From: Rickettsiales bacterium
GTDB lineage: Bacteria; Pseudomonadota; Alphaproteobacteria; Rickettsiales; UBA3002
DNA length: 64,000 bases
Direction: 5' to 3'
Assembly (NCBI GenBank): GCA_046154225.1
Contig: JBJXEM010000041.1
Coordinates: 3,411 to 67,410, forward strand
The first letter of the stretch is position 1. Each line of letters starts with the position of its first letter. A model generated the notes under the pieces. The model ran no database searches. It was given only the letters and a program-made list of their open reading frames with translations, and was not told the origin of the DNA. This document shows, piece after piece, positions 1 to 64,000 of the stretch. The position numbers were made by a program, and so were the translations under genes.

Positions 1-363
1 GACCAATATTCCCGCTATTACCATCTGTACGAAACCATCCTGCAATATGACTATCCAGCATCGAGCGGTATCGGCCGCTATCGTCCAGATCGTTTTGTAT
101 CGCGCTTTTCATTGAAAACTGCCGTGGCAGAAGCGTTCGAGAATCTTATTTCAAATACAGCGCGTTTGGGCTGCGAGCTTGTATTGAGTTACCCGGAAAA
201 TGGGCTATTCGAAAACACGAAGGAAAATATCCTGAGCTTGTTGGGCAAGCATTTCACCCAATGTGAAATTGCACATGAGATTCAGCACAAGCACTCATCT
301 ATGGGTGGCTCCCAAGGCAAGCCGAAATATCAAGTGAATGAACTGATTTTTTACGCGAGATAA
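1..363 (+). CDS. C-terminal fragment of a D12-class (Dam-like) N6-adenine DNA methyltransferase; the 5' end lies outside the window
   Basis: Frame 1 is open from base 1 to the stop at 361-363. The tail HKHSSMGGSQGKPKYQVNELIFYAR parallels the E. coli Dam C-terminus (RRSISSNGGTRKKVDELLALY), and GCELVLSYPENG parallels the Dam VLISN segment. The next gene starts 2 nt after the stop. Confidence 0.6.
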   Translation, partial: DQYSRYYHLYETILQYDYPASSGIGRYRPDRFVSRFSLKTAVAEAFENLISNTARLGCELVLSYPENGLFENTKENILSLLGKHFTQCEIAHEIQHKHSSMGGSQGKPKYQVNELIFYAR

Positions 364-365
364 TC

Positions 366-1337
366 ATGGCAAAAGCTACCGTTCCACAGCATCTGGCGCT
401 CCGTCAAATTCCACCCGATGCGATAAAGAGCAACCCCGATAACCCGCGCCTTTTCTTCCGTCCTGAAGAGATGGAGGAGCTAGAGGTTTCTATTCAAAAA
501 ATTGGCATTCAAGTGCCTGTTTCCGTTTACGAGAAGTCACCCGGGAAATACATTTTAATTGACGGTGAGCGCCGCACTCGTTGTGCACGGAAGCTAAACT
601 TAGATACTGTTCCCGCGTTGGTGCAGAAAGAACCATCCCCCCTCCAAAATCTGCTGCTGATGTCGAGCATCCATGCGTTGCGCGAGCAGTGGGATTATTT
701 GACGATTGCCTTGAACCTTGAAAAAATTATTTCTCTTTACGAGAAGGAAAATGGCGATAAGCCAAGCGAGAGTGTTTTGAGCAAAATTACTGGGCTCAGC
801 CGAGGGCAAATTCGTCGATGCACGTTGCTGCTGAATATTCCCAAACGCTATCGCAAAGAACTCATTGATGAATTGGAGAAAAAGAAAACCGACCAAGTAA
901 TAACCGAGGATTTCTTTCTCGAGATGGAGGGAGCATTACGCGCGGTAAATCGTAGATTTCCTGAGTATGCTGAAAACATCGATGAGATTCGTGACACGCT
1001 GATCGATAAGCGTCGGGATGGCATTATTGGTGCCGTTACCGACTTCCGTAAGCTGACGAAAATCGCCACCAGCCATGACAATGTTGGTGAGACCAAGGCT
1101 ACAGTAAAGCGAACGCTGGATAAGGTTTTCAACCCAAAGAATAAAACTTCCATCGAGGAGGTTTACAACGACACCGTACACTTCGCTTACGCGGAAAAAC
1201 GAATTGGTAGCCAGGTCACTGCTGTAACAAAATTCGTTGATGAGGCCTTGGGCAAAAAGCACGAGGTGATGGATGAGCAGCTACTTTCAGAACTTAAGGG
1301 CCTGTACCTGAAACTCAAAAAAATCTTCAAGGACTAA
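366..1337 (+). CDS. ParB/Srx N-terminal-domain protein (ParB-like nuclease/CTPase fold) with an uncharacterised C-terminal half
   Basis: IPPDAIKSNPDNPRLFFRPEEMEELEVSIQKIGIQVPVSVY...YILIDGERRTRCARKLNL carries the NPR and GERRxR boxes typical of ParB/Srx domains. The gene is tightly packed between its neighbours. Confidence 0.75.
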   Translation: MAKATVPQHLALRQIPPDAIKSNPDNPRLFFRPEEMEELEVSIQKIGIQVPVSVYEKSPGKYILIDGERRTRCARKLNLDTVPALVQKEPSPLQNLLLMSSIHALREQWDYLTIALNLEKIISLYEKENGDKPSESVLSKITGLSRGQIRRCTLLLNIPKRYRKELIDELEKKKTDQVITEDFFLEMEGALRAVNRRFPEYAENIDEIRDTLIDKRRDGIIGAVTDFRKLTKIATSHDNVGETKATVKRTLDKVFNPKNKTSIEEVYNDTVHFAYAEKRIGSQVTAVTKFVDEALGKKHEVMDEQLLSELKGLYLKLKKIFKD

Positions 1338-1341
1338 CTAG

Positions 1342-2184
1342 ATGGCGTGGGACCAACATGACCCGAATCGTCTTCTAGGCGATCCCGTAAGGCTTGAGCT
1401 GGTCGCGCGCCACCGAAAAACGGTGCGCATCAATGAAGAGATCGAAGGCTCACTTCAGTGGCGGCCAACCCTCCATTTTGAAGCCAATGAATTCTCTATC
1501 ATTGCTGCTGACGTCCGCATCTCACCGTTCCCCGAGAGTTTGATGCTTACGCGGGCAAAAATTGCACAGGCACACCTGCCCATCACACTTTATTCTGTTT
1601 GCGAGTTAGCCGCTTTTGTTACCCGTGAAGGGCAAAAAGAAGCTAAGGAAGCAAAGGCTCACGGGCTTGGTTTATTTACGGTTGACCCAGATGGTGTGGT
1701 AGCCAAGCAATTCAGCGGCATCCCAATCATCAACCATATTCACGCGGCTGAAATCGATGCATTGTTGGTGGGCATTCCAAAGGCAACCTGCCTGCGTATT
1801 AAGGATGCATTCGACAGCTACAACAGCAAACCAACGGATGGAATAACTGCCATTTCCGAAGTGCTGGAAGATCTCGTAAACAACGCAGCCAAGGGGGCTG
1901 TTAAAAAGGGCTGGCTCACTCCCGCCGAGGCAGGCCTTATGCTCGCAGGCCTTTTAGACGGCATGGCGCTAAAACCGCAATTTCTTGCCCAGTCAGCGGC
2001 GATTGGCAGTGTTCGTGGGTTCGTAAAGGAATATCGAAACACCGCCAACCATAGTCCACGCAGTCGTAGGCAGGCATACAACAAATATGTGAAATGTCGT
2101 CAGGGCTTCTATGCAGGCATTACGGCAATCGACAATTTCCATAAAGCTATGAAAGGAGCGGGTTTGAACCCGAAGGTTAGTTAG
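1342..2184 (+). CDS. Hypothetical protein with a C-terminal helical region carrying an RNxxxH (HEPN-like) motif
   Basis: The start lies 4 nt after the ParB-like stop. The segment SVRGFVKEYRNTANHSPRS fits the Rx4-6H / RNxxxH signature of HEPN RNase domains. The N-terminal half matches no family I recognise. Confidence 0.45.
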   Translation: MAWDQHDPNRLLGDPVRLELVARHRKTVRINEEIEGSLQWRPTLHFEANEFSIIAADVRISPFPESLMLTRAKIAQAHLPITLYSVCELAAFVTREGQKEAKEAKAHGLGLFTVDPDGVVAKQFSGIPIINHIHAAEIDALLVGIPKATCLRIKDAFDSYNSKPTDGITAISEVLEDLVNNAAKGAVKKGWLTPAEAGLMLAGLLDGMALKPQFLAQSAAIGSVRGFVKEYRNTANHSPRSRRQAYNKYVKCRQGFYAGITAIDNFHKAMKGAGLNPKVS

Positions 2185-2483
2185 TCACGTCACCAAGAGC
2201 GGTTGTTATTGCCGTTCCAAAGCCACAACTCTTTAGTTGTTTTGCCTTTTAAATAGCGCGGAAACGCTGTATTTCATACACTCCAAAGACGGGGGCTTAC
2301 TCCTCCGCCATTTGAAACGAAAGCGGTTTTGACCCGCGGAGTTCGAATCTCAGTCAAGGGTTCGTTAGGTTCGAAAACCTAAATTGCCTTGAAAAAGCAA
2401 AAACCTGTCGGTTCGAACTTGGTTGTCACAAATCTTTAATATATTTATGATATTCTATGGGTTAGATTAACCTCAGGCATAAC

Positions 2484-3371
2484 ATGCAAATCAAACCGGA
2501 TTTATCGCGCATCGCTTCTTACACATTGGCAGATGACGGGCCAAAGCCTACAACCATTCGTTGCTATTCGAACGGACAGCAAAATTTATTTTACATTAAC
2601 GCCAGCCATGTACGCGGAACGGATAATGCGACATGCGCTAAAATTGAAGAAGCGATTACCTACCTAAAGCCGCAGCGTGTTGTCATTGAAGCATGTAACG
2701 ATCAGCCCATAAATGAGGGCAGTGAAGTCGCATATGCAAATACATTAGCAGCCCAATATAATATTCCTTTGGTTCGTGCGGAACCATCGGATAAAGCCGT
2801 TTTCGATAATATCGGTGTCAAAGGCTATTCGGCAAAAGATGTGATGGCGCTGTATTTGCTGCGATCCATTCCGCAAGGCAGACAGCAAGGCTATGTCATG
2901 GATGAGCCTCATTTCGCAGAACGCGCACGCCAGTTTTTATCTGGCCATCCAGCATTTGCGCATATTCCTGCATCGGAAAGGCTATCTTACGAAGAGTTCA
3001 AAGCAAAGTATGTCCCACTGCTTGGTAAAAATTTTCTCGAAACAACTACTAATGACTTTGCTCCGTTTGAACATGAAGGTGCGACCTATTTTCAGAAATT
3101 GAACGCTGCTGTCGGCTGGATACGCGAAGCGCATATCGATACAACGATTGGCAATACGCTGAATGAAGTAGGAGCTGATAATGTGCTAGTAGTATATGGT
3201 GGTGCTCACCGCACGATTTCAGAGCCAGTTTGGGAGCATGCGTTAGGCAAAGGTGCTGATGTAAGTCCCATTCAAGAGGCTACGGGCATCCCGTATCGTA
3301 ACGATTGGACACTGCAACCACGCAATCAACAAGGGCGCGTTGTTGCAATAACCCGTAGCGCAACCAATTAA
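2484..3371 (+). CDS. Hypothetical protein (orphan); weak resemblance to the Tiki/TraB/ChaN-type GxxH ... GGAH motif pair
   Basis: A 295-aa ORF in AT-rich DNA. FYINASHVRG near the N-terminus and LVVYGGAHRT near the C-terminus recall the two His motifs of the Tiki/TraB/GumN superfamily. This is a by-eye comparison only. Confidence 0.45.
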   Translation: MQIKPDLSRIASYTLADDGPKPTTIRCYSNGQQNLFYINASHVRGTDNATCAKIEEAITYLKPQRVVIEACNDQPINEGSEVAYANTLAAQYNIPLVRAEPSDKAVFDNIGVKGYSAKDVMALYLLRSIPQGRQQGYVMDEPHFAERARQFLSGHPAFAHIPASERLSYEEFKAKYVPLLGKNFLETTTNDFAPFEHEGATYFQKLNAAVGWIREAHIDTTIGNTLNEVGADNVLVVYGGAHRTISEPVWEHALGKGADVSPIQEATGIPYRNDWTLQPRNQQGRVVAITRSATN

Positions 3372-3500
3372 GCGAGCATTCGCTCGATAACTTCACTGCT
3401 GGCATAGTTAATTCGATGCCGTACAATCGCGGCGAAATCTGGCGCAAAGGTTCGAAAACTGTTCACTACGCGCCGCCACATGTCCTCACACCCTGCATCG

Positions 3501-4106
3501 TTACAAATCCCCGGTCTTAAACTCACTATAGCCCTCGTAGTAATAGCTGACATCGATGCCTTTCATGAAGATTTCGCGGTCGTGGATTTTGTCGGTCAGT
3601 GCAGCGTGCAGGAGGTGTTTGATTTCCACATCCTTCACCACGCTGCGTTCCATCGCTGAGAGATAGGCGTCCTTGTCCACCAAATTCCAATCGATTACGT
3701 TTTGGATGTTCGTTTTGAGCATCACGTCGAGCCAGATGCGCATGGCGCGACCGTTGCCTTCACGGAAGGGATGCGCGATATTCATTTCAACATATTTTTC
3801 GATGATATCATCAAACGTGCTATGCGCCATGGTGTCGAGATGGGCCAGTGATTGCGGCAAATACATGAGCGGCGCAAAACGGAAATTTCCCTTCGCGATG
3901 TTCACATCGCGGATGTTGCCCGCAAACGCATAAATATCCTCAAACAGAATTTTGTGAATCCGCGCCAGCCCGGCAAAGGTTCCCACTTCAATCGCATCGA
4001 TTTCCTTCGAGTCGAAAAGCTGCTTGGCTTTTTGCTTGCTAATTTTTTCCTCGGCCCTGCTCAAATCCACCTGATGGGTGAGATGTAATTTATTTTCTAA
4101 CACCAT
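3501..4106 (-). CDS. fic: Class III Fic-domain protein (AMP-transferase with a C-terminal auto-inhibitory helix, NmFic-like)
   Basis: Fic motif HPFREGNGRAMR (HxFx[D/E]GNGRxxR). The C-terminal SYYYEG fits the inhibitory [S/T]xxxE[G/N] motif. The roughly 200-aa length and overall similarity to Neisseria NmFic (IDAIEVGTFAGL..., KYVEMNIAHPF...) agree with this call. Confidence 0.9.
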   Translation of the reverse strand: MVLENKLHLTHQVDLSRAEEKISKQKAKQLFDSKEIDAIEVGTFAGLARIHKILFEDIYAFAGNIRDVNIAKGNFRFAPLMYLPQSLAHLDTMAHSTFDDIIEKYVEMNIAHPFREGNGRAMRIWLDVMLKTNIQNVIDWNLVDKDAYLSAMERSVVKDVEIKHLLHAALTDKIHDREIFMKGIDVSYYYEGYSEFKTGDL

Positions 4107-4183
4107 GCGCTACTCCCTCCCAAAGAGGCATACAGCGTGCGTACGACTTGCGCAAAGGTTCAATGCAATCACACCGCCCCACA

Positions 4184-4214
4184 CAAAAAAACCCGGCACA
4201 ATGGCCGGGTTTTT
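4184..4214 (-). terminator. Rho-independent terminator (bidirectional hairpin) downstream of the 65-aa ORF
   Basis: The stem ACCCGGC-acaatg-GCCGGGT is flanked by an A-run (4184-4191) and a T-run (4210-4214). On the minus strand the hairpin is followed by TTTTTTT. Confidence 0.75.
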
Positions 4215-4234
4215 CGGGGTGAGTTAGACGCTAA

Positions 4235-4432
4235 TTAAGCGACTTTGCTGCCTTGGCCGGGTTTTTGCGAACCGGTGGGTTCGTCTTTCATGCCGCCGGT
4301 TTTATTGGCGTCGCGGATATCATCCTTGCGGGTGTTATCGCCGACTTGGCTTTGCTGGTTTTTCGGCTGTGGGGTTTTCGAATCCTGCGGACGTTGGTTC
4401 GCGGAACCGGTTTGATTGTTCGACTGTGTCAT
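4235..4432 (-). CDS. Small, highly hydrophilic Gln/Asn/Lys/Gly-rich protein (hydrophilin / stress-protein-like)
   Basis: A strong SD (AAGGAG) sits about 6 nt upstream of the ATG and an intrinsic terminator lies just downstream. The 65-aa product has no Cys and no hydrophobic segment. Confidence 0.6.
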   Translation of the reverse strand: MTQSNNQTGSANQRPQDSKTPQPKNQQSQVGDNTRKDDIRDANKTGGMKDEPTGSQKPGQGSKVA

Positions 4433-4644
4433 AACAACTCCTTAAGTTTTTCGCCGGGCGGAATGCCGTGGCGATGAGGGCAAGGCATCCTGCTCCTTGA
4501 GGGTAGGATCTCAAGCCACATGCCAAGGCTTTCTTTGTGGCCTGAGATCCTGCGGTCGAGCCACAGGATGACGAAACTGTGATGCCCAGCCATCGTGAAC
4601 TGTGCCTGTAATTTTGGACTGCTATCGCGCTTGACATCACGAGT

Positions 4645-4663
4645 GATAATGATTAGCAACTGC
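4645..4663 (+). promoter_or_regulatory. Fur-box-like operator overlapping a TTGACA -35 element (4631-4636) upstream of the cupredoxin/FTR1 genes
   Basis: GATAATGATTAGCAACTGC matches 13 of 19 positions of GATAATGATAATCATTATC, with the first 9 positions perfect. It is placed about 55 nt upstream of the iron-uptake operon start. Confidence 0.35.
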
Positions 4664-4717
4664 ATCACACATCAATAAGAATGAGTCGCAAGTGCGCCGA
4701 TAACCAATTCACTCTGT

Positions 4718-5053
4718 ATGGTAATTTTTATGAGTAACAAAAAACTCCTTATCATCAGCTTGCTGTTAGCCACGCTACCGCAGCTCGCTTTCGCCGATGA
4801 TTTTCGCCTGACTTATAAGGACGGCAATTTCACTCCCGCCACACTTACCATCCCTGCCGGTGAAAAAGTGAAGCTCATAGTAGTGAATCAGGATGCCTCG
4901 CCCATCGAGTTCGAAAGCCACGAACTGAACCGTGAAAAAGTGGTTTCCGGCAATGGCGAAGCGGTAGTGTTTGTCGGTCCGCTTAAGGCTGGAAGCTACC
5001 CTTTCGTCAACGAGTTCAACGAGAAGGCTAAAGGCACCCTCGTCGCCAAATAA
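4718..5053 (+). CDS. Periplasmic cupredoxin-like protein associated with an FTR1 permease (FtrB-like)
   Basis: Signal peptide KKLLIISLLLATLPQLAFA, then a single beta-sandwich-sized domain (TLTIPAGEKVKLIVVNQD...AGSYPF). It lies directly upstream of an FTR1 permease. An alternative start is at 4730. Confidence 0.7.
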   Translation: MVIFMSNKKLLIISLLLATLPQLAFADDFRLTYKDGNFTPATLTIPAGEKVKLIVVNQDASPIEFESHELNREKVVSGNGEAVVFVGPLKAGSYPFVNEFNEKAKGTLVAK

Positions 5054-5231
5054 TTCATCAGTTCTCTGGAGTTTCCTGCTCCATGTGTGCTGCGTCCCGC
5101 TCGGGTGTTTACAGCAGAATCCTCGGCGGATTGAGATACGAAGGCGCGGATTTCTTCGGCATTAGCGACGCCGCGGCCAATCAGGCAGCCCGTGTGCTGG
5201 TGGAATATGCATTCTATTTTAGAGGTCACCC

Positions 5232-6062
5232 ATGCTCGCCACATTAATCATCGTGTTTCGTGAAGTGATGGAAGCCGGGCTTGTCGCAGGCATCGTGCTG
5301 GCTGCCACGCGCGGCGTGCCGCAGCGTGGCCGGTTCGTGGCTTATGGCATTGCTGGCGGCGTGTTGCTGGCCTGTGTGGTCGCCATGTTCGCGCGTACTC
5401 TCGGCGAAGCGATGGAAGGGTTCGGGCAGGAATATTTTAACATCGGCATCCTCAGTGCCGCTGTACTGATGTTGACATGGCATAACGTGTGGATGGCCCG
5501 TCACGGCCGCGAAATCGCCACCGAAATGCGGGCGCTTGGGGCCGAAGTGGCAAGCGGCAATCGCACCCTCACCGCACTAGCCGTGGTGGTAGGCGTGGCG
5601 GTGCTGCGCGAGGGTTCGGAAGTGGTGCTCTTTTTATATGGCGTGGCCATTTCGGGGCAAAACTCTGCCGCGTCGATGCTGAGTGGTGGCGCGTTGGGGC
5701 TGGTGCTCGGCGTCGCGCTGGCGTGCGTAACCTATCTTGGCCTCATGCGCATTTCGAACAAAAACCTGTTCAAAGTCACGACCTGGATGTTGGCTCTGCT
5801 GGCGGCTGGTATGGCCACGCAAATCGCGTTTTATCTGCAGCAGGCACAAATCGTGACGGTGCTGGGCGACGTGGTGTGGGACAGCTCGGCCATCTTGGCG
5901 GATAGCAGCATCGCGGGCAAAGCTTTGCACACGCTGGTGGGCTATACCGACCGCCCCACGGCATTACAGTTGTTGGTGTATGTGGCCATGCTGGCGGTTA
6001 CCGCAGTGCTGATGCGCCTGTTCGGCCACACGCCGCAACCCAAGTTGCAAGCGACCGCCTGA
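5232..6062 (+). CDS. FTR1-family high-affinity iron permease
   Basis: Two REXXE motifs (FREVMEAG and LREGSEVV) in a polytopic membrane protein of 276 aa. The SD AGAGG lies 6 nt upstream. Confidence 0.85.
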   Translation: MLATLIIVFREVMEAGLVAGIVLAATRGVPQRGRFVAYGIAGGVLLACVVAMFARTLGEAMEGFGQEYFNIGILSAAVLMLTWHNVWMARHGREIATEMRALGAEVASGNRTLTALAVVVGVAVLREGSEVVLFLYGVAISGQNSAASMLSGGALGLVLGVALACVTYLGLMRISNKNLFKVTTWMLALLAAGMATQIAFYLQQAQIVTVLGDVVWDSSAILADSSIAGKALHTLVGYTDRPTALQLLVYVAMLAVTAVLMRLFGHTPQPKLQATA

Positions 6063-6908
6063 TTATTTCAGCCGATGCTCGATGCTTTTCTCTAGATCGT
6101 CGAGCCGTCGGATAATCTGGCCGATTTGCAACTCGGCGCGCACATTTATATCGTGGTCGATTTCCGCCACCAAGCGGTCTTTATCGGCGGCGCGGTTCTG
6201 GCTCATCATGATGATGGGCGCGGAATAAACAGCAAGAAACGACATGCCGAGATTGAGCAAAATGAACGGAAACTGATCCCATAACGGCCACGGGTTTTCG
6301 GGGTGCGCGGCATTATGCACGTCGGCGATGGAGTTCCACGCAATCCAGCCGAAAATGACAATGCTAATGGCAAAAATAAAGCGCCAGCTGCCCATCACCT
6401 GCGCCACCCAATCGCTGACGCGCGCACCAAAAGTGATGCGTGCGTCGTCAATCTGGTTCACGTTGGCAATCGGTTCGCCGCGTAGCAACGCGTCGGATTT
6501 ATACACGCGCAGCGCCAGCGTTTTCATCACATCAATCGCGGCTTGCGGATGGGCAACCAGGAATTTCTCAAACGCATCAAACGCGAGGGTGAGCATCTGT
6601 GTGGCCGTGACCGAACGCACACGCGCCGCGCGCGGCTGCTGAGTGAGCAGTGCCAGCTCGCCAAAATATTCTCCCGCCCCCGCTTCGCCCAACAACACTT
6701 CTTCGCGCGCATGGCTGTGGGTAATGAACTGCACCTGACCGGACAGGATGATGAAAAAGCTGTCACCCGGCTCGCCCTCACGCAAAATGGTTTGGCCCGG
6801 GGCGAACGACACGGGCTGCATCGCCGCACGTAAATCCGGCAGCGCTTCGGCCGCCACGTTGGCGAAAAGCGGAATGCTGTTCAGGTCGAATTGCGCGAAA
6901 TTATCCAT
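6063..6908 (-). CDS. Cyclic-nucleotide-binding domain protein fused to a DUF1003 membrane domain
   Basis: N-terminal cNMP-binding fold (FFIILSGQV...FGELALL...RAARVRS). The C-terminus carries the DUF1003-type PFILLNLGMSFLAVYSAPIIMMSQNR segment. The start overlaps the upstream gene by 8 nt. Confidence 0.8.
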   Translation of the reverse strand: MDNFAQFDLNSIPLFANVAAEALPDLRAAMQPVSFAPGQTILREGEPGDSFFIILSGQVQFITHSHAREEVLLGEAGAGEYFGELALLTQQPRAARVRSVTATQMLTLAFDAFEKFLVAHPQAAIDVMKTLALRVYKSDALLRGEPIANVNQIDDARITFGARVSDWVAQVMGSWRFIFAISIVIFGWIAWNSIADVHNAAHPENPWPLWDQFPFILLNLGMSFLAVYSAPIIMMSQNRAADKDRLVAEIDHDINVRAELQIGQIIRRLDDLEKSIEHRLK

Positions 6909-7284
6909 CCATCATCCCCGTTTGCAGTGCGATGATTGTGAGTAAAATATAGGTGAGCTGGTGCAAAAACTGGTCGAAGCCAAACACGATCCAATACCAC
7001 GCACCCGAATGTGCGTTCAGGGAATAACGTTTGTTGATTTGATTCTTCGCCCAGTCGATATGATAGTGAATCACCGCATCGAGTAGCGCGAGGCCCAGCG
7101 CGGCCCATGGCCCCACAAACAGCACCGCCACCAGCCATGTTCCCGCCGCGTGAATGCTTACATGCAGCAGCCCGCCGGGGTGACCGTAAATGCCTTTATT
7201 CTGGTACTGATACGGCCGCTGCAATGGAAAATCGCAGAGGAAATGTTTGGCCATCAGGGCCACAAGCAGTGCCAGTTGCGTCAT
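6901..7284 (-). CDS. DUF3307-family membrane protein
   Basis: KHFLCDFPLQ ... HVSIHAAGT ... HYHIDWAKN pattern in a 127-aa hydrophobic protein. There is an ATGA overlap with the cyclase stop. Confidence 0.65.
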   Translation of the reverse strand: MTQLALLVALMAKHFLCDFPLQRPYQYQNKGIYGHPGGLLHVSIHAAGTWLVAVLFVGPWAALGLALLDAVIHYHIDWAKNQINKRYSLNAHSGAWYWIVFGFDQFLHQLTYILLTIIALQTGMMDG

Positions 7285-8582
7285 GCGAGTACCACGATGT
7301 CGAGGGGTTCAGTCACACCCGCAACCGTACGGGCGAGCCGGATTTCTTTCGGCGCAGGTGGTGCATAGCCTTGTGACAGCGCTTCAGTGAGTGTTGCACC
7401 ATTGGTGAGGGCGCGGGCGTTTTCGGGCTTGTTGTGTTTCTCGAGTTTGGCCGCGAGGTTTACGGTTTCGCCGATCACGGTATATTCCAGCCGGTCGTGA
7501 TCGCCAATCACGCCGAACACCACTTCGCCCACCGCCACGCCTGCGCCGATGGCGACTGGCACCAGCCCCTGTGCGCGGCGCATTTCGCTCCAGCTATCGG
7601 CGGCGAGCATGATGGCATCGACCGTGCGCAGCACGTTGGCGGCGCACTGATTGCAGGCGGAAACGGCCCCGAAACTGGCCAAAATGCCGTCGCCCATGAA
7701 TTTGTCGATACTTCCGCCAAACTGGCGGATGATGGGCACGACGAGCTGCTGATATTCGGCCAATAGCGCAATTAATTCGCTCGGGCTCAGATGAGCGGAA
7801 GCTTTGGTGAACCCACGCATGTCGGTGAACAAAATGGCAGCGTGGCGGATTTCGCCGCTGCCCACCATCAGCCCGTCTTCCGACTCGGTGATTTTCATGG
7901 CCACGTCGGTATCGAAGAACTTCGACAGTTCCTTCGTGGCCTGCGTTTGACTGACGGCGGTGAACAACGTGTCGCGCGCGCGGCTGAGTGTATAGGCGGT
8001 GATGCCGGTGACGAGCCCGATGGCCAGAATTTTGTCGAATTCGCCGCCCGGGTGCAGGCTGCGCGTGGAGGCATACGTTACGTAATCCCAGGTAATCACC
8101 CCCTGCCCCGTCACATGCAGCACATAAGCGACGAGCAGCGTCCAACCAAGCATGGCCGTAACGCCCGACACCACCACCCAGCGCGGCTCGAAGCGTAAGC
8201 CGCGCAGCGCAATCAGCACGAACACATAGGCGATATGCGTGTTTTTCAGGTCGATATTCGGCAACGCTTCAAACTGCAAATGGTAGGTGCCGATGATGAA
8301 AATCAGCAGCGCCATTTCGGTGACGACCGAGAAAAATAGGAACATTGCATTGAGCTGCTTGCTGTAGGCAAACCACAGTCGCACCAGCACCAGAATAACG
8401 AACAATCCAAGCCCCAGCGGCACCGAACGCACCGCCGCATCCGGCGGGTGGCCCACAGGCGCGATGAAATAAATCAGCCCGAGCAGCGCCGCCACGCCCA
8501 GCTGCAAAAACGCCACCAGCAATTCGCTTTTGTGCTGCAGTTCGGCGAGATCGGCATGAATGCGGCGTTGGGGGGCTTTCAT
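7281..8582 (-). CDS. Membrane-anchored class III adenylate/guanylate cyclase (about 6 TM N-terminal domain)
   Basis: The catalytic domain reads AILFTDMRGFTKASA...IDKFMGDGILASFG...GVAVGEVVFGVIG...EYTVIGETVNLAAKLE. I chose the ATG at 8582 (MKAPQRR), which forms an ATGA overlap with the upstream stop. The longer ORF reaching 8642 is rejected. Confidence 0.85.
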   Translation of the reverse strand: MKAPQRRIHADLAELQHKSELLVAFLQLGVAALLGLIYFIAPVGHPPDAAVRSVPLGLGLFVILVLVRLWFAYSKQLNAMFLFFSVVTEMALLIFIIGTYHLQFEALPNIDLKNTHIAYVFVLIALRGLRFEPRWVVVSGVTAMLGWTLLVAYVLHVTGQGVITWDYVTYASTRSLHPGGEFDKILAIGLVTGITAYTLSRARDTLFTAVSQTQATKELSKFFDTDVAMKITESEDGLMVGSGEIRHAAILFTDMRGFTKASAHLSPSELIALLAEYQQLVVPIIRQFGGSIDKFMGDGILASFGAVSACNQCAANVLRTVDAIMLAADSWSEMRRAQGLVPVAIGAGVAVGEVVFGVIGDHDRLEYTVIGETVNLAAKLEKHNKPENARALTNGATLTEALSQGYAPPAPKEIRLARTVAGVTEPLDIVVLA

Positions 8583-8857
8583 AGTGTTTCCGCCCGGCCG
8601 CCGTGAATGCGTTCGCACAGGCCGCTTGGCAGCATTACCCATTCATCGGGATCGCGGTCGGCGCTGGATTGCATAGCGCAGGAATGTTTAGGCGTGGCGC
8701 AATCATTATGGCCCTGGCGCGCCACACCGAAGCAGCGTTCGCGCTCGATTTTTTCGGCCGCGTGCATTTGCAGCCAGTTGGTTTGCGTGTGCACTACCGC
8801 CAGCGCTGCACCCAGTGCCGCAAGCACCACCACGCCGTTTTGTGCGGTGCGACTCAC
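8579..8857 (-). CDS. DUF2282-family secreted 4-Cys peptide (BufA1-like bufferin precursor candidate)
   Basis: Signal peptide (VVVLAALGAALAVV...MHA/AEK), then CFGVARQGHNDCATPKHSCAMQSS...EWVMLPSGLCERI. This matches the DUF2282 pattern C-[FY]-G-V-A-x-x-G-x-N-D-C-A ... SCAG ... W ... P-x-G-x-C. The GTG start is 1 nt after the adc stop, with a GAAGG SD. Confidence 0.75.
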   Translation of the reverse strand: MSRTAQNGVVVLAALGAALAVVHTQTNWLQMHAAEKIERERCFGVARQGHNDCATPKHSCAMQSSADRDPDEWVMLPSGLCERIHGGRAETL

Positions 8858-8858
8858 G

Positions 8859-9626
8859 TTATTTCGCCTTCAAGTAATCATGTACTACGCGGCCATAGGG
8901 TAGTGTAGCGTCCGCCACCACGTGCAAGCCGCCGATGACGCGACGCACCGGCAAATCGGCCACCGGCGCGTTCACATGCGCGTTCAGCTGTAGGCGCGCA
9001 GGCCCGGCCCATGCGCCTTTTACGGTGATATCGGACATGTTGTAGGCCACGAGTTGCGCAATGGCGGCATTACCGTCCACATGCGGGATCCATTTCAGGT
9101 TCACGCGGGTAGCACCTAGGCGTGCCGTCAACTCAGCCAGTTCCGCTGCACCGTTTTTGCCGTCTAGCAAGTTCTGGTGCTTGTAGGTCATGGTCGCGAC
9201 GGCAACCAGTTCGCCGGCATATTCCAAACGGCCCGTGAGTGTGTCGTGGGTGATTTTTAGCGAAGCTTTGCCTAATTTTTGCGGGAAGCCCCAAATCTCG
9301 CGCCCGCCGGAAATGGGGGGTTCGCAGTCGAGATACATCTGGCTCACATGGTTCATGGCCACCCCGTCGAGCGTAGCCGGAATCACGATGCCCGTTTGGG
9401 TGTACACGCCAAACCCTGAACTATCGGCCATGCGCGCGAATTCGTAAAACACCTGGTTGCTACCGTCGGGCTGAAGCGGCTGCGGCAGTAATCGGCGAAT
9501 CGCTTCGGCGTCAGATTCATAGGTGATGATGAGGTATTCGCGGTTGAAGTAATGATACGGCCCGCGCGGATAAGTCGGGCTCGCCACCGGCATCGACGGG
9601 GAATTGAGAATATCAGCGATTTTCAT
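8859..9626 (-). CDS. adc: Acetoacetate decarboxylase (paralogue 2)
   Basis: Full-length similarity to clostridial Adc: SPTYPRGPY.FNREY, MYLDCEPPISGGREIWGFPQKLG (catalytic Lys region), VKGAWAGPARLQL and LPYGRVVHDYL. Confidence 0.85.
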   Translation of the reverse strand: MKIADILNSPSMPVASPTYPRGPYHYFNREYLIITYESDAEAIRRLLPQPLQPDGSNQVFYEFARMADSSGFGVYTQTGIVIPATLDGVAMNHVSQMYLDCEPPISGGREIWGFPQKLGKASLKITHDTLTGRLEYAGELVAVATMTYKHQNLLDGKNGAAELAELTARLGATRVNLKWIPHVDGNAAIAQLVAYNMSDITVKGAWAGPARLQLNAHVNAPVADLPVRRVIGGLHVVADATLPYGRVVHDYLKAK

Positions 9627-9629
9627 GCG

Positions 9630-10400
9630 TTATTTCTCCGCCAGATAATCATGCAGCACTCGGCCATAGGGCAAGGTTAAATCGGCCACGAAATGGGTGC
9701 CACCAATCACCCGACGCACAGGCAAATCGGCTACGGGTGCGTTCACATGCGGCATTAAATCGAGCCGCGCGGGGCCCGCCCACGCGCCCTTTACCGTGAT
9801 TTCCGACAGGTTATAGCCCACCAATTGCGCAATCGCGAGGCTACCGTCCACATCGGGAATCAGTTTCAAATTCACCTGCGTTTTGCTCATTTTCTTCACG
9901 ATGGCGGCGGGGTCGTTCATGCCCGTCTCGGGGTTGCGGATGAGGTTTTCGTGTTTGTACACCATGGTGCCCACCGCCACCTCTTCGCCCGCATATTCGA
10001 TGCGGCCGGTGAGCGTGTCGTGCACGACACTCAGCACCGGATGCGCGAATTTTTTGGGGAAGCCCCACACTTCGCGTCCACACGAAATGGGCGGTTCGCA
10101 ATCGAGATACATTTGCGCGGTGAAGTTGACATGTTCGCCCTGAAACAGCGCCGGAATCACGATGCCCGATTCGGTGTAATCGCCAAAGCCCGAACTGTCC
10201 GGCATGCGGATGAATTCATAAAGCACGGTGTTGCTGCCGTCGGGCTCCAGCGGCTCGGGCAGCGCGTGGCGAATCGCTTGCGCGTCGGACTCGTAAGTGA
10301 CGATAAAGTACTCGCGGTTGATAAACCGATACGGCCCGCGCGGGTAGCTGGGGCTGGCCAACGGCATTGAAGCGAGGCCAAGAATTTCGTCAATTTCCAT
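9630..10400 (-). CDS. adc: Acetoacetate decarboxylase (paralogue 1)
   Basis: It has the same motifs as the neighbouring copy (SPSYPRGPY, MYLDCEPPISCGREVWGFPKKF). The two copies are roughly two-thirds identical by eye. The gap to the downstream copy is 3 nt. Confidence 0.85.
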   Translation of the reverse strand: MEIDEILGLASMPLASPSYPRGPYRFINREYFIVTYESDAQAIRHALPEPLEPDGSNTVLYEFIRMPDSSGFGDYTESGIVIPALFQGEHVNFTAQMYLDCEPPISCGREVWGFPKKFAHPVLSVVHDTLTGRIEYAGEEVAVGTMVYKHENLIRNPETGMNDPAAIVKKMSKTQVNLKLIPDVDGSLAIAQLVGYNLSEITVKGAWAGPARLDLMPHVNAPVADLPVRRVIGGTHFVADLTLPYGRVLHDYLAEK

Positions 10401-10412
10401 GTCAACTGGCTC

Positions 10413-11480
10413 CTATAAAAATTCTTTGCGTATATCAACGGACGATTCTTTGCCGATCTTGACATAGTTTTCATCCAGCCATTGTTTGGCAATCGCTCGC
10501 CCTTTATCGCGCAGATGGCAGAGAAATTCCCAATCGGTATTCATTTTGCTCGACGCATCATATTCCGACATCGCCGCATCCGAACGCACGGAATGAATAT
10601 GCATTTGCTTCATATCACTCGCTTTTACTTTTTTGTCCTCAATTAGTTTGCCAACAAACGCAACGGCACGCATTTCGCGCATGAGGGATGAATTGAAACT
10701 CACCTCGTTCAAACGATTCAGGATCTCGGAAGCGGTAGTGGGAACACCTTTGCGCACAATCGGATTGATATGCACAATGACCACGTCTTGCGAGTCGCAA
10801 TGATATATCAGCGGGAAAATGGCGGGGTTGCCGATATAGCCACCATCCCAATAATATTCGCCTTCAATTTCTACCGATTGAAACATGAATGGCAAACACG
10901 CAGAGGCCAGAATCGCATCGACATTAATTTCCTTGGTTTCAAAAATACGCACTTTGCAGGTTTCCACATTGGTCGCGCAAATATTGAGTTTGATGGGAGA
11001 GCGTTTACGAATAGCTTCAAAATCAATCGTCTTCTCCAAAATATCTTTCAGTGGATTGAGGTTGAATGGATTGAGTTGATAGGGCGAAAAAACCCGTGTC
11101 ATGAAGTCGGCGATGTGGTCAAGCGGTGATGGCTCTGGTTTGAAATTCGCCTTTTTGCCAAACCACGAAAAACTTGGGAGCGATTTTAGCGGATTCGATT
11201 TTTTTGAAACATCGCTGACAGTCTGCCAGAAATGCGTGAGCGCCGCACGCGCCTCTGCCTTATCGTTATTTAAAAGCCCCTGGGCAAGCACCACGGCGTT
11301 CATTGCGCCGGCGCTGGTGGCGCTGATGCCTTCAAACTCTAGCCGTCCATCTTCCAATAAATAATCCAGTACACCCCAGGCGAATGCCCCGTGCGAGCCG
11401 CCGCCCTGAAGGGCGAGGTTAATGGTTTTTGCTTTTGCGTTAGCCGATGAAGGCGCACGTGCTTTGGTGTTGGTTTTCAT
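10413..11480 (-). CDS. patD: Patatin-like phospholipase/esterase (PatD-type, linked to bdhA)
   Basis: Oxyanion GGGSHG and serine-lipase box ATSAG (INLALQGGGSHGAFAWGVLD...GISATSAGAMN). I chose the ATG at 11480 (MKTNTKAR), 11 nt downstream of the bdhA stop. The longer ORF reaching 11726 overlaps bdhA. Confidence 0.75.
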   Translation of the reverse strand: MKTNTKARAPSSANAKAKTINLALQGGGSHGAFAWGVLDYLLEDGRLEFEGISATSAGAMNAVVLAQGLLNNDKAEARAALTHFWQTVSDVSKKSNPLKSLPSFSWFGKKANFKPEPSPLDHIADFMTRVFSPYQLNPFNLNPLKDILEKTIDFEAIRKRSPIKLNICATNVETCKVRIFETKEINVDAILASACLPFMFQSVEIEGEYYWDGGYIGNPAIFPLIYHCDSQDVVIVHINPIVRKGVPTTASEILNRLNEVSFNSSLMREMRAVAFVGKLIEDKKVKASDMKQMHIHSVRSDAAMSEYDASSKMNTDWEFLCHLRDKGRAIAKQWLDENYVKIGKESSVDIRKEFL

Positions 11481-11491
11481 GATTCTGATCC

Positions 11492-12274
11492 TTACCGTGC
11501 TGTCCATCCGCCATCGACCGGCAAGGCAATGCCGGTAATGGAGCTGCCAGCATCGCTGCATAAGAATGCCACGGTCGCGCCCATTTGTTCCGGCGTTGCG
11601 AACCGCAGCGATGGTTGCTTTTCCGAAAGCATTTCTTTCGCAGCTACGTCGGCCGCAATGCCCTCTTTCGCCGCACGATCGTCGATTTGTTTTTGCACGA
11701 GCGGGGTAAGCACCCAGCCTGGGCAAATGGCATTGCAGGTAATTTGCTGCGTTGCGTTTTCGAGAGCCACCACTTTAGTCATACCCACAATGCCGTGCTT
11801 GGCGGCGACATAGGCGATTTTCTCTGGCGAACCAACCAATCCATGTGCCGAAGCGATGTTGATGATACGCCCAAAATTACGTTTCTGCATGCCCGGCAAA
11901 ATGGCTTTAATCGCATGAAATGCGCTCGACATATTGATCGCAATGATCGCATCCCACTTATCTTCAGGAAACGCTTCTGTGCGCGACGTGAACTGAATGC
12001 CCGCGTTATTCACGAGAATGTCTGCGGAGCCAAAGCTGGTTTCGCAGAGCTTCACCATCTCACGGATTTGCTCAGGTTTGCTCATGTCGGCGGGCGAATA
12101 GACGCATTTTACACCATGTTTTTTCTCAAGACCCGTACGCTCGGTTTCAATCGCCCCCGCATCACCAAAACCGTTGATGACGATATTAGCGCCGTGACTG
12201 GCGAGTACATGGGCAATGCCCAGGCCAATGCCGCTAGTGGAACCGGTGACGATGGCAGATTTTCCTTTTAACAT
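11492..12274 (-). CDS. bdhA: D-3-hydroxybutyrate dehydrogenase (SDR family)
   Basis: MLKGKSAIVTGSTSGIGLGIA (TGxxxGIG), NNAGI and the YVAAKHG catalytic triad region in a 260-aa product typical of BdhA. The SD AAGGAGAA lies upstream. Confidence 0.85.
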   Translation of the reverse strand: MLKGKSAIVTGSTSGIGLGIAHVLASHGANIVINGFGDAGAIETERTGLEKKHGVKCVYSPADMSKPEQIREMVKLCETSFGSADILVNNAGIQFTSRTEAFPEDKWDAIIAINMSSAFHAIKAILPGMQKRNFGRIINIASAHGLVGSPEKIAYVAAKHGIVGMTKVVALENATQQITCNAICPGWVLTPLVQKQIDDRAAKEGIAADVAAKEMLSEKQPSLRFATPEQMGATVAFLCSDAGSSITGIALPVDGGWTAR

Positions 12275-12341
12275 GGTATTCTCCTTGGTGATTGTAATCA
12301 GCTATTCGTAAACAGCTGGACAAAGGTTACAAAAATGTAAG

Positions 12342-14549
12342 CTACAGTGAATTTGCATTTGTTGAATCAGTAATCAACCGAATCGAGCGTTTGAAGGTCA
12401 GGTAGGCCCAGAACCACTCAACCATCACCGCCACACGGCTTTGTAAATTGGCCAAAAACAGCACATGCACCGCGCCCCAGAACCACCACGCCAGCGCGCC
12501 TTGCAATTTCACCTTGCCAAAATCGGCCACGGCGGCTTTTCGGCCGATGGTGGCGAGGCTGCCGTAATGGCGGTAGTGGAAAGCTTTTTGTGGAACACTG
12601 CCTTCAATCCTGGCGCGGATATGTTTGGCGACGAACTGGCCGCTTTGCTTTGCGGCGGGGGCGAGGCCCGGCATCGGCTTACCCTTCCACACTTCAGCCA
12701 ACACCGTGTCGCCAATGGCGTAAACACCCGGGCAATTTGGAACGCTGAGATCAGCGTTTACTTTTAAGCGCCCGGCGCGGTCGGCCTCGCCACCCAGCCA
12801 TTGCGCGGCGGGTGACGCTTGCACGCCTGCGGCCCAAATCACGTTGAGTGAGGCAATGCGCTCGCCATTCACCACCACGCCGTCGGCGTCGATCGTTTCC
12901 ACCCGTCCACCAGTTTTTACGGTGACGCCCAATTTCTCGAGCGCTTTTTGGGTGTAGGTCGAAATGCTTTCCGGCATCACCGCCAGCACGCGCGGCCCGG
13001 CTTCCACGAGGTAGATTTTTGCATTTGCGGGGTCGATGCGGCGGAATTCGTCTTCCATGCCCTGGTGTGCAAGTTCGGCCAATGCGCCAGCTAACTCCAC
13101 GCCCGTGGGGCCACCGCCGACAATCACGAAGCTTAGTAATTTTTCACGCAAGGCGGCATCGTCGGTGTTTTCAGCGGCTTCAAACGCGCGCAGTAGCTTG
13201 CCGCGCACGGCGATGGCGTCTTCCACCCGTTTCATGCCCGGCGCGAATTCCGACCACGCGTCCTTACCGAAATAGCTATGGCGCGCACCGGTTGCGAGCA
13301 CCAGATAGTCGTAAGCAAGCGATTTACCGTTAGCCAATTTCACGTGACGGGCGGCTTTGTCGATGCCTGTCACTTCGTTCATCATCACCCGGATATTCTC
13401 CTGATCGCGAAATAGGCCGCGAATGGGCGTTGCAATGTCCGACGGCGACAATCCTGCGGTCGCCACCTGATACAGCAGCGGCTGGAATAAATGGTAGTTA
13501 TGCTTGTCGACCAGCGTGATGCGGCAGGCCGTGGTACGCAGCATGCGCGCGGTGGCGACGCCGCCGAAACCGGCGCCCACAATCACCACATGCGGCAAGC
13601 CGTCGTAATTTTTGGTCGCCATGCCATCGAGCTGCGGGAAGATTTTCCCAAGTGTCAGGCGCACGATATGGTCGAGCGACAGAGCACCGGGCCCGCGGAA
13701 AAACAGAATAGTAAGCAGCATGAACCAATAAACGAATTCGGTTTCTTGTACTGAACTGGCATCAATGTCCTGAGTGAGCACCGCTAGAAGCACTAGCGAT
13801 GCAGCAGCCACCAACCGCGTACCAAACCCAAGGGCCAGTAACAATGCACCCGCGCCACAAAGCAACTCGGCTAAACCGTTTTCCTGCATGGTGCGCAATA
13901 CCGAATAATGCGGTTGGTATTCGAGGAATTGCAGCGGCTCGGCAAAGCTCATCGATTCCATGGCAGCGTGGCCGGCCACATACAGCACCGCCGCAATCCA
14001 CAGCCGCATACCCAGCAGATAGATTGGGCCGATAACCCGCGTGAGCCAGGCAAAAAAGTATGAAAATGTTTTACTGAGCGGCAGCGCCGTGTCCTTCAGC
14101 CCGCGCAACAGATGGTCGAGCGAATTGCGCCCTGCCCCCATCACCACCCAATAGCCGAGAATAATAATCCAGAACGCCTGCGCGTTCACGGGGTGATACG
14201 CAATTTGCGCGATGGCCGTGAGTATTAGTAAGGGTAGCGCTGCAAAGCGTGTCATGAGGCCCAGCACCAGCAGCACGGGGCAAATGATTTCGATCGCGAC
14301 GCCGAGATACGCCGCGCTCACCGGGTCGATCCAGCTGAGGGGATATTCGTTGGCGGCGAGGTATAGCGCCGTGTCCCAATTGCCGAGTTTCAGTGCGCCG
14401 GAAATGAAGAATGCCTGCGCGATGCTGATGCGGCGGATGAGGTCCATGACCGGCGCCAAAACCCGTTCGCTGAACCGGAGCACTTGCCCAATCCCGCGCA
14501 TGATATCGGCGAATATGTGACGATAGCGATGCGTGATAGCTTGGCTCAT
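12342..14549 (-). CDS. Fusion protein: two DoxX-family membrane domains + type II NADH:quinone oxidoreductase (NDH-2)
   Basis: The N-terminal ~330 aa contain two DoxX-like 4-TM modules ([15 protein letters not shown]...[11 protein letters not shown] and a second [13 protein letters not shown] module). They are followed by [15 protein letters not shown]...LVLATGA...[15 protein letters not shown]...VYAIGD and an NDH-2 C-terminal membrane-anchor segment. I chose the start at 14549 (MSQAITH), which gives an ATGA overlap with the upstream stop. Confidence 0.8.
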
Positions 14550-16246
14550 GCGGCGGACCTTTTGTTGGCGGCGTTGTCGGGGTGGTGGGCGAGAATGCCG
14601 TTGCGCATCCAGCGCGGGAACCAGTGATTGAGCAGCCCGCCGATGGCTTCGTCGGCAATGGCGTGTTCGGCCTGCACGGCTTCCAGCGCATCGCCGATGC
14701 TGAGGCCCGCGAATAATTGGCGGAGCATGCTGTATTCGTCGGCCTCTAAATCCATGCGCCACACCGCATCCTCGTGGCGGAACACTGCGAGGTAATTTTT
14801 CTCGGGCGCAGGCGCAGCGGGCGATTGCTCGTCTTTCACCGCGCGGTAATAGGCGTTTACAGGATAATCGAAGACTAAAAGTTCAAGGGCTGCGCGTGGG
14901 TGAAGCTTCGATTCCATCAACGTTTCTGCGTCCATGCCCTCAAGATGCTGGGGTTCAAGCGGAGCAGTTTCAGCTTCGTCCATCAGACGGGTGATACAAG
15001 CTTCGAGTGTCGCGAGTTCCAGCGCGAACGGATCGCTGGTTTCGTGAGTTGCCAGAAACTGCGGCAATTGCAGTGGGTAGCGGCTGATGTTGAAATGCGT
15101 CGACTGCGCCTGATTCACAAAATCGGTAATGAGCGTGTCGAAGCGCGCTTCGCCCAGATAATGTTTCAACACCAGATAATCTTCCGCCGTCACGCCGAAC
15201 AGCCGCCCACGATAGGCGTTGGTGTATACCGCCAGCTGCGCCTCAGCCGGGAAATCGTTTTTCGTGCGAATCCACTCGTCGGGCTTACTGTCGAGCCGTG
15301 CGCCTTCGAGAATAGCCGTTTGCATACGCGTTTGTGTGTCGGCCAGTGGCGTGGCGTGGTTCGCGACATACGGCGCGTGGGCGACGGCGAGTTGAGGCAG
15401 CGGTGCGTAATTGGCGGCATCGCGCGCGGCTTCTTTTGCTTTGGTGAGTTCGGCGTCGAGCACCGAGAATTCGGGAATATTGTCGTCCCACTCGACCATG
15501 GTGTTGGGTGTGCGGCCTGCTTTATGCACCACGTATTTGTATAACGCCCAGACTTCGTCGACCACATGGTCGTCATGCGTGTCGATGATGTGGGTGCCCC
15601 GGTTGGTGTGGCCGGAAAGGTGGATTTGCACCACTTTATCAAGCGGCAGCGTGTCGATGTATGTTTGCGCGTCGAGCCGGTGGTTGAAGCTGCTGACATA
15701 CACATTGTTCACGTCGAGCAACAAATGGCAGCCCGATTCCTCGACCATGCGGGCGATAAATTCCGCCTCGCCCATGTCGGACGCTTTGAATTCGAGATAC
15801 GTCGAGGGGTTTTCGAGTGCGATGGGCCGCTCCAGAAAATCCTGCACCTGTTTGATACGGCTGATGGTGTGCTTCAGCGATTCCTCGGTGTAGGGCATCG
15901 GCAGCAGGTCGTGCGAGTTTTTGTGGGCGATGCCGGTCCAGCATAAATGGTCCGACACCCAGGCGGGTTTCAGCCAGTCCATCAACGCTTTCAGCTTTTG
16001 CATGTACTCAGAATTCACGGGGTCAACCGTGCCGATCGACATGGCAACGCCGTGCATGACGATGGGATAACGCTCGCGAATGCGGGCCAATTTGCGCTTG
16101 GGTCGCCCGTCGGTATCCATGAAGTTTTCGGAGATGATTTCGAACCAATCGACGGCGGGCCAGTGATCGAAAATATGTTTGTAATGGCTCACGCGCAGGC
16201 CAAGACCAAAGCCTAATTGCGGAAAAAAATCCTGCTGCGTGGTCAT
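14546..16246 (-). CDS. Fusion of a DUF692/MNIO (MbnB/BufB-like) enzyme with a DUF2063 (MbnC/BufC-like) partner domain
   Basis: The N-terminus [12 protein letters not shown]...[10 protein letters not shown]...HGVAMSIG...SDHLCWTG...ENPSTYL...[10 protein letters not shown]...IHLSGH is the TIM-barrel DUF692 signature. The C-terminus [12 protein letters not shown]...[13 protein letters not shown]...[13 protein letters not shown] is DUF2063-like. I chose the start at 16246 (MTTQQDFF). Confidence 0.85.
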
Positions 16247-16271
16247 GATGTCTCGCCTTGGCTTCTCGCGT

Positions 16272-16303
16272 AAAAAAGGCGGGGGTGCGAACACCCCCGC
16301 CCC
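16272..16303 (-). terminator. Strong GC hairpin + U-tract between precursor gene and modification genes (attenuating terminator candidate)
   Basis: On the minus strand the sequence reads GGCGGGGGTG-ttcg-CACCCCCGCC followed by TTTTTT. It lies in the 76-nt gap between 16323 and 16246. Confidence 0.7.
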
Positions 16304-16322
16304 ATTTTAAGTCGAAGACAGA

Positions 16323-16580
16323 CTACTTCTTGCTGCCGTCGGTAGCGCAGCCGCCTTGGCCTTTGCACTCGTTGTGACCTTTGCACTCGTGCTTGTCGGT
16401 TTTGCAGCCGCCGTTGCCTTTGCAGGAGTTCTGGCCGGCGCAAGCGTGCTTCTCAGCAGCTTTTTCAGCGGTGGCGGATTTTTCAGCTTTGTGAGCTGCG
16501 TTAGCAACGCCAGCAGCCATGAAACCAGCGGTCAGCAGACCAGCGAGAGCAGCGGTAGCAATTTTTTTCGTAGCAGACAT
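16323..16580 (-). CDS. Secreted 6-Cys peptide, bufferin-type (BufA2-like) RiPP precursor candidate
   Basis: Leader MSATKKIATAALAGLLTAGFMAAGVANA. The core CAGQNSCKGNGGCKTDKHECKGHNECKGQGGC is two C-x-G-x-N-x-C-K-G-x-G-G-C repeats. The SD AGGAGAA lies 5 nt from the ATG, and the gene sits immediately 5' of the DUF692 gene. Confidence 0.75.
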   Translation of the reverse strand: MSATKKIATAALAGLLTAGFMAAGVANAAHKAEKSATAEKAAEKHACAGQNSCKGNGGCKTDKHECKGHNECKGQGGCATDGSKK

Positions 16581-16660
16581 GTTATTCTCCTAGTGGTTTG
16601 TTATCAATAGAACCGAATGGAAGGTCGCCCACCGATCGGTTGGCATATTCCTTAGTTACA

Positions 16661-16681
16661 CTGCTTGAATCATTCAAGCAG
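16661..16681. promoter_or_regulatory. Perfect 10-1-10 palindrome CTGCTTGAAT-C-ATTCAAGCAG about 80 nt upstream of the precursor ATG (operator candidate)
   Basis: The palindrome is read directly from the sequence. It is flanked by one of two TTAGTTACAC direct repeats (16652-16661 and 16752-16761). Confidence 0.4.
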
Positions 16682-16806
16682 GAAATGTAGGAACACTTTA
16701 ATTCAGTTGCCGCATGCTAGCGACACTGATGCATTCGCACGTGCCCGGAATTTAGTTACACCGCGTGAAATTATTTTTTGTTGCGGCTTCATATATCGCA
16801 AGAGAC

Positions 16807-17682
16807 CTAGGCATTCCGCCGTTTTTCGCTGGCGACAGCCTCCAAATAGCTGCGGTATTCGCACAGGGGCAAATTCGCGACCAATTGCTCGAACTGGTTG
16901 ACGGACAAAAACCCGCGTAGTAGCGCCGCTTCCTCGGGGCAGCCAATTTTAAGCCCTTGCCGCCGCTCGATGGTGGCGACATAGGCGGATGCTTCCTGCA
17001 GGGCCGAGCTGGTGCCAGCGTCAAGCCACGCAAACCCGCGGTTCAGGCGTTCGACACGAAGTTCGCCGCGTTCGAGGTAATGCCGATTCACGTCAGTAAT
17101 CTCAAGTTCACCACGTGCGGAAGGTTTTAGCGCCCGTGCGAATTCTACCGCCTGCGCGTCGTAGAGGTAAATGCCCGGAATCGCGAAGGCGCTTTTGGGA
17201 GCTTTAGGTTTTTCCTCGATCGACAGGGCTTTGCCGTTCGCGTCGAATTCCACCACGCCGTAACGCTCGGGGTCGCCCACATGGTAGGCGAAAATGGTGG
17301 CGCCTCCGGTAAAGTTTTCAATCGCGCGGGGAATAGCATCGCTGCCGAAAAACACGTTGTCGCCCAACATAAGTGCGCAAGGCTCGCCCGCGATGAAGCT
17401 CTCAGCAATCAGTAATGCTTGTGCGATGCCTTGTGGCTTGGCCTGTTCGCGGTATTCGATGTGAATGCCCCATGCTGCCCCGTCGCCCAGCAACGCACGG
17501 TAGCGCGGCAAGTCGGCGGAAGTGGAAATCAGGCAATATTCACGAATACCCGCACTCATTAGTGTGCTGAGCGGAGAATAAATCATCGGCTTGTCGTAAA
17601 GCGCCTGTAGCTGTTTACTGGCGATCAACGTCAGCGGATAAAGCCGCGAACCGGCACCCCCGGCTAGTATGATGGCTTTCAT
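16807..17682 (-). CDS. rfbA: Glucose-1-phosphate thymidylyltransferase
   Basis: MKAIILAGGAGSRLYPLT...SKQL..YDKPMIY motif and a 291-aa length. The longer ORF reaching 17868 runs through a MITE and is rejected. Confidence 0.85.
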   Translation of the reverse strand: MKAIILAGGAGSRLYPLTLIASKQLQALYDKPMIYSPLSTLMSAGIREYCLISTSADLPRYRALLGDGAAWGIHIEYREQAKPQGIAQALLIAESFIAGEPCALMLGDNVFFGSDAIPRAIENFTGGATIFAYHVGDPERYGVVEFDANGKALSIEEKPKAPKSAFAIPGIYLYDAQAVEFARALKPSARGELEITDVNRHYLERGELRVERLNRGFAWLDAGTSSALQEASAYVATIERRQGLKIGCPEEAALLRGFLSVNQFEQLVANLPLCEYRSYLEAVASEKRRNA

Positions 17683-17779
17683 GGTATATTCCTTTTTATT
17701 AGAATGATCCTGAGCGCGTGAATACAGCCATAATCCCTTGCATAGCTCTTGGAATGTATCGCGTATGCAACCCCAATAT

Positions 17780-17866
17780 GTCATCCCGGCCTTGTGCCGG
17801 GATCCAGCCAAGCCCCTGGCACATGGCCTATGGCGGGGCTGGATCCCGGGATAAACCCGGGATGAC
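17780..17866. repeat. MITE-like palindromic element (GTCATCC...GGATGAC family), short form
   Basis: GTCATCCCGGCCTTGTGCCGGGATCCAGCC ... GGCTGGATCCCGGGATAAACCCGGGATGAC. The termini are inverted repeats, each with its own small hairpin. Confidence 0.8.
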
Positions 17867-17959
17867 AAGTCCGTGGTGTTTTTTGGTAATGATGCAAGTC
17901 GTCATAGGCAAGTCATCAATCCAGTTGGCAAGCGAAATAAACTGCTTTAGGCAACCGCT

Positions 17960-19777
17960 ATGTGCGGAATTGCCGGAATCATTAATAAAAATGGCGCTGA
18001 GGTGTCGGCGAGTCGCATACAGGCGATGCTCGATGCCGTCGCACATCGCGGCCCGAATGCTGAGGGCACTACTATGCTTGGCACTGTGGCGCTGGGCCAT
18101 CGTCGACTGGCTATTTTGGATTTGAGCCCCGCGGGCGCGCAGCCCATGCAGGATGCAGCGCGCGGGCTGAGCATTATTCACAACGGTGAAATTTATAATT
18201 ATTGCGAGTTGCGCACCGAACTGGCCAAGCGTGGCTATCAGTTCCACTCCAACACCGACACCGAAGTGATTCTTGCCGCCTACGATGCGTGGGGTGCCGA
18301 TTGCGTGCATCACTTCAACGGCATGTGGGCGTTTGCCATTCACGATGCCAAGCGAAACCAGATTTTCTGCGCACGCGACCGCTTTGGCATTAAGCCGCTT
18401 TATTATTACGAAGACGGCGAACATTTTGTGTTTGGCTCGGAAATACGGCAGCTCTTGCCTTTCCAGACCAGCATTCGTGCCAACCGCGACGTGGTAAAAA
18501 CCTTTCTGTTCAGCGGCACCTGCGAACTCGGCACGACCACCTTTTTCGAGGGCATCCACCGCCTCGCCAGCGGGCACACCCTGACATACGACCTCGCCAC
18601 TCACCAGCACCATATTGCGCGCTACTACAGCATTGCCTACCGGCCTGACATTGCGGCTATGGACCGCACATCCGCCGTGGCTCAGCTATACGAGACACTG
18701 AACGACGCCGTAAAACTGCACTTAGTGTCGGATGTAAAAGTAGGCACCTGCCTGTCGGGTGGGCTTGACAGCTCGGCCATCGCCACGCTGGCGGCAAGGC
18801 ATTCGTCCGGCGGGCCCTTCGCGGCCATCACGGCTGTCAGTGAGCAGGCAAGCAACAACGAGGAGCAATTCGCCCAGCAAGTCGCGCTGCATAGCAAGCT
18901 GGACTGGTATCGCGTGCAGCCGAGCTATGAAGATTTCGCGAACGCAATGCCCGACGTGGTGCGTGTGCAGGAAGAACCTTTCGCCGGGCCCTCCATCGTG
19001 ATGCAGTATTTTGTCATGCAGGCAGCGCGCGACCATGGCATCACCGTGATGCTCGACGGTCAGGGAGCCGACGAAAGCCTGCTCGGCTACGAGCGCTATG
19101 GAGTGACCCGGCTGCTGATGCTGGTGGGTCAGGGAAAAATACTCGAAGCCCTGCGCGAATATCGGCTGCTATGCCAGCATAATGCGCGGCTGAGTATTGG
19201 TTCACTGGCGAAATATGTGATCGGCGTAACCAGTGCGAAAGCCCGTTACAATTTTTACCGACACCAGCAGCGGCATTTGTTTGGAACCTTGCCTTGCCCT
19301 ACATTCATCACCGACATGGCGCGCGCCAGCCGCAGCGATTGGGCCATTCAGTCGCTGGATGTGACCGAAACCAGTGTACCGGTGCTGTTGCGCTACGAAG
19401 ACAAAAACGCCATGGCGTTCGGCATCGAAACCCGACTGCCCTTTATGGATTACCGTTTGGTGGAAACGGCTATGTCGCTACCGATGGAGTATAAAATCCA
19501 TCAGGGCTGGACCAAATGGGCGCTGCGTAGCGCTATGGAACCTCATTTGCCCGAAGCCATTACCTGGCGCAAAAACAAATTCGGCTTCGAAGCGCCTGAG
19601 GAAATCTGGTTGCCGCGCCACAACGCCATCATGCGTGAGGCGGTGTTGGCCTGCCCGCTGCTACAATCATTCGCAGCCAGCCCCGCCCTCGCCGCGCATT
19701 TCGACGCACTCGGCGGGCGCGAAAAATTCCGGCTTTATTCCGTCGCCCTGTGGGCGCAGTGTTTTGCTGTCAGCTAG
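17960..19777 (+). CDS. asnB: Asparagine synthase (glutamine-hydrolysing), AsnB family
   Basis: N-terminal MCGIAGI nucleophile Cys, GHRRLAILD, and the SGGLDSS PP-loop motif (CLSGGLDSSAIA). Confidence 0.85.
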   Translation: MCGIAGIINKNGAEVSASRIQAMLDAVAHRGPNAEGTTMLGTVALGHRRLAILDLSPAGAQPMQDAARGLSIIHNGEIYNYCELRTELAKRGYQFHSNTDTEVILAAYDAWGADCVHHFNGMWAFAIHDAKRNQIFCARDRFGIKPLYYYEDGEHFVFGSEIRQLLPFQTSIRANRDVVKTFLFSGTCELGTTTFFEGIHRLASGHTLTYDLATHQHHIARYYSIAYRPDIAAMDRTSAVAQLYETLNDAVKLHLVSDVKVGTCLSGGLDSSAIATLAARHSSGGPFAAITAVSEQASNNEEQFAQQVALHSKLDWYRVQPSYEDFANAMPDVVRVQEEPFAGPSIVMQYFVMQAARDHGITVMLDGQGADESLLGYERYGVTRLLMLVGQGKILEALREYRLLCQHNARLSIGSLAKYVIGVTSAKARYNFYRHQQRHLFGTLPCPTFITDMARASRSDWAIQSLDVTETSVPVLLRYEDKNAMAFGIETRLPFMDYRLVETAMSLPMEYKIHQGWTKWALRSAMEPHLPEAITWRKNKFGFEAPEEIWLPRHNAIMREAVLACPLLQSFAASPALAAHFDALGGREKFRLYSVALWAQCFAVS

Positions 19778-19823
19778 ATTTTGCCGTTTTTTTGTGTGCG
19801 TATTCGCGCAGTTTTATAATTTT

Positions 19824-19940
19824 GTCATCCCGGGTTTATCCCGGGATCCAGCTTAACCACAGCCGATGTGCTAAGCCGGGGCTGGATCCCGGCACCTGCC
19901 TACGCCAAGGCTTCGGCAAGGCAGGCAAGGCCGGGATGAC
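19824..19940. repeat. MITE-like palindromic element (GTCATCC...GGATGAC family)
   Basis: GTCATCCCGGGTTTATCCCGGGATCCAGC ... GGCTGGATCCCGGC ... GGCCGGGATGAC. It falls between asnB and the aminopeptidase gene. Confidence 0.8.
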
Positions 19941-20004
19941 ATGTTCGCAGCGTCTTGGTAGAGATGCATGTGAGTGTAATGAACATCAGTATGAGGAAAT
20001 CTCC

Positions 20005-21378
20005 ATGCCCTATTTCAGCCCCGAACGTGCAAGCGCCACGCCTATCCACCCCGTCACGGCAAGTGGGCTAAAGCCCTGGCTCGCCAAACAGCCCGTAACG
20101 TTACGCAACTGGGTGAGCGCACAAAATTTTGTGGCGCGGCCTGATACGGCGCTCGTGGTGCCGGGCAAAAATGGGCATGTCGCATGCGTGCTTGCGGGGG
20201 TGGAAGGGCCCGGTTTGTGGGCATTGGCACATCTGCCGGCCGTAATTCCTGCAGGCGATTACCGGGTGGTCAGCGACTGGAGCGACGATGGCTTGCGCAA
20301 AGCCGCTGTCGGCTTTGCCCTCGCGCAGTACCAATATACCCGCTACCGCGCGCAGGAGCGCAAAAACATTCACCTGTGCCTGCCCAAATCGATCGACCGC
20401 GCGGGGCTCGTCCGCCGCGTCGAAGCACATGCGCTGGTGCGCGACCTGATTAACACGCCGCCCAACGACATGGGGCCCGTCGCCTTGGCCGAAGCGGCAA
20501 AGCAGGTGGCCGAACGCATCGGCGCGAAATACCGCGTGATCGTAGGCGAGGCGTTGCTGAAACAAAACTACCCAGCCATTCACGCCGTGGGCCGCGCCGC
20601 TGAGGAAGCACCACGCCTGATTGAACTAACGCACGGCAAAAAAACCGACCCGCTGGTGGTACTGGTGGGCAAAGGGGTGACGTTCGACACGGGCGGGCTC
20701 GACCTCAAGCCCTATGCCAGCATGAAGCTGATGAAAAAAGACATGGGCGGTGCCGCACTGATGCTGGGCCTCGCACAATGGATTGTCGAAGAAAAACTGC
20801 CCATTCGCCTGCGGGTGCTAATTCCGGCGGTGGAAAACAGCGTCAGTGGCAATGCGTTTCGCCCGCAGGACATTCTGCAAAGTCGAAAGGGCCTCACCAT
20901 CGAAATTGGCTCGACCGACGCGGAGGGCCGCCTCATCCTCGCCGACGCGCTGGCCGATGGCGACGAGGATAAGCCCGACCTGATGATCGACGCTGCCACC
21001 CTCACCGGTGCGGCCCGCACCGCCCTTGGCACCGAACTGCCCGCCATGTTCTGCAACCGCGACGATGTGGCGCATGACCTGCTGGCCGCCGCCGAGCGCG
21101 CACAGGACCCGCTATGGCGGCTGCCACTGTGGAAAGGTTACGCGAAATACGTGAACAGTCCCATCGCCGACGTGACGAACAGCCCCAATTACGGGTTTGC
21201 CGGTAGCATCACGGCCGCGTTGTTTCTGGAGCGTTTCGTATCGCCCACCACGCCGTGGATTCACCTCGACACCTATGCCTGGAACGGCGAATCGCTTCCC
21301 GGCCGCCCGGCAGGCGGCGAAGCGCTGGGGCTTCGTGCGCTGTTCAGTTTCCTACATGCGCGTTATGCGGTTGCTTAA
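20005..21378 (+). CDS. M17-family leucyl aminopeptidase-like protein
   Basis: VGKGVTFDTGG, MKKDMGGAA and GSTDAEGRLILADAL motifs. I chose the start at 20005 (MPYFSPE), which has a GAGGAA SD. The upstream part of the long ORF is MITE sequence. Confidence 0.85.
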   Translation: MPYFSPERASATPIHPVTASGLKPWLAKQPVTLRNWVSAQNFVARPDTALVVPGKNGHVACVLAGVEGPGLWALAHLPAVIPAGDYRVVSDWSDDGLRKAAVGFALAQYQYTRYRAQERKNIHLCLPKSIDRAGLVRRVEAHALVRDLINTPPNDMGPVALAEAAKQVAERIGAKYRVIVGEALLKQNYPAIHAVGRAAEEAPRLIELTHGKKTDPLVVLVGKGVTFDTGGLDLKPYASMKLMKKDMGGAALMLGLAQWIVEEKLPIRLRVLIPAVENSVSGNAFRPQDILQSRKGLTIEIGSTDAEGRLILADALADGDEDKPDLMIDAATLTGAARTALGTELPAMFCNRDDVAHDLLAAAERAQDPLWRLPLWKGYAKYVNSPIADVTNSPNYGFAGSITAALFLERFVSPTTPWIHLDTYAWNGESLPGRPAGGEALGLRALFSFLHARYAVA

Positions 21379-21404
21379 CAGCCGCGCTCATGTAATATCA
21401 TTCC

Positions 21405-21764
21405 ATGGCCGTAACCATTAACACCACCGATGCACTCAAACTCTGGCAGCGCGTGACCACGCGCACCTTGCGCGAATTGCCCTACGATTTATCGCAACGG
21501 CAAATGGGCGTATTGTTGAACGTTTACTTAACACCACCGCCACACACGATTCGTAGCCTCGCGTCGCAGCTCATGGTATCCAAACCTGCCATCTGCCGAG
21601 CGGTGGACGCGCTTTCGGTGCTCGACCTCGTACGCCGCAAGAAAGACGAGGCCGACCGCCGCAACGTGTTTTTGCAACGCACCGTCAATGGCTCGGTATT
21701 CTTGCGTGACTTCGCCGATCTGGTCGTAGATGAATCGCAACGTAACGACGAAATGTTGCCTTAA
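21405..21764 (+). CDS. MarR-family winged-helix transcriptional regulator
   Basis: LSQRQMGVLLNVY...HTIRSLASQLMVSKPAICRAVDALSVLDLVRRKKDEADRRNVFLQRT matches the wHTH + wing pattern. Confidence 0.7.
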   Translation: MAVTINTTDALKLWQRVTTRTLRELPYDLSQRQMGVLLNVYLTPPPHTIRSLASQLMVSKPAICRAVDALSVLDLVRRKKDEADRRNVFLQRTVNGSVFLRDFADLVVDESQRNDEMLP

Positions 21765-22023
21765 TACACACCCTAGGAACTTTTTACCTAGTTCGCGCAA
21801 ATTCCTATTGCAAACTTAGCCAGAAATTGCTATCTTGAGTCTATGGGCGACTTGTGCCCGGAATAATAAAAAAAGTAAGAATCAGAGCAAGTTGAACCAT
21901 TTCAACGGGGAGCTTCATGCACGGAATTCAGCCAGCAGTATTGTGCCTAGATTTTGCCGCTGACGGGCAGCTTTTTCCCCTACATATCCAAGCAAAAACA
22001 ACAATGCATAATGGAGTGCCCGT

Positions 22024-23682
22024 ATGAATGCGATGGTGCAATCCCTGAAGGAATTAAACCAGCTCAAGCTCGCCGCGATGATCGCGACGGCCGTCGTGCT
22101 GATTGGCTTTTTCGCCTACCTGTCGCTGCGCGTCACCGCACCCACCCTGTCGCCGCTTTATGCCAGCATGTCACTCGAAGACGGCGCGAAAGTGGCCCAA
22201 GCCCTCGAGGCCGAGAATATACCCTACGAAGTCCGCGCCAACGGCAGCCAAATTCTGGTGCCCTCCGATCAGGTCGATAAACTACGCATCAAGCTTGCAG
22301 GGAAAGGACTGCCTACCAGCGGCTCGCTCGTTGGTTACGAGATTTTTGACAAAAGCGACACGCTCGGCACTTCGAACTTCGTACTTAACCTAAACCAGAT
22401 TCGCGCACTGGAAGGCGAATTGTCGCGCACCATTTCCAGCCTCGACACCGTGTCCGAAGCGCGGGTGCATTTGGTGGTGCCGCGCCGCGAACTTTTTAAC
22501 CGCGACAAGGTTGAGCCAACGGCGTCGGTGGCAGTAAAACTAAGCGCCGCGGGCGGCCTCAATAAAAACGAAATCGCCGCGATTCGCAGTTTGGTCGCGA
22601 CTGCTGTTCCCGGCTTGAAACCGCAACGCGTAACCATTGTCGATAGCCGCGGCACCCTTCTCGCCAAAGGTGTCGACGACGATAATGACCCGAACGTGGT
22701 AAGCGCTGCCGCTGAAGATTTCCGCAGTGATTTTGAACGCAAAACCGCCGGCCGCATCGAGCAGTTGCTCGAACAATCGGTCGGCGCAGGCAAAGTGAAA
22801 GCCGAAGTGCATGCCGACATCGATTTCGACCGCACCGTAAAAAATACGGAGAAATACGACCCCGAAGGCCAGGTCACCCGCTCGACCCAGACGGTGAACG
22901 AAAACGAAAAGTCGAACGAATCGCAACCCCCAACCGTTTCGGCTGGCAATAACCTGCCTCCCGGCCAGGCCGCAGCCCCGGCCACCGGTGGCGGCACCGC
23001 TTCCGACCGCAAGCGCAGCGAAGAAACCACCAATTTCGAGATTTCAAAAGAAGTCACCAACTCAGTGAAAGAAGGTGGCAACGTTAAGAAGATCAGCATC
23101 GCGGTTCTGGTTGACGGCACCTATGCCGCCGACAAGGACGGCAAAGAAGTCTACACCCCGCGCAGCGACGAGCAGATTGCTAAAATCAAGCAGCTCGTTG
23201 AATCGGCCGTCGGTTATGACGCCAACCGCGGCGACAATGTTGAAGTCATCAATATGCAGTTTGCTACTGCCGCCGCCGACATGTTCGCCGCCGATCCGCT
23301 GGAGTGGCTGAAGCAGGACATGACCTCTATCATCCAGACGCTGGTGCTGGGCGGTGTGGCAATCCTCGCCATTTTGCTAGTCATTCGTCCACTGGTGGCG
23401 CGTGCCATCGAGTCGGCGGAAATAGCTAGCCGCGAGGATGAAATGGAGCAGGCCGCACTTGCCGCCCCCTCCATCGCCGCCCGCCTGACCGACCAGAGCC
23501 GTATGAAACTGAGTGGTGAAGCCGACGACGACGAGCTCGACGAAGACGGCGACGAAATGATCAACATCGACCGCATTCAGGGCAAATTGAAATCGAGCAC
23601 CTATTCGAAAATCAATAGCATGGTCGAGAAAAACCCGGAAGAAACGGTGCAAATCCTGCGCCAGTGGCTTTCGGCTACCTAA
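22024..23682 (+). CDS. fliF: Flagellar M-ring protein FliF
   Basis: N-terminal TM segment, YscJ/FliF ring domains (LYASMSLEDGAKVAQALEAENIPYEV, ARVHLVVPRRELF), a C-terminal TM segment and a FliG-binding tail. fliG follows. Confidence 0.9.
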   Translation: MNAMVQSLKELNQLKLAAMIATAVVLIGFFAYLSLRVTAPTLSPLYASMSLEDGAKVAQALEAENIPYEVRANGSQILVPSDQVDKLRIKLAGKGLPTSGSLVGYEIFDKSDTLGTSNFVLNLNQIRALEGELSRTISSLDTVSEARVHLVVPRRELFNRDKVEPTASVAVKLSAAGGLNKNEIAAIRSLVATAVPGLKPQRVTIVDSRGTLLAKGVDDDNDPNVVSAAAEDFRSDFERKTAGRIEQLLEQSVGAGKVKAEVHADIDFDRTVKNTEKYDPEGQVTRSTQTVNENEKSNESQPPTVSAGNNLPPGQAAAPATGGGTASDRKRSEETTNFEISKEVTNSVKEGGNVKKISIAVLVDGTYAADKDGKEVYTPRSDEQIAKIKQLVESAVGYDANRGDNVEVINMQFATAAADMFAADPLEWLKQDMTSIIQTLVLGGVAILAILLVIRPLVARAIESAEIASREDEMEQAALAAPSIAARLTDQSRMKLSGEADDDELDEDGDEMINIDRIQGKLKSSTYSKINSMVEKNPEETVQILRQWLSAT

Positions 23683-23692
23683 GGAGTGACGC

Positions 23693-24733
23693 ATGGCATC
23701 CCCTCCCGCCACGATGACAGACAAAAAAGACGATTACCGTAAACTGACAGGACCGCAGAAAGCTGCCATCCTGATGATGGCGATCGACGAAGACAACGCG
23801 ACCAAAATCCTCGTCAACATGAACGACGAAGAGATTAAGGAAATTTCGAACACCATGGCCGCACTCGGCACCGTGAGTGCCGAAACGGTGGAGCGGTTGT
23901 TCATTGATTACGTGGAAGGCATGTCGAACTCGGGCGTGGTCGTCGGCACCTTCGACTCCACCGAGCGCCTACTGATGAAGGCGCTGGGCAAAGACCGCGT
24001 CGATTCGATTATGGAAGATATCCGTGGCCCTGCCGGTCGCACTACGTGGGACAAACTGGGCAACGTGAACGAGGAAATTCTCGCGACGTACCTGAAAAAC
24101 GAATACCCGCAAACCATCGCGCTGGTGCTGTCAAAAATCCGTGCCGACCATGCCGCGCGCGTGTTATCGGTGTTCCCGGAAGAATTGTCGCTCGACGTGA
24201 TTATGCGCATGCTGGGCATGGAATCGGTGAAAAAAGAAGTCCTCGACGGGATTGAGAAAACCCTGCGGCTGGAATTCATGAATAACCTCGCCAAAACCCA
24301 GCGCCGCGACACGCATGAAATCATGGCCGAGATTTTCAACAATTTCGATCGCAACACCGAAACTAAATTCATGGGTGTGCTGGAACAAAAACATGCCGAG
24401 GCCGCCGAGCGTATTCGTGCCCTCATGTTCACCTTCGAGGACCTGAAGAAAATCGATCCGTCAGGTGTACAAGCCCTCATGCGCGGCATTCCGAAAGAAA
24501 AACTGGCGGTGGCCATGAAAGGCGCGTCGGAAACCATCAAAGACCTGTTCTTCAAAAATATGTCCGAACGCGCCAGCAAACTGCTGCGCGAGGACATGGA
24601 AGCACTCGGCCCCGTGCGCCTCAAGGACGTAGACGAAGCGCAAATGGCCATCGTGCAAGTGGCAAAAGATCTTGCTGCCAAGGGCGACATCATCATCTCA
24701 AGTGACACTGGCGACGACCAGTTGGTATATTAA
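23693..24733 (+). CDS. fliG: Flagellar motor switch protein FliG
   Basis: [25 protein letters not shown], and the MFTFEDL...ALMRGI / [10 protein letters not shown]-terminal domain. The SD AAGGAG lies upstream. Confidence 0.9.
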
Positions 24734-25509
24734 TGAGCACACGCCTACAGCGATTCGATTTCGGGGCCATGCGCGATTTCCGCAAGCCCGTACCCGTCGC
24801 GGTGGCGATTGACGATGCGAGCCTTGCGCTGCCCGAAGCGCCGCCACCCCCACCTAAGTTCAGCGAGCAGGAGTTAAATGCCGCGCGCCACGTCGCACAT
24901 CAGGAAGGCTACGATGACGGGCTGGCCGCCGGCCTCGCGCAGGCAGCGGGCGCTGCTGATGGCGAAGAGACACAAGCAATCGCCGCCATGAATCGCATGG
25001 CCGAACAAATAGACAGCCTTGATGCCCGCTACGGGGAACTCATCGCCCACGAATCGCAAGAACTTTCCGCGCTAGTGCTCATGATCGCGCGCAAAGTCGC
25101 GGGTGATGCTTTGAGCGCACATTACAGCGACGCCATTCAAACCTTGGTGGCGCAATGTTTACCTGTCTTTTTGTCACGCCCGCGCCTATTGGTCGATGTG
25201 CACCCGGACGCGCTGGTGAAAGTATCATCGCGGGTGGAAACATTATTGCAGCAACGCGGTTTCGAGGGCGAAGTTCAGTTCCGCAGCAATGCAGCGCTCG
25301 ATCTTGCCGACGCCGTGCTCGACTGGGGCCACGGCCAGGCTCGCCGCTCGACGCAGGCACTGTGGCAGGAGATTGAAACACTGTTAGGCAAATTACCCAT
25401 TGCGGTCACCCTTGCTGCTGCGGCTAACCCACCCATGCTCGATGTAGTCGAAACATTCAACGACACCCCTACCCACGAATCCCTCATCACCCCCGAACCC
25501 GGAGTATAA
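24733..25509 (+). CDS. fliH: FliH-like flagellar assembly protein (FlbE position of the alphaproteobacterial fliF operon)
   Basis: The call rests on its position between fliG and fliN, a TAATG overlap, an EQEL..A...GY.DG N-terminal segment and a 258-aa length. Sequence conservation is weak. Confidence 0.55.
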   Translation: MSTRLQRFDFGAMRDFRKPVPVAVAIDDASLALPEAPPPPPKFSEQELNAARHVAHQEGYDDGLAAGLAQAAGAADGEETQAIAAMNRMAEQIDSLDARYGELIAHESQELSALVLMIARKVAGDALSAHYSDAIQTLVAQCLPVFLSRPRLLVDVHPDALVKVSSRVETLLQQRGFEGEVQFRSNAALDLADAVLDWGHGQARRSTQALWQEIETLLGKLPIAVTLAAAANPPMLDVVETFNDTPTHESLITPEPGV

Positions 25510-25510
25510 C

Positions 25511-25795
25511 ATGGCAGACGACATGAGCGCCTTTGGCGAAAGCAACGACGGCAACCTGACGCTCGACGCAGTAAGCGATATTCCGGTGCAAATCTCGGTC
25601 GTGCTCGGCAAAACCAGCATGCAGGTGCAGCATTTGCTGAAACTGGGCCGTGGCGCGGTGGTGGAACTCGACCGCAAAGTGGGCGAGCCGGTCGACATTT
25701 ACGTCAACAACCGCCTCGTCGCCCGCGGCGAAGTGGTGGTGGTCGAAGACAAAATCGGCGTGACGATGACGGAAATTATTAAAGCAGAAAAATAA
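25511..25795 (+). CDS. fliN: Flagellar motor switch protein FliN
   Basis: SpoA domain: IPVQISVVLGKTSMQVQHLLKLGRGAVVELDRKVGEPVDIYVNNRLVARGEVVVVEDKIGVTMTEI. Confidence 0.9.
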   Translation: MADDMSAFGESNDGNLTLDAVSDIPVQISVVLGKTSMQVQHLLKLGRGAVVELDRKVGEPVDIYVNNRLVARGEVVVVEDKIGVTMTEIIKAEK

Positions 25796-25802
25796 GTGGG
25801 TG

Positions 25803-25860
25803 GTGAGTAGTGGGTAGTGGGTAGTGTTTCACAACTCACCACTCACTACCCACCACTCAC
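25803..25860. repeat. 24-nt imperfect inverted repeat (21 of 24 paired, 10-nt loop) built from GGTAGTG/GGTGAGT heptad-like repeats, between fliN and flbD
   Basis: GTGAGTAGTGGGTAGTGGGTAGTG-tttcacaact-CACCACTCACTACCCACCACTCAC. No U-tract follows it. Confidence 0.6.
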
Positions 25861-25877
25861 AATAAAAAGAGGTGTGT

Positions 25878-27242
25878 ATGCGTTTATTAATTGTCGGAGA
25901 TTTAGGTGGGCAAATTGGTGCCGCCAGTAAAATAGCCCGCGACCGGGGTGCGCGCGTGTCGCAAGTGGCCGATATCGACGGTGCCTACCGCATGCTGTGC
26001 GACGGGCAAGGCGCCGACATCATCATGGTCGAAGTACACCAGGACATCGCGCGCTTTGCCGCCATGCTGGCGGCCGAACGCATCACCGTGCCCCTCGTCG
26101 CCTGCGGCATCGAAGTCGATGCGCGCACCGCCGCCGCTGCCATCAAGGCCGGGGCGAAGGAATATGTACCCCTCCCGCCCGACGAAGAACTCATCGCCGC
26201 TGTGCTTGAAGCCATTTCCGAGGAAACGCACTCCGTCATCCACGGCTCGGAAGCCATGCGCCGCACGTTGGCCATGGCCGAACAAGTGGCCCCCAGCGAA
26301 GCCAGCGTGCTCATCACCGGCGAATCAGGCACCGGCAAGGAAGTCATCGCCCGCCTCATCCACAAAAAAAGCGCGCGCGCCAGCAAACCGTTCATTGCCG
26401 TCAACTGCGCGGCAATTCCGGCTAACCTCATGGAATCCGCCCTGTTCGGCCACGAAAAAGGCGCGTTCACCGGCGCCAATTCACGCTTCATCGGCAAGTT
26501 CGAAGAAGCCAATGGTGGCACGCTGTTGCTCGATGAAATTTCGGAAATGGATGTAGGCCTGCAAGCCAAACTGCTGCGCGCTATTCAGGAACGCGAAATC
26601 GACCGCGTGGGTGGCGGCGGCAAACCCATCAAGGTAAATATCCGCATTCTGGCCACCAGCAACCGCGACCTTGAAGCCGAAGCCCGCAAAGGCAATTTTC
26701 GCGAGGATTTATATTTCCGCCTGAACGTCATCAGCATTCAAATCCCAAAACTCGCCGACCGGCTGGATGATATTCCGCCACTCGCGGATTATTTCGTCGA
26801 TAAATATTCCAAGGTCAACGCCGTGCCGCGCCGCAAACTGACGCCGGAAGCAGTTGTGAAGTTGCGCGCCTATAACTGGCCCGGCAATGTGCGTGAACTG
26901 GAAAACATCATGCACCGCGCCGTGCTCATGGCGCAGGGCAACGTCATCGACGAAGCGGCGATTTTACTACCCTCACGCGCAAACACTAGTACGCCTGCGC
27001 CCACCAATCAGGCCCCTGCCCTCGTGGCCAAAACGGATGCTGCGACCGAGCCCAAGCGCAACGACTTAGTAGGTCGCACGGTGGACGATGTGGAAAAAGA
27101 ACTGATTATCGACACGCTGAACCATTGCCTCGGCAACCGCACGCAAGCGGCGCAAGTGCTCGGGATTTCAATCCGCACCCTGCGTAACAAACTAAAAATC
27201 TACGGCGACGACACCGCAGCCCCCAAAACCGGGAGCTATTAG
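25878..27242 (+). CDS. flbD: Sigma-54-dependent flagellar transcriptional activator FlbD (receiver-like + AAA+ + Fis HTH)
   Basis: GESGTGKEVIARLIH (Walker A), GAFTGA sigma-54 contact motif, LLLDEI, and the C-terminal AAQVLGISIRTLRNKL HTH. It sits after fliN as in the Caulobacter fliF operon. Confidence 0.85.
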   Translation: MRLLIVGDLGGQIGAASKIARDRGARVSQVADIDGAYRMLCDGQGADIIMVEVHQDIARFAAMLAAERITVPLVACGIEVDARTAAAAIKAGAKEYVPLPPDEELIAAVLEAISEETHSVIHGSEAMRRTLAMAEQVAPSEASVLITGESGTGKEVIARLIHKKSARASKPFIAVNCAAIPANLMESALFGHEKGAFTGANSRFIGKFEEANGGTLLLDEISEMDVGLQAKLLRAIQEREIDRVGGGGKPIKVNIRILATSNRDLEAEARKGNFREDLYFRLNVISIQIPKLADRLDDIPPLADYFVDKYSKVNAVPRRKLTPEAVVKLRAYNWPGNVRELENIMHRAVLMAQGNVIDEAAILLPSRANTSTPAPTNQAPALVAKTDAATEPKRNDLVGRTVDDVEKELIIDTLNHCLGNRTQAAQVLGISIRTLRNKLKIYGDDTAAPKTGSY

Positions 27243-27275
27243 TGCTTTTTTTCATTGCAGAGCAATCATGCGTCA

Positions 27276-27432
27276 CCCGCTCCCCCTTGGCGGGGGAGCC
27301 AAAATCGCCGCTCATGCGATTTTGGTGGGGGGTATGGGAGTGGATGCATGTTTTGGTAAATGAGTGGATGCAGAACGTCCCCCCACCAAAACCCGAAGAC
27401 GGGTTTTGGCTCCCCCGCAAGGGGGGAGCGGG
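27276..27432. repeat. Nested palindromic element (second repeat type) between flbD and flhA
   Basis: Outer arms are CCCGCTCCCCCTTGGCGGGGGAGCCAAAA / TTTTGGCTCCCCCGCAAGGGGGGAGCGGG. Inner arms are TTTTGGTGGGGGG / CCCCCCACCAAAA. Confidence 0.7.
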
Positions 27433-27483
27433 CAGTTGCTTCACTGCTTTGCTTGTGCAAGCACATAGGGAGTGTATCGTCTG

Positions 27484-29628
27484 ATGGCGCAGGTTCCCAC
27501 ACTCGCCTCACGTTTTACCATTCCGGCGATGCGGGCCAGTGCGCGCTCGGCCAGCAAGCGCAGTGACATTGTTTTCGCATTGTTCGTGTTCGGCATTCTG
27601 GCCGCGCTTATTGTGCCCATTTCGCCGGTGTTGCTCGATTTGCTGCTGGGCCTCTCCATCACCATCGCGGTGCTGATTTTAATGACTTCGCTTTTCGTGA
27701 ACAAACCGCTCGAGCTTTCGGCGTTCCCGACCATTCTGCTTATTTCCACTTTGCTGCGCTTGTCGCTCAACGTGGCCACCACCCGCCTGATTTTAAGCCA
27801 CGGCCATGAAGGCCCGGATTCGGCGGGCCATGTCATTCAGGCATTCGGCAACTTCGTCACCGGCGGCTCGGTGCTCATCGGCGCGATTGTGTTCGGCATT
27901 CTTACCATCATCAATTTCGTGGTAATTACCAAAGGTTCGGGCCGAATTGCTGAAGTTTCGGCGCGTTTCAGCCTCGATGCGTTGCCGGGTAAACAGCTCG
28001 CCATCGACGCCGATTTATCGGCGGGCCTGATGGATGAAAAACAAGCCAAAGCGCGCCGCAAAGAACTCGAAGACGAATCCAGCTTCTTCGGGTCGATGGA
28101 CGGGGCCAGCAAATTCGTCCGCGGCGATGCGATTGCGGGCCTGCTGATTACGTTCATTAACCTTATCGGCGGCATGGTGATTGGTGTCGCCCTGAACGGC
28201 CTGCCGTTCGCCGAAGCGGTGGAAACTTACACCAGACTCACCATCGGTGACGGGCTGGTGAGCCAGATTCCGGCGCTAGTCGTGTCGATCGCGGCGGGTA
28301 TTCTGGTTACCAAATCCGGCGTCAGCGGTTCGGCGGAAAAAGCGGTGCTGGGGCAGTTATCGCGCACTTCGGCACCGCTTGGCATTACCAGCGCGCTGCT
28401 GCTGTGCTTCGCCATTCTGCCGGGAATTCCGGCCGTGCCCTTCATAACCCTTGCCGCTATTACCGGTTACCTTGCTTATGTGGTAACCAAAACCAACAAC
28501 CTGAAAAAAGCTGCCGAAGGTACGGGGATTGGCCCGGCCGGCACGATGCAAGCAGGCAGTGGTGCCGGTGGTTCTGCAGCCCCCGCGGCGGAAGAAAAAA
28601 TCTCAGATTCACTGCAAATTGATTCGCTGCGGCTTGAGCTCGGCTATGGGTTACTGCCGCTCATCAACTACCAAAAAGGCCACCGCCTGACGGAACAAAT
28701 CAAAGCCCTGCGCAAGCAAATCGCACGCGAACTGGGCTTCGTGATGCCACCAGTGCGCATCCAGGACAACATGCAACTACCCGCCAACAGCTATGTGGTG
28801 AAAGTGAAAGAGGTGGAAACCGCGCGCGGCGATATTCGCCCCGACATGCTGCTGGTGATGGACCCGGCGGGCAACCGCATCACCCTGCCCGGCGAAGAAA
28901 CGATTGAACCCACCTTCGGCCTGCCCGCCATGTGGGTGACCGAGAATTATCGCGAAGAGGCACTGTTTCGCAACTACACCGTCGTCGACCCGCCAACGGT
29001 GCTGACTACGCACCTCACCGAAGTGATTAAAGACAACATGGGCGATTTGCTCTCCTACGCCGAAACGCAAAAGCTGCTCGACGATTTGGGCAAGGAAGAA
29101 CAGAAACTGATTTCAGAAACCATTCCGGGGCAAATTTCCGTGTCCGGTGTGCAGCGCGTGTTGCAAAACCTGCTGCGCGAAATGATTTCGATTCGCGATT
29201 TGTCGACCATCATCGAAGCTGTTGCTGAATCGAGCCGGGTGACGCAGAATGTGGCACTCATTACCGAACATGTACGCATGCGCCTCGCGCGTCAAATCAG
29301 CCACGCCACCACGAATGAAGAAGGCTATATCCCCATTCTGGCGCTGGCCCCGGCGTGGGAGCAAAGCTTTGTCGAAGCGCTGAATGGCGAGGGCGAGGAA
29401 AAAACCCTCTCGATGCCACCCAGCCGCATTCAGGAATTTATCACGAGCGTGCGCGAACAATACGACGCATTGGCGTTGCAAGGCGAGCTACCGGTGTTGA
29501 TGACAAGCCCGAGCATCCGCCCCTATGTGCGCTCCATCGTCGAGCGATTCCGGCCGCAAACGATTGTGCTGAGTCAAAACGAAATCCACCCCAAAGCGCG
29601 CATTAAAACCGTAGGTCAGCTGACATGA
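27484..29628 (+). CDS. flhA: Flagellar export apparatus protein FlhA
   Basis: FHIPEP-family N-terminal TM domain (SAFPTILLISTLLRLSLNVATTRLIL, GNFVTGGS, RIAEVSARFSLDALPGKQLAIDADL) and a cytoplasmic C-terminal domain. The start is ambiguous (27472, 27484 or 27529). Confidence 0.9.
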   Translation: MAQVPTLASRFTIPAMRASARSASKRSDIVFALFVFGILAALIVPISPVLLDLLLGLSITIAVLILMTSLFVNKPLELSAFPTILLISTLLRLSLNVATTRLILSHGHEGPDSAGHVIQAFGNFVTGGSVLIGAIVFGILTIINFVVITKGSGRIAEVSARFSLDALPGKQLAIDADLSAGLMDEKQAKARRKELEDESSFFGSMDGASKFVRGDAIAGLLITFINLIGGMVIGVALNGLPFAEAVETYTRLTIGDGLVSQIPALVVSIAAGILVTKSGVSGSAEKAVLGQLSRTSAPLGITSALLLCFAILPGIPAVPFITLAAITGYLAYVVTKTNNLKKAAEGTGIGPAGTMQAGSGAGGSAAPAAEEKISDSLQIDSLRLELGYGLLPLINYQKGHRLTEQIKALRKQIARELGFVMPPVRIQDNMQLPANSYVVKVKEVETARGDIRPDMLLVMDPAGNRITLPGEETIEPTFGLPAMWVTENYREEALFRNYTVVDPPTVLTTHLTEVIKDNMGDLLSYAETQKLLDDLGKEEQKLISETIPGQISVSGVQRVLQNLLREMISIRDLSTIIEAVAESSRVTQNVALITEHVRMRLARQISHATTNEEGYIPILALAPAWEQSFVEALNGEGEEKTLSMPPSRIQEFITSVREQYDALALQGELPVLMTSPSIRPYVRSIVERFRPQTIVLSQNEIHPKARIKTVGQLT

Positions 29629-30671
29629 AAATGAAGCAAATCCGTGCGGCTTCGATGCAGGATGCGCTGGCGTTGGCCCGGCGTGAACTGGGCGAAGGTG
29701 CGGTGCTTCTCGATTCGAAAAAAGACGAGGGCAAAGGCATCATCGTCACCTTCGCCATCGATGCCGACGACATTGCCATCGCGCCCGACGAAGCGGACAA
29801 CGGATTTGACCCGGCGGATATTCTGCCGTTCTCGCCCCACATTCCAAAGCCCAGTGTCGCCCGGATAAATTTTAACCACCCCGCCCTCGAAATGATTGCG
29901 GAAGCGCTGGCGTTTCATCAGCTCCCCGCAGGCCTGAACGATCAACTGCTGGCGCGCTTGCCCAGTGCCCAGTTGCGGCCCGACAGCATTATCAACGTGG
30001 CTGAAGCGGCCCTCGCGTATTTGCTGGGCGACGTTCTGAAATTCAACCCCATCGCCACCGCCGGAAAATTTCCGGCCAAAGCCTTGATGCTGGTAGGTCC
30101 GCACGGGGCAGGCAAAAGCTCGGCCATCGCTAAGCTCGCGACGGAACTGACATTGCATAAGCAACGCATCACCCTCATTTCCACCGACACCGAAAAAATG
30201 AGCGGCACCGACCATTTGGCCAAGCTCGCGGAAATTTTGAAGTGCCCGTTTCACATTGGCGAAAATCGCGCAGGCGTAAAAGCACTGCTTGCTGAACCTG
30301 CCGCGCAAGGCTGGGTGTTAATCGACAGCGCGGGCGTGAATATTTATGAATTCAAAGAGCTCAAATCACTCGGCGAAATCGCCGGGTTGCACGGGGTCGA
30401 GCCGATTCTCACCATGCCCGCCGGGCTCGACGCGCATGAAGCCGCCGAAATGGCCAGCGTGTTCAGCTTCCTGCCCATCGAGCGCATGCTCATCACCCGC
30501 ACCGACGCGGTGCGCCGCCTCAGCGGCGTGTTCGCCGCACTCGGCGCGAGCGGCTACGCACTTGCCAATCTCTCCAGCTCAGCGTCACCTTCCGACAGCT
30601 GCAGCGCCTTCTCACCCGCTTGCCTCGCCCGACTGATGCTGCGCCAGACGCGCGAGCGCATGCACGCATAG
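29625..30671 (+). CDS. flhF: Flagellar SRP-type GTPase FlhF
   Basis: LMLVGPHGAGKSSAIAKLA (G1), LISTDT, LIDSAG and ITRTDA motifs. There is an ATGA overlap with the flhA stop. Confidence 0.8.
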   Translation: MKMKQIRAASMQDALALARRELGEGAVLLDSKKDEGKGIIVTFAIDADDIAIAPDEADNGFDPADILPFSPHIPKPSVARINFNHPALEMIAEALAFHQLPAGLNDQLLARLPSAQLRPDSIINVAEAALAYLLGDVLKFNPIATAGKFPAKALMLVGPHGAGKSSAIAKLATELTLHKQRITLISTDTEKMSGTDHLAKLAEILKCPFHIGENRAGVKALLAEPAAQGWVLIDSAGVNIYEFKELKSLGEIAGLHGVEPILTMPAGLDAHEAAEMASVFSFLPIERMLITRTDAVRRLSGVFAALGASGYALANLSSSASPSDSCSAFSPACLARLMLRQTRERMHA

Positions 30672-30680
30672 GAGCCGTCT

Positions 30681-31469
30681 ATGACCGAACTCGCAACACC
30701 CCTCACCCCGCCTGCCATGCTGCGTGGCGAGAACATCATCGCGGTTGCCTCGGGCAAAGGCGGCGTGGGCAAAACCTGGTTTTCGATAACCCTCGCCCAT
30801 TTGTTCGCGCGCGCCGGGCGTAAAACTTTGTTGTTCGATGGCGATATCGGTTTGGCGAATGTCGACGTGCAACTGGGCCTCACACCCGTGCGCGATTTAG
30901 GCGCGGTGTTCTCGGGCCGGTGCACGATGAAAGAGGCCATCACCCGTTACGAGCCGGGTAAGTTCGACATTCTCGCGGGTCGCTCCGGCTCCACTTCGAT
31001 GGCGATGCTCGGCGCGCAGCGCATGCAACCGGCGGCACACCAACTGGTCGCGCTTTCGGCGGAATACGACCATGTGATTATCGATCTGGGCGCAGGCATT
31101 GAGCAGCATGTGCAGGTCATGTCGGCGCTCGCCAGCAAAGTGGTGGTGGTGATTACCGATGAGCCGACGTCGCTGACGGATGCGTATGCGTTCATTAAAC
31201 TCTGCGTCACGCGCCCGAACCCGCCGGCCATTCACGTGGTGGTGAATCAGGCGGCAAGCCAAAAAGAAGGCGAAGCGACTTACGGTGCCATCAACCGCGC
31301 GACCGAGAATTTTTTGAAATTCTCGCCGCCGCTGCTCGGCGTGATTCGCAAAGACAATAAGGTGAAAGACGCCATTCGCTCGCAATCGTCGCTGCTGGAA
31401 AAAGCCCCGCACACAACGGCCGCGACCGATGCGGCGAGCATTTCCATCAAGCTGATGAAGCAAGGCTGA
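30681..31469 (+). CDS. flhG: MinD/ParA-family flagellar number regulator (FlhG/FleN/MotR)
   Basis: Deviant Walker A in IAVASGKGGVGKTWFSITLA, plus LLFDGDIGLANV and VIIDLGAG. It lies immediately after flhF. Confidence 0.8.
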   Translation: MTELATPLTPPAMLRGENIIAVASGKGGVGKTWFSITLAHLFARAGRKTLLFDGDIGLANVDVQLGLTPVRDLGAVFSGRCTMKEAITRYEPGKFDILAGRSGSTSMAMLGAQRMQPAAHQLVALSAEYDHVIIDLGAGIEQHVQVMSALASKVVVVITDEPTSLTDAYAFIKLCVTRPNPPAIHVVVNQAASQKEGEATYGAINRATENFLKFSPPLLGVIRKDNKVKDAIRSQSSLLEKAPHTTAATDAASISIKLMKQG

Positions 31470-31470
31470 C

Positions 31471-33381
31471 ATGAGCGGGCCGATCACCCCGCCGCTGCCG
31501 GTAAATGCCACCATCAGCATTCAACCCTTGCCGACGGCGATTCCAAGCGGGGTTGCGTCCGACGTGCCGTCGGTGCTGGCGGCGCTGGCGGGTGGCAGTA
31601 CGTTGCAAGGATTCGTCATCAACCGCGACGGACAAAACAATCCTGTGCTGCGCACGAATTTGGGCGATGTGCTGGTGCGCAGCGACGTGTTCATTAAAAC
31701 TGGTAGCGAAGTGGTGATTCGGGTGGATGCCACCCAACCGGGCCGCGCGCGTATCGTGAGCATCGACGGCGTATCGCCCGAGGATTACGTGAGCCAAAAC
31801 GCCCGCGTGACGAGCGAAGATTCTATTTCGAACTCGACCATTTCAGCGCGCCCCACCAACGCTACTCCTACTACTGCCAATAGTTCCGCGCTTGAAGCGC
31901 TGGTGTTAAAAACAGGTGCCACGGCGCTACCGCTACTGCCCGGCGAAACCATTCCGCCCCGGCTTACCGGCCTGAAACCGGGCCAGCCACTGCGTGTGCA
32001 AATCCTAAATGCCCAATTACCTCAGGCTGCTGTTTCACTCGCCAGTATCGGCGAGCCAACGTCGCTGCTTGAGCAATTATTGCCTGCACCGAACTCCCCC
32101 GCAACACCCGCCGCAGCTGAACGATCCACGGCACCCACGACGACACACCCTGCGGCATTGACGCCACCAAAAAGCGCCGCCGCGCCTGCCATCGTGGCCA
32201 ATGCTGTTACATCATTAGCCAATCCACTTGCCTCAACGCCAACGGCGCCCACAAGCGCAAACCCGGTAACAGTCGCATCGGCACCAACCACGTTTCTTGA
32301 ACTACCGCCTGCCGTCACGCTGTCGTCAAACCAAACGTCGCCACTACTGGCACAGGAACTTGCGACTCCTGCGGTGGCAGTGCCACCATCGCCATCCAGC
32401 GCGGTGCCATTGACAGGCAAAGCGGTAGCACTTCCTCCCATTGCCGTCGAAAATCCGCAGTTAACACCGAATGCGCCTTTCGTGCCTCCATCCGATGCTT
32501 TGCGTGGCTTGGTGATTGGCCACGAAGCCGACGGGGCCGCCATTTTACAAACCCCCATCGCCACACTGAAGCTGTATACGGCGCAACCCATACCGCAGGG
32601 AACCACACTGAGCCTGCATGTGACACCCGGCAATGCCCCCACCTTCACCCCCTTGCCAGTGGATGCATCGGGCCAGGAAAGACTGCACGCCACCGCCAGT
32701 GATTTACAGGAGGCATTGCAGTCGATTGTGCAATTACCGGCTTTCGCCGCCGCCGCGCGCGACGTGACAGCAAATATTCCCACCACCAACAGTCATCTTG
32801 CCAGCACGCTACTTTTTTTTCTGGCGGCGGTGAAAGCTGCCGACCCACGCGAGTTGCTCGGCGCACGCGGCGTCGATAAATTACGCATTTTTGCACCGGA
32901 TTTGTTATCGCGCCTCGGCGGCGATTTGGAGCAATTGCAGCCTTTGCTGAACCCGCCGCCCGGCACGCCATGGGGCAGCATTGCGCTGCCCATTCTGGTA
33001 CAGGGCGAAGTGCATTCGGCTTACCTTTACCTCAAGCGCGACGAGGAGCGCGAAGGCAGTGCAGCAGGCGGCGTATCGGCCAAACATGGCCAACGCTTCA
33101 TTGTCGATGTCGAACTCAGCCAACTTGGCCAGATGCAATTCGACGGATTTGTGCGCGAAGCAGCCGGGCAAAGTAAAAAACAGTTGGATTTAGTCATTCG
33201 TAGCAGCCACGCACTGCCCGAAATGGTACTCAGCGGCATACGCGAGCGTTTCACCTCAACACTCGAAATCACTGGCCTGACGGGGCAAGCCGTGTTCCAG
33301 CAGGGGTCGCAGCATTTTATACGCCCACAAACCGCACCCCCCTCACATTCTGCCGGTGCGGCGAAACCAATCCTTGCCTGA
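31471..33381 (+). CDS. Pro/Ala/Thr-rich protein with a FliK-like (hook-length control) C-terminal region
   Basis: It has a long low-complexity A/P/T/S middle. The C-terminal VDVELSQLGQMQFDGFVREAA...KQLDLVIRSSHALPEMVLSGIRERFTSTLEITGL resembles the L.P..LG.v.v...L...L...G pattern of FliK C-terminal domains. The gene also sits in flagellar context. Confidence 0.4.
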   Translation: MSGPITPPLPVNATISIQPLPTAIPSGVASDVPSVLAALAGGSTLQGFVINRDGQNNPVLRTNLGDVLVRSDVFIKTGSEVVIRVDATQPGRARIVSIDGVSPEDYVSQNARVTSEDSISNSTISARPTNATPTTANSSALEALVLKTGATALPLLPGETIPPRLTGLKPGQPLRVQILNAQLPQAAVSLASIGEPTSLLEQLLPAPNSPATPAAAERSTAPTTTHPAALTPPKSAAAPAIVANAVTSLANPLASTPTAPTSANPVTVASAPTTFLELPPAVTLSSNQTSPLLAQELATPAVAVPPSPSSAVPLTGKAVALPPIAVENPQLTPNAPFVPPSDALRGLVIGHEADGAAILQTPIATLKLYTAQPIPQGTTLSLHVTPGNAPTFTPLPVDASGQERLHATASDLQEALQSIVQLPAFAAAARDVTANIPTTNSHLASTLLFFLAAVKAADPRELLGARGVDKLRIFAPDLLSRLGGDLEQLQPLLNPPPGTPWGSIALPILVQGEVHSAYLYLKRDEEREGSAAGGVSAKHGQRFIVDVELSQLGQMQFDGFVREAAGQSKKQLDLVIRSSHALPEMVLSGIRERFTSTLEITGLTGQAVFQQGSQHFIRPQTAPPSHSAGAAKPILA

Positions 33382-33410
33382 AAAGCGCGGCTGCGCTATC
33401 GCTGCGGCCC

Positions 33411-34424
33411 ATGAAACCCGCCCAAGCAGCCCCCTTGCCCATGCCCGTGACGGATGCGACACGCCTGCGCCAGTTGACAGCAGCCGACCTTCGAGGCGTC
33501 AATGACGTGATTTTGCGGTATGTTGAAAGCGACATCGGACTGATTCGCGAGCTGGCCTCGCATATTATCACCGCAGGCGGCAAACGCTTGCGGCCGTGCC
33601 TAACCTTGGCCGCCGCTCAGCTTTGTGGCTACACGGGCGAGCGCCATGTGCGCCTTGCCGCCTGTGTCGAATTCATTCACACCGCAACCTTGCTGCACGA
33701 CGATGTCGTCGACGCAAGCCATTTGCGCCGTGGTGAGGCAACGGCCAACGTGTTGTGGGGTAATAAATCGAGCGTGCTCGTCGGCGATTTTCTGCTCAGC
33801 CGCGCGTTTCAGTTGATGGTGGTCGACGGTTCGCTCGACGTGCTAAAAATCCTGTCCGACGCGGCGGCAATTATTTCAGCGGGCGAAGTGCATCAGCTCA
33901 TGGTCAGCCACGACCTTACCATCACGCAGACGACGTATCTTGAAGTGCTCTCGGCCAAAACGGCCGCCCTGTTTGCCGCCGCGTGCGAGCTGGGTGCGGT
34001 GGTAAGCGATAACCCGCAATGGCGCGCGCCGCTCAGGCAATACGGGCAAGCGCTGGGTCTTGCGTTTCAACTGGTCGACGATGCACTCGATTATCAGTCG
34101 AACGAAACCGCGCTCGGCAAAGCCATCGGCGACGATTTTCGTGATGGCAAAGTGACGTTGCCGGTGTTGATTGCTTATGAAGCCGCTAACGACGATGAAA
34201 AACGTTTCTGGAGCAAAGCACTCGAAGACGGCGCGAGCATTGGGCCTGATGACTTAAAACGTGCCAACCAACTTTTGCTCAAAGCCGATGCCTTTAGTAA
34301 GACACTGCAACTCGCCGCGTCGTATGCCGATGAAGCACGGGCAGCGCTGAACGTATTTCCCGAAGGCGAAGCTAAAGCTGCCATGCTCGAAGCCGCGGAT
34401 TTCGCTGTCGAGCGAGGGCACTAG
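33411..34424 (+). CDS. ispB: Polyprenyl (octaprenyl/long-chain) diphosphate synthase
   Basis: First DDxxD in LLHDDVVD and second in FQLVDDALD, with GKRLRP upstream. Confidence 0.85.
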   Translation: MKPAQAAPLPMPVTDATRLRQLTAADLRGVNDVILRYVESDIGLIRELASHIITAGGKRLRPCLTLAAAQLCGYTGERHVRLAACVEFIHTATLLHDDVVDASHLRRGEATANVLWGNKSSVLVGDFLLSRAFQLMVVDGSLDVLKILSDAAAIISAGEVHQLMVSHDLTITQTTYLEVLSAKTAALFAAACELGAVVSDNPQWRAPLRQYGQALGLAFQLVDDALDYQSNETALGKAIGDDFRDGKVTLPVLIAYEAANDDEKRFWSKALEDGASIGPDDLKRANQLLLKADAFSKTLQLAASYADEARAALNVFPEGEAKAAMLEAADFAVERGH

Positions 34425-34433
34425 GCCTTTTCA

Positions 34434-35558
34434 CTACTCACCCGTTTGCAAGTCCATTTCCTCGCCCGGCCGGGCGCGAAGCGGGTTGCTGCGCGGCGAT
34501 GGGGTCATGGGCACTGCCTTGTCGGCCGCGATAGAGGCGGGCGCTAGTTTTGTACGTGGCGCGGCGGCTGAATCGTTCGTTTCCTTCAACAACCCCATTT
34601 CGCGATAATAACGCAACGCGCCGGGATGAATGGGGGCAATGAGGCCAGTATTCACCATGCGATCCTTGTCGAGTGTGGCGAACACGAAATGCAGCGTTTG
34701 AAAATTCTCAAAATTGTCGAACACTGCTTTTACCAACTGATAGACGGTTTCGTCGTCGGTTTGTGCGGTGGTCACCAACGTGGCTTTCACGCCGAACGTC
34801 GGCACGTTTTGCGGGTTGCCCTGATACATACCGCCCGGAATCGCGGTGCGGGCATAGAACGGGTTTTTGGCGAGCAATTCGTCGACCTCTTTGCCCACCA
34901 ACGGAATCAGCTTCGCACCGCAATTGCTGGTGATGTCCTGAATCAGCCCGTTGGGGTGACCGGCAGCAAACATCATTGCATCGATTTTACCTTCACACAA
35001 TGCGCGGCCCGCTTCGGTTGGGCGTAGCTCGGTGGTGGCGGCAAAGCTGTGTTTAGACCAGCCATGCGCAGTTACCAAGCTCATCATGATTTCACCCAAA
35101 CCCGAGCCGGCATCGCCGATATTCACGCGCTTGCCTTTTAGCCCATCGAAGCTCTTGATGCCGCTGTCACGCGCCACGGCGACGGTGAACATTTCACTAT
35201 GCAACGAAAACACCGAACGCAGATCGCGGAAAGGCGCACTCTCCGCAAACATTCCTTTGGCGTTGTAGGCATTATATTGCCAGTCGGATTGCACGATGCC
35301 GAAATTCAACTCGCCCTCATGCAGCGCGCGCAAATTGTAAACCGAGCCGCCGGTTGACTCGACAAAGCAACGAATGCCGTGCTCTTTGCGGCCCCGGTTG
35401 ATCAACCGGCAAATCGCCCCGCCCGCGGGGTAATACACCCCGGTAATGGCCCCGGTGCCGATGGTGATGATGTGCTCCTCCGCCTGCGCGGGCGCGGAAA
35501 AAATGGAGGCGATAAGCGCAAACAACGAGGCTAAAACTACGGCGAACCGGGTGTTCAT
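34434..35558 (-). CDS. TAXI-family TRAP-type solute-binding protein (orphan; about 50-aa Pro/Ala-rich C-terminal extension)
   Basis: A signal peptide is followed by ITIGTGAITGVYYPAGGAICRLIN and RVNIGDAGSG, typical of the TAXI/Imp family. No TRAP permease gene is adjacent. Confidence 0.75.
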   Translation of the reverse strand: MNTRFAVVLASLFALIASIFSAPAQAEEHIITIGTGAITGVYYPAGGAICRLINRGRKEHGIRCFVESTGGSVYNLRALHEGELNFGIVQSDWQYNAYNAKGMFAESAPFRDLRSVFSLHSEMFTVAVARDSGIKSFDGLKGKRVNIGDAGSGLGEIMMSLVTAHGWSKHSFAATTELRPTEAGRALCEGKIDAMMFAAGHPNGLIQDITSNCGAKLIPLVGKEVDELLAKNPFYARTAIPGGMYQGNPQNVPTFGVKATLVTTAQTDDETVYQLVKAVFDNFENFQTLHFVFATLDKDRMVNTGLIAPIHPGALRYYREMGLLKETNDSAAAPRTKLAPASIAADKAVPMTPSPRSNPLRARPGEEMDLQTGE

Positions 35559-35570
35559 TTTGTTTATCCT

Positions 35571-36023
35571 CTAGTAGAGGCGATTCATGTATTCCGTCCA
35601 GAACCGCTCAAGATTATGCATGGCTTTGTTGGTATCGACGAGAAACGCGAGGTTAGGGCTGCGCTTGTCGAGTTCCGACACGTTACGCTCGATTAACGCG
35701 TCGAGTTTTTTTACTAAATCCAGGCCTTTTTCCGAGAGCTTGACGCGCGTCGAGCGTTTGTCGTGCGGTGCTTTTTCCTGAATCAGGTAGCCCGACTCCA
35801 CAAGGTTTTTTACGTTATACGACACGTTGGTGCCAAGGTAGTACCCACGATTGGTGAGCTCGCCGACGGTTAGCTGGTCGGGCCCGATGTTATAGAGAAT
35901 CAGGGTTTGCACGTTGTTGATGTCTTCGATTTTCAAGCGGTCGAGCTCGCTTTTCACCACGTCGAGAAAGCGACGGTGCAAGCGTTCAATGAGCAAAATC
36001 GTTTCAAGATAAATCTGTTTCAA
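35571..36023 (-). CDS. MarR-family transcriptional regulator
   Basis: LTVGELTNRGYYLGTNVSYNVKNLVESGYLIQEKAPHDKRSTRVKLSEKG matches the wHTH + wing pattern. Confidence 0.7.
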   Translation of the reverse strand: MKQIYLETILLIERLHRRFLDVVKSELDRLKIEDINNVQTLILYNIGPDQLTVGELTNRGYYLGTNVSYNVKNLVESGYLIQEKAPHDKRSTRVKLSEKGLDLVKKLDALIERNVSELDKRSPNLAFLVDTNKAMHNLERFWTEYMNRLY

Positions 36024-36077
36024 CCGGACTCTCCCTGTCTGTGTGCGCTGCGGCTATAAGTGCCATAATAAACAAGA

Positions 36078-37553
36078 TTAATCAAGCAATGCGGGGTCGG
36101 AAGTCAAGCGAACGATGACGGTTGTCCCACGCCCCTTCACGCTTTCGATGCGTATTTTACCGTGATGCAGCTCAACGAGGCGCTTGGTCAGCGGCAGCCC
36201 AAGCCCGGCACCTTCGTATTTACGGTTCAGCCCTGCGTCGGATTGGTTGAAGCTCGAGAATACCCGGCTTATATCGATTTCCTCCATGCCGATGCCAGAA
36301 TCTTCGATTTCGATGGTGAAGAAGTAAACCTCATTTTTTCCAGCTTCTGCGCGGGCGCGAATCACGATTTTTCCACCATTCTCGGTAAATTTAATCGCGT
36401 TGCTGAGCAGATTCAGAAAAATCTGCATCAGCCGCACCCGGTCGGCAATTATTTTGGGCAGGCGGCTTGGCATATCGGTAAAAATATCGATTTTTTTGGT
36501 TTGGGCTTGCCCGGCGACGATGTTCAGTGACTTCTCAACGATTTTTGGCAATGACAATGCATCGAATTTCACGCTGAGCTTGCCCGCCTCAGCCTTCGAC
36601 AGGTCCAGGATATCGTTAATCACATCAAGCAAGTGCCGCCCTGCTTCATGAATATCCGAAGCATACTCCTTATATTTCGGGTCACCCACGGGCCCGAACT
36701 GCTCACTCTCAATCATGGTAGAAAATCCAATGATGGCATTTAAGGGCGTGCGCAACTCGTGGCTTACATTCGCCAGAAACTGCGACTTGGCGTGGCTCGC
36801 CGCTTCGGCATTGCGGCGCGAGGCTTCAAGTTCCACTGTTTTGCGTGTCAGCCTGCCGTCGCGGTCTTCGATTTCTTTCAGCATGGCGTTGAACGCATCC
36901 GTCAGCGACGCAATTTCACGCGGCACTAACGCCAGCGCACCCGGGACCACCCGCAGCGAATAGTCTTTATACAGGGTGACGCGTTGTGCGGTAGTCGCAA
37001 TCTGGCGGATGGGTTTGAGCATGGCGCGCTTCATCCGCTCGCCCAGTTGCCAGCACATAATGCCAAGCAATACCGCCAAGAAAGCTGACACCATGATCCA
37101 ACGCACCAGATGGTTATGAATCGGCGGCAAGACTGCCACTAACATGACCCGGCCCCGCGCTTTGGGCAGGTTTGGCTCAGTAATGGGTGCCACAGCACGG
37201 ATTTCACTAAACCGTGGGGCTGCGTTCGCTAATGACTGACAGCTCGCGCCCACACGGTCAAAAGCAAGCCCGTGTATTTCATCGGTCACTTCGTTGTTGG
37301 TGTCGGTTACACATGCCAGCACCAGCAACGGATTAGCGTTCGCCGTTGCAAGTGTGGCTTCTGTTGCGGCGCGCTCATGTGTAAGGGCGAGATTAAGCGC
37401 AAGGATGCTCGCCTGCGTGGTAAGCGCGCGCGACTCGTCGTTACGCATACTTAGGGCTGAAACAACTGTCATCGCTGTGCTTAGCAACACCAGCAATGCA
37501 AGGCACACCAGAATCACGCTATTACGATAGAGGCGGCGAATCGAAAATTCCAT
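36078..37553 (-). CDS. Membrane sensor histidine kinase (2 TM + HAMP + HisKA + HATPase_c)
   Basis: H-box [20 protein letters not shown]-box [10 protein letters not shown]1 IEDSGIGM and G2 GAGLGLPL. No response regulator gene is adjacent. Confidence 0.85.
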
Positions 37554-37685
37554 TCCACGTTGCTACATGAGAACCAGATGAAAATCATTAGCAAATTGCA
37601 TCCGCTGCATCCTTTTTGTAACTGAATATAACATTTGCGCCACGGTGCGTGTGCATGCTACCGCCGCAACACAGGAGAATCGCCT

Positions 37686-39509
37686 ATGTGTGGAATTATC
37701 GGAGTCATCGGCAACCAGCCCGCGGCACCGCTGGTGCTGGAAGCCTTGAGGCGCCTTGAATATCGCGGCTACGATTCGGCTGGCATCGCCACGCTGGTGG
37801 ATGGTGGCATCGACCGTCGCCGCGCGCAGGGTAAGCTTGCCGCACTGGCGCACCTGCTGGAACAATCGCCACTGGGCGGCAGCACTGGTATCGGCCACAC
37901 ACGCTGGGCCACGCATGGCTTGCCGAACGAAACCAACGCCCACCCCCACGCCACCGACAAGGTGGCCGTGGTGCATAATGGCATCATCGAGAATTTTCAG
38001 GAATTGCGCAGTGAACTGATTGCACTTGGTCATGTGTTCACAAGCCAGACCGATACGGAAGTGGTGCCGCAACTTATTACGCATTATCTGGGCCAAGGCA
38101 AAACCCCGCGTGAAGCTGTGGCTTCCTGCCTCAAACGGCTTGAAGGTGCATTTGCGTTGGGCATTATTTTTGCCGACGCACCGGACAGTATTTTCGCGGC
38201 CCGCCGGGGTTCACCCCTCGCCATCGGGTTCGGCGACGGGGCCAATTATCTGGGCTCCGACGCGGTGGCCCTCGCCCCCCTCACCCAGCAAATCTGCTAT
38301 CTCGAAGAAGGCGACTGGGCCGAAATTTTTCGTGACCGTGTAACGATTTTTAATGCGGCAGGCGTTCAGGTCGAGCGCCCGGTAAAAACCAGCCGCCACA
38401 CCGGCAGCGCCACCGGCAAAGGCGAATTCCGCCACTTCATGCTGAAAGAAATTTACGAACAGCCTTCCGTCATCGGCCAAACACTAAACGTGTATTACAA
38501 CCCCACCACCGCGCGCGTGGCCATGCCCGCACTACCGTTCGATTTGGCGACGCTAACCAGCATCACCATCGTGGCGTGCGGCACCTCTTATTACGCCGGG
38601 TTGGTTGCGCGTTACTGGCTGGAGTCACTCACCAAACTACCGGTCGATATCGATGTGGCCTCGGAATTCCGATACCGCGAGCCCGTGATGCAAAAAGGCG
38701 GGCTGACGCTGGTGATTTCGCAATCCGGCGAAACCGCCGACACGCTGGCCGCGCTGCGCTACGCCAAGTCGCAGGGGCAGCACACACTTGCCATCGTCAA
38801 CGTGCCGGAATCGAGCATGAGCCACGAAGCCGAAGCGACCTTATACACCCATGCCGGGCCGGAAATTGGCGTCGCGAGCACTAAAGCCTTCACTACACAG
38901 CTCACGGTACTTGCCTGCTTCGCACTGGCATTAGCCGACGCGCGCGGCACGGTGGATGCGGGCGAAATGGCGCGCCTCACCCACGCGCTCGCCGAAGTGC
39001 CCGCCCGCGTGGCCGAAGTGCTGCACCACGCCGACAGCATCGAAAAACTCGCGCATCACATCATGGGCGCGACGGACATGCTGTATATCGGCCGCGGCAC
39101 CAGCTTCGCCATCGCCCACGAAGCCGCGCTCAAGATGAAAGAAATTTCCTACATCCATGCCGAAGCCTATGCGGCCGGCGAAATGAAACACGGCCCCATT
39201 GCGCTGATTGACGAATCGGTGCCGGTCGTCGCCTTCGCCCCGCACGACCATTTATTCGAAAAAACCGCCAGCAACATTCAGGAAGCCGCCGCGCGCGGTG
39301 GACAAATTGTGCTGTTCTCCGACGAAGCGGGCGTGAAAGCCCTCGCCGAAGTCACCCGCCACGCGGTCACGCTGCCAAAAGTACACCCGCTGGTGAGCCC
39401 GATTTTGTATGCCATTCCGGCGCAACTACTCGCCTACTACACCGCCGTACTCAAAGGCACCGATGTCGACCAGCCCCGCAACCTCGCCAAATCGGTGACG
39501 GTGGAGTAA
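37686..39509 (+). CDS. glmS: Glutamine--fructose-6-phosphate aminotransferase
   Basis: MCGIIGVIG N-terminal nucleophile, two SIS domains (SQSGETADTL) and the C-terminal NLAKSVTVE. The SD AGGAGA lies upstream of the ATG at 37686. Confidence 0.95.
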   Translation: MCGIIGVIGNQPAAPLVLEALRRLEYRGYDSAGIATLVDGGIDRRRAQGKLAALAHLLEQSPLGGSTGIGHTRWATHGLPNETNAHPHATDKVAVVHNGIIENFQELRSELIALGHVFTSQTDTEVVPQLITHYLGQGKTPREAVASCLKRLEGAFALGIIFADAPDSIFAARRGSPLAIGFGDGANYLGSDAVALAPLTQQICYLEEGDWAEIFRDRVTIFNAAGVQVERPVKTSRHTGSATGKGEFRHFMLKEIYEQPSVIGQTLNVYYNPTTARVAMPALPFDLATLTSITIVACGTSYYAGLVARYWLESLTKLPVDIDVASEFRYREPVMQKGGLTLVISQSGETADTLAALRYAKSQGQHTLAIVNVPESSMSHEAEATLYTHAGPEIGVASTKAFTTQLTVLACFALALADARGTVDAGEMARLTHALAEVPARVAEVLHHADSIEKLAHHIMGATDMLYIGRGTSFAIAHEAALKMKEISYIHAEAYAAGEMKHGPIALIDESVPVVAFAPHDHLFEKTASNIQEAAARGGQIVLFSDEAGVKALAEVTRHAVTLPKVHPLVSPILYAIPAQLLAYYTAVLKGTDVDQPRNLAKSVTVE

Positions 39510-41512
39510 TGCAATCGCTGCAGCACCAAGGCTATCGCGCCGATATTGATGGGTTACGCGCGGTTGCGGTGCTTGCCGTCCTTATTTTCCACGCCAACGC
39601 GGAGTGGCTACCTGGCGGCTTTGTCGGCGTGGATATTTTTTTTGTCATTTCCGGCTTTCTCATCACCGGCATTTTACTGCGTGAAATGCAGGGTGGCCAC
39701 TACTCCATTCGCCAGTTTTACATCCGGCGCATCCGGCGCATTTTCCCGGCATTGATTGCCGTGCTGTTGACCACCCTCGTTCTTGGCTGGTTTCTTTTAG
39801 TACCCGACGAATTCAAAAAACTGGGGCATGACATAATCGCCGCCACCGGTTTTTACGCCAATGTGCAGTTCTGGCAGCAGGCCGGCTATTTCGACATCAC
39901 CGCCGAGCGCAAACCGTTATTGCATTTGTGGTCGCTCGGGGTGGAGGAACAATTCTACATTCTCTGGCCACTGATCATAGGGCTTTGCCTGCGCTTTCGG
40001 CGCGCCTTGCTGCCATTGATGCTGGCGGTCACTGCCATCAGCCTCGGCCTTGCATTATGGCGCAGTGCCGCGCATCCCACTTCAAGTTTTTACCTTCCGC
40101 ACACCCGATTTTGGGAATTAATGCTCGGCGGATTACTGGCCTACGCCGAACCGTGGATGACTCGACGCACGTTAGTAGGCTGGAAGCGCGAGCTGTCGGC
40201 TTGCTGCGGAATGCTGCTCATTATGCTCGCGGCGGCAATGTTCACCAAACTCGATGCCTATCCTAGCTGGCGCGCGCTGTTGCCGGTTGTCGGCACGATA
40301 TTGCTATTAGCGACGCCGGGCAGTTTTCTACATCGGCACGCGCTCAGTGGGCGGATGATGGTAGGCATCGGTCTCATCAGTTATCCGCTCTATTTATGGC
40401 ACTGGCCGCTGCTGGCCTATGCGCGCATTCTCTATTGGCAGGCACCGCCAACCGGCGTCATTTTGGGGCTGGTAGGGCTCAGTTTTTGCCTCGCTACCCT
40501 CACCTATCATTGCATTGAGGCGCCATTGCGCTTCGGGCGATTTCGCCGTCGTGCCATCGGGCTGCTCTTAGTGGCCATGCTTGCCGTCGCGCTGGTTGCG
40601 ACCGCCATTACCTCGACCGACGGATTCAAGCAATTGAGGGAAAATAATGCACGCTTCAGAGATTTGAAAGGTGTGCACGCGTTTGCGGAAACGTCCATGG
40701 CGTGCCCCCAAAGCATGGATGTCGGCGATAATTGGTGTGTCACCGCACGAGGCGGCCCGGCAAATGCCGCGGTCGTTGGCGATAGCCATGCCGAAGCGCT
40801 GTTCGCGGGCCTGGCAACCCGCGATACCACCCGCAACTGGGCGCTCATCGGTCATTCTTCATGCCCACCGTTGCTGCAAGTGCGCTCCCATCGCGTCAAC
40901 ATGCCCGACGCCTGCCTCGACGCCACCGAACGCATGGTCGATATGCTCAAAACCCATCCTGAAATACGCACTGTGGTACTCGCTTCGCTTGGGCAGTTTT
41001 ATTTCGACCACAGCGTTTCGCCCCAACATACCGGTAAAGACACGAGCGAATTATGGCGCCTTGAAAGCACCCTTGCATCGGAAGCAAGCCTCAGTCGTAG
41101 CGAGGTGTTTTACCGCGGCATGGACCGTACCATCAGTGCCCTCGAAGCGTCGGGCAAAAAAATCGTGTTGTTCATCGACGTGCCTACGCTCGATTTTATG
41201 GCGGCGGATTGCCTGCCGCGTCTGGGCGAACTCTCCTACCGCTTCGGCATGGCAAAGCCACATTGCACCACGCCGCAGGCCGACGCGCTAGCACAACAAA
41301 AATCTTACCGCGAAATCGTGCGACGCCTTGCGGCGAAACACCCGTCGTTGCGCATTTTTGATTCGTTCACTGTGCTGTGCAACGGAACCGATTGCCTCGC
41401 CGGAACCAAGGATTTACTGCTTTACAGCGACAGCCACCACTTAAGCATCCGCGGCAGCGAGAAAATGGGGGATGGCCTGGTTGCGTGGCTCAATGCATCA
41501 GGCGATAAATAA
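39509..41512 (+). CDS. Acyltransferase-3 family membrane protein with C-terminal SGNH domain (OafA/YrhL-like O-acyltransferase)
   Basis: YRADIDGLRAVAVLAVLIFHA start and about 10 TM segments, followed by a GDSHA-containing SGNH-like domain. There is a TAATG overlap with the glmS stop. Confidence 0.8.
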   Translation: MQSLQHQGYRADIDGLRAVAVLAVLIFHANAEWLPGGFVGVDIFFVISGFLITGILLREMQGGHYSIRQFYIRRIRRIFPALIAVLLTTLVLGWFLLVPDEFKKLGHDIIAATGFYANVQFWQQAGYFDITAERKPLLHLWSLGVEEQFYILWPLIIGLCLRFRRALLPLMLAVTAISLGLALWRSAAHPTSSFYLPHTRFWELMLGGLLAYAEPWMTRRTLVGWKRELSACCGMLLIMLAAAMFTKLDAYPSWRALLPVVGTILLLATPGSFLHRHALSGRMMVGIGLISYPLYLWHWPLLAYARILYWQAPPTGVILGLVGLSFCLATLTYHCIEAPLRFGRFRRRAIGLLLVAMLAVALVATAITSTDGFKQLRENNARFRDLKGVHAFAETSMACPQSMDVGDNWCVTARGGPANAAVVGDSHAEALFAGLATRDTTRNWALIGHSSCPPLLQVRSHRVNMPDACLDATERMVDMLKTHPEIRTVVLASLGQFYFDHSVSPQHTGKDTSELWRLESTLASEASLSRSEVFYRGMDRTISALEASGKKIVLFIDVPTLDFMAADCLPRLGELSYRFGMAKPHCTTPQADALAQQKSYREIVRRLAAKHPSLRIFDSFTVLCNGTDCLAGTKDLLLYSDSHHLSIRGSEKMGDGLVAWLNASGDK

Positions 41513-42211
41513 CGGCAACACAAGGGCCGCTGTTGCATACACCACCACGCGCCCCGGTTTTGGCACAAGCATTTTTAACGCATAGACCGGCAGCAACAAC
41601 GCCCAGTGCGCCATCGGCACCAGCGCGCCGAGTAACACGAACCACCACACCCATGGCTTGGTGAAGGGCGAGGCTTTTTCGCCCGCAAGGCGCATGAGCA
41701 CGAGTACCATCACTAACATCACCACCGCGCCGCGAATGGGGCCGTAAATACTGCCTTCAGCCAACGTGCGCGCCAGAATAATCAACCCGAGAGCGTAGCT
41801 GTAAATGCTAGCTGAAATCCATTGCTGCTGGTGATGAATGGCCGCCAGAATGCCCACAAACACGCCGTACGACGCGTAGAGTAAAAATAATTCACCGATG
41901 CCAAAATGCAGGAAGTAGGCGATAAAGATTGCGCCGCAAGTGAGCTCAATCGCCGTATAAATACTGGGGATTTCGCCGCGGCAATAGCGGCAGCACCCGC
42001 GCGTGGAGAGCCACGACAGGATGGGAAACAAATCGACGGGTTTGAGGTCGGCGTTGCAGTGGCCGCAGAATGGATGTCGCTCGAACGGGGTTTGCCCGCG
42101 CGGCAGGCGATACACCACCGAACACGCATAGTTACCGACCGCAGGCCCGAGCACTGCCATCCAGATGATGCCGATGAGCATCGTCTGATGCGTGGCGATA
42201 AAATCCAGCAT
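41498..42211 (-). CDS. Prepilin peptidase (A24) homologue with an N-terminal Cys4 domain; catalytic Asp motifs not evident
   Basis: CGHC...CRYC (FCGHCNADLKPVDLFPILSWLSTRGCCRYCRGEIPSIYTAIEL) matches the DiS-P-DiS N-terminal domain of PilD-type peptidases. The polytopic remainder has IHHQQQ where ID.DHQ is expected, and has no GGGD.K motif. Confidence 0.6.
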   Translation of the reverse strand: MLDFIATHQTMLIGIIWMAVLGPAVGNYACSVVYRLPRGQTPFERHPFCGHCNADLKPVDLFPILSWLSTRGCCRYCRGEIPSIYTAIELTCGAIFIAYFLHFGIGELFLLYASYGVFVGILAAIHHQQQWISASIYSYALGLIILARTLAEGSIYGPIRGAVVMLVMVLVLMRLAGEKASPFTKPWVWWFVLLGALVPMAHWALLLPVYALKMLVPKPGRVVVYATAALVLPLFIA

Positions 42212-43578
42212 TAGTTTTTCACGGCCGAGCGAGGGCTGATTTGCAGGTCGAGGTAGCGCCCCTGAAACAACGAAATGCCCAACGCCTGCCCAAATTCAAC
42301 CGCCTGCAAATTATCGCAGCGGGTGAGAATTACCCGGTTCGGCCCACATTGGCGCACCGCTTCGGCTAATCGTATATTTTTCTCAGATTGGGCTTCCTTC
42401 GCACTGTCGGCATTCCAGATCAGCTTAATGAGGTCGAACCCCAGCCGCTGGCGGTCGATTTGCGGGAAGCTGATGTCGCTCACGCCATCGAGGCACACGC
42501 GATAACCCATTTTCTGCACTGCGTCCTTCGCGGCCAGAAATGCTGCCATATCGACAAACACATCGGCAATTTGCAGCTCGATGACCACTGGCACTTTCGT
42601 GCTCGGCTTAATGGCCGCGTCGAACTCGACGAAGCGGGTGGAAAGCACCGTCGGGATGTTCAAATTCAGGCTGATGGGGTTGGCGAGGTAACGAATCGGG
42701 TTGCGCTGGATGGTGTCGAGCATGCGCATGTCGAGCATTTGGGTGAGGTATTTGAACAGCCAGCGGTTCGATAGTAAATCCACCTGTGTTCCCAGATTTT
42801 CCTTGAGCTGGTTGATGTGAATATACATCTCGTCGAACACGGTGCGCACGGCAGCACCCGGAATGGCGGCACAGACCGACTGGCGGCGAATGGCGCTGGT
42901 GAGATCCGTGTCGCGTAAATCGCGCTCAATCCCGGCCAGGTTCGTGGCCGTGCAAAGCGAAGCATCCGGCGATGGCTGTTTGGTTTCACGCGGTGCAGGT
43001 TTCAGCGAAACATAGGGCGTTTTGGGTTTGGGCGGCGGCGCTTCGACAACCGGTGCAGGTTTAGGTTCGGGTGGTGCAGGTGGCTGCATCTGATGCTGAG
43101 GTTTTTGTGCGGCATGAGAGGCTTTGACTTCCCCTGCCGAAGGCGTCGACGCTGCGCGCGCGGTGCGCACCCGCATCACCAGGCGCCGCTTGATGATGGC
43201 CTGAAAATCCTGCCACTGGTTTTCAATTTCATACAACGTGGCAAATTCCGGATTCTCATCGCCCTCGAGCGAGTAGGAAAGCGGATCGTCCATGAACAGG
43301 TAGCGCAGCTGGAAGATCATTTTGTCGAGCAGTTGCTTGGGGAAACTGCGTACCATCACGTAAATGGTGGTGTCTTCGCAGAGGTAAATCGCTCCGTCGC
43401 GGTCGCCCAGCAAATCGTTCATCAGGTTGGTGGCGATTTTGATTTGGTATTCGCTGCGGTAATGCTCGCGCAATTGCGAAAACGAAAAGCATATGGCTTG
43501 CCAGCCCGAGAGATTTTCCTCGATCAGACCCAGCAATTCAATCAGGTGGACCTCGGGATCTTTGGTGACAATGCGCAT
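42211..43578 (-). CDS. Protein with a degenerate EAL-like C-terminal domain and a Pro-rich linker
   Basis: The C-terminal ~240 aa follow the EAL-domain order (ISLNLN, VVIELQIAD, GYRVCLDGVSD, LIKLIW, LFQGRYL). The EAL, DDFG and EGVE signatures are replaced. The SD AGGAG lies upstream. Confidence 0.5.
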   Translation of the reverse strand: MRIVTKDPEVHLIELLGLIEENLSGWQAICFSFSQLREHYRSEYQIKIATNLMNDLLGDRDGAIYLCEDTTIYVMVRSFPKQLLDKMIFQLRYLFMDDPLSYSLEGDENPEFATLYEIENQWQDFQAIIKRRLVMRVRTARAASTPSAGEVKASHAAQKPQHQMQPPAPPEPKPAPVVEAPPPKPKTPYVSLKPAPRETKQPSPDASLCTATNLAGIERDLRDTDLTSAIRRQSVCAAIPGAAVRTVFDEMYIHINQLKENLGTQVDLLSNRWLFKYLTQMLDMRMLDTIQRNPIRYLANPISLNLNIPTVLSTRFVEFDAAIKPSTKVPVVIELQIADVFVDMAAFLAAKDAVQKMGYRVCLDGVSDISFPQIDRQRLGFDLIKLIWNADSAKEAQSEKNIRLAEAVRQCGPNRVILTRCDNLQAVEFGQALGISLFQGRYLDLQISPRSAVKN

Positions 43579-43589
43579 ACTACTCCTGC

Positions 43590-44111
43590 CTAGCGGCGGC
43601 GTTTGGGCTCAGTATCGTCGTCGTCTTCGTCGTCATCGTCGGCGCGCTCGTCGTCGTCGTCTTCGTCTTCTTCGTCCTCGTCGGTCTCGATATGGTCTTC
43701 AAGGTCATCGACGAGTTTTTCCTCACCCACGATCTCGGTGAACATACCGTCCTCGGCATCGTCGGAATTGGGGTCGGTTTCTTCTTCCTCTTCGTGCTCC
43801 TCGACTTCCTCGAGCGAGGTCATTTCCACACCTTCATCCTCGATCGGCTCGATTTCCTCGATTTCATCGCCATCCTCTACTTCGGGCAAATCGGTGCCCA
43901 GCAAATCATCGTCCTCGGCCGAACGTTTTCGCACGGGCTTGAGTGCTGGTTTTTCTGGCTTTACCGGCTTTGGTGGCGATTTCTTCTTCGCGCCTTCAGT
44001 CCAGGTTTTTTTACATTTCGGGCAGGTAATGGGAGTTACCACGCCAAAATCGTAGAATTTAGCGGCGCATTTGGGGCAAACGCGCTTGGTTCCTAAATTC
44101 GGTGACGACAT
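43590..44111 (-). CDS. TIGR02300-type zinc-ribbon protein with acidic tail (FYDLN_acid family)
   Basis: LGTKRVCPKCAAKFYDFGVVTPITCPKCKK followed by a long Asp/Glu-rich C-terminus. I chose the ATG at 44111, which has a GAGAGG SD. Confidence 0.8.
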   Translation of the reverse strand: MSSPNLGTKRVCPKCAAKFYDFGVVTPITCPKCKKTWTEGAKKKSPPKPVKPEKPALKPVRKRSAEDDDLLGTDLPEVEDGDEIEEIEPIEDEGVEMTSLEEVEEHEEEEETDPNSDDAEDGMFTEIVGEEKLVDDLEDHIETDEDEEDEDDDDERADDDDEDDDDTEPKRRR

Positions 44112-44228
44112 GGTGCCTCTCGTATCCTGCATAGCTGTTGCTTTTCTTGCCCGCGCTGCCAACTTGCGTTACCAACACGTTCCTGAATATCCACCTAACG
44201 TGACTTTCAAATAAAACGCAATAGCCGG

Positions 44229-45593
44229 ATGCATCCTGTGGAAGAGAAACCTTCACCCGCCGAATCGACCCGTGCCCGTAGCTTGCGCGGAACCATCACC
44301 GTGCCGGGCGACAAATCCATCTCGCACCGCGCGCTCATGCTGGCGTCGCAGGCCATTGGCCATACCGAAATTCATGGCCTGCTGGAAGGCGAAGACGTGT
44401 TGCGCACCGCCGAAGCACTTAAAGCCTGCGGCGTGCCTATCACACGCGATGCCAATGGTGTGTGGCAGGTGGATGGGCTGGGCATCGGTGGCCTGCAAGC
44501 CCCGCAAACCGAACTCGATATGGGCAATGCCGGGACTGCGGCACGGCTGTTGATGGGATTGTTGGCCCCCTACCCCTACCATGTGCGCTTCACCGGTGAT
44601 GCCAGTTTGCGTAAACGCCCCATGCTGCGCGTCATCACCCCGTTGCAGGAAATCGGCGCGCAATTTGAGGCAAGCGATGGCGGACGGCTGCCCCTTACCC
44701 TGCACGGCACCGACATGCCGTTGCCTATCGCCTACACGTTGCCCGTAGCATCCGCCCAGGTAAAATCCGCCGTGCTGCTTGCGGGAATTAACATTCCCGG
44801 CATCACCACGGTGATCGAAAATGAGCCCACCCGCGACCATACCGAGCGGATGTTGGGGTTTTTTGGGGTCGAGGTGGCCTCCTCCCCCCATCGGGGAGGA
44901 GGAGTAAAAATCACCCTCCACGGCCAGCCATCGCAAAAACTGCAAAACCGGGCGTTGCACGTACCTGCCGACCCCTCTTCCGCCGCATTCCCCATTGTGG
45001 CCGCGCTGATAGTGCCGGGTTCTGAAATCACCGTTCAAGGCGTATGCCTGAACCCACTTCGTACCGGATTATTCGCGGTGCTGAAGCGCATGGGGGCCGA
45101 CCTCACCATTCACAACGAACGCGAAGTTGGTGGTGAGCCCGTGGGCGACATCACGGCACGCAGTTCGATTTTGCACGGCGTGGAAGTAGAGGCGCAGATT
45201 GCCCCCTCGATGATTGACGAATACCCCATTCTTGCCGTCGCGGCCGCATTCGCGCAGGGCACCACCACCATGTGCGGCCTTGGCGAATTGCGGGTAAAGG
45301 AAAGCGACCGGCTCGCCGCTATCATCGCAGGCCTCAACGCCAACGGCGCGCACGCGGAAGCGGTCGGCGACGATTTAACCGTGCGCGGTACTGGCCATGC
45401 GCCAACCGGCGGTGGCAATGTTACTACCCATTTCGACCACCGCATCGCCATGAGCTTCCTCGTGATGGGCCTCGCCAGCAAACACGCCGTCACGGTCGAT
45501 GATACCCGCGCCATCGCCACCAGCTTTCCGGGTTTCATGGCTTTAATGGCGGGGCTTGGCGCATCCATTCAACAGCCAAAGGTGGCCGCATGA
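44229..45593 (+). CDS. aroA: 3-phosphoshikimate 1-carboxyvinyltransferase (EPSP synthase)
   Basis: LRGTITVPGDKSISHRALML, LDMGNAGTAARLL and RVKESDRL motifs. Confidence 0.95.
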   Translation: MHPVEEKPSPAESTRARSLRGTITVPGDKSISHRALMLASQAIGHTEIHGLLEGEDVLRTAEALKACGVPITRDANGVWQVDGLGIGGLQAPQTELDMGNAGTAARLLMGLLAPYPYHVRFTGDASLRKRPMLRVITPLQEIGAQFEASDGGRLPLTLHGTDMPLPIAYTLPVASAQVKSAVLLAGINIPGITTVIENEPTRDHTERMLGFFGVEVASSPHRGGGVKITLHGQPSQKLQNRALHVPADPSSAAFPIVAALIVPGSEITVQGVCLNPLRTGLFAVLKRMGADLTIHNEREVGGEPVGDITARSSILHGVEVEAQIAPSMIDEYPILAVAAAFAQGTTTMCGLGELRVKESDRLAAIIAGLNANGAHAEAVGDDLTVRGTGHAPTGGGNVTTHFDHRIAMSFLVMGLASKHAVTVDDTRAIATSFPGFMALMAGLGASIQQPKVAA

Positions 45594-46237
45594 GCTCGAA
45601 AAAACCACTGCTTATCGCCGTTGATGGCCCGGCGGCTTCCGGCAAAGGCACGCTCGCGCGCCGCCTCGCCGACCATTATGGGCTTGGCTACCTTGATACC
45701 GGCAGCCTGTACCGCGCCGCCGCCATGCGGCTGGTCTATGCTGATAAAGACCCAAGCGATGTCGCCGCTGCCATTGCGGCTGCACGCGCCATCACCGCAC
45801 AGGATCTGGCCAACCCCAAACTGCGCGGCGAGCGCATTGGCAAAGCGGCCTCCATCATTTCCGCCATTCCCGAAGTGCGTGAAGCACTGTTTGAATATCA
45901 GCGCAATTTCGCCACCCGGCCCGAGGGCGCCGCGCTCGATGGCCGTGACATCGGCACCGTGATTTGCCCCGAAGCGCCGGTGAAAATTTTTATTACCGCG
46001 AGCCTCGACGCCCGCGCCACCCGCCGCCATCGCCAACTCGAAGATTATGGCGTGAAGGTTGAATACCAGTCGGTCTATGACGATTTAGCCGAACGCGATG
46101 CCCGCGATGCAAGCCGTAGCATAGCCCCGCTCGTTGCAGCGGCGGATGCTGTCACCATCGACACCAGCGCCATGAGTGCGAATGAGGTGTTTGAATGGGC
46201 GTTAAAAATTATTGGTGCGGCCCGAACGGAACCCTAA
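45590..46237 (+). CDS. cmk: Cytidylate kinase
   Basis: IAVDGPAASGKGTLARRLA P-loop, YLDTGSLYR and DGRDIGTV. There is a 4-nt overlap with aroA. Confidence 0.95.
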   Translation: MSSKKPLLIAVDGPAASGKGTLARRLADHYGLGYLDTGSLYRAAAMRLVYADKDPSDVAAAIAAARAITAQDLANPKLRGERIGKAASIISAIPEVREALFEYQRNFATRPEGAALDGRDIGTVICPEAPVKIFITASLDARATRRHRQLEDYGVKVEYQSVYDDLAERDARDASRSIAPLVAAADAVTIDTSAMSANEVFEWALKIIGAARTEP

Positions 46238-46544
46238 TTTTTCCACCACCCTTGCCGGGCTGCGCCGTCGCAGTACCTTTTACGCCTGCCACAGTAAAAT
46301 CTTGGCTGAGATTTAATCCCGTCGAAGGCTGCTGGCTGGGGCAATAATGTCCGCTCGCCTTTGCCTTGCAAGCTTCGGCAGCCTCGCGCGCCGCATCCAT
46401 TACCGATGGCGGAGCCTCCTGCGGCAATGGCACATCTAAAGGCGCTGGCTTGCTGCCACGCATCACGACATCCAGCTTCGCTGCGTCGCTTTTAGGCAGC
46501 TCAATAATCGCGGGTGGCGGCAAAACTGTTTTTTTATCGGCCAT
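46209..46544 (-). CDS. Hypothetical Pro/Ala-rich protein (uncertain)
   Basis: A 111-aa ORF in the cmk-rpsA spacer with moderately coding-like third positions. I recognised no family. It overlaps the cmk 3' end by 29 nt. Confidence 0.3.
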   Translation of the reverse strand: MADKKTVLPPPAIIELPKSDAAKLDVVMRGSKPAPLDVPLPQEAPPSVMDAAREAAEACKAKASGHYCPSQQPSTGLNLSQDFTVAGVKGTATAQPGKGGGKIRVPFGPHQ

Positions 46545-46654
46545 AATTCCTTAACCGGTTCATTTTCCCTTCAAACCAGACGACTATAACACAAAACAGC
46601 GGCCTGTGTGTGACAATCGCGTGAAGCCTTGCATTTAGGGAATGCCAAATTTCC

Positions 46655-46682
46655 TTGCATTTCGTGGCTTGCGGCTTATAAA
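46655..46682 (+). promoter_or_regulatory. Sigma-70-like promoter candidate for rpsA (TTGCAT-16 nt-TATAAA); a second CCTTGCATTT copy lies 26 nt upstream
   Basis: Read directly from the sequence: CCTTGCATTTCGTGGCTTGCGGCTTATAAA. The upstream duplicate CCTTGCATTT is at 46627-46636. Confidence 0.4.
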
Positions 46683-46727
46683 CCCCACTCCCCGCGCGGG
46701 TGTGTGGGGTCGATGCCTCTCGTGAGG

Positions 46728-46844
46728 CGTCATCCTGAACTTGTTTCAGGATCCATCAAAGCGCCGTTTGGCGTGGAAAGACTGAAGTGTTTTTCCGGCG
46801 CAGACGCGCCTTAAGATGGATGCTGAAATGAATTCAGCATGACG
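46728..46844. repeat. MITE-like palindromic element (GTCATCC...GCATGAC variant) in the presumed rpsA leader
   Basis: CGTCATCCTGAACTTGTTTCAGGATCCATC ... GATGGATGCTGAAATGAATTCAGCATGACG, with the internal AAGCGCCGTTTGGCG core shared with other copies. Confidence 0.8.
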
Positions 46845-46904
46845 ATTACGGCGAGTTATCGCGACTTTAACCTCTAACCACGTCCACTTAGGAAATTTAT
46901 TCAC

Positions 46905-48668
46905 ATGGCACAATCGGCAACCGTCCGTAAGGAAGATTTTAAAGACCTCACATTCGACACCAGCGAGAATTTCGCGGATTTGTTTGAAAACAGCGCCTCG
47001 GGCAAGCTCACCGAAGGCAGCGTGGTGAAAGGCACCATCGTTGGCATCGAAAAAGGTCTCGCCATCATCGACGTGGGCCTGAAATCCGAAGGCCGCATCG
47101 ACCTCAAAGAATTCATGGTCGCAGGCCAACCCGCCGAAGTCAAAGTAGGCGATTTGGTAGACGTGTATATCGAGCGCATTGAAAACCGCCACGGCGAAGC
47201 CCAGCTCAGCCGCGAAAAAGCGCTGCGCGAAGAAGGCTGGATAAAACTCGAAGAAATCCACAAAAACCAAACCAAAATCGAAGGCATCATCTTCGGTCGC
47301 GTTAAAGGTGGCTTCACGGTCGACATTAAAGGCGCCGTGGCCTTCCTGCCCGGCAGCCAGGTCGATATTCGTCCGATTAAAGACGTCACCCCGCTGATGC
47401 ATATTCCGCAGCCGTTCCTGATTCTAAAAATGGATCGTCGCCGTGGTAACATCGTGGTGTCGCGCCGCGCCGTGATGGAAGAGTCGCGCGCCGAAGCCCG
47501 TGGCCAGCTGCTCGACAAAATCGCCGAGGGCCAGATCCTCGACGGGATGGTAAAGAACATCACCGATTACGGTGCGTTCATCGATATGGGCGGCGTCGAC
47601 GGCCTGTTGCACGTCACCGATATTTCGTGGAAACGCATCAATCACCCGAGCGAAGTGTTCGCCATCGGCGATTCGGTGCGCGTGATCGTCACCAAGTTTG
47701 ATGCCGACACCAAGCGCATCAGCCTCGGCATGAAGCAGCTCGATTCCAACCCGTGGGAAGGCGTCAGCCATAAATTCACCCCGGGCGCACGCCTCAAGGG
47801 TAAAATCACGAACATCACCGATTACGGTGCGTTCGTGGAACTCGATTCCGGCATCGAAGGCCTCGTGCATGTCAGCGAAATGAGCTGGACCAAAAAGAAC
47901 GTCCACCCCTCCAAACTGGTGCAAGCCGGTCAGGAAGTGGATGTACAGGTGCTCGACGTGGATGCAACCAAACACCGCATTTCGCTTGGCATGAAACAAT
48001 GCATCGACAACCCGTGGAACAGCTTCGCAAGCTCCTTCCATGAGGGCGACATCATCGAAGGTGAAGTGCGCAACATCACCGATTTCGGCCTGTTCGTAGG
48101 CCTGAAAGGTGAAATCGACGGCCTCGTGCACCACAGCGACATCAGCTGGACGGAACCGGGCGAAGAAGCCATCAAAGCCTACAAAAAAGGCGACAAGGTT
48201 TCGGCCCGCATTCTGGTCGTCGACATCGAGAAAGAGCGCATTTCGCTCGGCATCAAGCAGCTGGGCGAAGCCCCGGCAGGCGTCGAGCAGAAAGTCTCGT
48301 CTGCCCACAACAAGGGCGAAGTGCTCACCTGTAAAGTGGTGGCCGTTGACCGCGATGGCATCGAAGTTGAAGTCAGCGAAGGCGTCACCAGCTACATCAA
48401 GCGTAACGACCTCAGCCGCGACCGTCAGGACCAGCGCGCCGAGCGTTTCGCCGTGGGCGATCGCGTCGATGCAAAAGTGCTGAGCACCGACAAGAAAACC
48501 GGCAAAGTCTCGCTCAGCATCAAAGCGCTCGAGCAAGACGCACACAACAAGGCGATCGACGAATACGGTTCCTCGGATTCGGGCGCCACGCTTGGCAACA
48601 TCCTCGGCGCCGCACTGGAAGAAGCCAGCGCAAAACCAAAGAAAACCGCCAAGAAAAAAGCAGAGTAA
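46905..48668 (+). CDS. rpsA: 30S ribosomal protein S1
   Basis: Six S1 repeats (e.g. GMVKNITDYGAFIDMGGVDGLLHVTDISW and GKITNITDYGAFVELDSGIEGLVHVSEMSW). The gene lies in the conserved cmk-rpsA-ihfB neighbourhood. Confidence 0.95.
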   Translation: MAQSATVRKEDFKDLTFDTSENFADLFENSASGKLTEGSVVKGTIVGIEKGLAIIDVGLKSEGRIDLKEFMVAGQPAEVKVGDLVDVYIERIENRHGEAQLSREKALREEGWIKLEEIHKNQTKIEGIIFGRVKGGFTVDIKGAVAFLPGSQVDIRPIKDVTPLMHIPQPFLILKMDRRRGNIVVSRRAVMEESRAEARGQLLDKIAEGQILDGMVKNITDYGAFIDMGGVDGLLHVTDISWKRINHPSEVFAIGDSVRVIVTKFDADTKRISLGMKQLDSNPWEGVSHKFTPGARLKGKITNITDYGAFVELDSGIEGLVHVSEMSWTKKNVHPSKLVQAGQEVDVQVLDVDATKHRISLGMKQCIDNPWNSFASSFHEGDIIEGEVRNITDFGLFVGLKGEIDGLVHHSDISWTEPGEEAIKAYKKGDKVSARILVVDIEKERISLGIKQLGEAPAGVEQKVSSAHNKGEVLTCKVVAVDRDGIEVEVSEGVTSYIKRNDLSRDRQDQRAERFAVGDRVDAKVLSTDKKTGKVSLSIKALEQDAHNKAIDEYGSSDSGATLGNILGAALEEASAKPKKTAKKKAE

Positions 48669-48735
48669 TTTTTCACAAAAATGAAAGGGTCAGCCTCATC
48701 GCTGGCCCTTTTTTGTGCGCAAAACTCTCCACTGG

Positions 48736-48853
48736 CGTCATCCCGGACTTGATCCGGGATCCATCGAAGCGCCGTCTGGCGCGGAAATACTCCCACAGTT
48801 ATATCGGCGCTGATCGCGCCTTCGATGGATGCCGAAACGAGTTCGGCATGACG
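48736..48853. repeat. MITE-like palindromic element (same family)
   Basis: CGTCATCCCGGACTTGATCCGGGATCCATCGAAGCGCCGTCTGGCG ... GATGGATGCCGAAACGAGTTCGGCATGACG. Confidence 0.8.
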
Positions 48854-48921
48854 AGGAACCGCTTGACGAAACCAACCCCGGCTGGCAACCCAGTCGGGGT
48901 CTATTTTTTTGAAAGTGCTTT

Positions 48922-49848
48922 ATGCAACCAACGTCCGATCTGCTCATCGACCGCAAGCGATTAAAAGCCAGCTTGGCCAGTTGGCGTGCCTTGTCGCTAA
49001 TTGTTATTTTCGTTGGCGCGGCGATGTTCGCGACGATGAAATTCGACCATAAGCCCGGCGCATTTGGTGGCGATTACATCGCGCAAATCACCATCGAAGG
49101 CGTGATGACCGACAGCGCCGACCGCGATGAACTCATGAAGCGCATCCTCGAAGACGACCACGCCAAAGCGGTGCTGGTGCGCTTCGATTCCCCCGGCGGC
49201 ACTACCGTCGGCGGTGAAGAAATCACTCGTCAGCTGAATGAAATTCGCAAAAAGAAACCGGTTGTGGGCGTGATGCACACATTGTGCGCCAGTGCCTGCT
49301 TCATGGCCTCACTCGGCACCGATTATGTGGTGGCGCGCAACGGCACACTCACCGGCTCCATCGGCGTGCTGCTGCAAAGCATCGAAATCAGCCGCCTCGT
49401 GGATAAACTGGGCATTACCCCCGTCACCATCAAATCCGGCCTATACAAAGACGTGCCGGATTTGGGCGAGCCCTTTACCGCCGAGCAGCGCAAAGTCGTC
49501 GGTGAAATCGTGACCGACGCCTACGACTTATTCGTCAGCATGATTGTCGAGCGCCGAAAAATGACAGACGCCCGCGTGCGCGAACTGGCCGACGGACGCG
49601 TGTATACCGGCCGCCAAGCATTAAAGCTCGATCTCATTGACGGCATCGGTGGCGACGACGAAGTGCGCGAATGGTTGGCCAAAAACCGTCAGATAGATCC
49701 CAAACTGGAACTGAAGGAAATCAAGCCCGCGCCCAAGGCTGACTCGCTGTTTGAACAGTTGGCGCAATATACCGGCATAAAAATATTTAATCGAAGCGCT
49801 ATCGGGCTTGACGGGCTGGTAAGCATCTGGCATCCTTCGTCCATCTAA
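48922..49848 (+). CDS. sppA: Signal peptide peptidase SppA (36K type)
   Basis: N-terminal TM segment, SPGGTTVGGEEI, and the CASACFMAS / GSIGVL serine-protease segments. Confidence 0.85.
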   Translation: MQPTSDLLIDRKRLKASLASWRALSLIVIFVGAAMFATMKFDHKPGAFGGDYIAQITIEGVMTDSADRDELMKRILEDDHAKAVLVRFDSPGGTTVGGEEITRQLNEIRKKKPVVGVMHTLCASACFMASLGTDYVVARNGTLTGSIGVLLQSIEISRLVDKLGITPVTIKSGLYKDVPDLGEPFTAEQRKVVGEIVTDAYDLFVSMIVERRKMTDARVRELADGRVYTGRQALKLDLIDGIGGDDEVREWLAKNRQIDPKLELKEIKPAPKADSLFEQLAQYTGIKIFNRSAIGLDGLVSIWHPSSI

Positions 49849-49875
49849 TAACACCATGAAATGGCGAGAGAAACG

Positions 49876-50169
49876 ATGACCAAATCGGAACTCATTCAAC
49901 AGCTCAGCAAAAATTATCCGCATTTATACCAGCGCGATATCGAAGTGCTGGTGAACACCATGTTCGAGGAAATAACGAAAGCCTTGGCCGCCGGCAACCG
50001 TGTCGAGCTGCGCGGCTTCGGTGCATTCTCGGTGCGTAAGCGCGAAGCACGCGCCGCCCGCAACCCCAAAAACGGCGCCATGGTAAATGTGGGCGAACGC
50101 CACGCCATCTACTTCCGCACCGGCAAAGAGCTGCGCGAACGCGTCACCGGCGTCATCCCGAAAGAGTAG
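49876..50169 (+). CDS. ihfB: Integration host factor beta subunit
   Basis: MTKSELIQQLS...RVELRGFGAFSVRKREARAARNPKNG...FRTGKELRERV. The longer ORF from 49861 adds 5 residues. Confidence 0.9.
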   Translation: MTKSELIQQLSKNYPHLYQRDIEVLVNTMFEEITKALAAGNRVELRGFGAFSVRKREARAARNPKNGAMVNVGERHAIYFRTGKELRERVTGVIPKE

Positions 50170-50175
50170 CGCCAC

Positions 50176-50469
50176 GTGCTACGCATCTTAGGCACCGTGT
50201 GTTACGCGGCCGCCGCTATTCTCATTCTCCTGTTCATTTTTATGAATCGCGAAACGGTCAGCATTACGCTGATGCCGCTTTCCGCACCTGTGAGTGCCCC
50301 ACTTTACATCGCACTCGCCGCCATGTTTGGCTTAGGTCTGCTCATCGGCCTCATTCACAGCGCGCTGCTCTCACTCAGCTACGGCCGCAAGCTGCGCCGC
50401 CAGACGCGCGCGTTAGAACAGGTGGAGCGCGAACTCAGCCGCCTCGCCCCTCCGGGACCAGCGGCGTGA
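50176..50469 (+). CDS. lapA: LapA/DUF1049-family inner-membrane protein
   Basis: Two TM helices are followed by a basic region and a coiled tail (GRKLRRQTRALEQVERELSRL). It occupies the conserved position after ihfB. The start is GTG. Confidence 0.7.
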   Translation: MLRILGTVCYAAAAILILLFIFMNRETVSITLMPLSAPVSAPLYIALAAMFGLGLLIGLIHSALLSLSYGRKLRRQTRALEQVERELSRLAPPGPAA

Positions 50470-51104
50470 ACCCACTCATCAAAAACTGCGGCCTGAAACA
50501 CCCGACCGAAATCGACGCAGCGCTAGCAAGCGGAGCTGATTTTATCGGTTTCGTACACCACAAAGCCTCGCCGCGCCACGTCACGCGCGAGGCGCTTTTG
50601 CCGCTACTCATGCATGTGGGCACTCACCCGGCGTTAAAGTCGGTCGCCGTGTTAGTCAACCCGCGCGACGATCTGCTCGATGGCATCATGGCTGTCGCCC
50701 AGCCCGATTATTTTCAGCTGCACGACATCGGCAATTTGAAGCGGCTGGCGGAAATTAAGGGACGCTACGGCCTACCCATTATCACCGCAGTCGCCCTCAC
50801 ATCCGCCGATGATCTACGCCATGTCGGCGATGTCGAAATGGCCAGCGACCATGTGTTATTCGACGCCAAAAGCCCTGGCAGCGGCGCGCCGTTCGACTGG
50901 AAATTACTGGCTGAGTGGAAGCCCCTCACCCCCAAAGCATGGTTCCTCTCGGGCGGCTTAACTGCCGCCAATGTGGGTGAAGCACTGCGCATTACCCATG
51001 CCCCCGGCGTCGATGTTTCAAGCGGCATCGAATCCACCCGCGGCATTAAATCGCTCGAAATGATTGCGGCGTTCAATGCGGCTGTGTTAAACGCATCAGC
51101 TTGA
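50466..51104 (+). CDS. trpF: N-(5'-phosphoribosyl)anthranilate isomerase
   Basis: VNPLIKNCGLKHPTEID...GADFIGFVHH..SPR...LSGGL..NV. I chose the GTG at 50466, which gives a GTGA overlap with the lapA stop. The upstream part of the 50199 ORF overlaps lapA. Confidence 0.8.
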   Translation: MNPLIKNCGLKHPTEIDAALASGADFIGFVHHKASPRHVTREALLPLLMHVGTHPALKSVAVLVNPRDDLLDGIMAVAQPDYFQLHDIGNLKRLAEIKGRYGLPIITAVALTSADDLRHVGDVEMASDHVLFDAKSPGSGAPFDWKLLAEWKPLTPKAWFLSGGLTAANVGEALRITHAPGVDVSSGIESTRGIKSLEMIAAFNAAVLNASA

Positions 51105-51110
51105 AACAAT

Positions 51111-51230
51111 GTCATCCTGAACTTGTTTCAGGATCCATCTAAGACGCGATTAGCGTCGGCATGACCTCTTAAAGAGTTCCCGCGCCAGACGGCACGCTTT
51201 AATGGATCCTGAAACACGTTCAGGATGACG
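51111..51230. repeat. MITE-like palindromic element (same family, inverted core) in the trpF-trpB spacer
   Basis: GTCATCCTGAACTTGTTTCAGGATCCATC ... CGCGCCAGACGGCACGCTTTAATGGATCCTGAAACACGTTCAGGATGACG. Confidence 0.8.
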
Positions 51231-51247
51231 CTTAACTTGAGTCGCGA

Positions 51248-52450
51248 ATGACCTTACCTAACACCCTCCCCGACATTCACGGCCATTTCGGCACCTATGG
51301 TGGTCGCTATGTGGCTGAAACGCTGATGCCGTTGATCCTTGAGGTGGAACGCGCCTACCGCGCAATGGATGCCGACCCGGCCTTCCACGCCGAGTTCGAT
51401 TTACTGCTGCGCGATTATGTGGGTCGCCCCAGCCCGCTGTACCTCGCGCAAAGCCTGACGAAACATTTGGGCGGTGCGCAAATTTACTTCAAGCGCGACG
51501 AGCTGAACCACACCGGCGCGCATAAAATCAACAACTGCGTGGGGCAGGCGTTGCTGGCACTACGCATGGGCAAAAAACGCATCATCGCCGAAACCGGCGC
51601 GGGCCAGCATGGCGTCGCAACCGCTACCGTGTGCGCGCGTTTCGGCCTGCAATGCGTGGTCTATATGGGCGCGAAAGACATTGAGCGGCAGAAGCCAAAC
51701 GTGTTCCGCATGAAACTCCTCGGCGCGGAAATCATTCCTGTCACCAGCGGTTCGCAATCGCTGAAAGACGCCATGAACGAAGCCATGCGCGACTGGGTGA
51801 CGAATGTCGACGACACCTATTACCTCATCGGCACCGCCGCCGGGCCGCACCCCTTCCCCATGATGGTGCGCGATTTCCAAAGCGTCATCGGCACCGAAGT
51901 GCGCGCCGAAATGCTGAAACGCACCGGCAAATTGCCCGACATGCTGGTCGCCTGCATCGGCGGCGGCAGCAACGCGATTGGCCTGTTTCACCCGATGATC
52001 GACGATGCATCGGTGAAAATGGTCGGCGTTGAAGCCTCGGGCCACGGCCTGGCTTCGGACAAACACGCGGCCTCCCTCACCAAAGGTACGCCCGGTGTGC
52101 TGCATGGCGCGCGCAGTTATCTGTTGCAGACCGACGACGGACAGGTCGAGGAAGCCCACTCCATTTCCGCCGGGCTCGATTACCCGGGCATTGGCCCCGA
52201 ACATGCGTGGCTGAAGGATTCCGGCCGCGTGGAATATGTGTCTGCCACCGACGACGACGCGCTCGACGCGTTCAAGGTACTGGCGCGCACCGAGGGTATT
52301 TTACCCGCACTCGAGCCCGCGCACGCGCTCGCCGAAGTCATCCGCCGCGCGCCTAAAATGAGTCGCGATGAAACACTGGTCATGAATCTCTGCGGCCGTG
52401 GAGACAAGGATATTTTCACCGTCGCCGAAGCACTCGGGGTGACGTTATGA
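51248..52450 (+). CDS. trpB: Tryptophan synthase beta chain
   Basis: [24 protein letters not shown] (PLP Lys), [10 protein letters not shown] and GGGSNAIG. Confidence 0.95.
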
Positions 52451-53238
52451 ACCGCATCGACCGCGCGTTTGCCGCTTGCGCCGCACAAAACACCGCCGCG
52501 TTTATTCCCTTCATCATGGCGGGGGACCCATCGCTGGAAGCCTGCGCCGCACTGCTCGACGCATTACCCGCCGCCGGAGCCGACATCATCGAACTCGGTA
52601 TCCCATTTTCCGACCCCATGGCCGACGGGCCGGTGATTCAGGCAGCTGGCCTGCGCGCCCTTGCAGCGGGCACAACCCTGCATCGCGTACTCGACCTCGT
52701 GCGTAATTTTCGCGAAACCCACACCACCCCGATTGTGCTGATGGGTTACCTCAATCCCGTCTATCGCTACGGCTACGAAGCCTTCGCGCACGATGCAGCG
52801 CAAGCCGGGGTCGACGGCATTATTCTCGTTGATTTACCGCCCGAGGAAGCTGAGGAAATCGAGCCCATACTTAGCGAACAGGGCATTGCGCTGGTGCGCC
52901 TTGTCGCCCCCACCTCGGTGCCCGCGCGCCTGAATAAACTCACCGAACATGCGCGCGGATATCTGTATTACGTGTCCGTCACCGGCATCACCGGGGCTGA
53001 AGCTGCGCCCACCGCGCGCATTGCCGAGCACATCGCCGCCATACGCGCCGTGACTGCCCTGCCGGTCTGCGTCGGTTTCGGCATTAAAACCCCGGCGGAT
53101 GTTGCCGCCATGGCCCCGCTTGCCGATGGTGTCGTGGTGGGTTCTGCCATCGTGCGCCACATTCACGACACGCAGGCCGACATTAACCAGTTTCGAGACT
53201 TTGTCGCGCCGTTAGCGGCCGCCTGTAGGCGTTCCTAA
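52447..53238 (+). CDS. trpA: Tryptophan synthase alpha chain
   Basis: [28 protein letters not shown] and [10 protein letters not shown]. There is a 4-nt overlap with trpB. Confidence 0.95.
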
Positions 53239-53988
53239 ACTTTCGCGCAGCCCCGCACTGGCTTTGCCATGCACCTGTTCGGGTGGCTCGATTTTTTCAC
53301 GAAGCCCGCGCAGCACACCTGCAAGCAACGCCGAAATCGCGGCCTCAGGGTTGGCATTGGCGCAGGGCACGCGGTGCTCGATGCGTTTGTGGTACGGGTC
53401 CTCGATCGCGGGAATTCGCAGGGCGCAGCTACGATTATTCACCCCCCAACCGGCGATTTTTGGCACATGGTCGGGGTCATCAAGTCGAATGAAATCCGTT
53501 TCGTCCGGAAAAAATACGGCCAAGTCGGTGGGTAAATTTGCGAGCATCCCGCCGAGGCTCCAGCGCAGCGCATCGCTTGTCCATTCCTCGGTTTTATGGA
53601 AGACATTCACCCCTGCGTCATCCGCCAGATGCACATGCAGGTGCAACCCGCTTGACGGCTGTGCCGCGTAGGGCTTGGCGGCAAAACTCGCCGCGACACC
53701 CATGCGCTCGGCTTGCTCGGTCACCCATGCGCGCATCGTGCGCAGCGTGGCTTCCAGTTGCAATGGCGTGGTGATGCCTGTCACCAGCTCGAACTGAAAA
53801 TCGCCCCGCTCTTTTTCGATGCGCAACAACGGGTGCGAAGCTTCGCGCAGCGCATCGTGAATAGGTTTCCAGAAAGCGTCGAGGCGTTCGTCGGTCAGTT
53901 CGCCGAGCAAAACATAACACTCGATTTCCGCCGCCATCACTGGCGTGAGGCCGAATTCATTTTGCAAATTTTGTATAATCTCTTGCAT
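53212..53988 (-). CDS. Minimal glutamine-synthetase-fold ligase (catalytic-domain-only, 258 aa)
   Basis: GS catalytic motifs appear in order: AAEIECYV (ExE), ERGDFQFEL, SGLHLHVHL, NRSCALRIP and RIEHRVPCANANPEAAISALLAG. There is no N-terminal beta-grasp domain. The 3' end overlaps trpA by 27 nt (convergent). Confidence 0.6.
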   Translation of the reverse strand: MQEIIQNLQNEFGLTPVMAAEIECYVLLGELTDERLDAFWKPIHDALREASHPLLRIEKERGDFQFELVTGITTPLQLEATLRTMRAWVTEQAERMGVAASFAAKPYAAQPSSGLHLHVHLADDAGVNVFHKTEEWTSDALRWSLGGMLANLPTDLAVFFPDETDFIRLDDPDHVPKIAGWGVNNRSCALRIPAIEDPYHKRIEHRVPCANANPEAAISALLAGVLRGLREKIEPPEQVHGKASAGLRESLGTPTGGR

Positions 53989-54087
53989 CGTCGTTGCGAG
54001 CGTAGCGAAGCAAAACAGCTTCTAAAAGAAATAATTGCTTGCAACGTAGCACTCTGGATTGCCGCGGCCCGAAGGGTCGCAATGACG
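53989..54087. repeat. MITE-like palindromic element (third type, CGTC[G/A]TTGCGA termini) abutting the GS-like start codon
   Basis: CGTCGTTGCGAGCGTAGCGAAGCAA ... GGATTGCCGCGGCCCGAAGGGTCGCAATGACG. It fills almost the whole trxA/GS-like spacer. Confidence 0.7.
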
Positions 54088-54092
54088 TAGAT

Positions 54093-54413
54093 TTACGCCA
54101 CCAAGCCGTTCAACCACTCAACCAGCTGGCTTTTGGGCAGCGAGCCTACTTTGGTGCCAACCGGCTTGCCGTCCATGAACAAAATCATGGTGGGGATGCC
54201 GCGCACGCCGTATTTCTGCGGCGACTCGGGGTTGTTGTCGATATTCACTTTGGCGACGGTCAGTTTGCCTGCCATTTCGGTCGCGATTTCGTCGAGTACG
54301 GGGCCGATTTGTTTGCACGGGCCGCACCATTCTGCCCAGAAATCGACCAGAACCGGGCCTTTACCATTAATTTCGCCGTCGAATTCCGCGTCGGAAATAT
54401 GTTTGGTGGACAT
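54093..54413 (-). CDS. trxA: Thioredoxin
   Basis: VLVDFWAEWCGPCKQIGP active site in a 106-aa product. I chose the ATG at 54413; the longer ORF is rejected. Confidence 0.95.
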   Translation of the reverse strand: MSTKHISDAEFDGEINGKGPVLVDFWAEWCGPCKQIGPVLDEIATEMAGKLTVAKVNIDNNPESPQKYGVRGIPTMILFMDGKPVGTKVGSLPKSQLVEWLNGLVA

Positions 54414-54465
54414 GATATACCTCGTGAATGTTATACCGGTTAAATAGGCTTGGCGGCGCCCTGCG

Positions 54466-57400
54466 TCAAGCGGCAACGGGGGCTTCACCCATGACATTTT
54501 GGTAATGCCATGGCGTGGCGTCGAGCGCCGTATCGAGCCACATGAGCTGCGCCGTATGCGTCCATAAAATCGCAACGCGCACGGGGCGTTTAGGCTCGAG
54601 CTCCGCCACCAACGCGCGATAGGTTTTCAGTTGCAGCAGGTAAGCCAGCGGCACGTCAGCCGCCCGCCCCGGCACCTGCGGCCCGGTTTTATAATCGACA
54701 ATCACCCAGCCCTCCGGCGTATCCACCAGCAAATCAATCTGCCCGCGCGCGGTGATGCTGCGGTCATCCGCCATAAAACTGCCCGCCACCGTCACTTCCG
54801 GCAAGCGCGTGCCTTGCCACAAAAACGGATGCGCTGTCCGTAGCGCCTCGATTTCAGCGACGGCGACGCGCAAGGCTTCCTCCGTCCAGTCCGGGCTGGC
54901 GTGGCGCATCAACCGTGCAACATCTGCTTGCTCAGGCGAAGCCGCCAGCCATTGCAGCACCGCATGCATGCGCACCCCGCGCGCGCGACCGTCCGCATTG
55001 CCCGACACATAGTCGGAAGCGTGCGGAGCATCCGCTAGACGCGACGGGGCAGTGATGACTGCGCGGGTGGCAGGAATGGCTGGCGCTTCGCTAAGCCATG
55101 GCGGTAGTGGCTCGGTCTCTTTGGCAGTGATTTCCGTCATGCGAGTTTCAGGTCCCGTACCGTCGGCCAGCACCCATTGCTCATCTTGTTTTTTCGCACA
55201 GCTCGCTTGCAATCCCGCCGCCACGCTGTCGGCCCAGCTTTCGGGTTTGAATCCGCCTTTTTTGTCGGCCACGCCAAACACATACAGCTGGTCGCGGGCG
55301 CGGGTGAGTGCCACGTACAGCAGCCGTTGATATTCCGCGAGCAAAGCCTGTTTTTTTGCCTCTTTGGCCGCCACTAGTACCGGTGCCGCTTTAGCCTCGT
55401 CGGAAAGCGACAGCAGCGGCAATTGCGGGCCGCGTGTGGGATCGGTGAAAAACACCAATTCCTTCGCGGTGTTCGGCGGGCTAGCCATGTCGGCCAGTAG
55501 CACAATCGGGGCTTCAAGTCCCTTCGCGCCGTGCACGGTCATCACCCGCACGTGGCTGCCCGCCGCTTCGGCTTCGCGCTTGATGGTGCGGCGGCTGGTG
55601 CTCACGAAATCAACAAAATGCGCGAGCGTGGGCAGCACGTTTGGCGGCAGCATGGCGGCTTGCATTTTCAGCTCATCCAGCACTTCCTGCACTTCCTGCC
55701 CGAAGCGCGTGACGAAGCGGCGGCGTGCACCGTCCACCTCGAGCACCTGCGTCAGAAACGCGTAGGGCGACAGCGCGCTAAGGCTAAGCCAGTGCGCCAG
55801 TTTCGGCTCGTCGCACGCGCTCCATAAACTGCCGCTACGGCCATGGGCGAGCATCAGCAGCGCCTCTTCGCTGAGGCCGATCAGCGGTGAGCGCAGCACT
55901 TGTGCCAGTGCCACATCATCGGCGGTGTTGCCGCACCATGCCATCAACGCCAACAGGTCGCGCACGGCTAAATGCTCTGCCAGCACCAGCCGGTCGAGCC
56001 CGGCCACCGGCACGTTACGGCGCTCGAGCGCGCGCAGCAGCGGCAGCATGAGGGGCTTTCGTTTGTGCAGCAGAATCAGCACGTCGCCCGCCGGGTGTCC
56101 CGCATCCAGCAGTGCGCGCACTTGCACGGCCATCGCGTCGGCCATGGCGGCAGCGAGGCTTTGGCGCGGCGGGTAATGGGTGGGCATGGTAAGTGGTGGC
56201 AGTTTTTCGCTTTCCGGCGCGGCGATGGGCGGATGCAGCACTACCTGTCCCGTCGCATCGGCGCGGTGTAATTGGTGCGCGGCCACCTCGCCCACACTGC
56301 TTAAGGCTGGTGCCACATGCGGCAACGCGGCCACCGCATCGACGAGTGTCAGCACGCACGAGGCCGAACGATACGAAACGGCTAGCGTACGCTCGGCAAG
56401 GGGCGCTTCGCTGCCGTCGAGCATGGCGTGAAATTCGCTTTGTTGGCTGGCAAACAGCGCCGGGGCCGCGCCCTGAAAACTGTAAATGGATTGCTTTTCG
56501 TCGCCCACCACCAGCAGGCTGCGCGGCAACCCGCCCGAACCGATGCCGCCCGCATTGGCAATCAATTCCTCGACCAGCACGCGCGCAATGCTCCATTGCG
56601 CGGCGCTGGTGTCCTGCGCTTCGTCGATGAGCAGATGGTCGATGCGGTGGTCGAGTTTTTCCATCACCCAACCCAGCATACCGGGGTTGGCCAGCAACTG
56701 CGTGGCGCGGGCGATGAGGTCGTCGTAATCGAGCGCCATGGCTTCGGCTTTGGCCTGCGCATATAAATCGAGCAGCACGCGTGCGAGTTGTGCCATGGCG
56801 AATGTTTCTTCGGCACAGGCAATGCCCGCGCATTGTTGGCGGTAGCGATAGCATTCCTCGACCATCCGCTCCATCCAGCGTCGCAGCGGCGCGTCGGGTG
56901 TGTAATCTTTGGGCAGCAACCTGCTGCGCGGTTCGCCCTCTTTTGTCAGGAATAACTGGCAAAAATCGTCGCGCAATGGGGCGCGCGCCTCTGCCGAAGT
57001 TTCCAGCCAGCGCGCAAGTACCACCGCCTCTTTTGGCTTAAGTTCCATGAAACGCGGCAGCTCGGCGCGCAGCATCGCTGCATCGTCTGCGTTGATCATT
57101 GCATCGAACGCCGCGTCGAGTTTTTCGCGACTGAGGCCCGTTACGTCGTGAAGTTCTACCAAGCGCTTGCGCAGCAGCTGCGGCGTCGTGTGCGCCCAAA
57201 CCACCGACCACGCCGCGCGGTCGCGGGTGATGGCTTGCGTCCACTGGCTGAAACGCTGCTCGCCCATGCGGTTGCCGATGAGGGCGAGCGCTTCGCGCAG
57301 CGTGGTATCAGCACCTTCAAACCCCATCAGCAACCGATTGCGGGCGCGGCGTTGCAGCGAGGCGGCCTGTGCGTCATCGAGCACGGTGAAATGCGGCGAG

Positions 57401-57786
57401 ATGCCCGATTCCAGCGGAAAACGCTGTAACAAACTTTGGCAAAACCCATGAATAGTGGTGAGTTGCGGGCCGCCGCTCGGACTATCCAGCACCCGTGAAA
57501 AAAGGCCCTGAGCGTGGGTTTTAAGCGCTGGGGTTGCGGCAACGCCTGTGAGTTTTTCAAGCGTGGCTCGTCGCGATTCAGGGCTCGCCAACATCAGTTT
57601 ATCGCGCAGGAACGAAAGCACCCGCGCGCGCATTTCACTCGCCGCCGCTTTGGTGTAGGTGATGCAACAAATGCGCTCGGGCTCGGCGCCCATCAGCATT
57701 AACGTCACCACCCGCTCGGTGAGCGCGGTGGTTTTGCCGCTACCTGCGTTTGCGCTAATCCATAGAGAATTTAAATTATGATTCAA
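54466..57786 (-). CDS. addA: Double-strand break repair helicase AddA (UvrD-like helicase + C-terminal PD-(D/E)xK nuclease)
   Basis: ISANAGSGKTTALTERV (Walker A), LLIDEAQDTS, VGDEKQSIYSFQGA, VMTVHGAKGLEAP and the C-terminal GQIDLLV...VIVDYKTG nuclease motif. The addA-trxA order is typical of Alphaproteobacteria. Confidence 0.9.
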   Translation of the reverse strand: MNHNLNSLWISANAGSGKTTALTERVVTLMLMGAEPERICCITYTKAAASEMRARVLSFLRDKLMLASPESRRATLEKLTGVAATPALKTHAQGLFSRVLDSPSGGPQLTTIHGFCQSLLQRFPLESGISPHFTVLDDAQAASLQRRARNRLLMGFEGADTTLREALALIGNRMGEQRFSQWTQAITRDRAAWSVVWAHTTPQLLRKRLVELHDVTGLSREKLDAAFDAMINADDAAMLRAELPRFMELKPKEAVVLARWLETSAEARAPLRDDFCQLFLTKEGEPRSRLLPKDYTPDAPLRRWMERMVEECYRYRQQCAGIACAEETFAMAQLARVLLDLYAQAKAEAMALDYDDLIARATQLLANPGMLGWVMEKLDHRIDHLLIDEAQDTSAAQWSIARVLVEELIANAGGIGSGGLPRSLLVVGDEKQSIYSFQGAAPALFASQQSEFHAMLDGSEAPLAERTLAVSYRSASCVLTLVDAVAALPHVAPALSSVGEVAAHQLHRADATGQVVLHPPIAAPESEKLPPLTMPTHYPPRQSLAAAMADAMAVQVRALLDAGHPAGDVLILLHKRKPLMLPLLRALERRNVPVAGLDRLVLAEHLAVRDLLALMAWCGNTADDVALAQVLRSPLIGLSEEALLMLAHGRSGSLWSACDEPKLAHWLSLSALSPYAFLTQVLEVDGARRRFVTRFGQEVQEVLDELKMQAAMLPPNVLPTLAHFVDFVSTSRRTIKREAEAAGSHVRVMTVHGAKGLEAPIVLLADMASPPNTAKELVFFTDPTRGPQLPLLSLSDEAKAAPVLVAAKEAKKQALLAEYQRLLYVALTRARDQLYVFGVADKKGGFKPESWADSVAAGLQASCAKKQDEQWVLADGTGPETRMTEITAKETEPLPPWLSEAPAIPATRAVITAPSRLADAPHASDYVSGNADGRARGVRMHAVLQWLAASPEQADVARLMRHASPDWTEEALRVAVAEIEALRTAHPFLWQGTRLPEVTVAGSFMADDRSITARGQIDLLVDTPEGWVIVDYKTGPQVPGRAADVPLAYLLQLKTYRALVAELEPKRPVRVAILWTHTAQLMWLDTALDATPWHYQNVMGEAPVAA

Positions 57787-58008
57787 TGGTTAACCTAATT
57801 TGAATAAACATTCATTTTTATAAAAATCGTATCCGCAACGCGGCACTTCGGGCCCGAGTTTAGGCCCGCACCGCGCCGACTTAAAGCATAATCTGCAGTG
57901 GGTTTTTTCGCACTTTGTTAACCAAATATTTACCGCTTTTACGGTACACTGGCTTTAAGAACAAAAAACGTCTGGCCCACGGCCACCCAAAGCTAGAAGG
58001 AAACACCC

Positions 58009-58443
58009 ATGTCGCGCATCGCTGCCCAGCCACGCCCGCCCGAAAACCAGCTTTTGTTTCTGCCCGGCGTGTTTAACGAAACATTGGGCCTGCTGTTCGA
58101 TGCCCACCAGTATTTCCAATCGCGCGGGGCTGACGACCAAAGCCAGATCCCTGAGGAAGCCCGCCCGGTATACGCCCATGAAATGACCCGCGTAACCATG
58201 CGCTTAACCAGCGTAATGGCTTGGATTATGGTGCGCCGCGCTGTGTATGCGGGCCGCATCGAGGAAGAAAAAGCCAGTGATTCCTATCGGCTTGACGGGG
58301 TAGACGTGTGCATGGAGCACCACCCCGACGTGCTGTCGGCGATGCCGCATTATCTGGGTTATCTGTCCGATCGCAGCCACGAGCTGTACACCCGCGTCCA
58401 CCGCCTCGACCGGATGGCTTACGGTGAGTCGAAGCCGCATTAA
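58009..58443 (+). CDS. rcdA: DUF1465 protein (RcdA-type adaptor, regulator of CtrA degradation)
   Basis: FNETLGLLFDAHQYF...YAHEMTRVTMRLTSVMAWIMVRRAV in a 144-aa product. The AGGAAA SD lies upstream. Confidence 0.7.
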   Translation: MSRIAAQPRPPENQLLFLPGVFNETLGLLFDAHQYFQSRGADDQSQIPEEARPVYAHEMTRVTMRLTSVMAWIMVRRAVYAGRIEEEKASDSYRLDGVDVCMEHHPDVLSAMPHYLGYLSDRSHELYTRVHRLDRMAYGESKPH

Positions 58444-58532
58444 GCCCAGCTCAATCCATAAATTCACAAAACTGTCACAAACGTGACGATCCAACACTGC
58501 TATAGTTAGCATGAAAAATTGTTGGAACTTTT

Positions 58533-59588
58533 ATGGCCACGACGACAACGCCGAATTCCGAACTGCCCGACACCGAGGCCGACGCCGCGGCGGATACGCA
58601 TATCACCGTCAATAACAACCCACGCAACATCCCTGCCCCCAATTTTACGGCTGGCACCGCGAACACGACCAGCCACCGCTACGGCGAAGAAACCCTGAAT
58701 GAAGTAGCGGACGAAGCATCCGTCACGCCTACCGCTGGCGGCTCGCACATCAACTGGGGACAAGTCATCAAGGGCGTGGCGATTGTCACTGCCGCCGTGG
58801 TTGCTGTGGCAGTCGTTTACACCTGGGCCCCGGTATTGATAGCCAACGGATTGACTGCCCTCAATACCAGCCCGGTGTTTGGCCCAATCATTGGCGCATT
58901 ACACTCAGGCGCGATATGGGGCATTCACGCGTTGTCGGAAGCCGCCACGATTGCGGGTTCGTTCTTCTCTACCCTGTGGGCGGCGGTTGCGCCTGCTGCA
59001 GGGTCGGCAACTACCGCAGCCCTCGTTCCGGCCCAAATTACGGCCGCTGGTAATGCGCTGGGCGTAGTGGCAACCGGCGGGGCAGTTGCCGCGAGCGTAG
59101 CAGTCGCCGCCCCGGCTATCGGCCATCTGCATTTGGTAGATCACAACACGCTGACGAGCGCTGCCATGCCGCCGCACGATGGTGGCGCAAGTGCAAGCCT
59201 TGCTGGCGGCGCTACGCCCGACAGCAGCTTCGCCGACATGCTGAGCTACAAAAAAGCCGCGCTGGCCGACGCATTGCATCAAAGCAGCGCCAGCAACATC
59301 GAAACCGCGCACCATTCGGTCGACCTCGCACACCGCAACACGCACGAACATCTCGGCGCCGAATCGCCGGATGCACCCGGCCCACACGCCGCCCAAAACG
59401 AGCGCCGCACCCGTGCCAACCTGCTGCGGGCCCAAAAAGCGCAGGAAAACTGGGTGGAGCGCGTCGGCGACACTGGTGCTGCCGCCAGCAAATCCACGGC
59501 CATTACCCCGCGCGACGCCAGCTTCAGCAAACAGGTCGATCTCGATGCCGCCAAGCTGAACGAAGCCCTCGCGGCACCCAGCGTTTAA
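58533..59588 (+). CDS. Hypothetical Ala/Thr-rich membrane protein (orphan)
   Basis: A 351-aa ORF with an acidic/Thr-rich N-terminus. It has about 4 predicted TM helices (VIKGVAIVTAAVVAVAVVYTWAPVLIANGL, GPIIGALHSGAIWGI, IAGSFFSTLWAAV, LGVVATGGAVAASVAVAAPAI) and a charged C-terminal third. I recognised no family. Confidence 0.5.
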   Translation: MATTTTPNSELPDTEADAAADTHITVNNNPRNIPAPNFTAGTANTTSHRYGEETLNEVADEASVTPTAGGSHINWGQVIKGVAIVTAAVVAVAVVYTWAPVLIANGLTALNTSPVFGPIIGALHSGAIWGIHALSEAATIAGSFFSTLWAAVAPAAGSATTAALVPAQITAAGNALGVVATGGAVAASVAVAAPAIGHLHLVDHNTLTSAAMPPHDGGASASLAGGATPDSSFADMLSYKKAALADALHQSSASNIETAHHSVDLAHRNTHEHLGAESPDAPGPHAAQNERRTRANLLRAQKAQENWVERVGDTGAAASKSTAITPRDASFSKQVDLDAAKLNEALAAPSV

Positions 59589-59702
59589 TTCGCGGGCCGT
59601 CATCAATTTGTCATAAAAATCCCCCCGCACTGTCACAGAACCGTAACAATCACGTGGTATAACGGAAAGTAAGGACAAATACCTTCGCACGGGGATTTAA
59701 AA

Positions 59703-59999
59703 ATGACTGTTACCATCAGTGAAATTGGGAAACGCAAACTCGAGCAGGCTGGCTTTGCGTACAAAGACCAGCCGCGTGACGTGCACGTCGGCGCACTCAT
59801 CAAAGAGCAGCAAGATATTTTCCAAGCTGCGATTAAGAAGTTGGACTTTGTGACCGTGCCCGAAGAACAAAAAACACCCGCAGGTATTGGTATGTTTAAA
59901 GGTGGTTACACCGAAATCATGGCCGGCTGCTTGGGCTACAAAAAAGCAAATCCCGGTTTATTTACTGCAGAGTGCCTTACTGAAGCCCGTGTAAAATAA
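59703..59999 (+). CDS. Hypothetical 98-aa protein (orphan)
   Basis: The ORF is followed by a clean terminator, and GGGGATTT lies upstream of the ATG as a possible weak SD. I recognised no family. Confidence 0.5.
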   Translation: MTVTISEIGKRKLEQAGFAYKDQPRDVHVGALIKEQQDIFQAAIKKLDFVTVPEEQKTPAGIGMFKGGYTEIMAGCLGYKKANPGLFTAECLTEARVK

Positions 60000-60024
60000 C
60001 CGATTCGCATTTAAAAATAAAAAA

Positions 60025-60046
60025 GGGCGCCACTGGCGCCTTTTTT
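60025..60046. terminator. Rho-independent terminator (bidirectional: A-run / GGCGCC-act-GGCGCC / T-run)
   Basis: ATAAAAAAGGGCGCCACTGGCGCCTTTTTTAT, immediately after the 59703 ORF and downstream of phaR on the other strand. Confidence 0.8.
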
Positions 60047-60068
60047 ATTACCCTTCGCCCGCCCCATT

Positions 60069-60156
60069 CGTCATCCCCGCGAAGGCGGGGATCTCGCAGG
60101 GCACATGAACCGCAGTGTTTTATGAAGCCGAGATTCCCGCCTGCGCGGGAATGACG
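60069..60156. repeat. MITE-like palindromic element (CGTCATCCCCGCGAAGGCGGGGATC ... GATTCCCGCCTGCGCGGGAATGACG type)
   Basis: Terminal inverted repeats, each with an internal GC hairpin. It lies between the terminator and the phaR stop. Confidence 0.75.
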
Positions 60157-60197
60157 CTTAGGGGGCGTGGTTTAAAATAACCAATACCCTATTGCGC

Positions 60198-60695
60198 CTA
60201 CTTCTTCTTCGGCGCTTCCGCACCGGTAAACGGCGTGAACATTTCAAACGCTTTGGTGAAAAGCTCCATGTTCTGTTTGCCGATTTCTTCGAGTTGCTGC
60301 GCCACCTGGCCGAAGCTGCCGACGGAGCCCATGCCCATCAACTCGCGCATTTTTTCCTGGTTGCCGTGGAAGCTGGCCATGCTGGATTCGAGGTAATGCG
60401 GCAGTAAATCTTTCAGGCTGTTGTCGTAGAACCCGATGACCGAGCGCAGGAAGTTCACCGGCAGCAATTGTTCGCCGCCCGAGGATTCCTGCTCGAAAAT
60501 GATTTGGCTGAGCACTTGGCGGGTTAAATCTTCGCCCGATTTCGCGTCGAACACGATGAAATCCGCGCCCTCTTTCACCATGTCGCACAAATCGGCGAGG
60601 GTGACGTAGCTGGAGGTGTCGGTGTTGTACAACCGGCGATTGGCGTATTTTTTGATGACAATTGGCTCGGGCTGGTTCGGTTTTTTCGACATCAC
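60198..60695 (-). CDS. phaR: Polyhydroxyalkanoate synthesis repressor PhaR
   Basis: IKKYANRRLYNTDTSSYVTLADLCDMVKEG and FIVFDAKSGEDLTRQVLSQIIFEQE match the PhaR N-terminal domains. Confidence 0.9.
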   Translation of the reverse strand: MMSKKPNQPEPIVIKKYANRRLYNTDTSSYVTLADLCDMVKEGADFIVFDAKSGEDLTRQVLSQIIFEQESSGGEQLLPVNFLRSVIGFYDNSLKDLLPHYLESSMASFHGNQEKMRELMGMGSVGSFGQVAQQLEEIGKQNMELFTKAFEMFTPFTGAEAPKKK

Positions 60696-60911
60696 AGTTC
60701 CTTTACTCCAAGTTTTGCTTTATTCGAATGCCTGACCCTCCTAGCATCCTCACACAGTTATTGGCAAGTATCATGGCACGGCAGACGGATAGCAAGCAGC
60801 GCGCGGCGGAATTTCTTCGCCAATGGCAGGAGCAAGTCACGCGCAGCCTAAGCGACCCCGATGCGATTCGCACCATGATGGCCGCCATGCAAAGCTTCAC
60901 AGGACCCGCCC

Positions 60912-62252
60912 ATGATGCAAGCCCCATCCGCCCTGCCCCTGCAACTGATGCTGGCGATGCTGCAATCGGGGATCTCGCCCGGCGGCTGGCCAAGCTCGAG
61001 CGCGCCGTGGCAAAACTCGCTGCATCCGTTCTTTCCGTGGATGCCAAAACCAAAAACCCCGCTGGAACAGGGAATCGACGCCGCGCAAAACCTGTGGCAA
61101 AACGGGCTGGAGCAGTGGCAAAGCCAAAGCGACGCGTGGTTAAAAAGCGTCAGCCTGCAAAGCGCCGTACAGCAAAAGCCCAACGAAAAAAATAGCCAGC
61201 CATTCGCCGACTTCTTCGACCCAGAATTCATCACCAGCCTCACTCAGCAAGCCAGCGAAAGCAGCACTGCGTTTCTTGAGGGCATTAGCGCCTATGTCGC
61301 GAGCGATTACGAGCGGCCGCAGCGGCATTACGAAGTGTTGTGGCAACGTGGCAGCGCGCAGCTTTTCGACCTCGCACCTGAGCGCACCGAGGGGTTAGCG
61401 GTGCTGTGCGTGCCCTCACTCATCAACCGCTCGACGATTCTGGATTTATATCCCGGCAATAGCTTAGTCGATTACCTCGCCGAGCAAGGTTTTCGCCCAC
61501 TGCTACTGGATTGGGGCAGCCCCAACGCTGACGAGCAGGATTTCACCACCGCCGATTACATTACCAGCTACGCGATTGATGCCTTGCATTGCTTACGCGA
61601 AAACCATGAAGGGCCCATTGCACTCGTCGGCTATTGCATGGGTGGCATTTTCACGACGGCCATGGCGCAGCTCGCGCCGCTGTTTGCCGATGCGCTGGTA
61701 CTGCTCGCCACCCCTTGGGATTTCGCCGCGAAAGACACTCCGCGCGTGCTGCACGACGTGCCCACGCAATTGATGTTCCGCCAATGGATCGCCGCGCAAA
61801 ACCCCGTGCCACCGATGGTAACGCAAACATTGTTCCACCTGATCGACCCATGGCATGTGCAACGCAAATACGCGCGCTATCCGCTGCTCAACCCCGCTGA
61901 GCGCCAGCATTTTTTGGCCATCGAGCAATGGGTGAATGACGGCGTGCCCCTGCCCGCCCGCGTCGCCGAGGAATGTTTTATCGACTGGCCGCAAGGCAAT
62001 ATTCTGGCCGAGCATAAGTGGAAAGTGGGCCGTCGCTGGATTGAACCGGCCAGTATCACCTGCCCCAGCATCGCATTCATTCCCGAGCATGATCTGGTCG
62101 TCCCCAAAGGCTGCGCCCTGCCGCTCACCAAAGTCCTCAAACGCTGCGACGTACGCTATCCCAAAGCGGGGCATGTCAGCATGGTAGCCGGCAAAAACGC
62201 ACGGGCTGAGTTGTGGGAACCACTAGCCGCGTGGCTCACCCAAAAATTCTAG
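60912..62252 (+). CDS. phaC: PHA synthase-like alpha/beta hydrolase (Cys lipase box); the 5' end is uncertain (see findings)
   Basis: GYCMGG (G-x-C-x-G box), IPEHDLVVP (Asp region) and KAGHVSMVAG (His region). The gene lies between phaR and phaA-phaB. Confidence 0.65.
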   Translation: MMQAPSALPLQLMLAMLQSGISPGGWPSSSAPWQNSLHPFFPWMPKPKTPLEQGIDAAQNLWQNGLEQWQSQSDAWLKSVSLQSAVQQKPNEKNSQPFADFFDPEFITSLTQQASESSTAFLEGISAYVASDYERPQRHYEVLWQRGSAQLFDLAPERTEGLAVLCVPSLINRSTILDLYPGNSLVDYLAEQGFRPLLLDWGSPNADEQDFTTADYITSYAIDALHCLRENHEGPIALVGYCMGGIFTTAMAQLAPLFADALVLLATPWDFAAKDTPRVLHDVPTQLMFRQWIAAQNPVPPMVTQTLFHLIDPWHVQRKYARYPLLNPAERQHFLAIEQWVNDGVPLPARVAEECFIDWPQGNILAEHKWKVGRRWIEPASITCPSIAFIPEHDLVVPKGCALPLTKVLKRCDVRYPKAGHVSMVAGKNARAELWEPLAAWLTQKF

Positions 62253-62333
62253 TGCAGCGCACACCAAGCCACTCGACAACCTGCGATTGCCCGCCTACAT
62301 ACGGCGCACGAAAATGGCAAAGCCCAACAGTTT

Positions 62334-62453
62334 GTCATCCCGGCCCCCGAGCCGGGATCCAGCAAAGCGCCGTCTGGCGCTTAATGACTACCGCCGTAGT
62401 TATTCTGCCGCAGACGCGGCTTGTGCTGGATGCCGGGTCAAGCCCGGCATGAC
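62334..62453. repeat. MITE-like palindromic element (GTCATCC...GCATGAC family)
   Basis: GTCATCCCGGCCCCCGAGCCGGGATCCAGCAAAGCGCCGTCTGGCG ... GCTGGATGCCGGGTCAAGCCCGGCATGAC. Confidence 0.8.
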
Positions 62454-62489
62454 AAATAATAGGTTTTTGCCCAACATAGGGAGACCACT

Positions 62490-63674
62490 ATGACCAACCC
62501 ATCCGACATCGTCATCATCGACGCCATCCGCACGGCGGTGGGGAACTTCAACGGGGGCCTCGCCAGCTTCACCGGCGCGCAGCTGGGGGCCGAGGTGATT
62601 AAAACCCTCATGAGCCGCTACAAACTGGGCGCGCACGATGTGTCGGAAGTGATTATGGGCCAGGTGCTCACCGGCGATGCGGGCCAGAACCCGGCGCGCC
62701 AAGCCGCGATTCACGCGGGCGTTGCGACGGACGCGACCGCCATGACCATCAACCAGGTGTGCGGCTCGGGCCTGCGCGCGGTGGCTGAGGGCATGAAATC
62801 CATCATGGCCGGTGACAGCACCATTGTCATCGCAGGCGGGCAGGAAAGCATGAGCCAAGCCCCCCACGCCATGCATTTGCGCAATGGCGTGAAAATGGGT
62901 AACGCCGCCATGGCCGACACCATGATTGTGGACGGTTTGTGGGACGCGTTTAACGACTACCACATGGGCATCACGGCGGAAAACATCGCCGAGCAATTCC
63001 AAATCACCCGCGCCGACCAGGACGCGTTCGCCGCCAGCAGCCAGCAGAAAGCCGCCAAGGCACAAGCTGCTGGCAAATTTCAGGCGGAAATTATTCCCAT
63101 CACCATCAAAAACAAAAAAGGCGATGTGGTGGTCGATAAAGACGAATTCATCCGCCCCGACACGACCGTCGAAAGCCTCAGCAAACTGCGCCCGGCCTTC
63201 AAGCCCGACGGCACCGTGACCGCCGGCAACGCCAGCGGCATTAACGACGGTGCGGCGGCTGTACTGCTGATGACACGCCGCGAAGCCGAAAAACGCGGCC
63301 TGAAACCTATCGCCACCATTAAGTCGTGGGCTACGGCGGGCGTGGACCCCAAAATCATGGGCACCGGCCCCATTCCCGCTTCGAAAAAAGCGCTCGAAAA
63401 AGCGGGCTGGAAAACGACCGACCTCGACCTCATCGAAGCTAACGAAGCATTTTGTGCGCAAGCGATTGCCGTCAACCGCGAAATGGGCTGGGACGTGGCG
63501 AAGGTGAACGTGAATGGTGGTGCTACCGCCATCGGCCACCCCATCGGTGCATCCGGCGCGCGCATTCTCACCACTTTACTGCACGAAATGAAACGCAGCG
63601 GCGGCAAAAAAGGCCTCGCCACCTTGTGTATCGGTGGCGGCATGGGCATCGCGATGTGCGTGGAAGCAGCTTAA
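62490..63674 (+). CDS. phaA: Acetyl-CoA acetyltransferase (beta-ketothiolase)
   Basis: INQVCGSGLRAV (active Cys), NVNGGATAIGHPIGASGARIL and LCIGGGMGIAM. Confidence 0.95.
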   Translation: MTNPSDIVIIDAIRTAVGNFNGGLASFTGAQLGAEVIKTLMSRYKLGAHDVSEVIMGQVLTGDAGQNPARQAAIHAGVATDATAMTINQVCGSGLRAVAEGMKSIMAGDSTIVIAGGQESMSQAPHAMHLRNGVKMGNAAMADTMIVDGLWDAFNDYHMGITAENIAEQFQITRADQDAFAASSQQKAAKAQAAGKFQAEIIPITIKNKKGDVVVDKDEFIRPDTTVESLSKLRPAFKPDGTVTAGNASGINDGAAAVLLMTRREAEKRGLKPIATIKSWATAGVDPKIMGTGPIPASKKALEKAGWKTTDLDLIEANEAFCAQAIAVNREMGWDVAKVNVNGGATAIGHPIGASGARILTTLLHEMKRSGGKKGLATLCIGGGMGIAMCVEAA

Positions 63675-63702
63675 TTACGAAATAACCGACAAAGGACGAA
63701 CA

Positions 63703-64000
63703 ATGAAAGACGGTACCATGAAAGGTCGCATTGCACTGGTCACGGGTGGCACCCGCGGCATTGGCGCGGCGATTGCGAAAGATTTGAAAAAAGCGGGCGC
63801 GAAAGTAGTGGCGACCTATCACGGCAACGAAGATTCGGCGAATGCGTTCAAAAAAGAAACCGGCATTGAAGTGATGCGGTTCGACGTGGCCGATTTCGAC
63901 CAATGCAGCCAGGCCGTAAAACGCATCGAGGCGGAAATCGGGCCGGTGGATATTCTGGTCAACAACGCGGGCATCACGCGCGACGGATTTTTGCACAAAA
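63703..64000 (+). CDS. phaB: Acetoacetyl-CoA reductase, N-terminal part (the 3' end lies outside the window)
   Basis: Translation from the ATG at 63703 gives MKDGTMKGRIALVTGGTRGIGAAIAKDLKKAGAKVVATYHGNE...ILVNNAGITRDGFLHK. The frame stays open to the window end. It follows phaA. Confidence 0.85.
   Translation, partial: MKDGTMKGRIALVTGGTRGIGAAIAKDLKKAGAKVVATYHGNEDSANAFKKETGIEVMRFDVADFDQCSQAVKRIEAEIGPVDILVNNAGITRDGFLHK

What the first reader, a model, noticed from the sequence alone, without database searches (positions are those of the whole stretch)
6063..8857. Second, orphan bufferin-type precursor (DUF2282) ATGA-coupled to a membrane adenylate cyclase, DUF3307 and a cNMP-binding DUF1003 protein
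The 92-aa ORF has a signal peptide and the DUF2282 4-Cys core (CFGVARQGHNDCATPKHSCAMQSS...LPSGLCERI). There is no DUF692 gene next to it. The only MNIO gene in the window lies about 5.7 kb upstream on the same strand.

Its stop overlaps the start of a 6-TM class III cyclase (ATGA). That cyclase is in turn ATGA-coupled to a DUF3307 gene, which overlaps a cNMP-receptor/DUF1003 gene by 8 nt.

The arrangement suggests two things, and both are inference:
(i) one MNIO enzyme services two different precursor classes;
(ii) a periplasmic metal-binding peptide is wired to a cyclic-nucleotide second-messenger circuit, for example as ligand or co-sensor of the cyclase membrane domain.

I am not aware of either having been described for bufferins.
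Basis: partly seen in the sequence, partly recalled or inferred. Interest (0 to 1): 0.75.

Follow-up and report, generated by a model that had tools for sequence, protein, structure and literature searches.

The report
Bufferin-like peptide paired with membrane cyclase
A small copper-peptide-like gene is always found directly in front of one particular membrane adenylate cyclase in many proteobacteria, including Legionella, which suggests that a "metal-buffering" peptide family has been recruited as the outside sensor of a cAMP signalling enzyme.

Summary
All four Pfam assignments and all three gene overlaps were verified.

The word "orphan" is misleading. The 92-aa DUF2282 gene is the ninth gene of a tightly spaced, co-directional 11-gene array. 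The order is BufA2-like precursor, MNIO/DUF2063, DoxX-NDH2, SDR, patatin, ADC, ADC, DUF2282, cyclase, DUF3307, cNMP/DUF1003.

The DUF2282 belongs to a distinct subfamily, which I call BufA1c.
- In 92 of 92 loci with readable downstream sequence it sits directly upstream of one clade of 6TM class III cyclase. That count includes 43 of 43 independently retrieved metagenome contigs.
- Canonical DUF2282 copies are never followed by the cyclase (0 of 55).
- The pair occurs in Legionella (lpg0673/lpg0674), Burkholderiales, Rhodocyclaceae, Xanthomonadales-type lineages (Rudaea, Rhodanobacteraceae) and Azotobacter.
- It nearly always lies beside other bufferin genes (26 of 29 loci, against 1 of 23 for the cyclase sister clade).

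DUF3307 is conserved only in the closest relatives. The cNMP/DUF1003 gene was seen in only some of those.

Best reading, which is inference: BufA1c is the periplasmic metal- or redox-sensing partner of the cyclase.

The idea that one MNIO serves two precursor classes stays untested, and the literature has already floated it in general terms. The Legionella adjacency was listed in 2011 and 2017 papers but never interpreted.

Verdict: new variant of a known kind, of fairly high interest.

The parts
8579..8857 (-). BufA1c. A 92-aa DUF2282/BufA1-family protein of the cyclase-linked subfamily, with an N-terminal hydrophobic segment, a spacer and a 4-Cys core.
   Evidence: Pfam PF10048 at E=4e-21. 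Scores 131 bits on the subfamily HMM. Orthologues lie upstream of the cyclase in 92 of 92 loci.
7281..8582 (-). A 433-aa membrane class III nucleotide cyclase. It has a 6TM N-terminal domain that matches no Pfam family, a helical linker and a class IIIb-like catalytic domain with K294 and T368. The transition-state Arg is replaced by Lys379.
   Evidence: Pfam PF00211. PDB alignments to Cya2, CyaB and CyaC. AlphaFold2 pLDDT 90 with six TM helices. The 6TM part matches no Pfam family. ATGA overlap with BufA1c.
6901..7284 (-). DUF3307 membrane protein of 127 aa, ATGA-coupled to the cyclase. It is conserved only in the closest relatives.
   Evidence: Pfam PF11750 at E=1e-11. Overlap read. Present in L003, L081-L083, L088, L095 and L168/L169.
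6063..6908 (-). A 281-aa protein with an N-terminal cyclic-nucleotide-binding domain (phosphate-binding cassette FGELALLTQQPRAARV) and a C-terminal DUF1003 membrane domain. It is the putative cAMP receptor of this lineage.
   Evidence: Pfam PF00027 at E=6e-22 and PF06210 at E=1e-28. 8-nt overlap with DUF3307. Present in the same position in L003 and L168/L169.
8859..10400 (-). Two tandem acetoacetate-decarboxylase-family (ADC) genes, 9630-10400 and 8859-9626, directly upstream of BufA1c.
   Evidence: Pfam PF06314 at E=3e-74 and 6e-72. An ADC gene lies next to the BufA1c-cyclase pair in 22 of 40 clade-A loci.
10413..12274 (-). An SDR resembling 3-hydroxybutyrate dehydrogenase (11492-12274) and a patatin-like hydrolase (10413-11477).
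   Evidence: Pfam adh_short_C2 and Patatin. The same pair occurs in L081, L083, L086 and L168.
12342..14549 (-). DoxX-DoxX-NDH-2 fusion (type II NADH dehydrogenase). Its start is ATGA-coupled to the MNIO stop.
   Evidence: Pfam DoxX, Pyr_redox_2 and NDH2_C. ATGA read.
14546..16246 (-). MNIO (BufB-type) fused to DUF2063 (BufC-type). It is the only MNIO in the window.
   Evidence: Pfam PF05114 at E=1e-106 and PF09836. NCBIfam MNIO_BufB at 364 bits, above its cut-off of 310. Closest to BufA2-linked MNIOs.
16272..16303 (-). Intrinsic-terminator-like hairpin between the BufA2-like gene and the MNIO gene: a 12-bp GC-rich stem followed by U6.
   Evidence: Sequence read. Fold of -30.3 kcal/mol, z-score -2.9.
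16323..16580 (-). BufA2-like 6-Cys precursor of 85 aa (Cys-Lys type) at the head of the array.
   Evidence: NCBIfam Cu_RiPP_BufA2 at E=3e-14, 52.8 bits, just below its cut-off of 60. Sequence.

Best explanation
**What is shown**

The 92-aa ORF is a true DUF2282/BufA1-family protein. It belongs to a separate orthologous subfamily, which I call BufA1c. That subfamily is encoded only directly upstream of one clade of six-transmembrane class III (IIIb-like) adenylate cyclases. The pair is often translationally coupled. It sits inside a conserved bufferin-type neighbourhood made of MNIO/DUF2063, DoxX-NDH-2, a BdhA-like SDR, patatin and ADC.

**What is inferred**

1. BufA1c is exported by its Sec-type N-terminal segment, or is tethered to the membrane by it.
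2. Its two central Cys are probably converted to thiooxazoles by a co-clustered MNIO/DUF2063.
3. The copper-bound or redox state of the peptide is read by the conserved periplasmic face or membrane domain of the cyclase dimer, which sets cAMP output.
4. In the window's lineage the cAMP is read by the co-translated cNMP-binding DUF1003 membrane protein. DUF3307 is an accessory membrane component.
5. In other lineages the cAMP receptor is encoded elsewhere.
6. The surrounding genes suggest that the signal ties periplasmic metal or redox status to stationary-phase energy metabolism. Those genes cover mobilisation of 3-hydroxybutyrate or PHB, acetoacetate decarboxylation and quinone-linked NADH oxidation.
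For: **Family assignments** come.

**Forward test**
- 40 of the best 80 genomic relatives of the cyclase carry the DUF2282 gene immediately upstream on the same strand.
- These 40 include essentially all relatives with at least about 50% identity to the window's cyclase.

**Subfamily separation**
- On the custom subfamily HMM, cyclase-adjacent copies score 106-144 bits.
- MNIO- or DoxX-adjacent copies, often in the same loci, score 62-101 bits.

**Reverse test**
- Metagenome contigs were retrieved through DUF2282 patterns only.
- 43 of 43 high-scoring copies with downstream room are followed by the cyclase.
- 0 of 30 low-scoring copies are.
- Overall the counts are 92 of 92 against 0 of 55.

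**Diagnostic features of the subfamily**
- Invariant Asn7.
- An extra spacer of about 15 aa after the hydrophobic segment.
- RERC(Y/F)G in place of EKC(A)G.
- A near-invariant His before the third Cys.

**Bufferin context**
- 26 of 29 clade-A loci with full flanks hold MNIO, canonical BufA1, BufA2 or DoxX within 6 kb.
- Only 1 of 23 loci of the sister cyclase clade do.
- In Legionella an MNIO/DUF2063 pair with no precursor of its own lies convergent to the cyclase.

**Coupling**
- ATGA or 8-nt overlaps occur in the window, Legionella, L001, L027, L081 and L168.

**Cyclase**
- It has a well-predicted 6TM domain.
- Its periplasmic loops hold family-invariant residues such as T164, D166 and near-invariant W165 and Y167.
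- The catalytic residues for ATP are present: D254, D298, K294, T368 and N375.

**Expression**
- L. pneumophila lpg0670-lpg0674 behave as one up-regulated cluster in post-exponential and transmissive phase (PMC3048289).

**Background**
- Canonical Buf1 is a periplasmic copper-binding thiooxazole peptide (PMC11626156).
- Membrane anchors of 6TM cyclases can act as receptors (PMC4821796).
Against: - There is no direct evidence of contact. A mutual-information scan of 74 peptide/TM-domain pairs (effective number 42) gave only noise.
- No BufA1-cyclase fusion protein appeared among the best 150 of 1,172 profile hits.
- The sister cyclase clade keeps a similarly conserved 6TM domain without any DUF2282. 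The cyclase can therefore sense or function without the peptide.
- The transition-state Arg is Lys in the whole family, so catalytic competence is unproven.
- The window's only MNIO is of the BufA2-linked type.
- Two relatives, L083 and Azotobacter L086, show no MNIO within 10 kb. Modification of BufA1c is therefore not assured.
- Conserved synteny could reflect co-regulation only.
Confidence: 0.5

Rival explanations
1. Co-regulation without contact. BufA1c is simply one more periplasmic copper-buffering bufferin paralogue. The cyclase is the regulator of the cluster, or merely a passenger in it; for example it may make cAMP that controls the operon through a CRP-type factor. The fixed gene order then reflects stable vertical or mobile inheritance of an operon, not a sensor-partner relationship.
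For: - The pair sits within a larger conserved array.
- Intergenic gaps of 40-300 nt in Burkholderiales and Rudaea show that translational coupling is not universal.
- The sister cyclase clade works without the peptide.
- No coevolution signal and no fusion proteins were found.
Against: - The peptide forms a separate orthologous group with its own invariant features, and it is never found away from the cyclase.
- The other genes of the array (ADC, NDH-2, MNIO, DoxX) come and go or change position.
- A generic buffering paralogue would not be expected to track one gene so exclusively across Legionellales, Burkholderiales, Rhodocyclaceae, Xanthomonadales-type lineages and Azotobacter.
Confidence: 0.27
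2. Unmodified redox or assembly partner. BufA1c is not processed by an MNIO. It acts through its four Cys and conserved His as a periplasmic thiol/disulfide or metal switch. Alternatively it acts through its N-terminal membrane segment as a structural subunit or chaperone of the cyclase.
For: - Two relatives have no MNIO within 10 kb.
- The window's MNIO is of the BufA2-linked type.
- BufA1c lacks the clean AxA site that precedes the core in canonical copies, and it has an extra spacer.
- In L003 a 47-codon version keeps only the N-terminal segment and is still ATGA-coupled on both sides.
- The DoxX-NDH-2 context is quinone- and redox-linked.
- PMC12452194 states that stand-alone precursors may be unmodified.
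Against: - The core keeps the full DUF2282 signature around the two central Cys, which are the ones modified in Buf1 (PMC11626156).
- 19 of 29 loci have an MNIO within 6 kb.
- Legionella has a precursor-less MNIO pair next door.
- The N-terminal segment is only modestly more conserved than ordinary BufA1 signal peptides.
- L003 is a single metagenome-assembled case.
Confidence: 0.18
3. Fortuitous neighbour. This is an orphan, possibly decaying bufferin gene that happens to lie beside an unrelated cyclase in this genome.
For: [quoted passage not shown]
Against: - The adjacency is conserved in 92 of 92 loci, and the peptide subfamily is distinct.
- The ORF is intact.
- Its Pfam score is well above threshold.
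- It has overlapping start and stop codons with its neighbours.
Confidence: 0.02

Closest known systems
Bufferin 1 precursor BufA1 (DUF2282) of Caulobacter vibrioides and the gig/buf operons (PMC11626156, PMC12452194)
   Same: - Same Pfam family.
- Four conserved Cys with the same spacing.
- Sec-type N-terminus.
- Encoded in a neighbourhood with MNIO, DUF2063 and DoxX.
   Different: - It is a separate subfamily. It has RERC(Y/F)G, a near-invariant His before the third Cys, invariant Asn7, an extra spacer, and no clean AxA site just before the core.
- It is followed by a cyclase rather than by MNIO.
- No SigF/NrsF genes were noted near it in the annotated loci.
- Its function is proposed to be signalling rather than bulk copper buffering.
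- Modification and copper binding have not been shown.
Legionella pneumophila 'H4' cluster lpg0671-lpg0676 (PMC5413113) and cluster lpg0670-lpg0674 (PMC3048289)
   Same: - Orthologous arrangement: DoxX-NADH dehydrogenase, ADC, DUF2282, adenylate cyclase, then DUF2063 and DUF692.
- The cyclase is about 60% identical to the window's.
   Different: - The cluster was described only as a list of gig homologues plus 'two additional genes', and as a co-up-regulated cluster. No functional link between peptide and cyclase was proposed.
- Legionella lacks DUF3307 and cNMP/DUF1003 at this locus.
- Legionella has its own MNIO pair without a precursor.
Six-transmembrane class III adenylate cyclases such as M. 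tuberculosis Rv1625c/Cya (PDB 7YZK) and the proposal that the membrane anchor is a receptor (PMC4821796)
   Same: - Same overall build: 6TM, helical linker, then one catalytic domain that must dimerise.
- Full-length structural alignment to 7yzk_A.
   Different: - The catalytic domain is closer to the IIIb enzymes CyaB, CyaC and Cya2.
- The 6TM domain has no Pfam family.
- The transition-state Arg is Lys.
- A dedicated small exported protein is encoded with it.
Periplasmic accessory sensors of membrane signal transducers, such as LuxP-LuxQ, TorT-TorS and CpxP-CpxA (from general knowledge)
   Same: The logic is the same: a small periplasmic protein, encoded next to a membrane transducer, binds the signal and modulates cytoplasmic output.
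   Different: - The output here is a nucleotide cyclase, not a histidine kinase.
- The accessory protein belongs to a RiPP metallophore family.
- No interaction has been demonstrated.

Membership tests
DUF2282 / BufA1 bufferin precursors | Match to Pfam PF10048 above the gathering score | tested here: met
   75.1 bits against a cut-off of 22.4, E=4e-21, profile positions 2-52 of 53.
DUF2282 / BufA1 bufferin precursors | Four conserved Cys (CysI to CysIV) in a protein of 80-120 aa | tested here: met
   92 aa with C42, C53, C60 and C81. The four Cys are invariant in the 12-sequence alignment A2, and the consensus over 85 cyclase-linked sequences keeps them at 90% or more.
DUF2282 / BufA1 bufferin precursors | Cleavable N-terminal Sec signal peptide | tested here: inconclusive
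   - A positively charged n-region and a hydrophobic stretch of about 15 residues are present.
- The clean AxA site just before the core, seen in canonical copies, is missing, and a spacer of about 15 aa follows.
- AlphaFold2 predicts one long helix over residues 3-31 at low confidence.
- No signal-peptide predictor was available.
DUF2282 / BufA1 bufferin precursors | Genetic association with MNIO (BufB) and DUF2063 (BufC) | tested here: inconclusive
   - The gene is not adjacent to an MNIO.
- An MNIO/DUF2063 fusion lies 5.7 kb upstream in the same co-directional array.
- 19 of 29 related loci have an MNIO within 6 kb.
- Two relatives show none within 10 kb.
DUF2282 / BufA1 bufferin precursors | Central Cys converted to 5-thiooxazoles; copper binding | not testable with these tools
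   This needs mass spectrometry, UV absorbance at about 305 nm, and metal-binding assays.
Class III adenylate cyclase (IIIb-like) | Match to Pfam PF00211 and a cyclase catalytic fold | tested here: met
   E=2e-13. Foldseek gives TM-scores of 0.81-0.85, normalised to the target, against Cya2, CyaC and CyaB.
Class III adenylate cyclase (IIIb-like) | Two metal-binding Asp and the Lys/Thr substrate-specifying pair | tested here: met
   D254, D298, K294 and T368 are invariant in 91 homologues and align to CyaB.
Class III adenylate cyclase (IIIb-like) | Transition-state pair Asn and Arg (NxxxR) | tested here: not met
   Asn375 is present, but the Arg position is Lys379 (NLAAKLE against NLASRLE in CyaB). 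The Lys is invariant in the family. The effect on activity is unknown.
Class III adenylate cyclase (IIIb-like) | cAMP synthesis | not testable with these tools
   This needs an enzyme assay or complementation of an E. coli cya mutant.
Cyclic-nucleotide-binding domain proteins | Match to Pfam PF00027 with an intact phosphate-binding cassette | tested here: met
   E=6.5e-22. The motif FGELALLTQQPRAARV is visible in the sequence. The comparison with PKA- and CAP-type cassettes rests on general knowledge.
DUF3307 and DUF1003 | Pfam matches above the gathering score | tested here: met
   DUF3307 scores 45.3 bits against 23. DUF1003 scores 99.9 bits against 27.4. The paper library holds no functional study of either family.

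The most novel reading that the evidence does not exclude
A member of a RiPP metallophore family has been recruited as the natural extracellular ligand or subunit of a bacterial six-transmembrane class III adenylate cyclase. MNIO-matured, copper-loaded BufA1c would gate cAMP synthesis through the cyclase membrane domain. That would be the first signalling role for a bufferin, as opposed to buffering. It would also be the first identified physiological input for the membrane anchor of a 6TM bacterial cyclase, and it would be directly testable in Legionella pneumophila with lpg0673 to lpg0676.
Probability: 0.3. Interest if true: 0.85.

Novelty: new variant of a known kind. Interest (0 to 1): 0.7.

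Why it matters
Two open questions meet here.

1. What do the membrane anchors of six-transmembrane class III cyclases sense? A receptor role has been argued for years, but natural inputs are scarce.
2. What do the many "stand-alone" bufferin genes do? The published survey treated their flanks as not conserved.

A dedicated bufferin-type partner that tracks one cyclase clade across several proteobacterial orders gives a concrete and genetically tractable hypothesis. It is available in a culturable pathogen, as L. pneumophila lpg0673 to lpg0676. It would extend bufferins from metal buffering to second-messenger signalling.

The conserved link to DoxX-NDH-2 and to genes for 3-hydroxybutyrate, patatin and acetoacetate decarboxylase also hints at a tie between periplasmic copper or redox status and the use of storage carbon in stationary or transmissive phase.

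Tried and rejected
- **Coevolution.** Mutual information with APC correction between BufA1c and the cyclase 6TM domain used 74 pairs with an effective number of 42. The top pairs were scattered over cytoplasmic, membrane and periplasmic positions, so the result is uninformative.
- **Fusion proteins.** A profile of 21 BufA1c sequences was run against 1.84 billion representative proteins and gave 1,172 hits. No BufA1-cyclase fusion appeared among the best 150. A single-sequence word-index search reached only 21 close relatives.
- **N-terminal conservation.** I tested whether the BufA1c N-terminal segment is unusually conserved. At matched core identity it is only modestly above canonical signal peptides (0.43 against 0.34, and 0.65 against 0.55). 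I dropped the strong claim that it is a membrane anchor.
- **Clade-specific loop residues.** Both cyclase clades have conserved periplasmic loops. Only minor clade-specific differences appeared, such as the loop-1 PDAP motif and TWDY against TRDY. This is not decisive.
- **Fold search.** The search with the full cyclase model hit only catalytic domains and generic 6TM cyclases. A Pfam scan of the 6TM part at E up to 10 found nothing.
- **BufA1c model.** The AlphaFold2 model has pLDDT 67, too weak for a fold search.
- **Promoter and terminator scan.** Counts were at chance level and no intergenic terminator was reported. I did find a strong hairpin after the BufA2-like gene by eye, and folding confirmed it.
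- **Rfam.** No match in the window.
- **Source contig.** A look-up of the window's own contig for taxonomy found nothing on record.

Full report
**1. The observation**

All four genes lie on the minus strand.

- ORF 8579-8857 encodes 92 aa. It matches Pfam DUF2282/BufA1 at E=4e-21, at 75 bits against a cut-off of 22.4. It carries the quoted four-Cys core.
- Its GTG start lies one base after the stop of the upstream ADC gene. The start agrees with the N-termini of its homologues.
- ORF 7281-8582 encodes 433 aa and contains a class III cyclase domain.
- ORF 6901-7284 is DUF3307. ORF 6063-6908 is cNMP_binding plus DUF1003.
- The two ATGA overlaps and the 8-nt overlap are present in the sequence.
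- The window holds one MNIO gene, at 14546-16246 on the same strand. It holds no second DUF2282 or cyclase.

**2. The local setting: not an orphan**

From 16580 down to 6063 there are eleven co-directional genes:

1. a BufA2-like six-Cys precursor
2. an MNIO/DUF2063 fusion
3. a DoxX-DoxX-NDH-2 fusion
4. an SDR
5. a patatin-like hydrolase
6. an ADC-family gene
7. a second ADC-family gene
8. the DUF2282 gene
9. the cyclase
10. DUF3307
11. cNMP/DUF1003

- The MNIO stop and the DoxX-NDH-2 start share ATGA.
- The gap to the SDR gene is 67 nt. From the SDR gene onward no gap exceeds 14 nt (coordinates).
- The only strong terminator-like structure I found lies right after the BufA2-like gene. It is a 12-bp GC stem plus U6. 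In my experience (not checked here), RiPP precursor genes are often followed by such attenuators.
- It also places the MNIO start at the ATG at 16246.

The peptide is thus part of the same array as the MNIO, not a detached gene.

**3. Conservation: forward test**

The cyclase has about 2,000 detectable homologues. Many of them are full-length at 52-73% identity.

- A scan of one genome per species returned 564 relatives, and the best 80 were kept.
- In 40 of those 80, a DUF2282 ORF lies immediately upstream on the same strand. These 40 include essentially all relatives with at least about 50% identity to the window's cyclase.
- The taxa are:
  - many Legionella species and Fluoribacter
  - Undibacterium, Massilia and Janthinobacterium
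  - Paraburkholderia, Trinickia, Ralstonia and Cupriavidus
  - Aquabacterium and Azohydromonas
  - Rhodocyclaceae and Zoogloeaceae
  - Rudaea and Rhodanobacteraceae
  - two MAGs labelled Alphaproteobacteria or Azospirillum
- Azotobacter chroococcum shows the same arrangement.
- The spacing ranges from overlaps of 1-14 nt (window, Legionella, L001, L027) to gaps of 40-300 nt (Burkholderiales, Rudaea).

The other 40 loci have 42-48% identity and are mostly Alphaproteobacteria. They have no DUF2282. Instead they carry an MBL-fold protein, a methyltransferase-like protein or a response regulator upstream.

**4. A distinct peptide subfamily, and the reverse test**

I built an HMM from the cyclase-adjacent peptides.

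- Cyclase-adjacent copies score 106-144 bits.
- The MNIO- or DoxX-adjacent DUF2282 copies, often in the same loci, score 62-101 bits.

That HMM was trained on the genomic loci, so I also used an independent set. It consisted of 80 metagenome contigs retrieved through DUF2282 sequence patterns alone.

- All 43 high-scoring copies with room downstream are followed by the cyclase.
- None of the 30 low-scoring copies is. Instead, 22 are followed by MNIO, 2 by DoxX, 1 by DUF2063 and 5 by other genes.
- Over all loci the split is 92 of 92 against 0 of 55.

The subfamily (BufA1c) has its own invariant features:

- Asn7 at the start of the hydrophobic segment
- an extra polar spacer of about 15 residues
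- RERC(Y/F)G where canonical copies have EKC(A)G
- a near-invariant His before the third Cys

**5. Link to bufferin biosynthesis**

- Of 29 clade-A loci with full 6-kb flanks, 26 contain another bufferin-cluster gene. The counts are MNIO 19, canonical BufA1 15, DoxX 11, NDH-2 15 and ADC 16.
- Only 1 of 23 loci of the sister clade does.
- In L. pneumophila and seven other Legionella/Fluoribacter loci (L002, L004, L005, L007, L009, L011, L012), an MNIO/DUF2063 pair lies convergent to the cyclase. In the L. pneumophila locus, which I inspected directly, it has no Cys-rich precursor of its own. The pairs form their own sequence cluster.
- The simplest reading is that this pair matures the cyclase-linked peptide.
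- In the window's lineage the only nearby MNIO groups with BufA2-linked enzymes. It is 46-52% identical to those, against at most 46% to BufA1-linked ones.
- Two relatives show no MNIO within 10 kb.

Modification of BufA1c is therefore plausible but not established. The general idea was already stated by the authors of the MNIO survey. [quoted passage not shown]

**6. The cyclase**

- The AlphaFold2 model has mean pLDDT 90.4. It shows six transmembrane helices: 5-40, 53-73, 79-98, 117-130, 133-158 and 178-221. The last continues into a cytoplasmic helix that leads to the catalytic domain.
- The periplasmic loops are 41-52, 99-116 and 159-177. They contain family-invariant or near-invariant residues, for example T164, W165, D166 and Y167.
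- The 6TM part matches no Pfam family.
- The catalytic domain is closest to Cya2, CyaB and CyaC.
- It has both metal Asp and the Lys/Thr pair. From general knowledge, that pair marks class IIIb adenylate cyclases.
- The transition-state Arg is replaced by Lys in every family member. I cannot tell whether this affects activity.

**7. The downstream genes**

- DUF3307 follows the cyclase with ATGA coupling in the window, L003, L081-L083, L088, L095 and L168/L169.
- cNMP/DUF1003 is present in the window, L003 and L168/L169. L168/L169 carry essentially the same co-directional array as the window, but with the first DoxX domain as a separate gene (12 genes).
- Neither gene is present in Legionella, Burkholderiales or Azotobacter.
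- They are therefore lineage-specific additions.
- The cNMP domain has an intact phosphate-binding cassette, which fits a cAMP receptor.
- DUF1003 and DUF3307 have no functional literature in the searched library.

**8. What the literature already has**

- Jwanoswki et al. listed the L. pneumophila "H4" cluster. It consists of lpg0671 (DoxX-NADH dehydrogenase), lpg0672 (ADC), lpg0673 (DUF2282), lpg0674 (adenylate cyclase), lpg0675 (DUF2063) and lpg0676 (DUF692). They treated the ADC and the cyclase as "additional genes" (PMC5413113).
- Weissenmayer et al. saw lpg0670-lpg0674 up-regulated together in post-exponential and transmissive phase (PMC3048289).
- No paper in the library combines BufA1 or MNIO with adenylate cyclase.
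- The adjacency in one species was therefore on record. Three things appear to be new: the exclusive subfamily pairing, its breadth, and a functional reading.

**9. The mechanism I consider most likely**

Shown:
- a dedicated DUF2282 subfamily
- obligate adjacency to one cyclase clade
- frequent translational coupling
- embedding in bufferin-type clusters
- co-expression in Legionella

Inferred:
- The peptide reaches the periplasmic face and is matured like Buf1.
- It reports copper or redox status to the cyclase membrane domain.
- The resulting cAMP is read by the cNMP/DUF1003 protein in this lineage.

The neighbouring SDR, patatin, ADC and DoxX-NDH-2 genes suggest a tie to mobilisation of 3-hydroxybutyrate or PHB and to quinone-linked NADH oxidation. 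That is speculation from gene content.

Rivals:
- co-regulation without contact
- an unmodified redox or structural partner
- chance adjacency, which the data contradict

**10. Limits**

- No direct evidence for contact was obtained.
- The sister clade shows that the cyclase can exist without the peptide.
- Whether the N-terminal segment is cleaved or serves as an anchor is unresolved.
- One MAG carries a 47-codon, core-less version that is still coupled on both sides. I cannot explain it.
- The source organism of the window is unknown.

**11. Verdict**

This is a real and conserved feature. The "orphan" label and the generality of the DUF3307 and cNMP/DUF1003 part need correcting.

It is a new variant of known kinds, namely bufferin precursors and 6TM class III cyclases. 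I rate its interest as fairly high.

Noticed in passing
window 12342-16246 (-): An MNIO/DUF2063 fusion is ATGA-coupled to a DoxX-DoxX-NDH-2 (type II NADH dehydrogenase) fusion. The same DoxX-NDH-2 link recurs in Legionella (lpg0671), Azotobacter and the closest relatives. It suggests that NADH- or quinone-derived electrons are tied to the bufferin system.
   Followed up: partly
window 8859-12274 (-): An SDR resembling 3-hydroxybutyrate dehydrogenase, a patatin-like hydrolase and two tandem acetoacetate-decarboxylase-family genes sit between the MNIO part and the peptide-cyclase pair. ADC lies next to the pair in 22 of 40 related loci. I cannot explain why ketone-body or PHB-type genes travel with bufferin genes.
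   Followed up: partly
window 16272-16303 (-): A strong intrinsic-terminator-like hairpin (12-bp GC stem plus U6, -30 kcal/mol) lies directly after the BufA2-like precursor gene and before the MNIO start. The consensus terminator scan missed it. It is probably an attenuator that sets the ratio of precursor to enzyme.
   Followed up: partly
window 7446-7448 (-), cyclase residue K379: The transition-state Arg of class III cyclases is Lys in this protein and in all 91 aligned homologues, including the clade without the peptide. The other catalytic residues are intact.
   Followed up: partly
L003 5849-5992 (+): In a MAG labelled Azospirillum the peptide gene is a clean 47-codon ORF. It keeps only the conserved N-terminal hydrophobic segment and lacks the whole Cys core. 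It is still ATGA-coupled to ADC upstream and to the cyclase downstream. No remnant of the core appears in other frames.
   Followed up: partly
L030-L080 (cyclase clade without the peptide): The sister clade of the cyclase is mostly alphaproteobacterial. It usually has an MBL-fold protein, a methyltransferase-like protein of about 280 aa or an OmpR-type response regulator directly upstream, in about 14-20 loci each.
   Followed up: no
L081 1123-3263 and 12679-16886; window 366-4106: - In L081/L082 the whole array is flanked by a phage-type integrase, a Bro-N protein and a run of small unknown genes.
- In the window the adjacent 4 kb has lower GC (47-48% against about 57%) and encodes ParB_N and Fic proteins.
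- The array may ride on a mobile island, as the Legionella GIG operon does on ICE-beta-ox.
   Followed up: no
window 4718-6062 (+): A cupredoxin-like gene and an FTR1 iron permease gene lie convergent to the end of the array. This is another metal-related pair next door.
   Followed up: no
P0148: A 5,447-aa protein in the representative library carries 16 separate DUF2282-like stretches. That is far beyond the 835-aa maximum reported for Buf1-domain proteins in PMC12452194.
   Followed up: no
L168 528-1460 and L170 1202-2139: In the closest relatives a TetR-family regulator and an extra canonical BufA1 gene lie just upstream of the array, on the opposite strand. One MNIO would then have three candidate precursors nearby. 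The window lacks this pair.
   Followed up: no

Follow-up and report, generated by a model that had tools for sequence, protein, structure and literature searches.

The gene described here, which lies in a stretch of 64,000 nucleotides from a Rickettsiales bacterium (hereinafter the window), is embedded in a bufferin operon and encodes what sequence comparison and structural models depict as a genuine three-module inner-membrane redox protein, composed of two tandem DoxX modules and a complete type II NADH dehydrogenase (NDH-2). It corresponds to a DoxX-ndh gene pair in fused form; in Rhizobium, the two are separate neighboring genes that close the bufABCD cluster. We lean, if only slightly, towards the idea that the DoxX proteins of the BufD/HvfX type are quinone-linked redox modules working with a dedicated NDH-2, and that they participate in redox or copper chemistry following the export of the peptide and not in peptide maturation.

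Structure of the Fusion Protein

The mechanical extension of the open reading frame leads to a GTG at position 14762; in all the homologues the start corresponds to the ATG at 14549. At the junction with the upstream gene (GCATGAGCC), this ATG (14549-14547) overlaps the preceding TGA (14548-14546) to give ATGA. The translational coupling to an MNIO gene, as reported in the preliminary description, is present in the window but is not conserved in the relatives, where a 50-nt gap (locus L019) or a standalone DoxX gene (L101-L103) is interposed; the MNIO gene itself is there, with its start corrected to 16246, and turned out to be an MNIO-DUF2063 fusion.

The whole protein exceeds the gathering score of the Pfam DoxX family (PF07681) with 64.3 bits distributed over two stretches, and both hydropathy and the AF2 models reveal 4+4 helices. 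The remaining part matches Pyr_redox_2 (residues 320-637, 178 bits), Pyr_redox (residues 474-558, 58.7 bits) and NDH2_C (PF22366, residues 661-717, 37.8 bits with a cut-off of 27.7). The AF2 model of the full fusion has a pLDDT of 82.7 and a pTM of 0.68. Concerning the side of the membrane on which the dehydrogenase is located, an issue raised in the preliminary description, the combination of hydropathy, the positive-inside rule and the AF2 helices predicts eight transmembrane segments (TM), a cytoplasmic N-terminus and an NDH-2 domain on the cytoplasmic side. An identity look-up did not find the exact fusion protein of the window on record.

The NDH-2 domain is complete, with an FAD fold, an NADH fold and its own C-terminal membrane helices. 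Both GxGxxG motifs (GAGFGG, residues 325-330, and GGGPTG, residues 478-483) are invariant in 119 homologues, and the domain aligns with residues 5-413 of the 420 of the mycobacterial NDH-2 9mqy (E 1.8e-97); its predicted structure gave, in Foldseek, an E-value of 2.9e-38, a TMt of 0.86 and 41% identity in the structural alignment. The C-terminal amphipathic anchor is also present, since NDH2_C scores above its cut-off and the model places helices at residues 685-698 and 702-717, so that the two dinucleotide folds and the anchor attributed to this domain at the outset are all confirmed. As the canonical NDH2_C anchor has been kept, the DoxX pair should not be required merely as an anchor. The quinone-site motif AQxAxQ reads APAAKQ, with the first Gln replaced by Pro and the second one retained, and is invariant in the fusion family. 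The idea that this variant might be an adaptation specific to the fusion was discarded, because standalone NDH-2 proteins share it both with and without a buf context; indeed, it is common to a wider proteobacterial NDH-2 subfamily, whose standalone members are also found outside buf contexts.

As for the DoxX modules, the first one is strongly conserved and BufD/HvfX-like, and the second one is a degenerate copy; hence, the pair looks like a covalent pseudo-dimer. DoxX1 harbors a conserved loop (NWDxALYLAxxEYPVSWxDP), predicted to be on the periplasmic side, and a set of polar residues (R40, K54, E68, Y69, E87, R101 and D145) that are invariant or nearly so in the alignment of the homologues. 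DoxX2 scanned alone is borderline (PF07681, 22.4 bits, just below the cut-off of 23.6), and its identity is clear in distant homologues, where it has a canonical DoxX sequence and the two modules match each other with up to 102 bits. DoxX1 shares 32-44% identity with the standalone DoxX proteins in the bufD position; its median score is 63.9 bits against the DoxX of buf operons versus 21.8 bits against E. coli YphA and YqjF, these being two outgroup sequences only. In a neighbor-joining tree, it is sister to the clade of the buf-type DoxX, and each of the two nearest standalone relatives that we looked up has a BufA1 gene beside it. The gene lies directly after MNIO-DUF2063 and its DoxX1 is nearer to the DoxX of buf operons than to generic ones, which is the context of a BufD-type protein. 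In the HvfX/BufD equivalog NF050144 (cut-off 80), DoxX1 and DoxX2 reach 53.3 and 27.5 bits, respectively, that is, below the threshold; since genuine bufD-position proteins (45-68 bits) also remain below it, this model is too narrow to decide membership, and its score was dropped as weak proof of belonging to BufD, given that E. coli YphA and YqjF attain 30-41 bits. The comparison of the DoxX pair with the PDB gave no match by sequence, and by Foldseek every match with a probability >0.5 was GGCX (vitamin-K-dependent carboxylase), with non-significant E-values of 0.4-2.

Distribution of the Fusion

We retrieved 119 full-length homologues (707-794 aa, 51-88% identity) from NCBI, ENA, JGI and Logan, all sharing the same architecture. 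The profile search of genome contigs, performed with an alignment that included the GxGxxG stretch and was dominated by the HVVIVGAGF pattern, yielded at least 17 loci; 15 of the 17 listed are DoxX-DoxX-NDH-2 fusions, L016 being a divergent long form and L015 unfused. The scan of JGI metagenomes, whose query alignment was devoid of that stretch, confirmed 278 fusion-bearing stretches, and all the loci that were kept (80/80) are fusions. The linker (PQLxG...) is retained across the homologues, and in the complete replicons of Azospirillum brasilense the fusion is annotated as one CDS. The common architecture of 119 homologues places the fusion far beyond chance and speaks against a sequencing error. 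Therefore, the in-frame joining of a tandem DoxX to an NDH-2, the core of the preliminary description, is real, complete and widespread, and neither of the two findings that would have undermined it (a frameshift, or a fusion confined to one genome with no buf-type neighbors elsewhere) was obtained, as buf neighbors recur.

Organization of the Operon

The fusion gene belongs to a tightly packed operon with the order bufA2, bufB-bufC (fused), doxX2-ndh, bdhA, patatin, adc, adc, bufA1, cyclase, DUF3307 and cNMP-binding protein (Table 1), so that two bufferin precursor genes bracket it. The MNIO-DUF2063 protein scores 364 bits with NCBIfam MNIO_BufB (cut-off 310) and 54 bits with PF09836. The set comprises the components of a bufferin cluster, i.e., a Cys-bearing precursor with a signal peptide (BufA1/DUF2282, and the BufA2-like one, which falls under its own cut-off), the MNIO and the DUF2063 partner. 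The position of the BufA1/DUF2282 gene is kept in L019, L022 and L101-L104, and the synteny of bdhA in L019, L022, L101-L103 and the cluster of Rhizobium sp. NLR16a. A pattern scan for promoters and terminators gave counts no higher than those in shuffled sequence and missed the hairpin following bufA2, which was seen by eye; tRNA and Rfam scans of the window found none.

Table 1. Features of the operon harboring the doxX2-ndh fusion gene.
Feature	Position	Strand	Basis or remark
DoxX-DoxX-NDH-2 fusion gene, 735 aa	12342..14549	-	Pfam domains, homologues, AF2 model
DoxX module 1, ~aa 30-145, TM1-4	14115..14462	-	Pfam DoxX 57.1 bits scanned alone
DoxX module 2, ~aa 165-300, TM5-8, diverged	13650..14057	-	Four helices in AF2 models
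NDH-2 domain: Pyr_redox_2 (aa 320-637) and NDH2_C membrane-anchor helices (aa 661-717)	12399..13592	-	Pfam, PDB 9mqy, Foldseek
BufA2-like precursor, 85 aa, signal peptide, 6 Cys	16323..16580	-	NCBIfam Cu_RiPP_BufA2 52.8 bits, under cut-off 60
Terminator-like hairpin (12-bp GC stem, UUCG loop, U6) between precursor and MNIO genes	16272..16303	-	dG -29 kcal/mol, z -4.67
bufB-bufC: MNIO maturase fused to DUF2063/HvfC partner domain, 566 aa	14546..16246	-	MNIO_BufB, PF09836
bdhA, 3-hydroxybutyrate dehydrogenase, 67 nt downstream of the fusion	11492..12274	-	TIGR01963 339.7 bits, cut-off 307
Patatin-like phospholipase	10413..11480	-	Recurs beside the fusion in several clades
Two tandem acetoacetate-decarboxylase-family genes (adc)	9630-10400, 8859-9626	-	PF06314 annotated on syntenic homologues
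Second precursor, BufA1/DUF2282, 92 aa, 4 Cys, ATGA-coupled to cyclase gene	8579..8857	-	PF10048 75.1 bits
Membrane adenylate/guanylate cyclase	7281-8582	-	Operon tail (6063..8582)
DUF3307	6901-7284	-	Operon tail
cNMP-binding/DUF1003 protein	6063-6908	-	Operon tail

Gene Neighborhoods in the Relatives

The association between the fusion and buf genes spans Alpha-, Beta- and Gammaproteobacteria. In at least two clades, the fusion occupies the bufD position or follows bufD directly (the window, L019 and L031 in one; L022, L101, L102, L033 and L042 in the other), and in several relatives a standalone bufD stands beside the fusion without having been replaced by it. A. brasilense p3 and many metagenome loci carry bufABCD at a distance of a few kb from the fusion. 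Counting as buf components the MNIO plus BufA1, DUF2063 and standalone DoxX, at least one was detected in 21 of the 84 unbiased fusion loci (25%), in 13 of the 33 loci of at least 12 kb (39%) and in 17 of the 28 de-duplicated lineages with long loci (61%); the count based on MNIO alone (11/84) understated the association. There are 11 MNIO genes in 0.915 Mb of locus sequence. In about three-quarters of the unbiased loci, the available sequence shows no bufferin gene. As most of the loci lack an MNIO in reach, the link with bufferins is frequent and not obligatory, and the tie proposed in the preliminary description holds in this weaker form.

This link is supported also by the separate genes of Rhizobium sp. 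NLR16a, whose plasmid p1 (WP_210632100..WP_247241778) carries the order bdhA-patatin-DUF2282-DUF692-DUF2063-DoxX-NDH2-cyclase-DUF3307. Here the NDH-2 is a separate CDS that follows DoxX directly, with the reading frame unchanged and a spacing of 15 codons, which makes a fusion or fission by a single mutation plausible during evolution. In R. tumorigenes and in L015, a standalone NDH-2 lies 3-4 kb from the buf cluster. The adjacent genes of Rhizobium sp. NLR16a, together with the neighborhood association, support the view of a Rosetta-stone pair.

The heterogeneity of the contexts raises another possibility, i.e., that the protein is a respiratory NDH-2 isozyme induced by stress or starvation, in which the DoxX pair would be a mere extra anchor or a quinone channel. 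The NADH deriving from the catabolism of storage compounds (PHB or lipid via patatin, BdhA and ADC in the window; glycogen or glucosides via GDE, GH63, GMC and SDR elsewhere) would feed the quinone pool, and the proximity to bufferins would stem from stress islands or regulons (ECF sigma, cAMP) that they have in common, and not from a common biochemical pathway. The commonest immediate neighbor of the fusion is indeed a GH63-type glycosidase, placed directly upstream with a 4-bp overlap in 29 loci; many fusions belong to a GH63/GDE/aquaporin cluster and have no bufferin gene nearby within reach, and VOC-GMC-GDE-GH63-MIP-fusion clusters recur. Both main contexts include dehydrogenases next to the fusion, ECF sigma genes immediately precede it in L027, L028, L030, L035 and L078, and the operon of the window encodes a cyclase and a cNMP-binding protein, all of which would fit such an isozyme. 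However, this explanation hardly accounts for the placement of the fusion at, or abutting, the bufD position in at least two clades, for the NDH-2 following bufD in Rhizobium sp. NLR16a, or for the two precursor genes that bracket the operon of the window. Moreover, DoxX1 is of a buf-associated subtype and its conserved polar residues, including those of the periplasmic loop, would be superfluous in a passive anchor, the more so as the NDH-2 keeps its own. Overall, we consider a purely respiratory isozyme doubtful, although it retains an appreciable chance of being correct.

Possible Role of the DoxX-NDH-2 Protein

According to the quinone-linked reading that we favor, cytoplasmic NADH, of which the neighboring 3-hydroxybutyrate dehydrogenase would be a plausible source, might reduce the FAD of the NDH-2 domain, and the flavin, at the membrane interface, would in turn reduce a quinone. 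This quinone/quinol might be bound or channeled by the DoxX pair, and the periplasm-facing loop of DoxX1 (EYPVSW) would be the likely site where the electrons of quinol are used. The possible tasks around the bufferin include the reduction of Cu(II) or the maintenance of thiol/thiooxazole ligands in the reduced state. We infer the connection of DoxX with quinone, and a periplasmic redox role, from the fusion or adjacency with a quinone reductase, from the weak resemblance to the GGCX fold and from the adjacency, in E. coli, of yqjF to yqjG, which codes for glutathionyl-hydroquinone reductase. The reduction of disulfides by ubiquinol is thermodynamically unfavorable, which counts against the redox reading.

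BufD is dispensable for both modification and copper protection in Caulobacter (PMC11626156), where its deletion has no phenotype, a finding that weighs against the quinone-linked reading and would also suit a respiratory isozyme, and no biosynthetic role is expected for HvfX (PMC11252979). Since the published bufD deletions leave maturation unaffected, the role in peptide maturation that had been suggested for the DoxX component is disfavored.

A different explanation might be that the protein is a module for the detoxification of quinones or thiols, comparable to B. subtilis MhqP/CatD, E. coli YqjF-YqjG and M. tuberculosis DoxX-SseA-SodA, in which the NDH-2 would keep (semi)quinones or thiol-reactive species of the membrane reduced under copper-driven oxidative stress, thus protecting the membrane and not the peptide or copper. 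In agreement with this idea, VOC/glyoxalase proteins recur as neighbors; long NDH-2 forms have thioredoxin and CcdA/DsbD_TM beside them in L094-L098 as well as in Burkholderia and Caballeronia, while L018, L101, L102 and L114 carry MsrA/MsrB genes close to the cluster, and R. tumorigenes has a peroxiredoxin. The E. coli yqjF-yqjG adjacency is equally compatible with it, as is the role published for M. tuberculosis DoxX that a passage of PMC11252979 cites. Nevertheless, these redox-repair neighbors are not conserved across clades, none of them is encoded within the operon of the window, and it would be left unexplained why the DoxX is of the subtype specific to bufferin clusters, so that we regard detoxification as decidedly improbable. 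As to a frameshift from sequencing or assembly that would have merged DoxX and an ordinary ndh into one gene, its probability is negligible and we ruled it out on the basis of the homologue set, because nothing was found in its favor and it is contradicted by more than 119 independent full-length homologues of equal length and architecture, by the fused state of all the kept metagenome loci and of 15 of the 17 genome-scan loci among those listed, by the kept linker and by the single CDS of A. brasilense.

Going beyond the quinone-linked reading, bufferin systems might include an NADH-driven device for the transmembrane delivery of electrons, formed by a BufD-type DoxX and its dedicated NDH-2, fed under cAMP control by the storage-lipid/ketone-body pathway of the operon (patatin, 3-hydroxybutyrate dehydrogenase and acetoacetate decarboxylase), and serving, at the periplasmic face, either to reduce Cu(II) so that the bufferin can capture it as Cu(I), or to re-reduce the oxidized thiooxazole/thiol ligands of the peptide. 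Taken as a whole, this scheme is unlikely. If it were true, bufferins would not be passive periplasmic copper sponges, and DoxX would be a transmembrane reductase of a new type, lacking a cofactor and dependent on quinone.

Whatever the exact task, the fusion and the unfused DoxX-ndh pair offer DoxX a testable partner, i.e., a specific NDH-2, through which it would be tied to NADH and the quinone pool, as well as a predicted topology, with the NDH-2 inside and the conserved DoxX loop outside. Tractable carriers of the fusion or of the gene pair are L. pneumophila (lpg0671), A. brasilense p3 and the Rhizobium plasmids. These genes are part of a larger conserved set (bufferin genes, DoxX/NDH-2, bdhA-patatin-adc and cyclase-DUF3307) for which there is no published explanation. 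If the coupling is real, these copper-binding peptides would have to be seen as components of a redox system and no longer as chelators, and the large DoxX family would gain a first biochemical handle.

Comparison with Known Systems

DoxX is distantly homologous to DoxD, the membrane subunit that passes electrons to quinone in the TQO of Acidianus. The fusion differs from the DoxD/DoxA TQO in that its score with the DoxD Pfam model is 18 bits, below the cut-off of 22.7; no DoxA-like gene and no sulfur-oxidation context were found in the operon of the window. With the NDH-2 enzymes (9mqy; C. thermarum 4nwz) it shares full-length homology, both Rossmann folds and the C-terminal membrane helices, and it departs from the classical, monotopic ones in its N-terminal DoxX extension of eight TM and in having APAAKQ in place of AQxAxQ. 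In the same way, it resembles BufD/HvfX/GigT in the slot directly after the MNIO-DUF2063 genes and, within DoxX1, in the W...EY.VP loop, the E in TM2 and the GLxTR motif, whereas two tandem modules covalently joined to an NDH-2 set it apart.

It has been reported that DoxX (BufD/HvfX/GigT) occurs in ~40% of MNIO neighborhoods (PMC12452194) and Pyr_redox_2 in 11% of them (PMC12452194, Table S1), and the papers of 2024-2025 on bufferins, oxazolins and thiooxazole metallophores state that the role of DoxX is unknown. Our literature searches for a DoxX + NDH-2 fusion, or for DoxX + type II NADH, found nothing relevant. Nonetheless, the fusion in a GIG-like cluster is not entirely new, since one sentence was devoted in 2017 to lpg0671 of the L. 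pneumophila 'H4' GIG-homologous cluster (lpg0671-lpg0676), which is present in 5/5 strains surveyed (Jwanoswki et al., PMC5413113); in that work, the authors inferred neither a function nor a topology nor a Rosetta-stone link from it. The gene set published for H4 matches that of the window in the fusion, acetoacetate decarboxylase, DUF2282, adenylate cyclase, DUF2063 and DUF692 (PMC5413113). The two differ in gene order and strands, with the Legionella MNIO/DUF2063 on the opposite strand, and the window is distinguished by the fused MNIO-DUF2063, the BufA2-type precursor upstream, bdhA, patatin and the second adc. Lastly, the cluster of Rhizobium sp. NLR16a, although it has one DoxX module, separate MNIO and DUF2063 genes and no adc genes, presents the same components as the window in an unfused form, and its NDH-2 is 48% identical to the NDH-2 domain described here.

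Results

The fusion gene belongs to an operon of 11 tightly packed genes, all on the minus strand (see table). The mechanical ORF on this strand spans 12342-14762; since all 16 aligned homologues begin at the ATG at 14549, the start was placed there, which gives a protein of 735 aa. At the junction with the upstream gene, that of the MNIO (the BufB maturase), GCATGAGCC, this ATG and the TGA of its neighbor overlap in a classical 4-nt ATGA, as the preliminary description had noted; the same overlap is found at the bufA1/cyclase and cyclase/DUF3307 junctions. The gap between bufA2 and the MNIO gene harbors a strong terminator-like hairpin (dG -29 kcal/mol, z -4.67), which a terminator pattern scan did not pick up and which is probably an attenuator giving an excess of precursor mRNA.

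Genes and neighboring features of the fusion operon (positions in the window)
Feature	Position	Strand	Description
FTR1/cupredoxin pair	4718-6062	+	Cupredoxin_1 (95 bits) and FTR1-family iron permease (128 bits); EfeO/EfeU-like metal uptake pair directly beside the operon
cNMP-binding/DUF1003	6063-6908	-	
DUF3307	6901-7284	-	
Adenylate/guanylate cyclase	7281-8582	-	membrane protein, multi-TM
bufA1 (DUF2282)	8579-8857	-	75.1 bits, 4 Cys; second bufferin precursor, far operon end
adc, second copy	8859-9626	-	acetoacetate-decarboxylase family
adc, first copy	9630-10400	-	acetoacetate-decarboxylase family
Patatin-like lipase	10413-11480	-	
bdhA	11492-12274	-	TIGR01963, 339.7 bits
doxX2-ndh (fusion)	12342-14549	-	735-aa DoxX-DoxX-NDH-2 protein
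bufB/C	14546-16246	-	MNIO and DUF2063/HvfC in one 566-aa polypeptide; NCBIfam MNIO_BufB 364 bits (cut-off 310)
Hairpin	16272-16303	-	12-bp GC stem, UUCG loop, U6 tail
bufA2	16323-16580	-	85-aa precursor, 6 Cys, signal peptide; BufA2 type 52.8 bits (cut-off 60)

Several of these arrangements recur in the loci of relatives (L-numbers): the MNIO-HvfC fusion (530-569 aa) in L019, L101, and L102, the two genes being separate in most other loci; the BufA1-cyclase-DUF3307 arrangement in L019, L022, and L101-L104; and the cyclase-DUF3307 pair at the end of the Rhizobium sp. NLR16a cluster. A periplasmic metallophore precursor, BufA1, is ATGA-coupled to a cyclase in the window, and a Legionella precursor is translationally coupled to a guanylate cyclase (PMC12452194, Figure S4 legend). 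The bdhA, patatin, and two tandem adc genes (8859-12274) look like a route from 3-hydroxybutyrate via acetoacetate to acetone; the bdhA/patatin/adc combination accompanies the fusion again in L025, L057, L101-L104, Rhizobium sp. NLR16a, and L. pneumophila (lpg0672).

Pfam finds DoxX in two stretches of the protein (64.3 bits), Pyr_redox_2 at residues 320-637 (178 bits), Pyr_redox at 474-558, and NDH2_C at 661-717 (37.8 bits; cut-off 27.7). The type II NADH dehydrogenase (NDH-2) is complete, C-terminal membrane helices included: it aligns with residues 5-413 of 420 of the mycobacterial enzyme 9mqy (E 1.8e-97), and its model superposes on a solved NDH-2 with a TM of 0.86. Its quinone-site motif AQxAxQ reads APAAKQ; this was rejected as an adaptation to the fusion, since NDH-2 genes of the subfamily that stand alone have the variant too. 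Taken alone, the first DoxX module (DoxX1) reaches 57.1 bits and the second (DoxX2) 22.4 bits, marginally below the gathering score; in distant family members the DoxX sequence of DoxX2 is unmistakable, and the two modules score up to 102 bits against each other by BLASTP.

At least 119 full-length relatives (707-794 aa, 51-88% identity, query coverage 96-100%), all with DoxX, Pyr_redox_2, and NDH2_C, were found among 5.8 billion proteins. A metagenome scan with the N-terminal alignment as query confirmed 278 stretches, and the DoxX-DoxX-NDH-2 arrangement was present in all 80 metagenome loci kept, while the DoxX pair alone gave 438 matches at E <=1e-10 and 40 at <=1e-30 among 1.84 billion cluster representatives. 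Hosts include Candidatus Competibacter, Contendobacter, Chromatiales, Stellaceae, Rhodospirillales, Sphingomonadaceae, Erythrobacter, and Lichenihabitans. Caballeronia and Burkholderia have a long form that is divergent, and the annotation of complete Azospirillum brasilense replicons gives the fusion as one CDS. The relatives and the 80 loci rule out a sequencing artefact such as a frameshift.

Hydropathy and the positive-inside rule predict 4+4 TM helices. The N-terminus and the linker joining the DoxX modules, both rich in K/R, are assigned to the cytoplasm, and the loop that connects TM1 to TM2, which is acidic and highly conserved, to the periplasm. The NDH-2 domain is thereby placed on the cytoplasmic side, which fits the fact that NADH use requires the cytoplasm. 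The helix pattern is consistent in the AlphaFold2 models of the full-length protein (pLDDT 82.7, pTM 0.68) and of the DoxX pair (pLDDT 79.8, pTM 0.77). DoxX1 has near-invariant polar residues (R40, K54, E68, Y69, E87, R101, and D145). Since DoxX2 is far less conserved and has lost its periplasmic loop in the Competibacteraceae clade, the pair resembles a pseudo-dimer held together covalently, in which one module would be functional.

The DoxX pair had no match in the PDB by sequence and no significant one by fold. Only six entries exceeded a fold probability of 0.5, all of them vitamin-K-dependent gamma-carboxylase (E 0.4-2, TMq 0.36-0.41), the membrane domain of which binds vitamin K hydroquinone; this modeled resemblance would lend weak support at best to a DoxX-quinone link. 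In E. coli K-12, the gene immediately downstream of the DoxX gene yqjF is yqjG, which codes for glutathionyl-hydroquinone reductase (L112, 6563-8011), another DoxX-quinone gene pairing.

The only DoxX-type NCBIfam model that matched, HvfX, gave DoxX1 53 bits (cut-off 80). This model is a poor discriminator, because it gives no more than 45-68 bits to genuine bufD-position proteins and still 30-41 to YphA and YqjF of E. coli. By BLASTP, the median for DoxX1 was 63.9 bits against DoxX of buf operons and 21.8 against E. coli DoxX (a thin outgroup of two sequences), and a crude neighbor-joining tree with the same thin outgroup recovered the DoxX1 modules as a clade whose sister group is formed by standalone DoxX of the buf type. 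Of the closest standalone DoxX relatives among the cluster representatives, two were examined in their genomic context, and each has a BufA1 gene as its neighbor.

In the window clade (61-73% identity), the conserved order is precursor (in some loci), MNIO-HvfC, standalone DoxX (optional), fusion, SDR, patatin, one or two ADC, BufA1, cyclase, and DUF3307; the standalone DoxX is present in L022, L101, and L102 and absent in L019, L020, and the window. L103 and L104 keep DoxX, fusion, patatin, ADC, BufA1, and cyclase with no MNIO nearby, and L018 has no MNIO upstream. Bufferin-type neighbors also occur elsewhere. In other clades (L031, L033, and L042) bufA1, MNIO, DUF2063, and in some cases DoxX are followed directly by the fusion; a complete bufABCD lies a few kb away in L008, L028, L032, L049, L052, L067, and L077; and L007, L080, L081, and L084 have a partial set (bufA1 and/or standalone DoxX), MNIO not being detected. 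A sugar cluster separates fusion and buf genes in L007, L052, L077, L080, L081, L084, and Azospirillum brasilense p3, the last having the order SDR-aquaporin-GMC-VOC-fusion-GDE-glucosidase-LysR-DUF2282-DUF692-DUF2063-DoxX. SDR, aquaporin, GMC oxidoreductase, tandem-VOC, fusion, amylo-1,6-glucosidase, and GH63 glucosidase genes stand beside bufABCD in this locus (L105, 5731-20510), L052, L079-L081, and L084. In 29 loci, with no bufferin gene in reach, a GH63/MGH1-like glycosidase gene lies directly upstream, mostly with a 4-bp overlap, as in Competibacter, where GH63 overlaps the fusion start by 4 bp.

Other redox genes were also observed. MsrA/PMSR and MsrB/SelR genes lie near bufferin/DoxX clusters (L101, 1-2190; L102, 1133-1651; L018, 4707-5216; L114, 2365-2862) and are duplicated in L101; those of L101 and L114 have an ECF sigma-NrsF-BufA1 unit close by. 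SelR runs in the same direction as one standalone BufD-like DoxX gene. In Burkholderia sp. PAMC 28687 (L107, 5051-8320) and Caballeronia sp. dw_19 (L016, 4377-7669), thioredoxin and CcdA/DsbD_TM genes precede a "long" NDH-2 (640-692 aa) whose N-terminal membrane region differs, being shorter and bearing a DoxX-like remnant; that of L016 is divergent from bufA1-MNIO-DUF2063-DoxX.

On Rhizobium sp. NLR16a plasmid p1 the two parts are unfused. The order is 3-hydroxybutyrate dehydrogenase, patatin, DUF2282, DUF692, DUF2063, DoxX, NAD(P)/FAD-dependent oxidoreductase, adenylate cyclase, and DUF3307. The oxidoreductase in this order is an NDH-2 of 425 aa that shares 48% identity with the NDH-2 domain of the window. 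DoxX and NDH-2 share one reading frame, 15 codons apart (L106, 7632-9428), and a single stop-codon change would suffice to fuse or split them. This is a classical Rosetta-stone configuration inside the same conserved gene set. The adjacency is also seen, from annotation lines, in Rhizobium sp. TAL182 and R. lentis; NDH-2 lies 3.3 kb from bufABCD in R. tumorigenes and 4 kb from the buf cluster in L015, and standalone NDH-2 of the same subfamily occurs outside a buf context in Shinella and Sphingomonas sp. AAP5.

Discussion

The fusion is a real, conserved protein belonging to a gene set that includes bufferin genes. In two unbiased scans, the available sequence held at least one bufferin-cluster component in 21 of the 84 fusion loci (25%) and in 13 of the 33 of at least 12 kb (39%). 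The loci add up to 0.915 Mb and contain 11 MNIO genes. When sequences were de-duplicated at 90% identity, the figures were 20 of 47 lineages and 17 of the 28 whose longest locus was at least 12 kb. Since bufferin clusters are a few kb long and genomes several Mb, we roughly estimate chance co-occurrence at a percent or two at most.

The preliminary description had DoxX work with the quinone pool, perhaps for peptide maturation. Its observation of the fusion is confirmed, and its interpretation is supported in part, by the bufferin gene set and the unfused pair. Electrons would pass from NADH via FAD to quinone, the DoxX pair might handle quinone or quinol, and the electrons might be used at the periplasmic face. 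The MNIO reaction is an O2-dependent oxidation and published bufD deletions leave the modification unchanged, so that a role in peptide maturation is unlikely. Deletion of bufD in Caulobacter left both copper protection and modification unaffected (PMC11626156).

The strongest rival sees in the protein an NDH-2 for stress or starvation that just happens to lie among bufferin genes, and dehydrogenases and storage-compound catabolic genes do stand beside the fusion in both main contexts. A third reading, quinone or thiol detoxification, is in agreement with the recurrence of VOC, thioredoxin/CcdA, Msr, and peroxiredoxin neighbors.

DoxX is a core bufferin-cluster component left without explanation, present in 40% of MNIO neighborhoods, where Pyr_redox_2 (11%) and Pyr_redox_dim (7%) are listed without comment (PMC12452194, Table S1). 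The function of HvfX, the standalone DoxX, "is yet unknown", a biosynthetic role not being expected (PMC11252979), and a 2025 preprint considers DoxX perhaps an additional copper-binding factor (10.1101/2025.11.18.689057). With its tandem DoxX membrane domain of BufD-like type on an NDH-2, the fusion allows the question of what DoxX does in bufferin/oxazolin systems to be put to a direct test in organisms that are tractable.

It had been seen earlier in Legionella and never analysed; our literature search for the fusion as such returned nothing beyond this direct precedent, whose authors did not infer a function from it (Jwanoswki et al. 2017; PMC5413113). In the Lp01 lineage this Legionella gene, lpg0671 ("ndh"), has lost 9 bp without a change of frame (PMC3661481). 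In each of the five strains surveyed, the Legionella fusion gene adjoins genes for acetoacetate decarboxylase, DUF2282, adenylate cyclase, DUF2063, and DUF692, a set also present in the operon of the window (PMC5413113).
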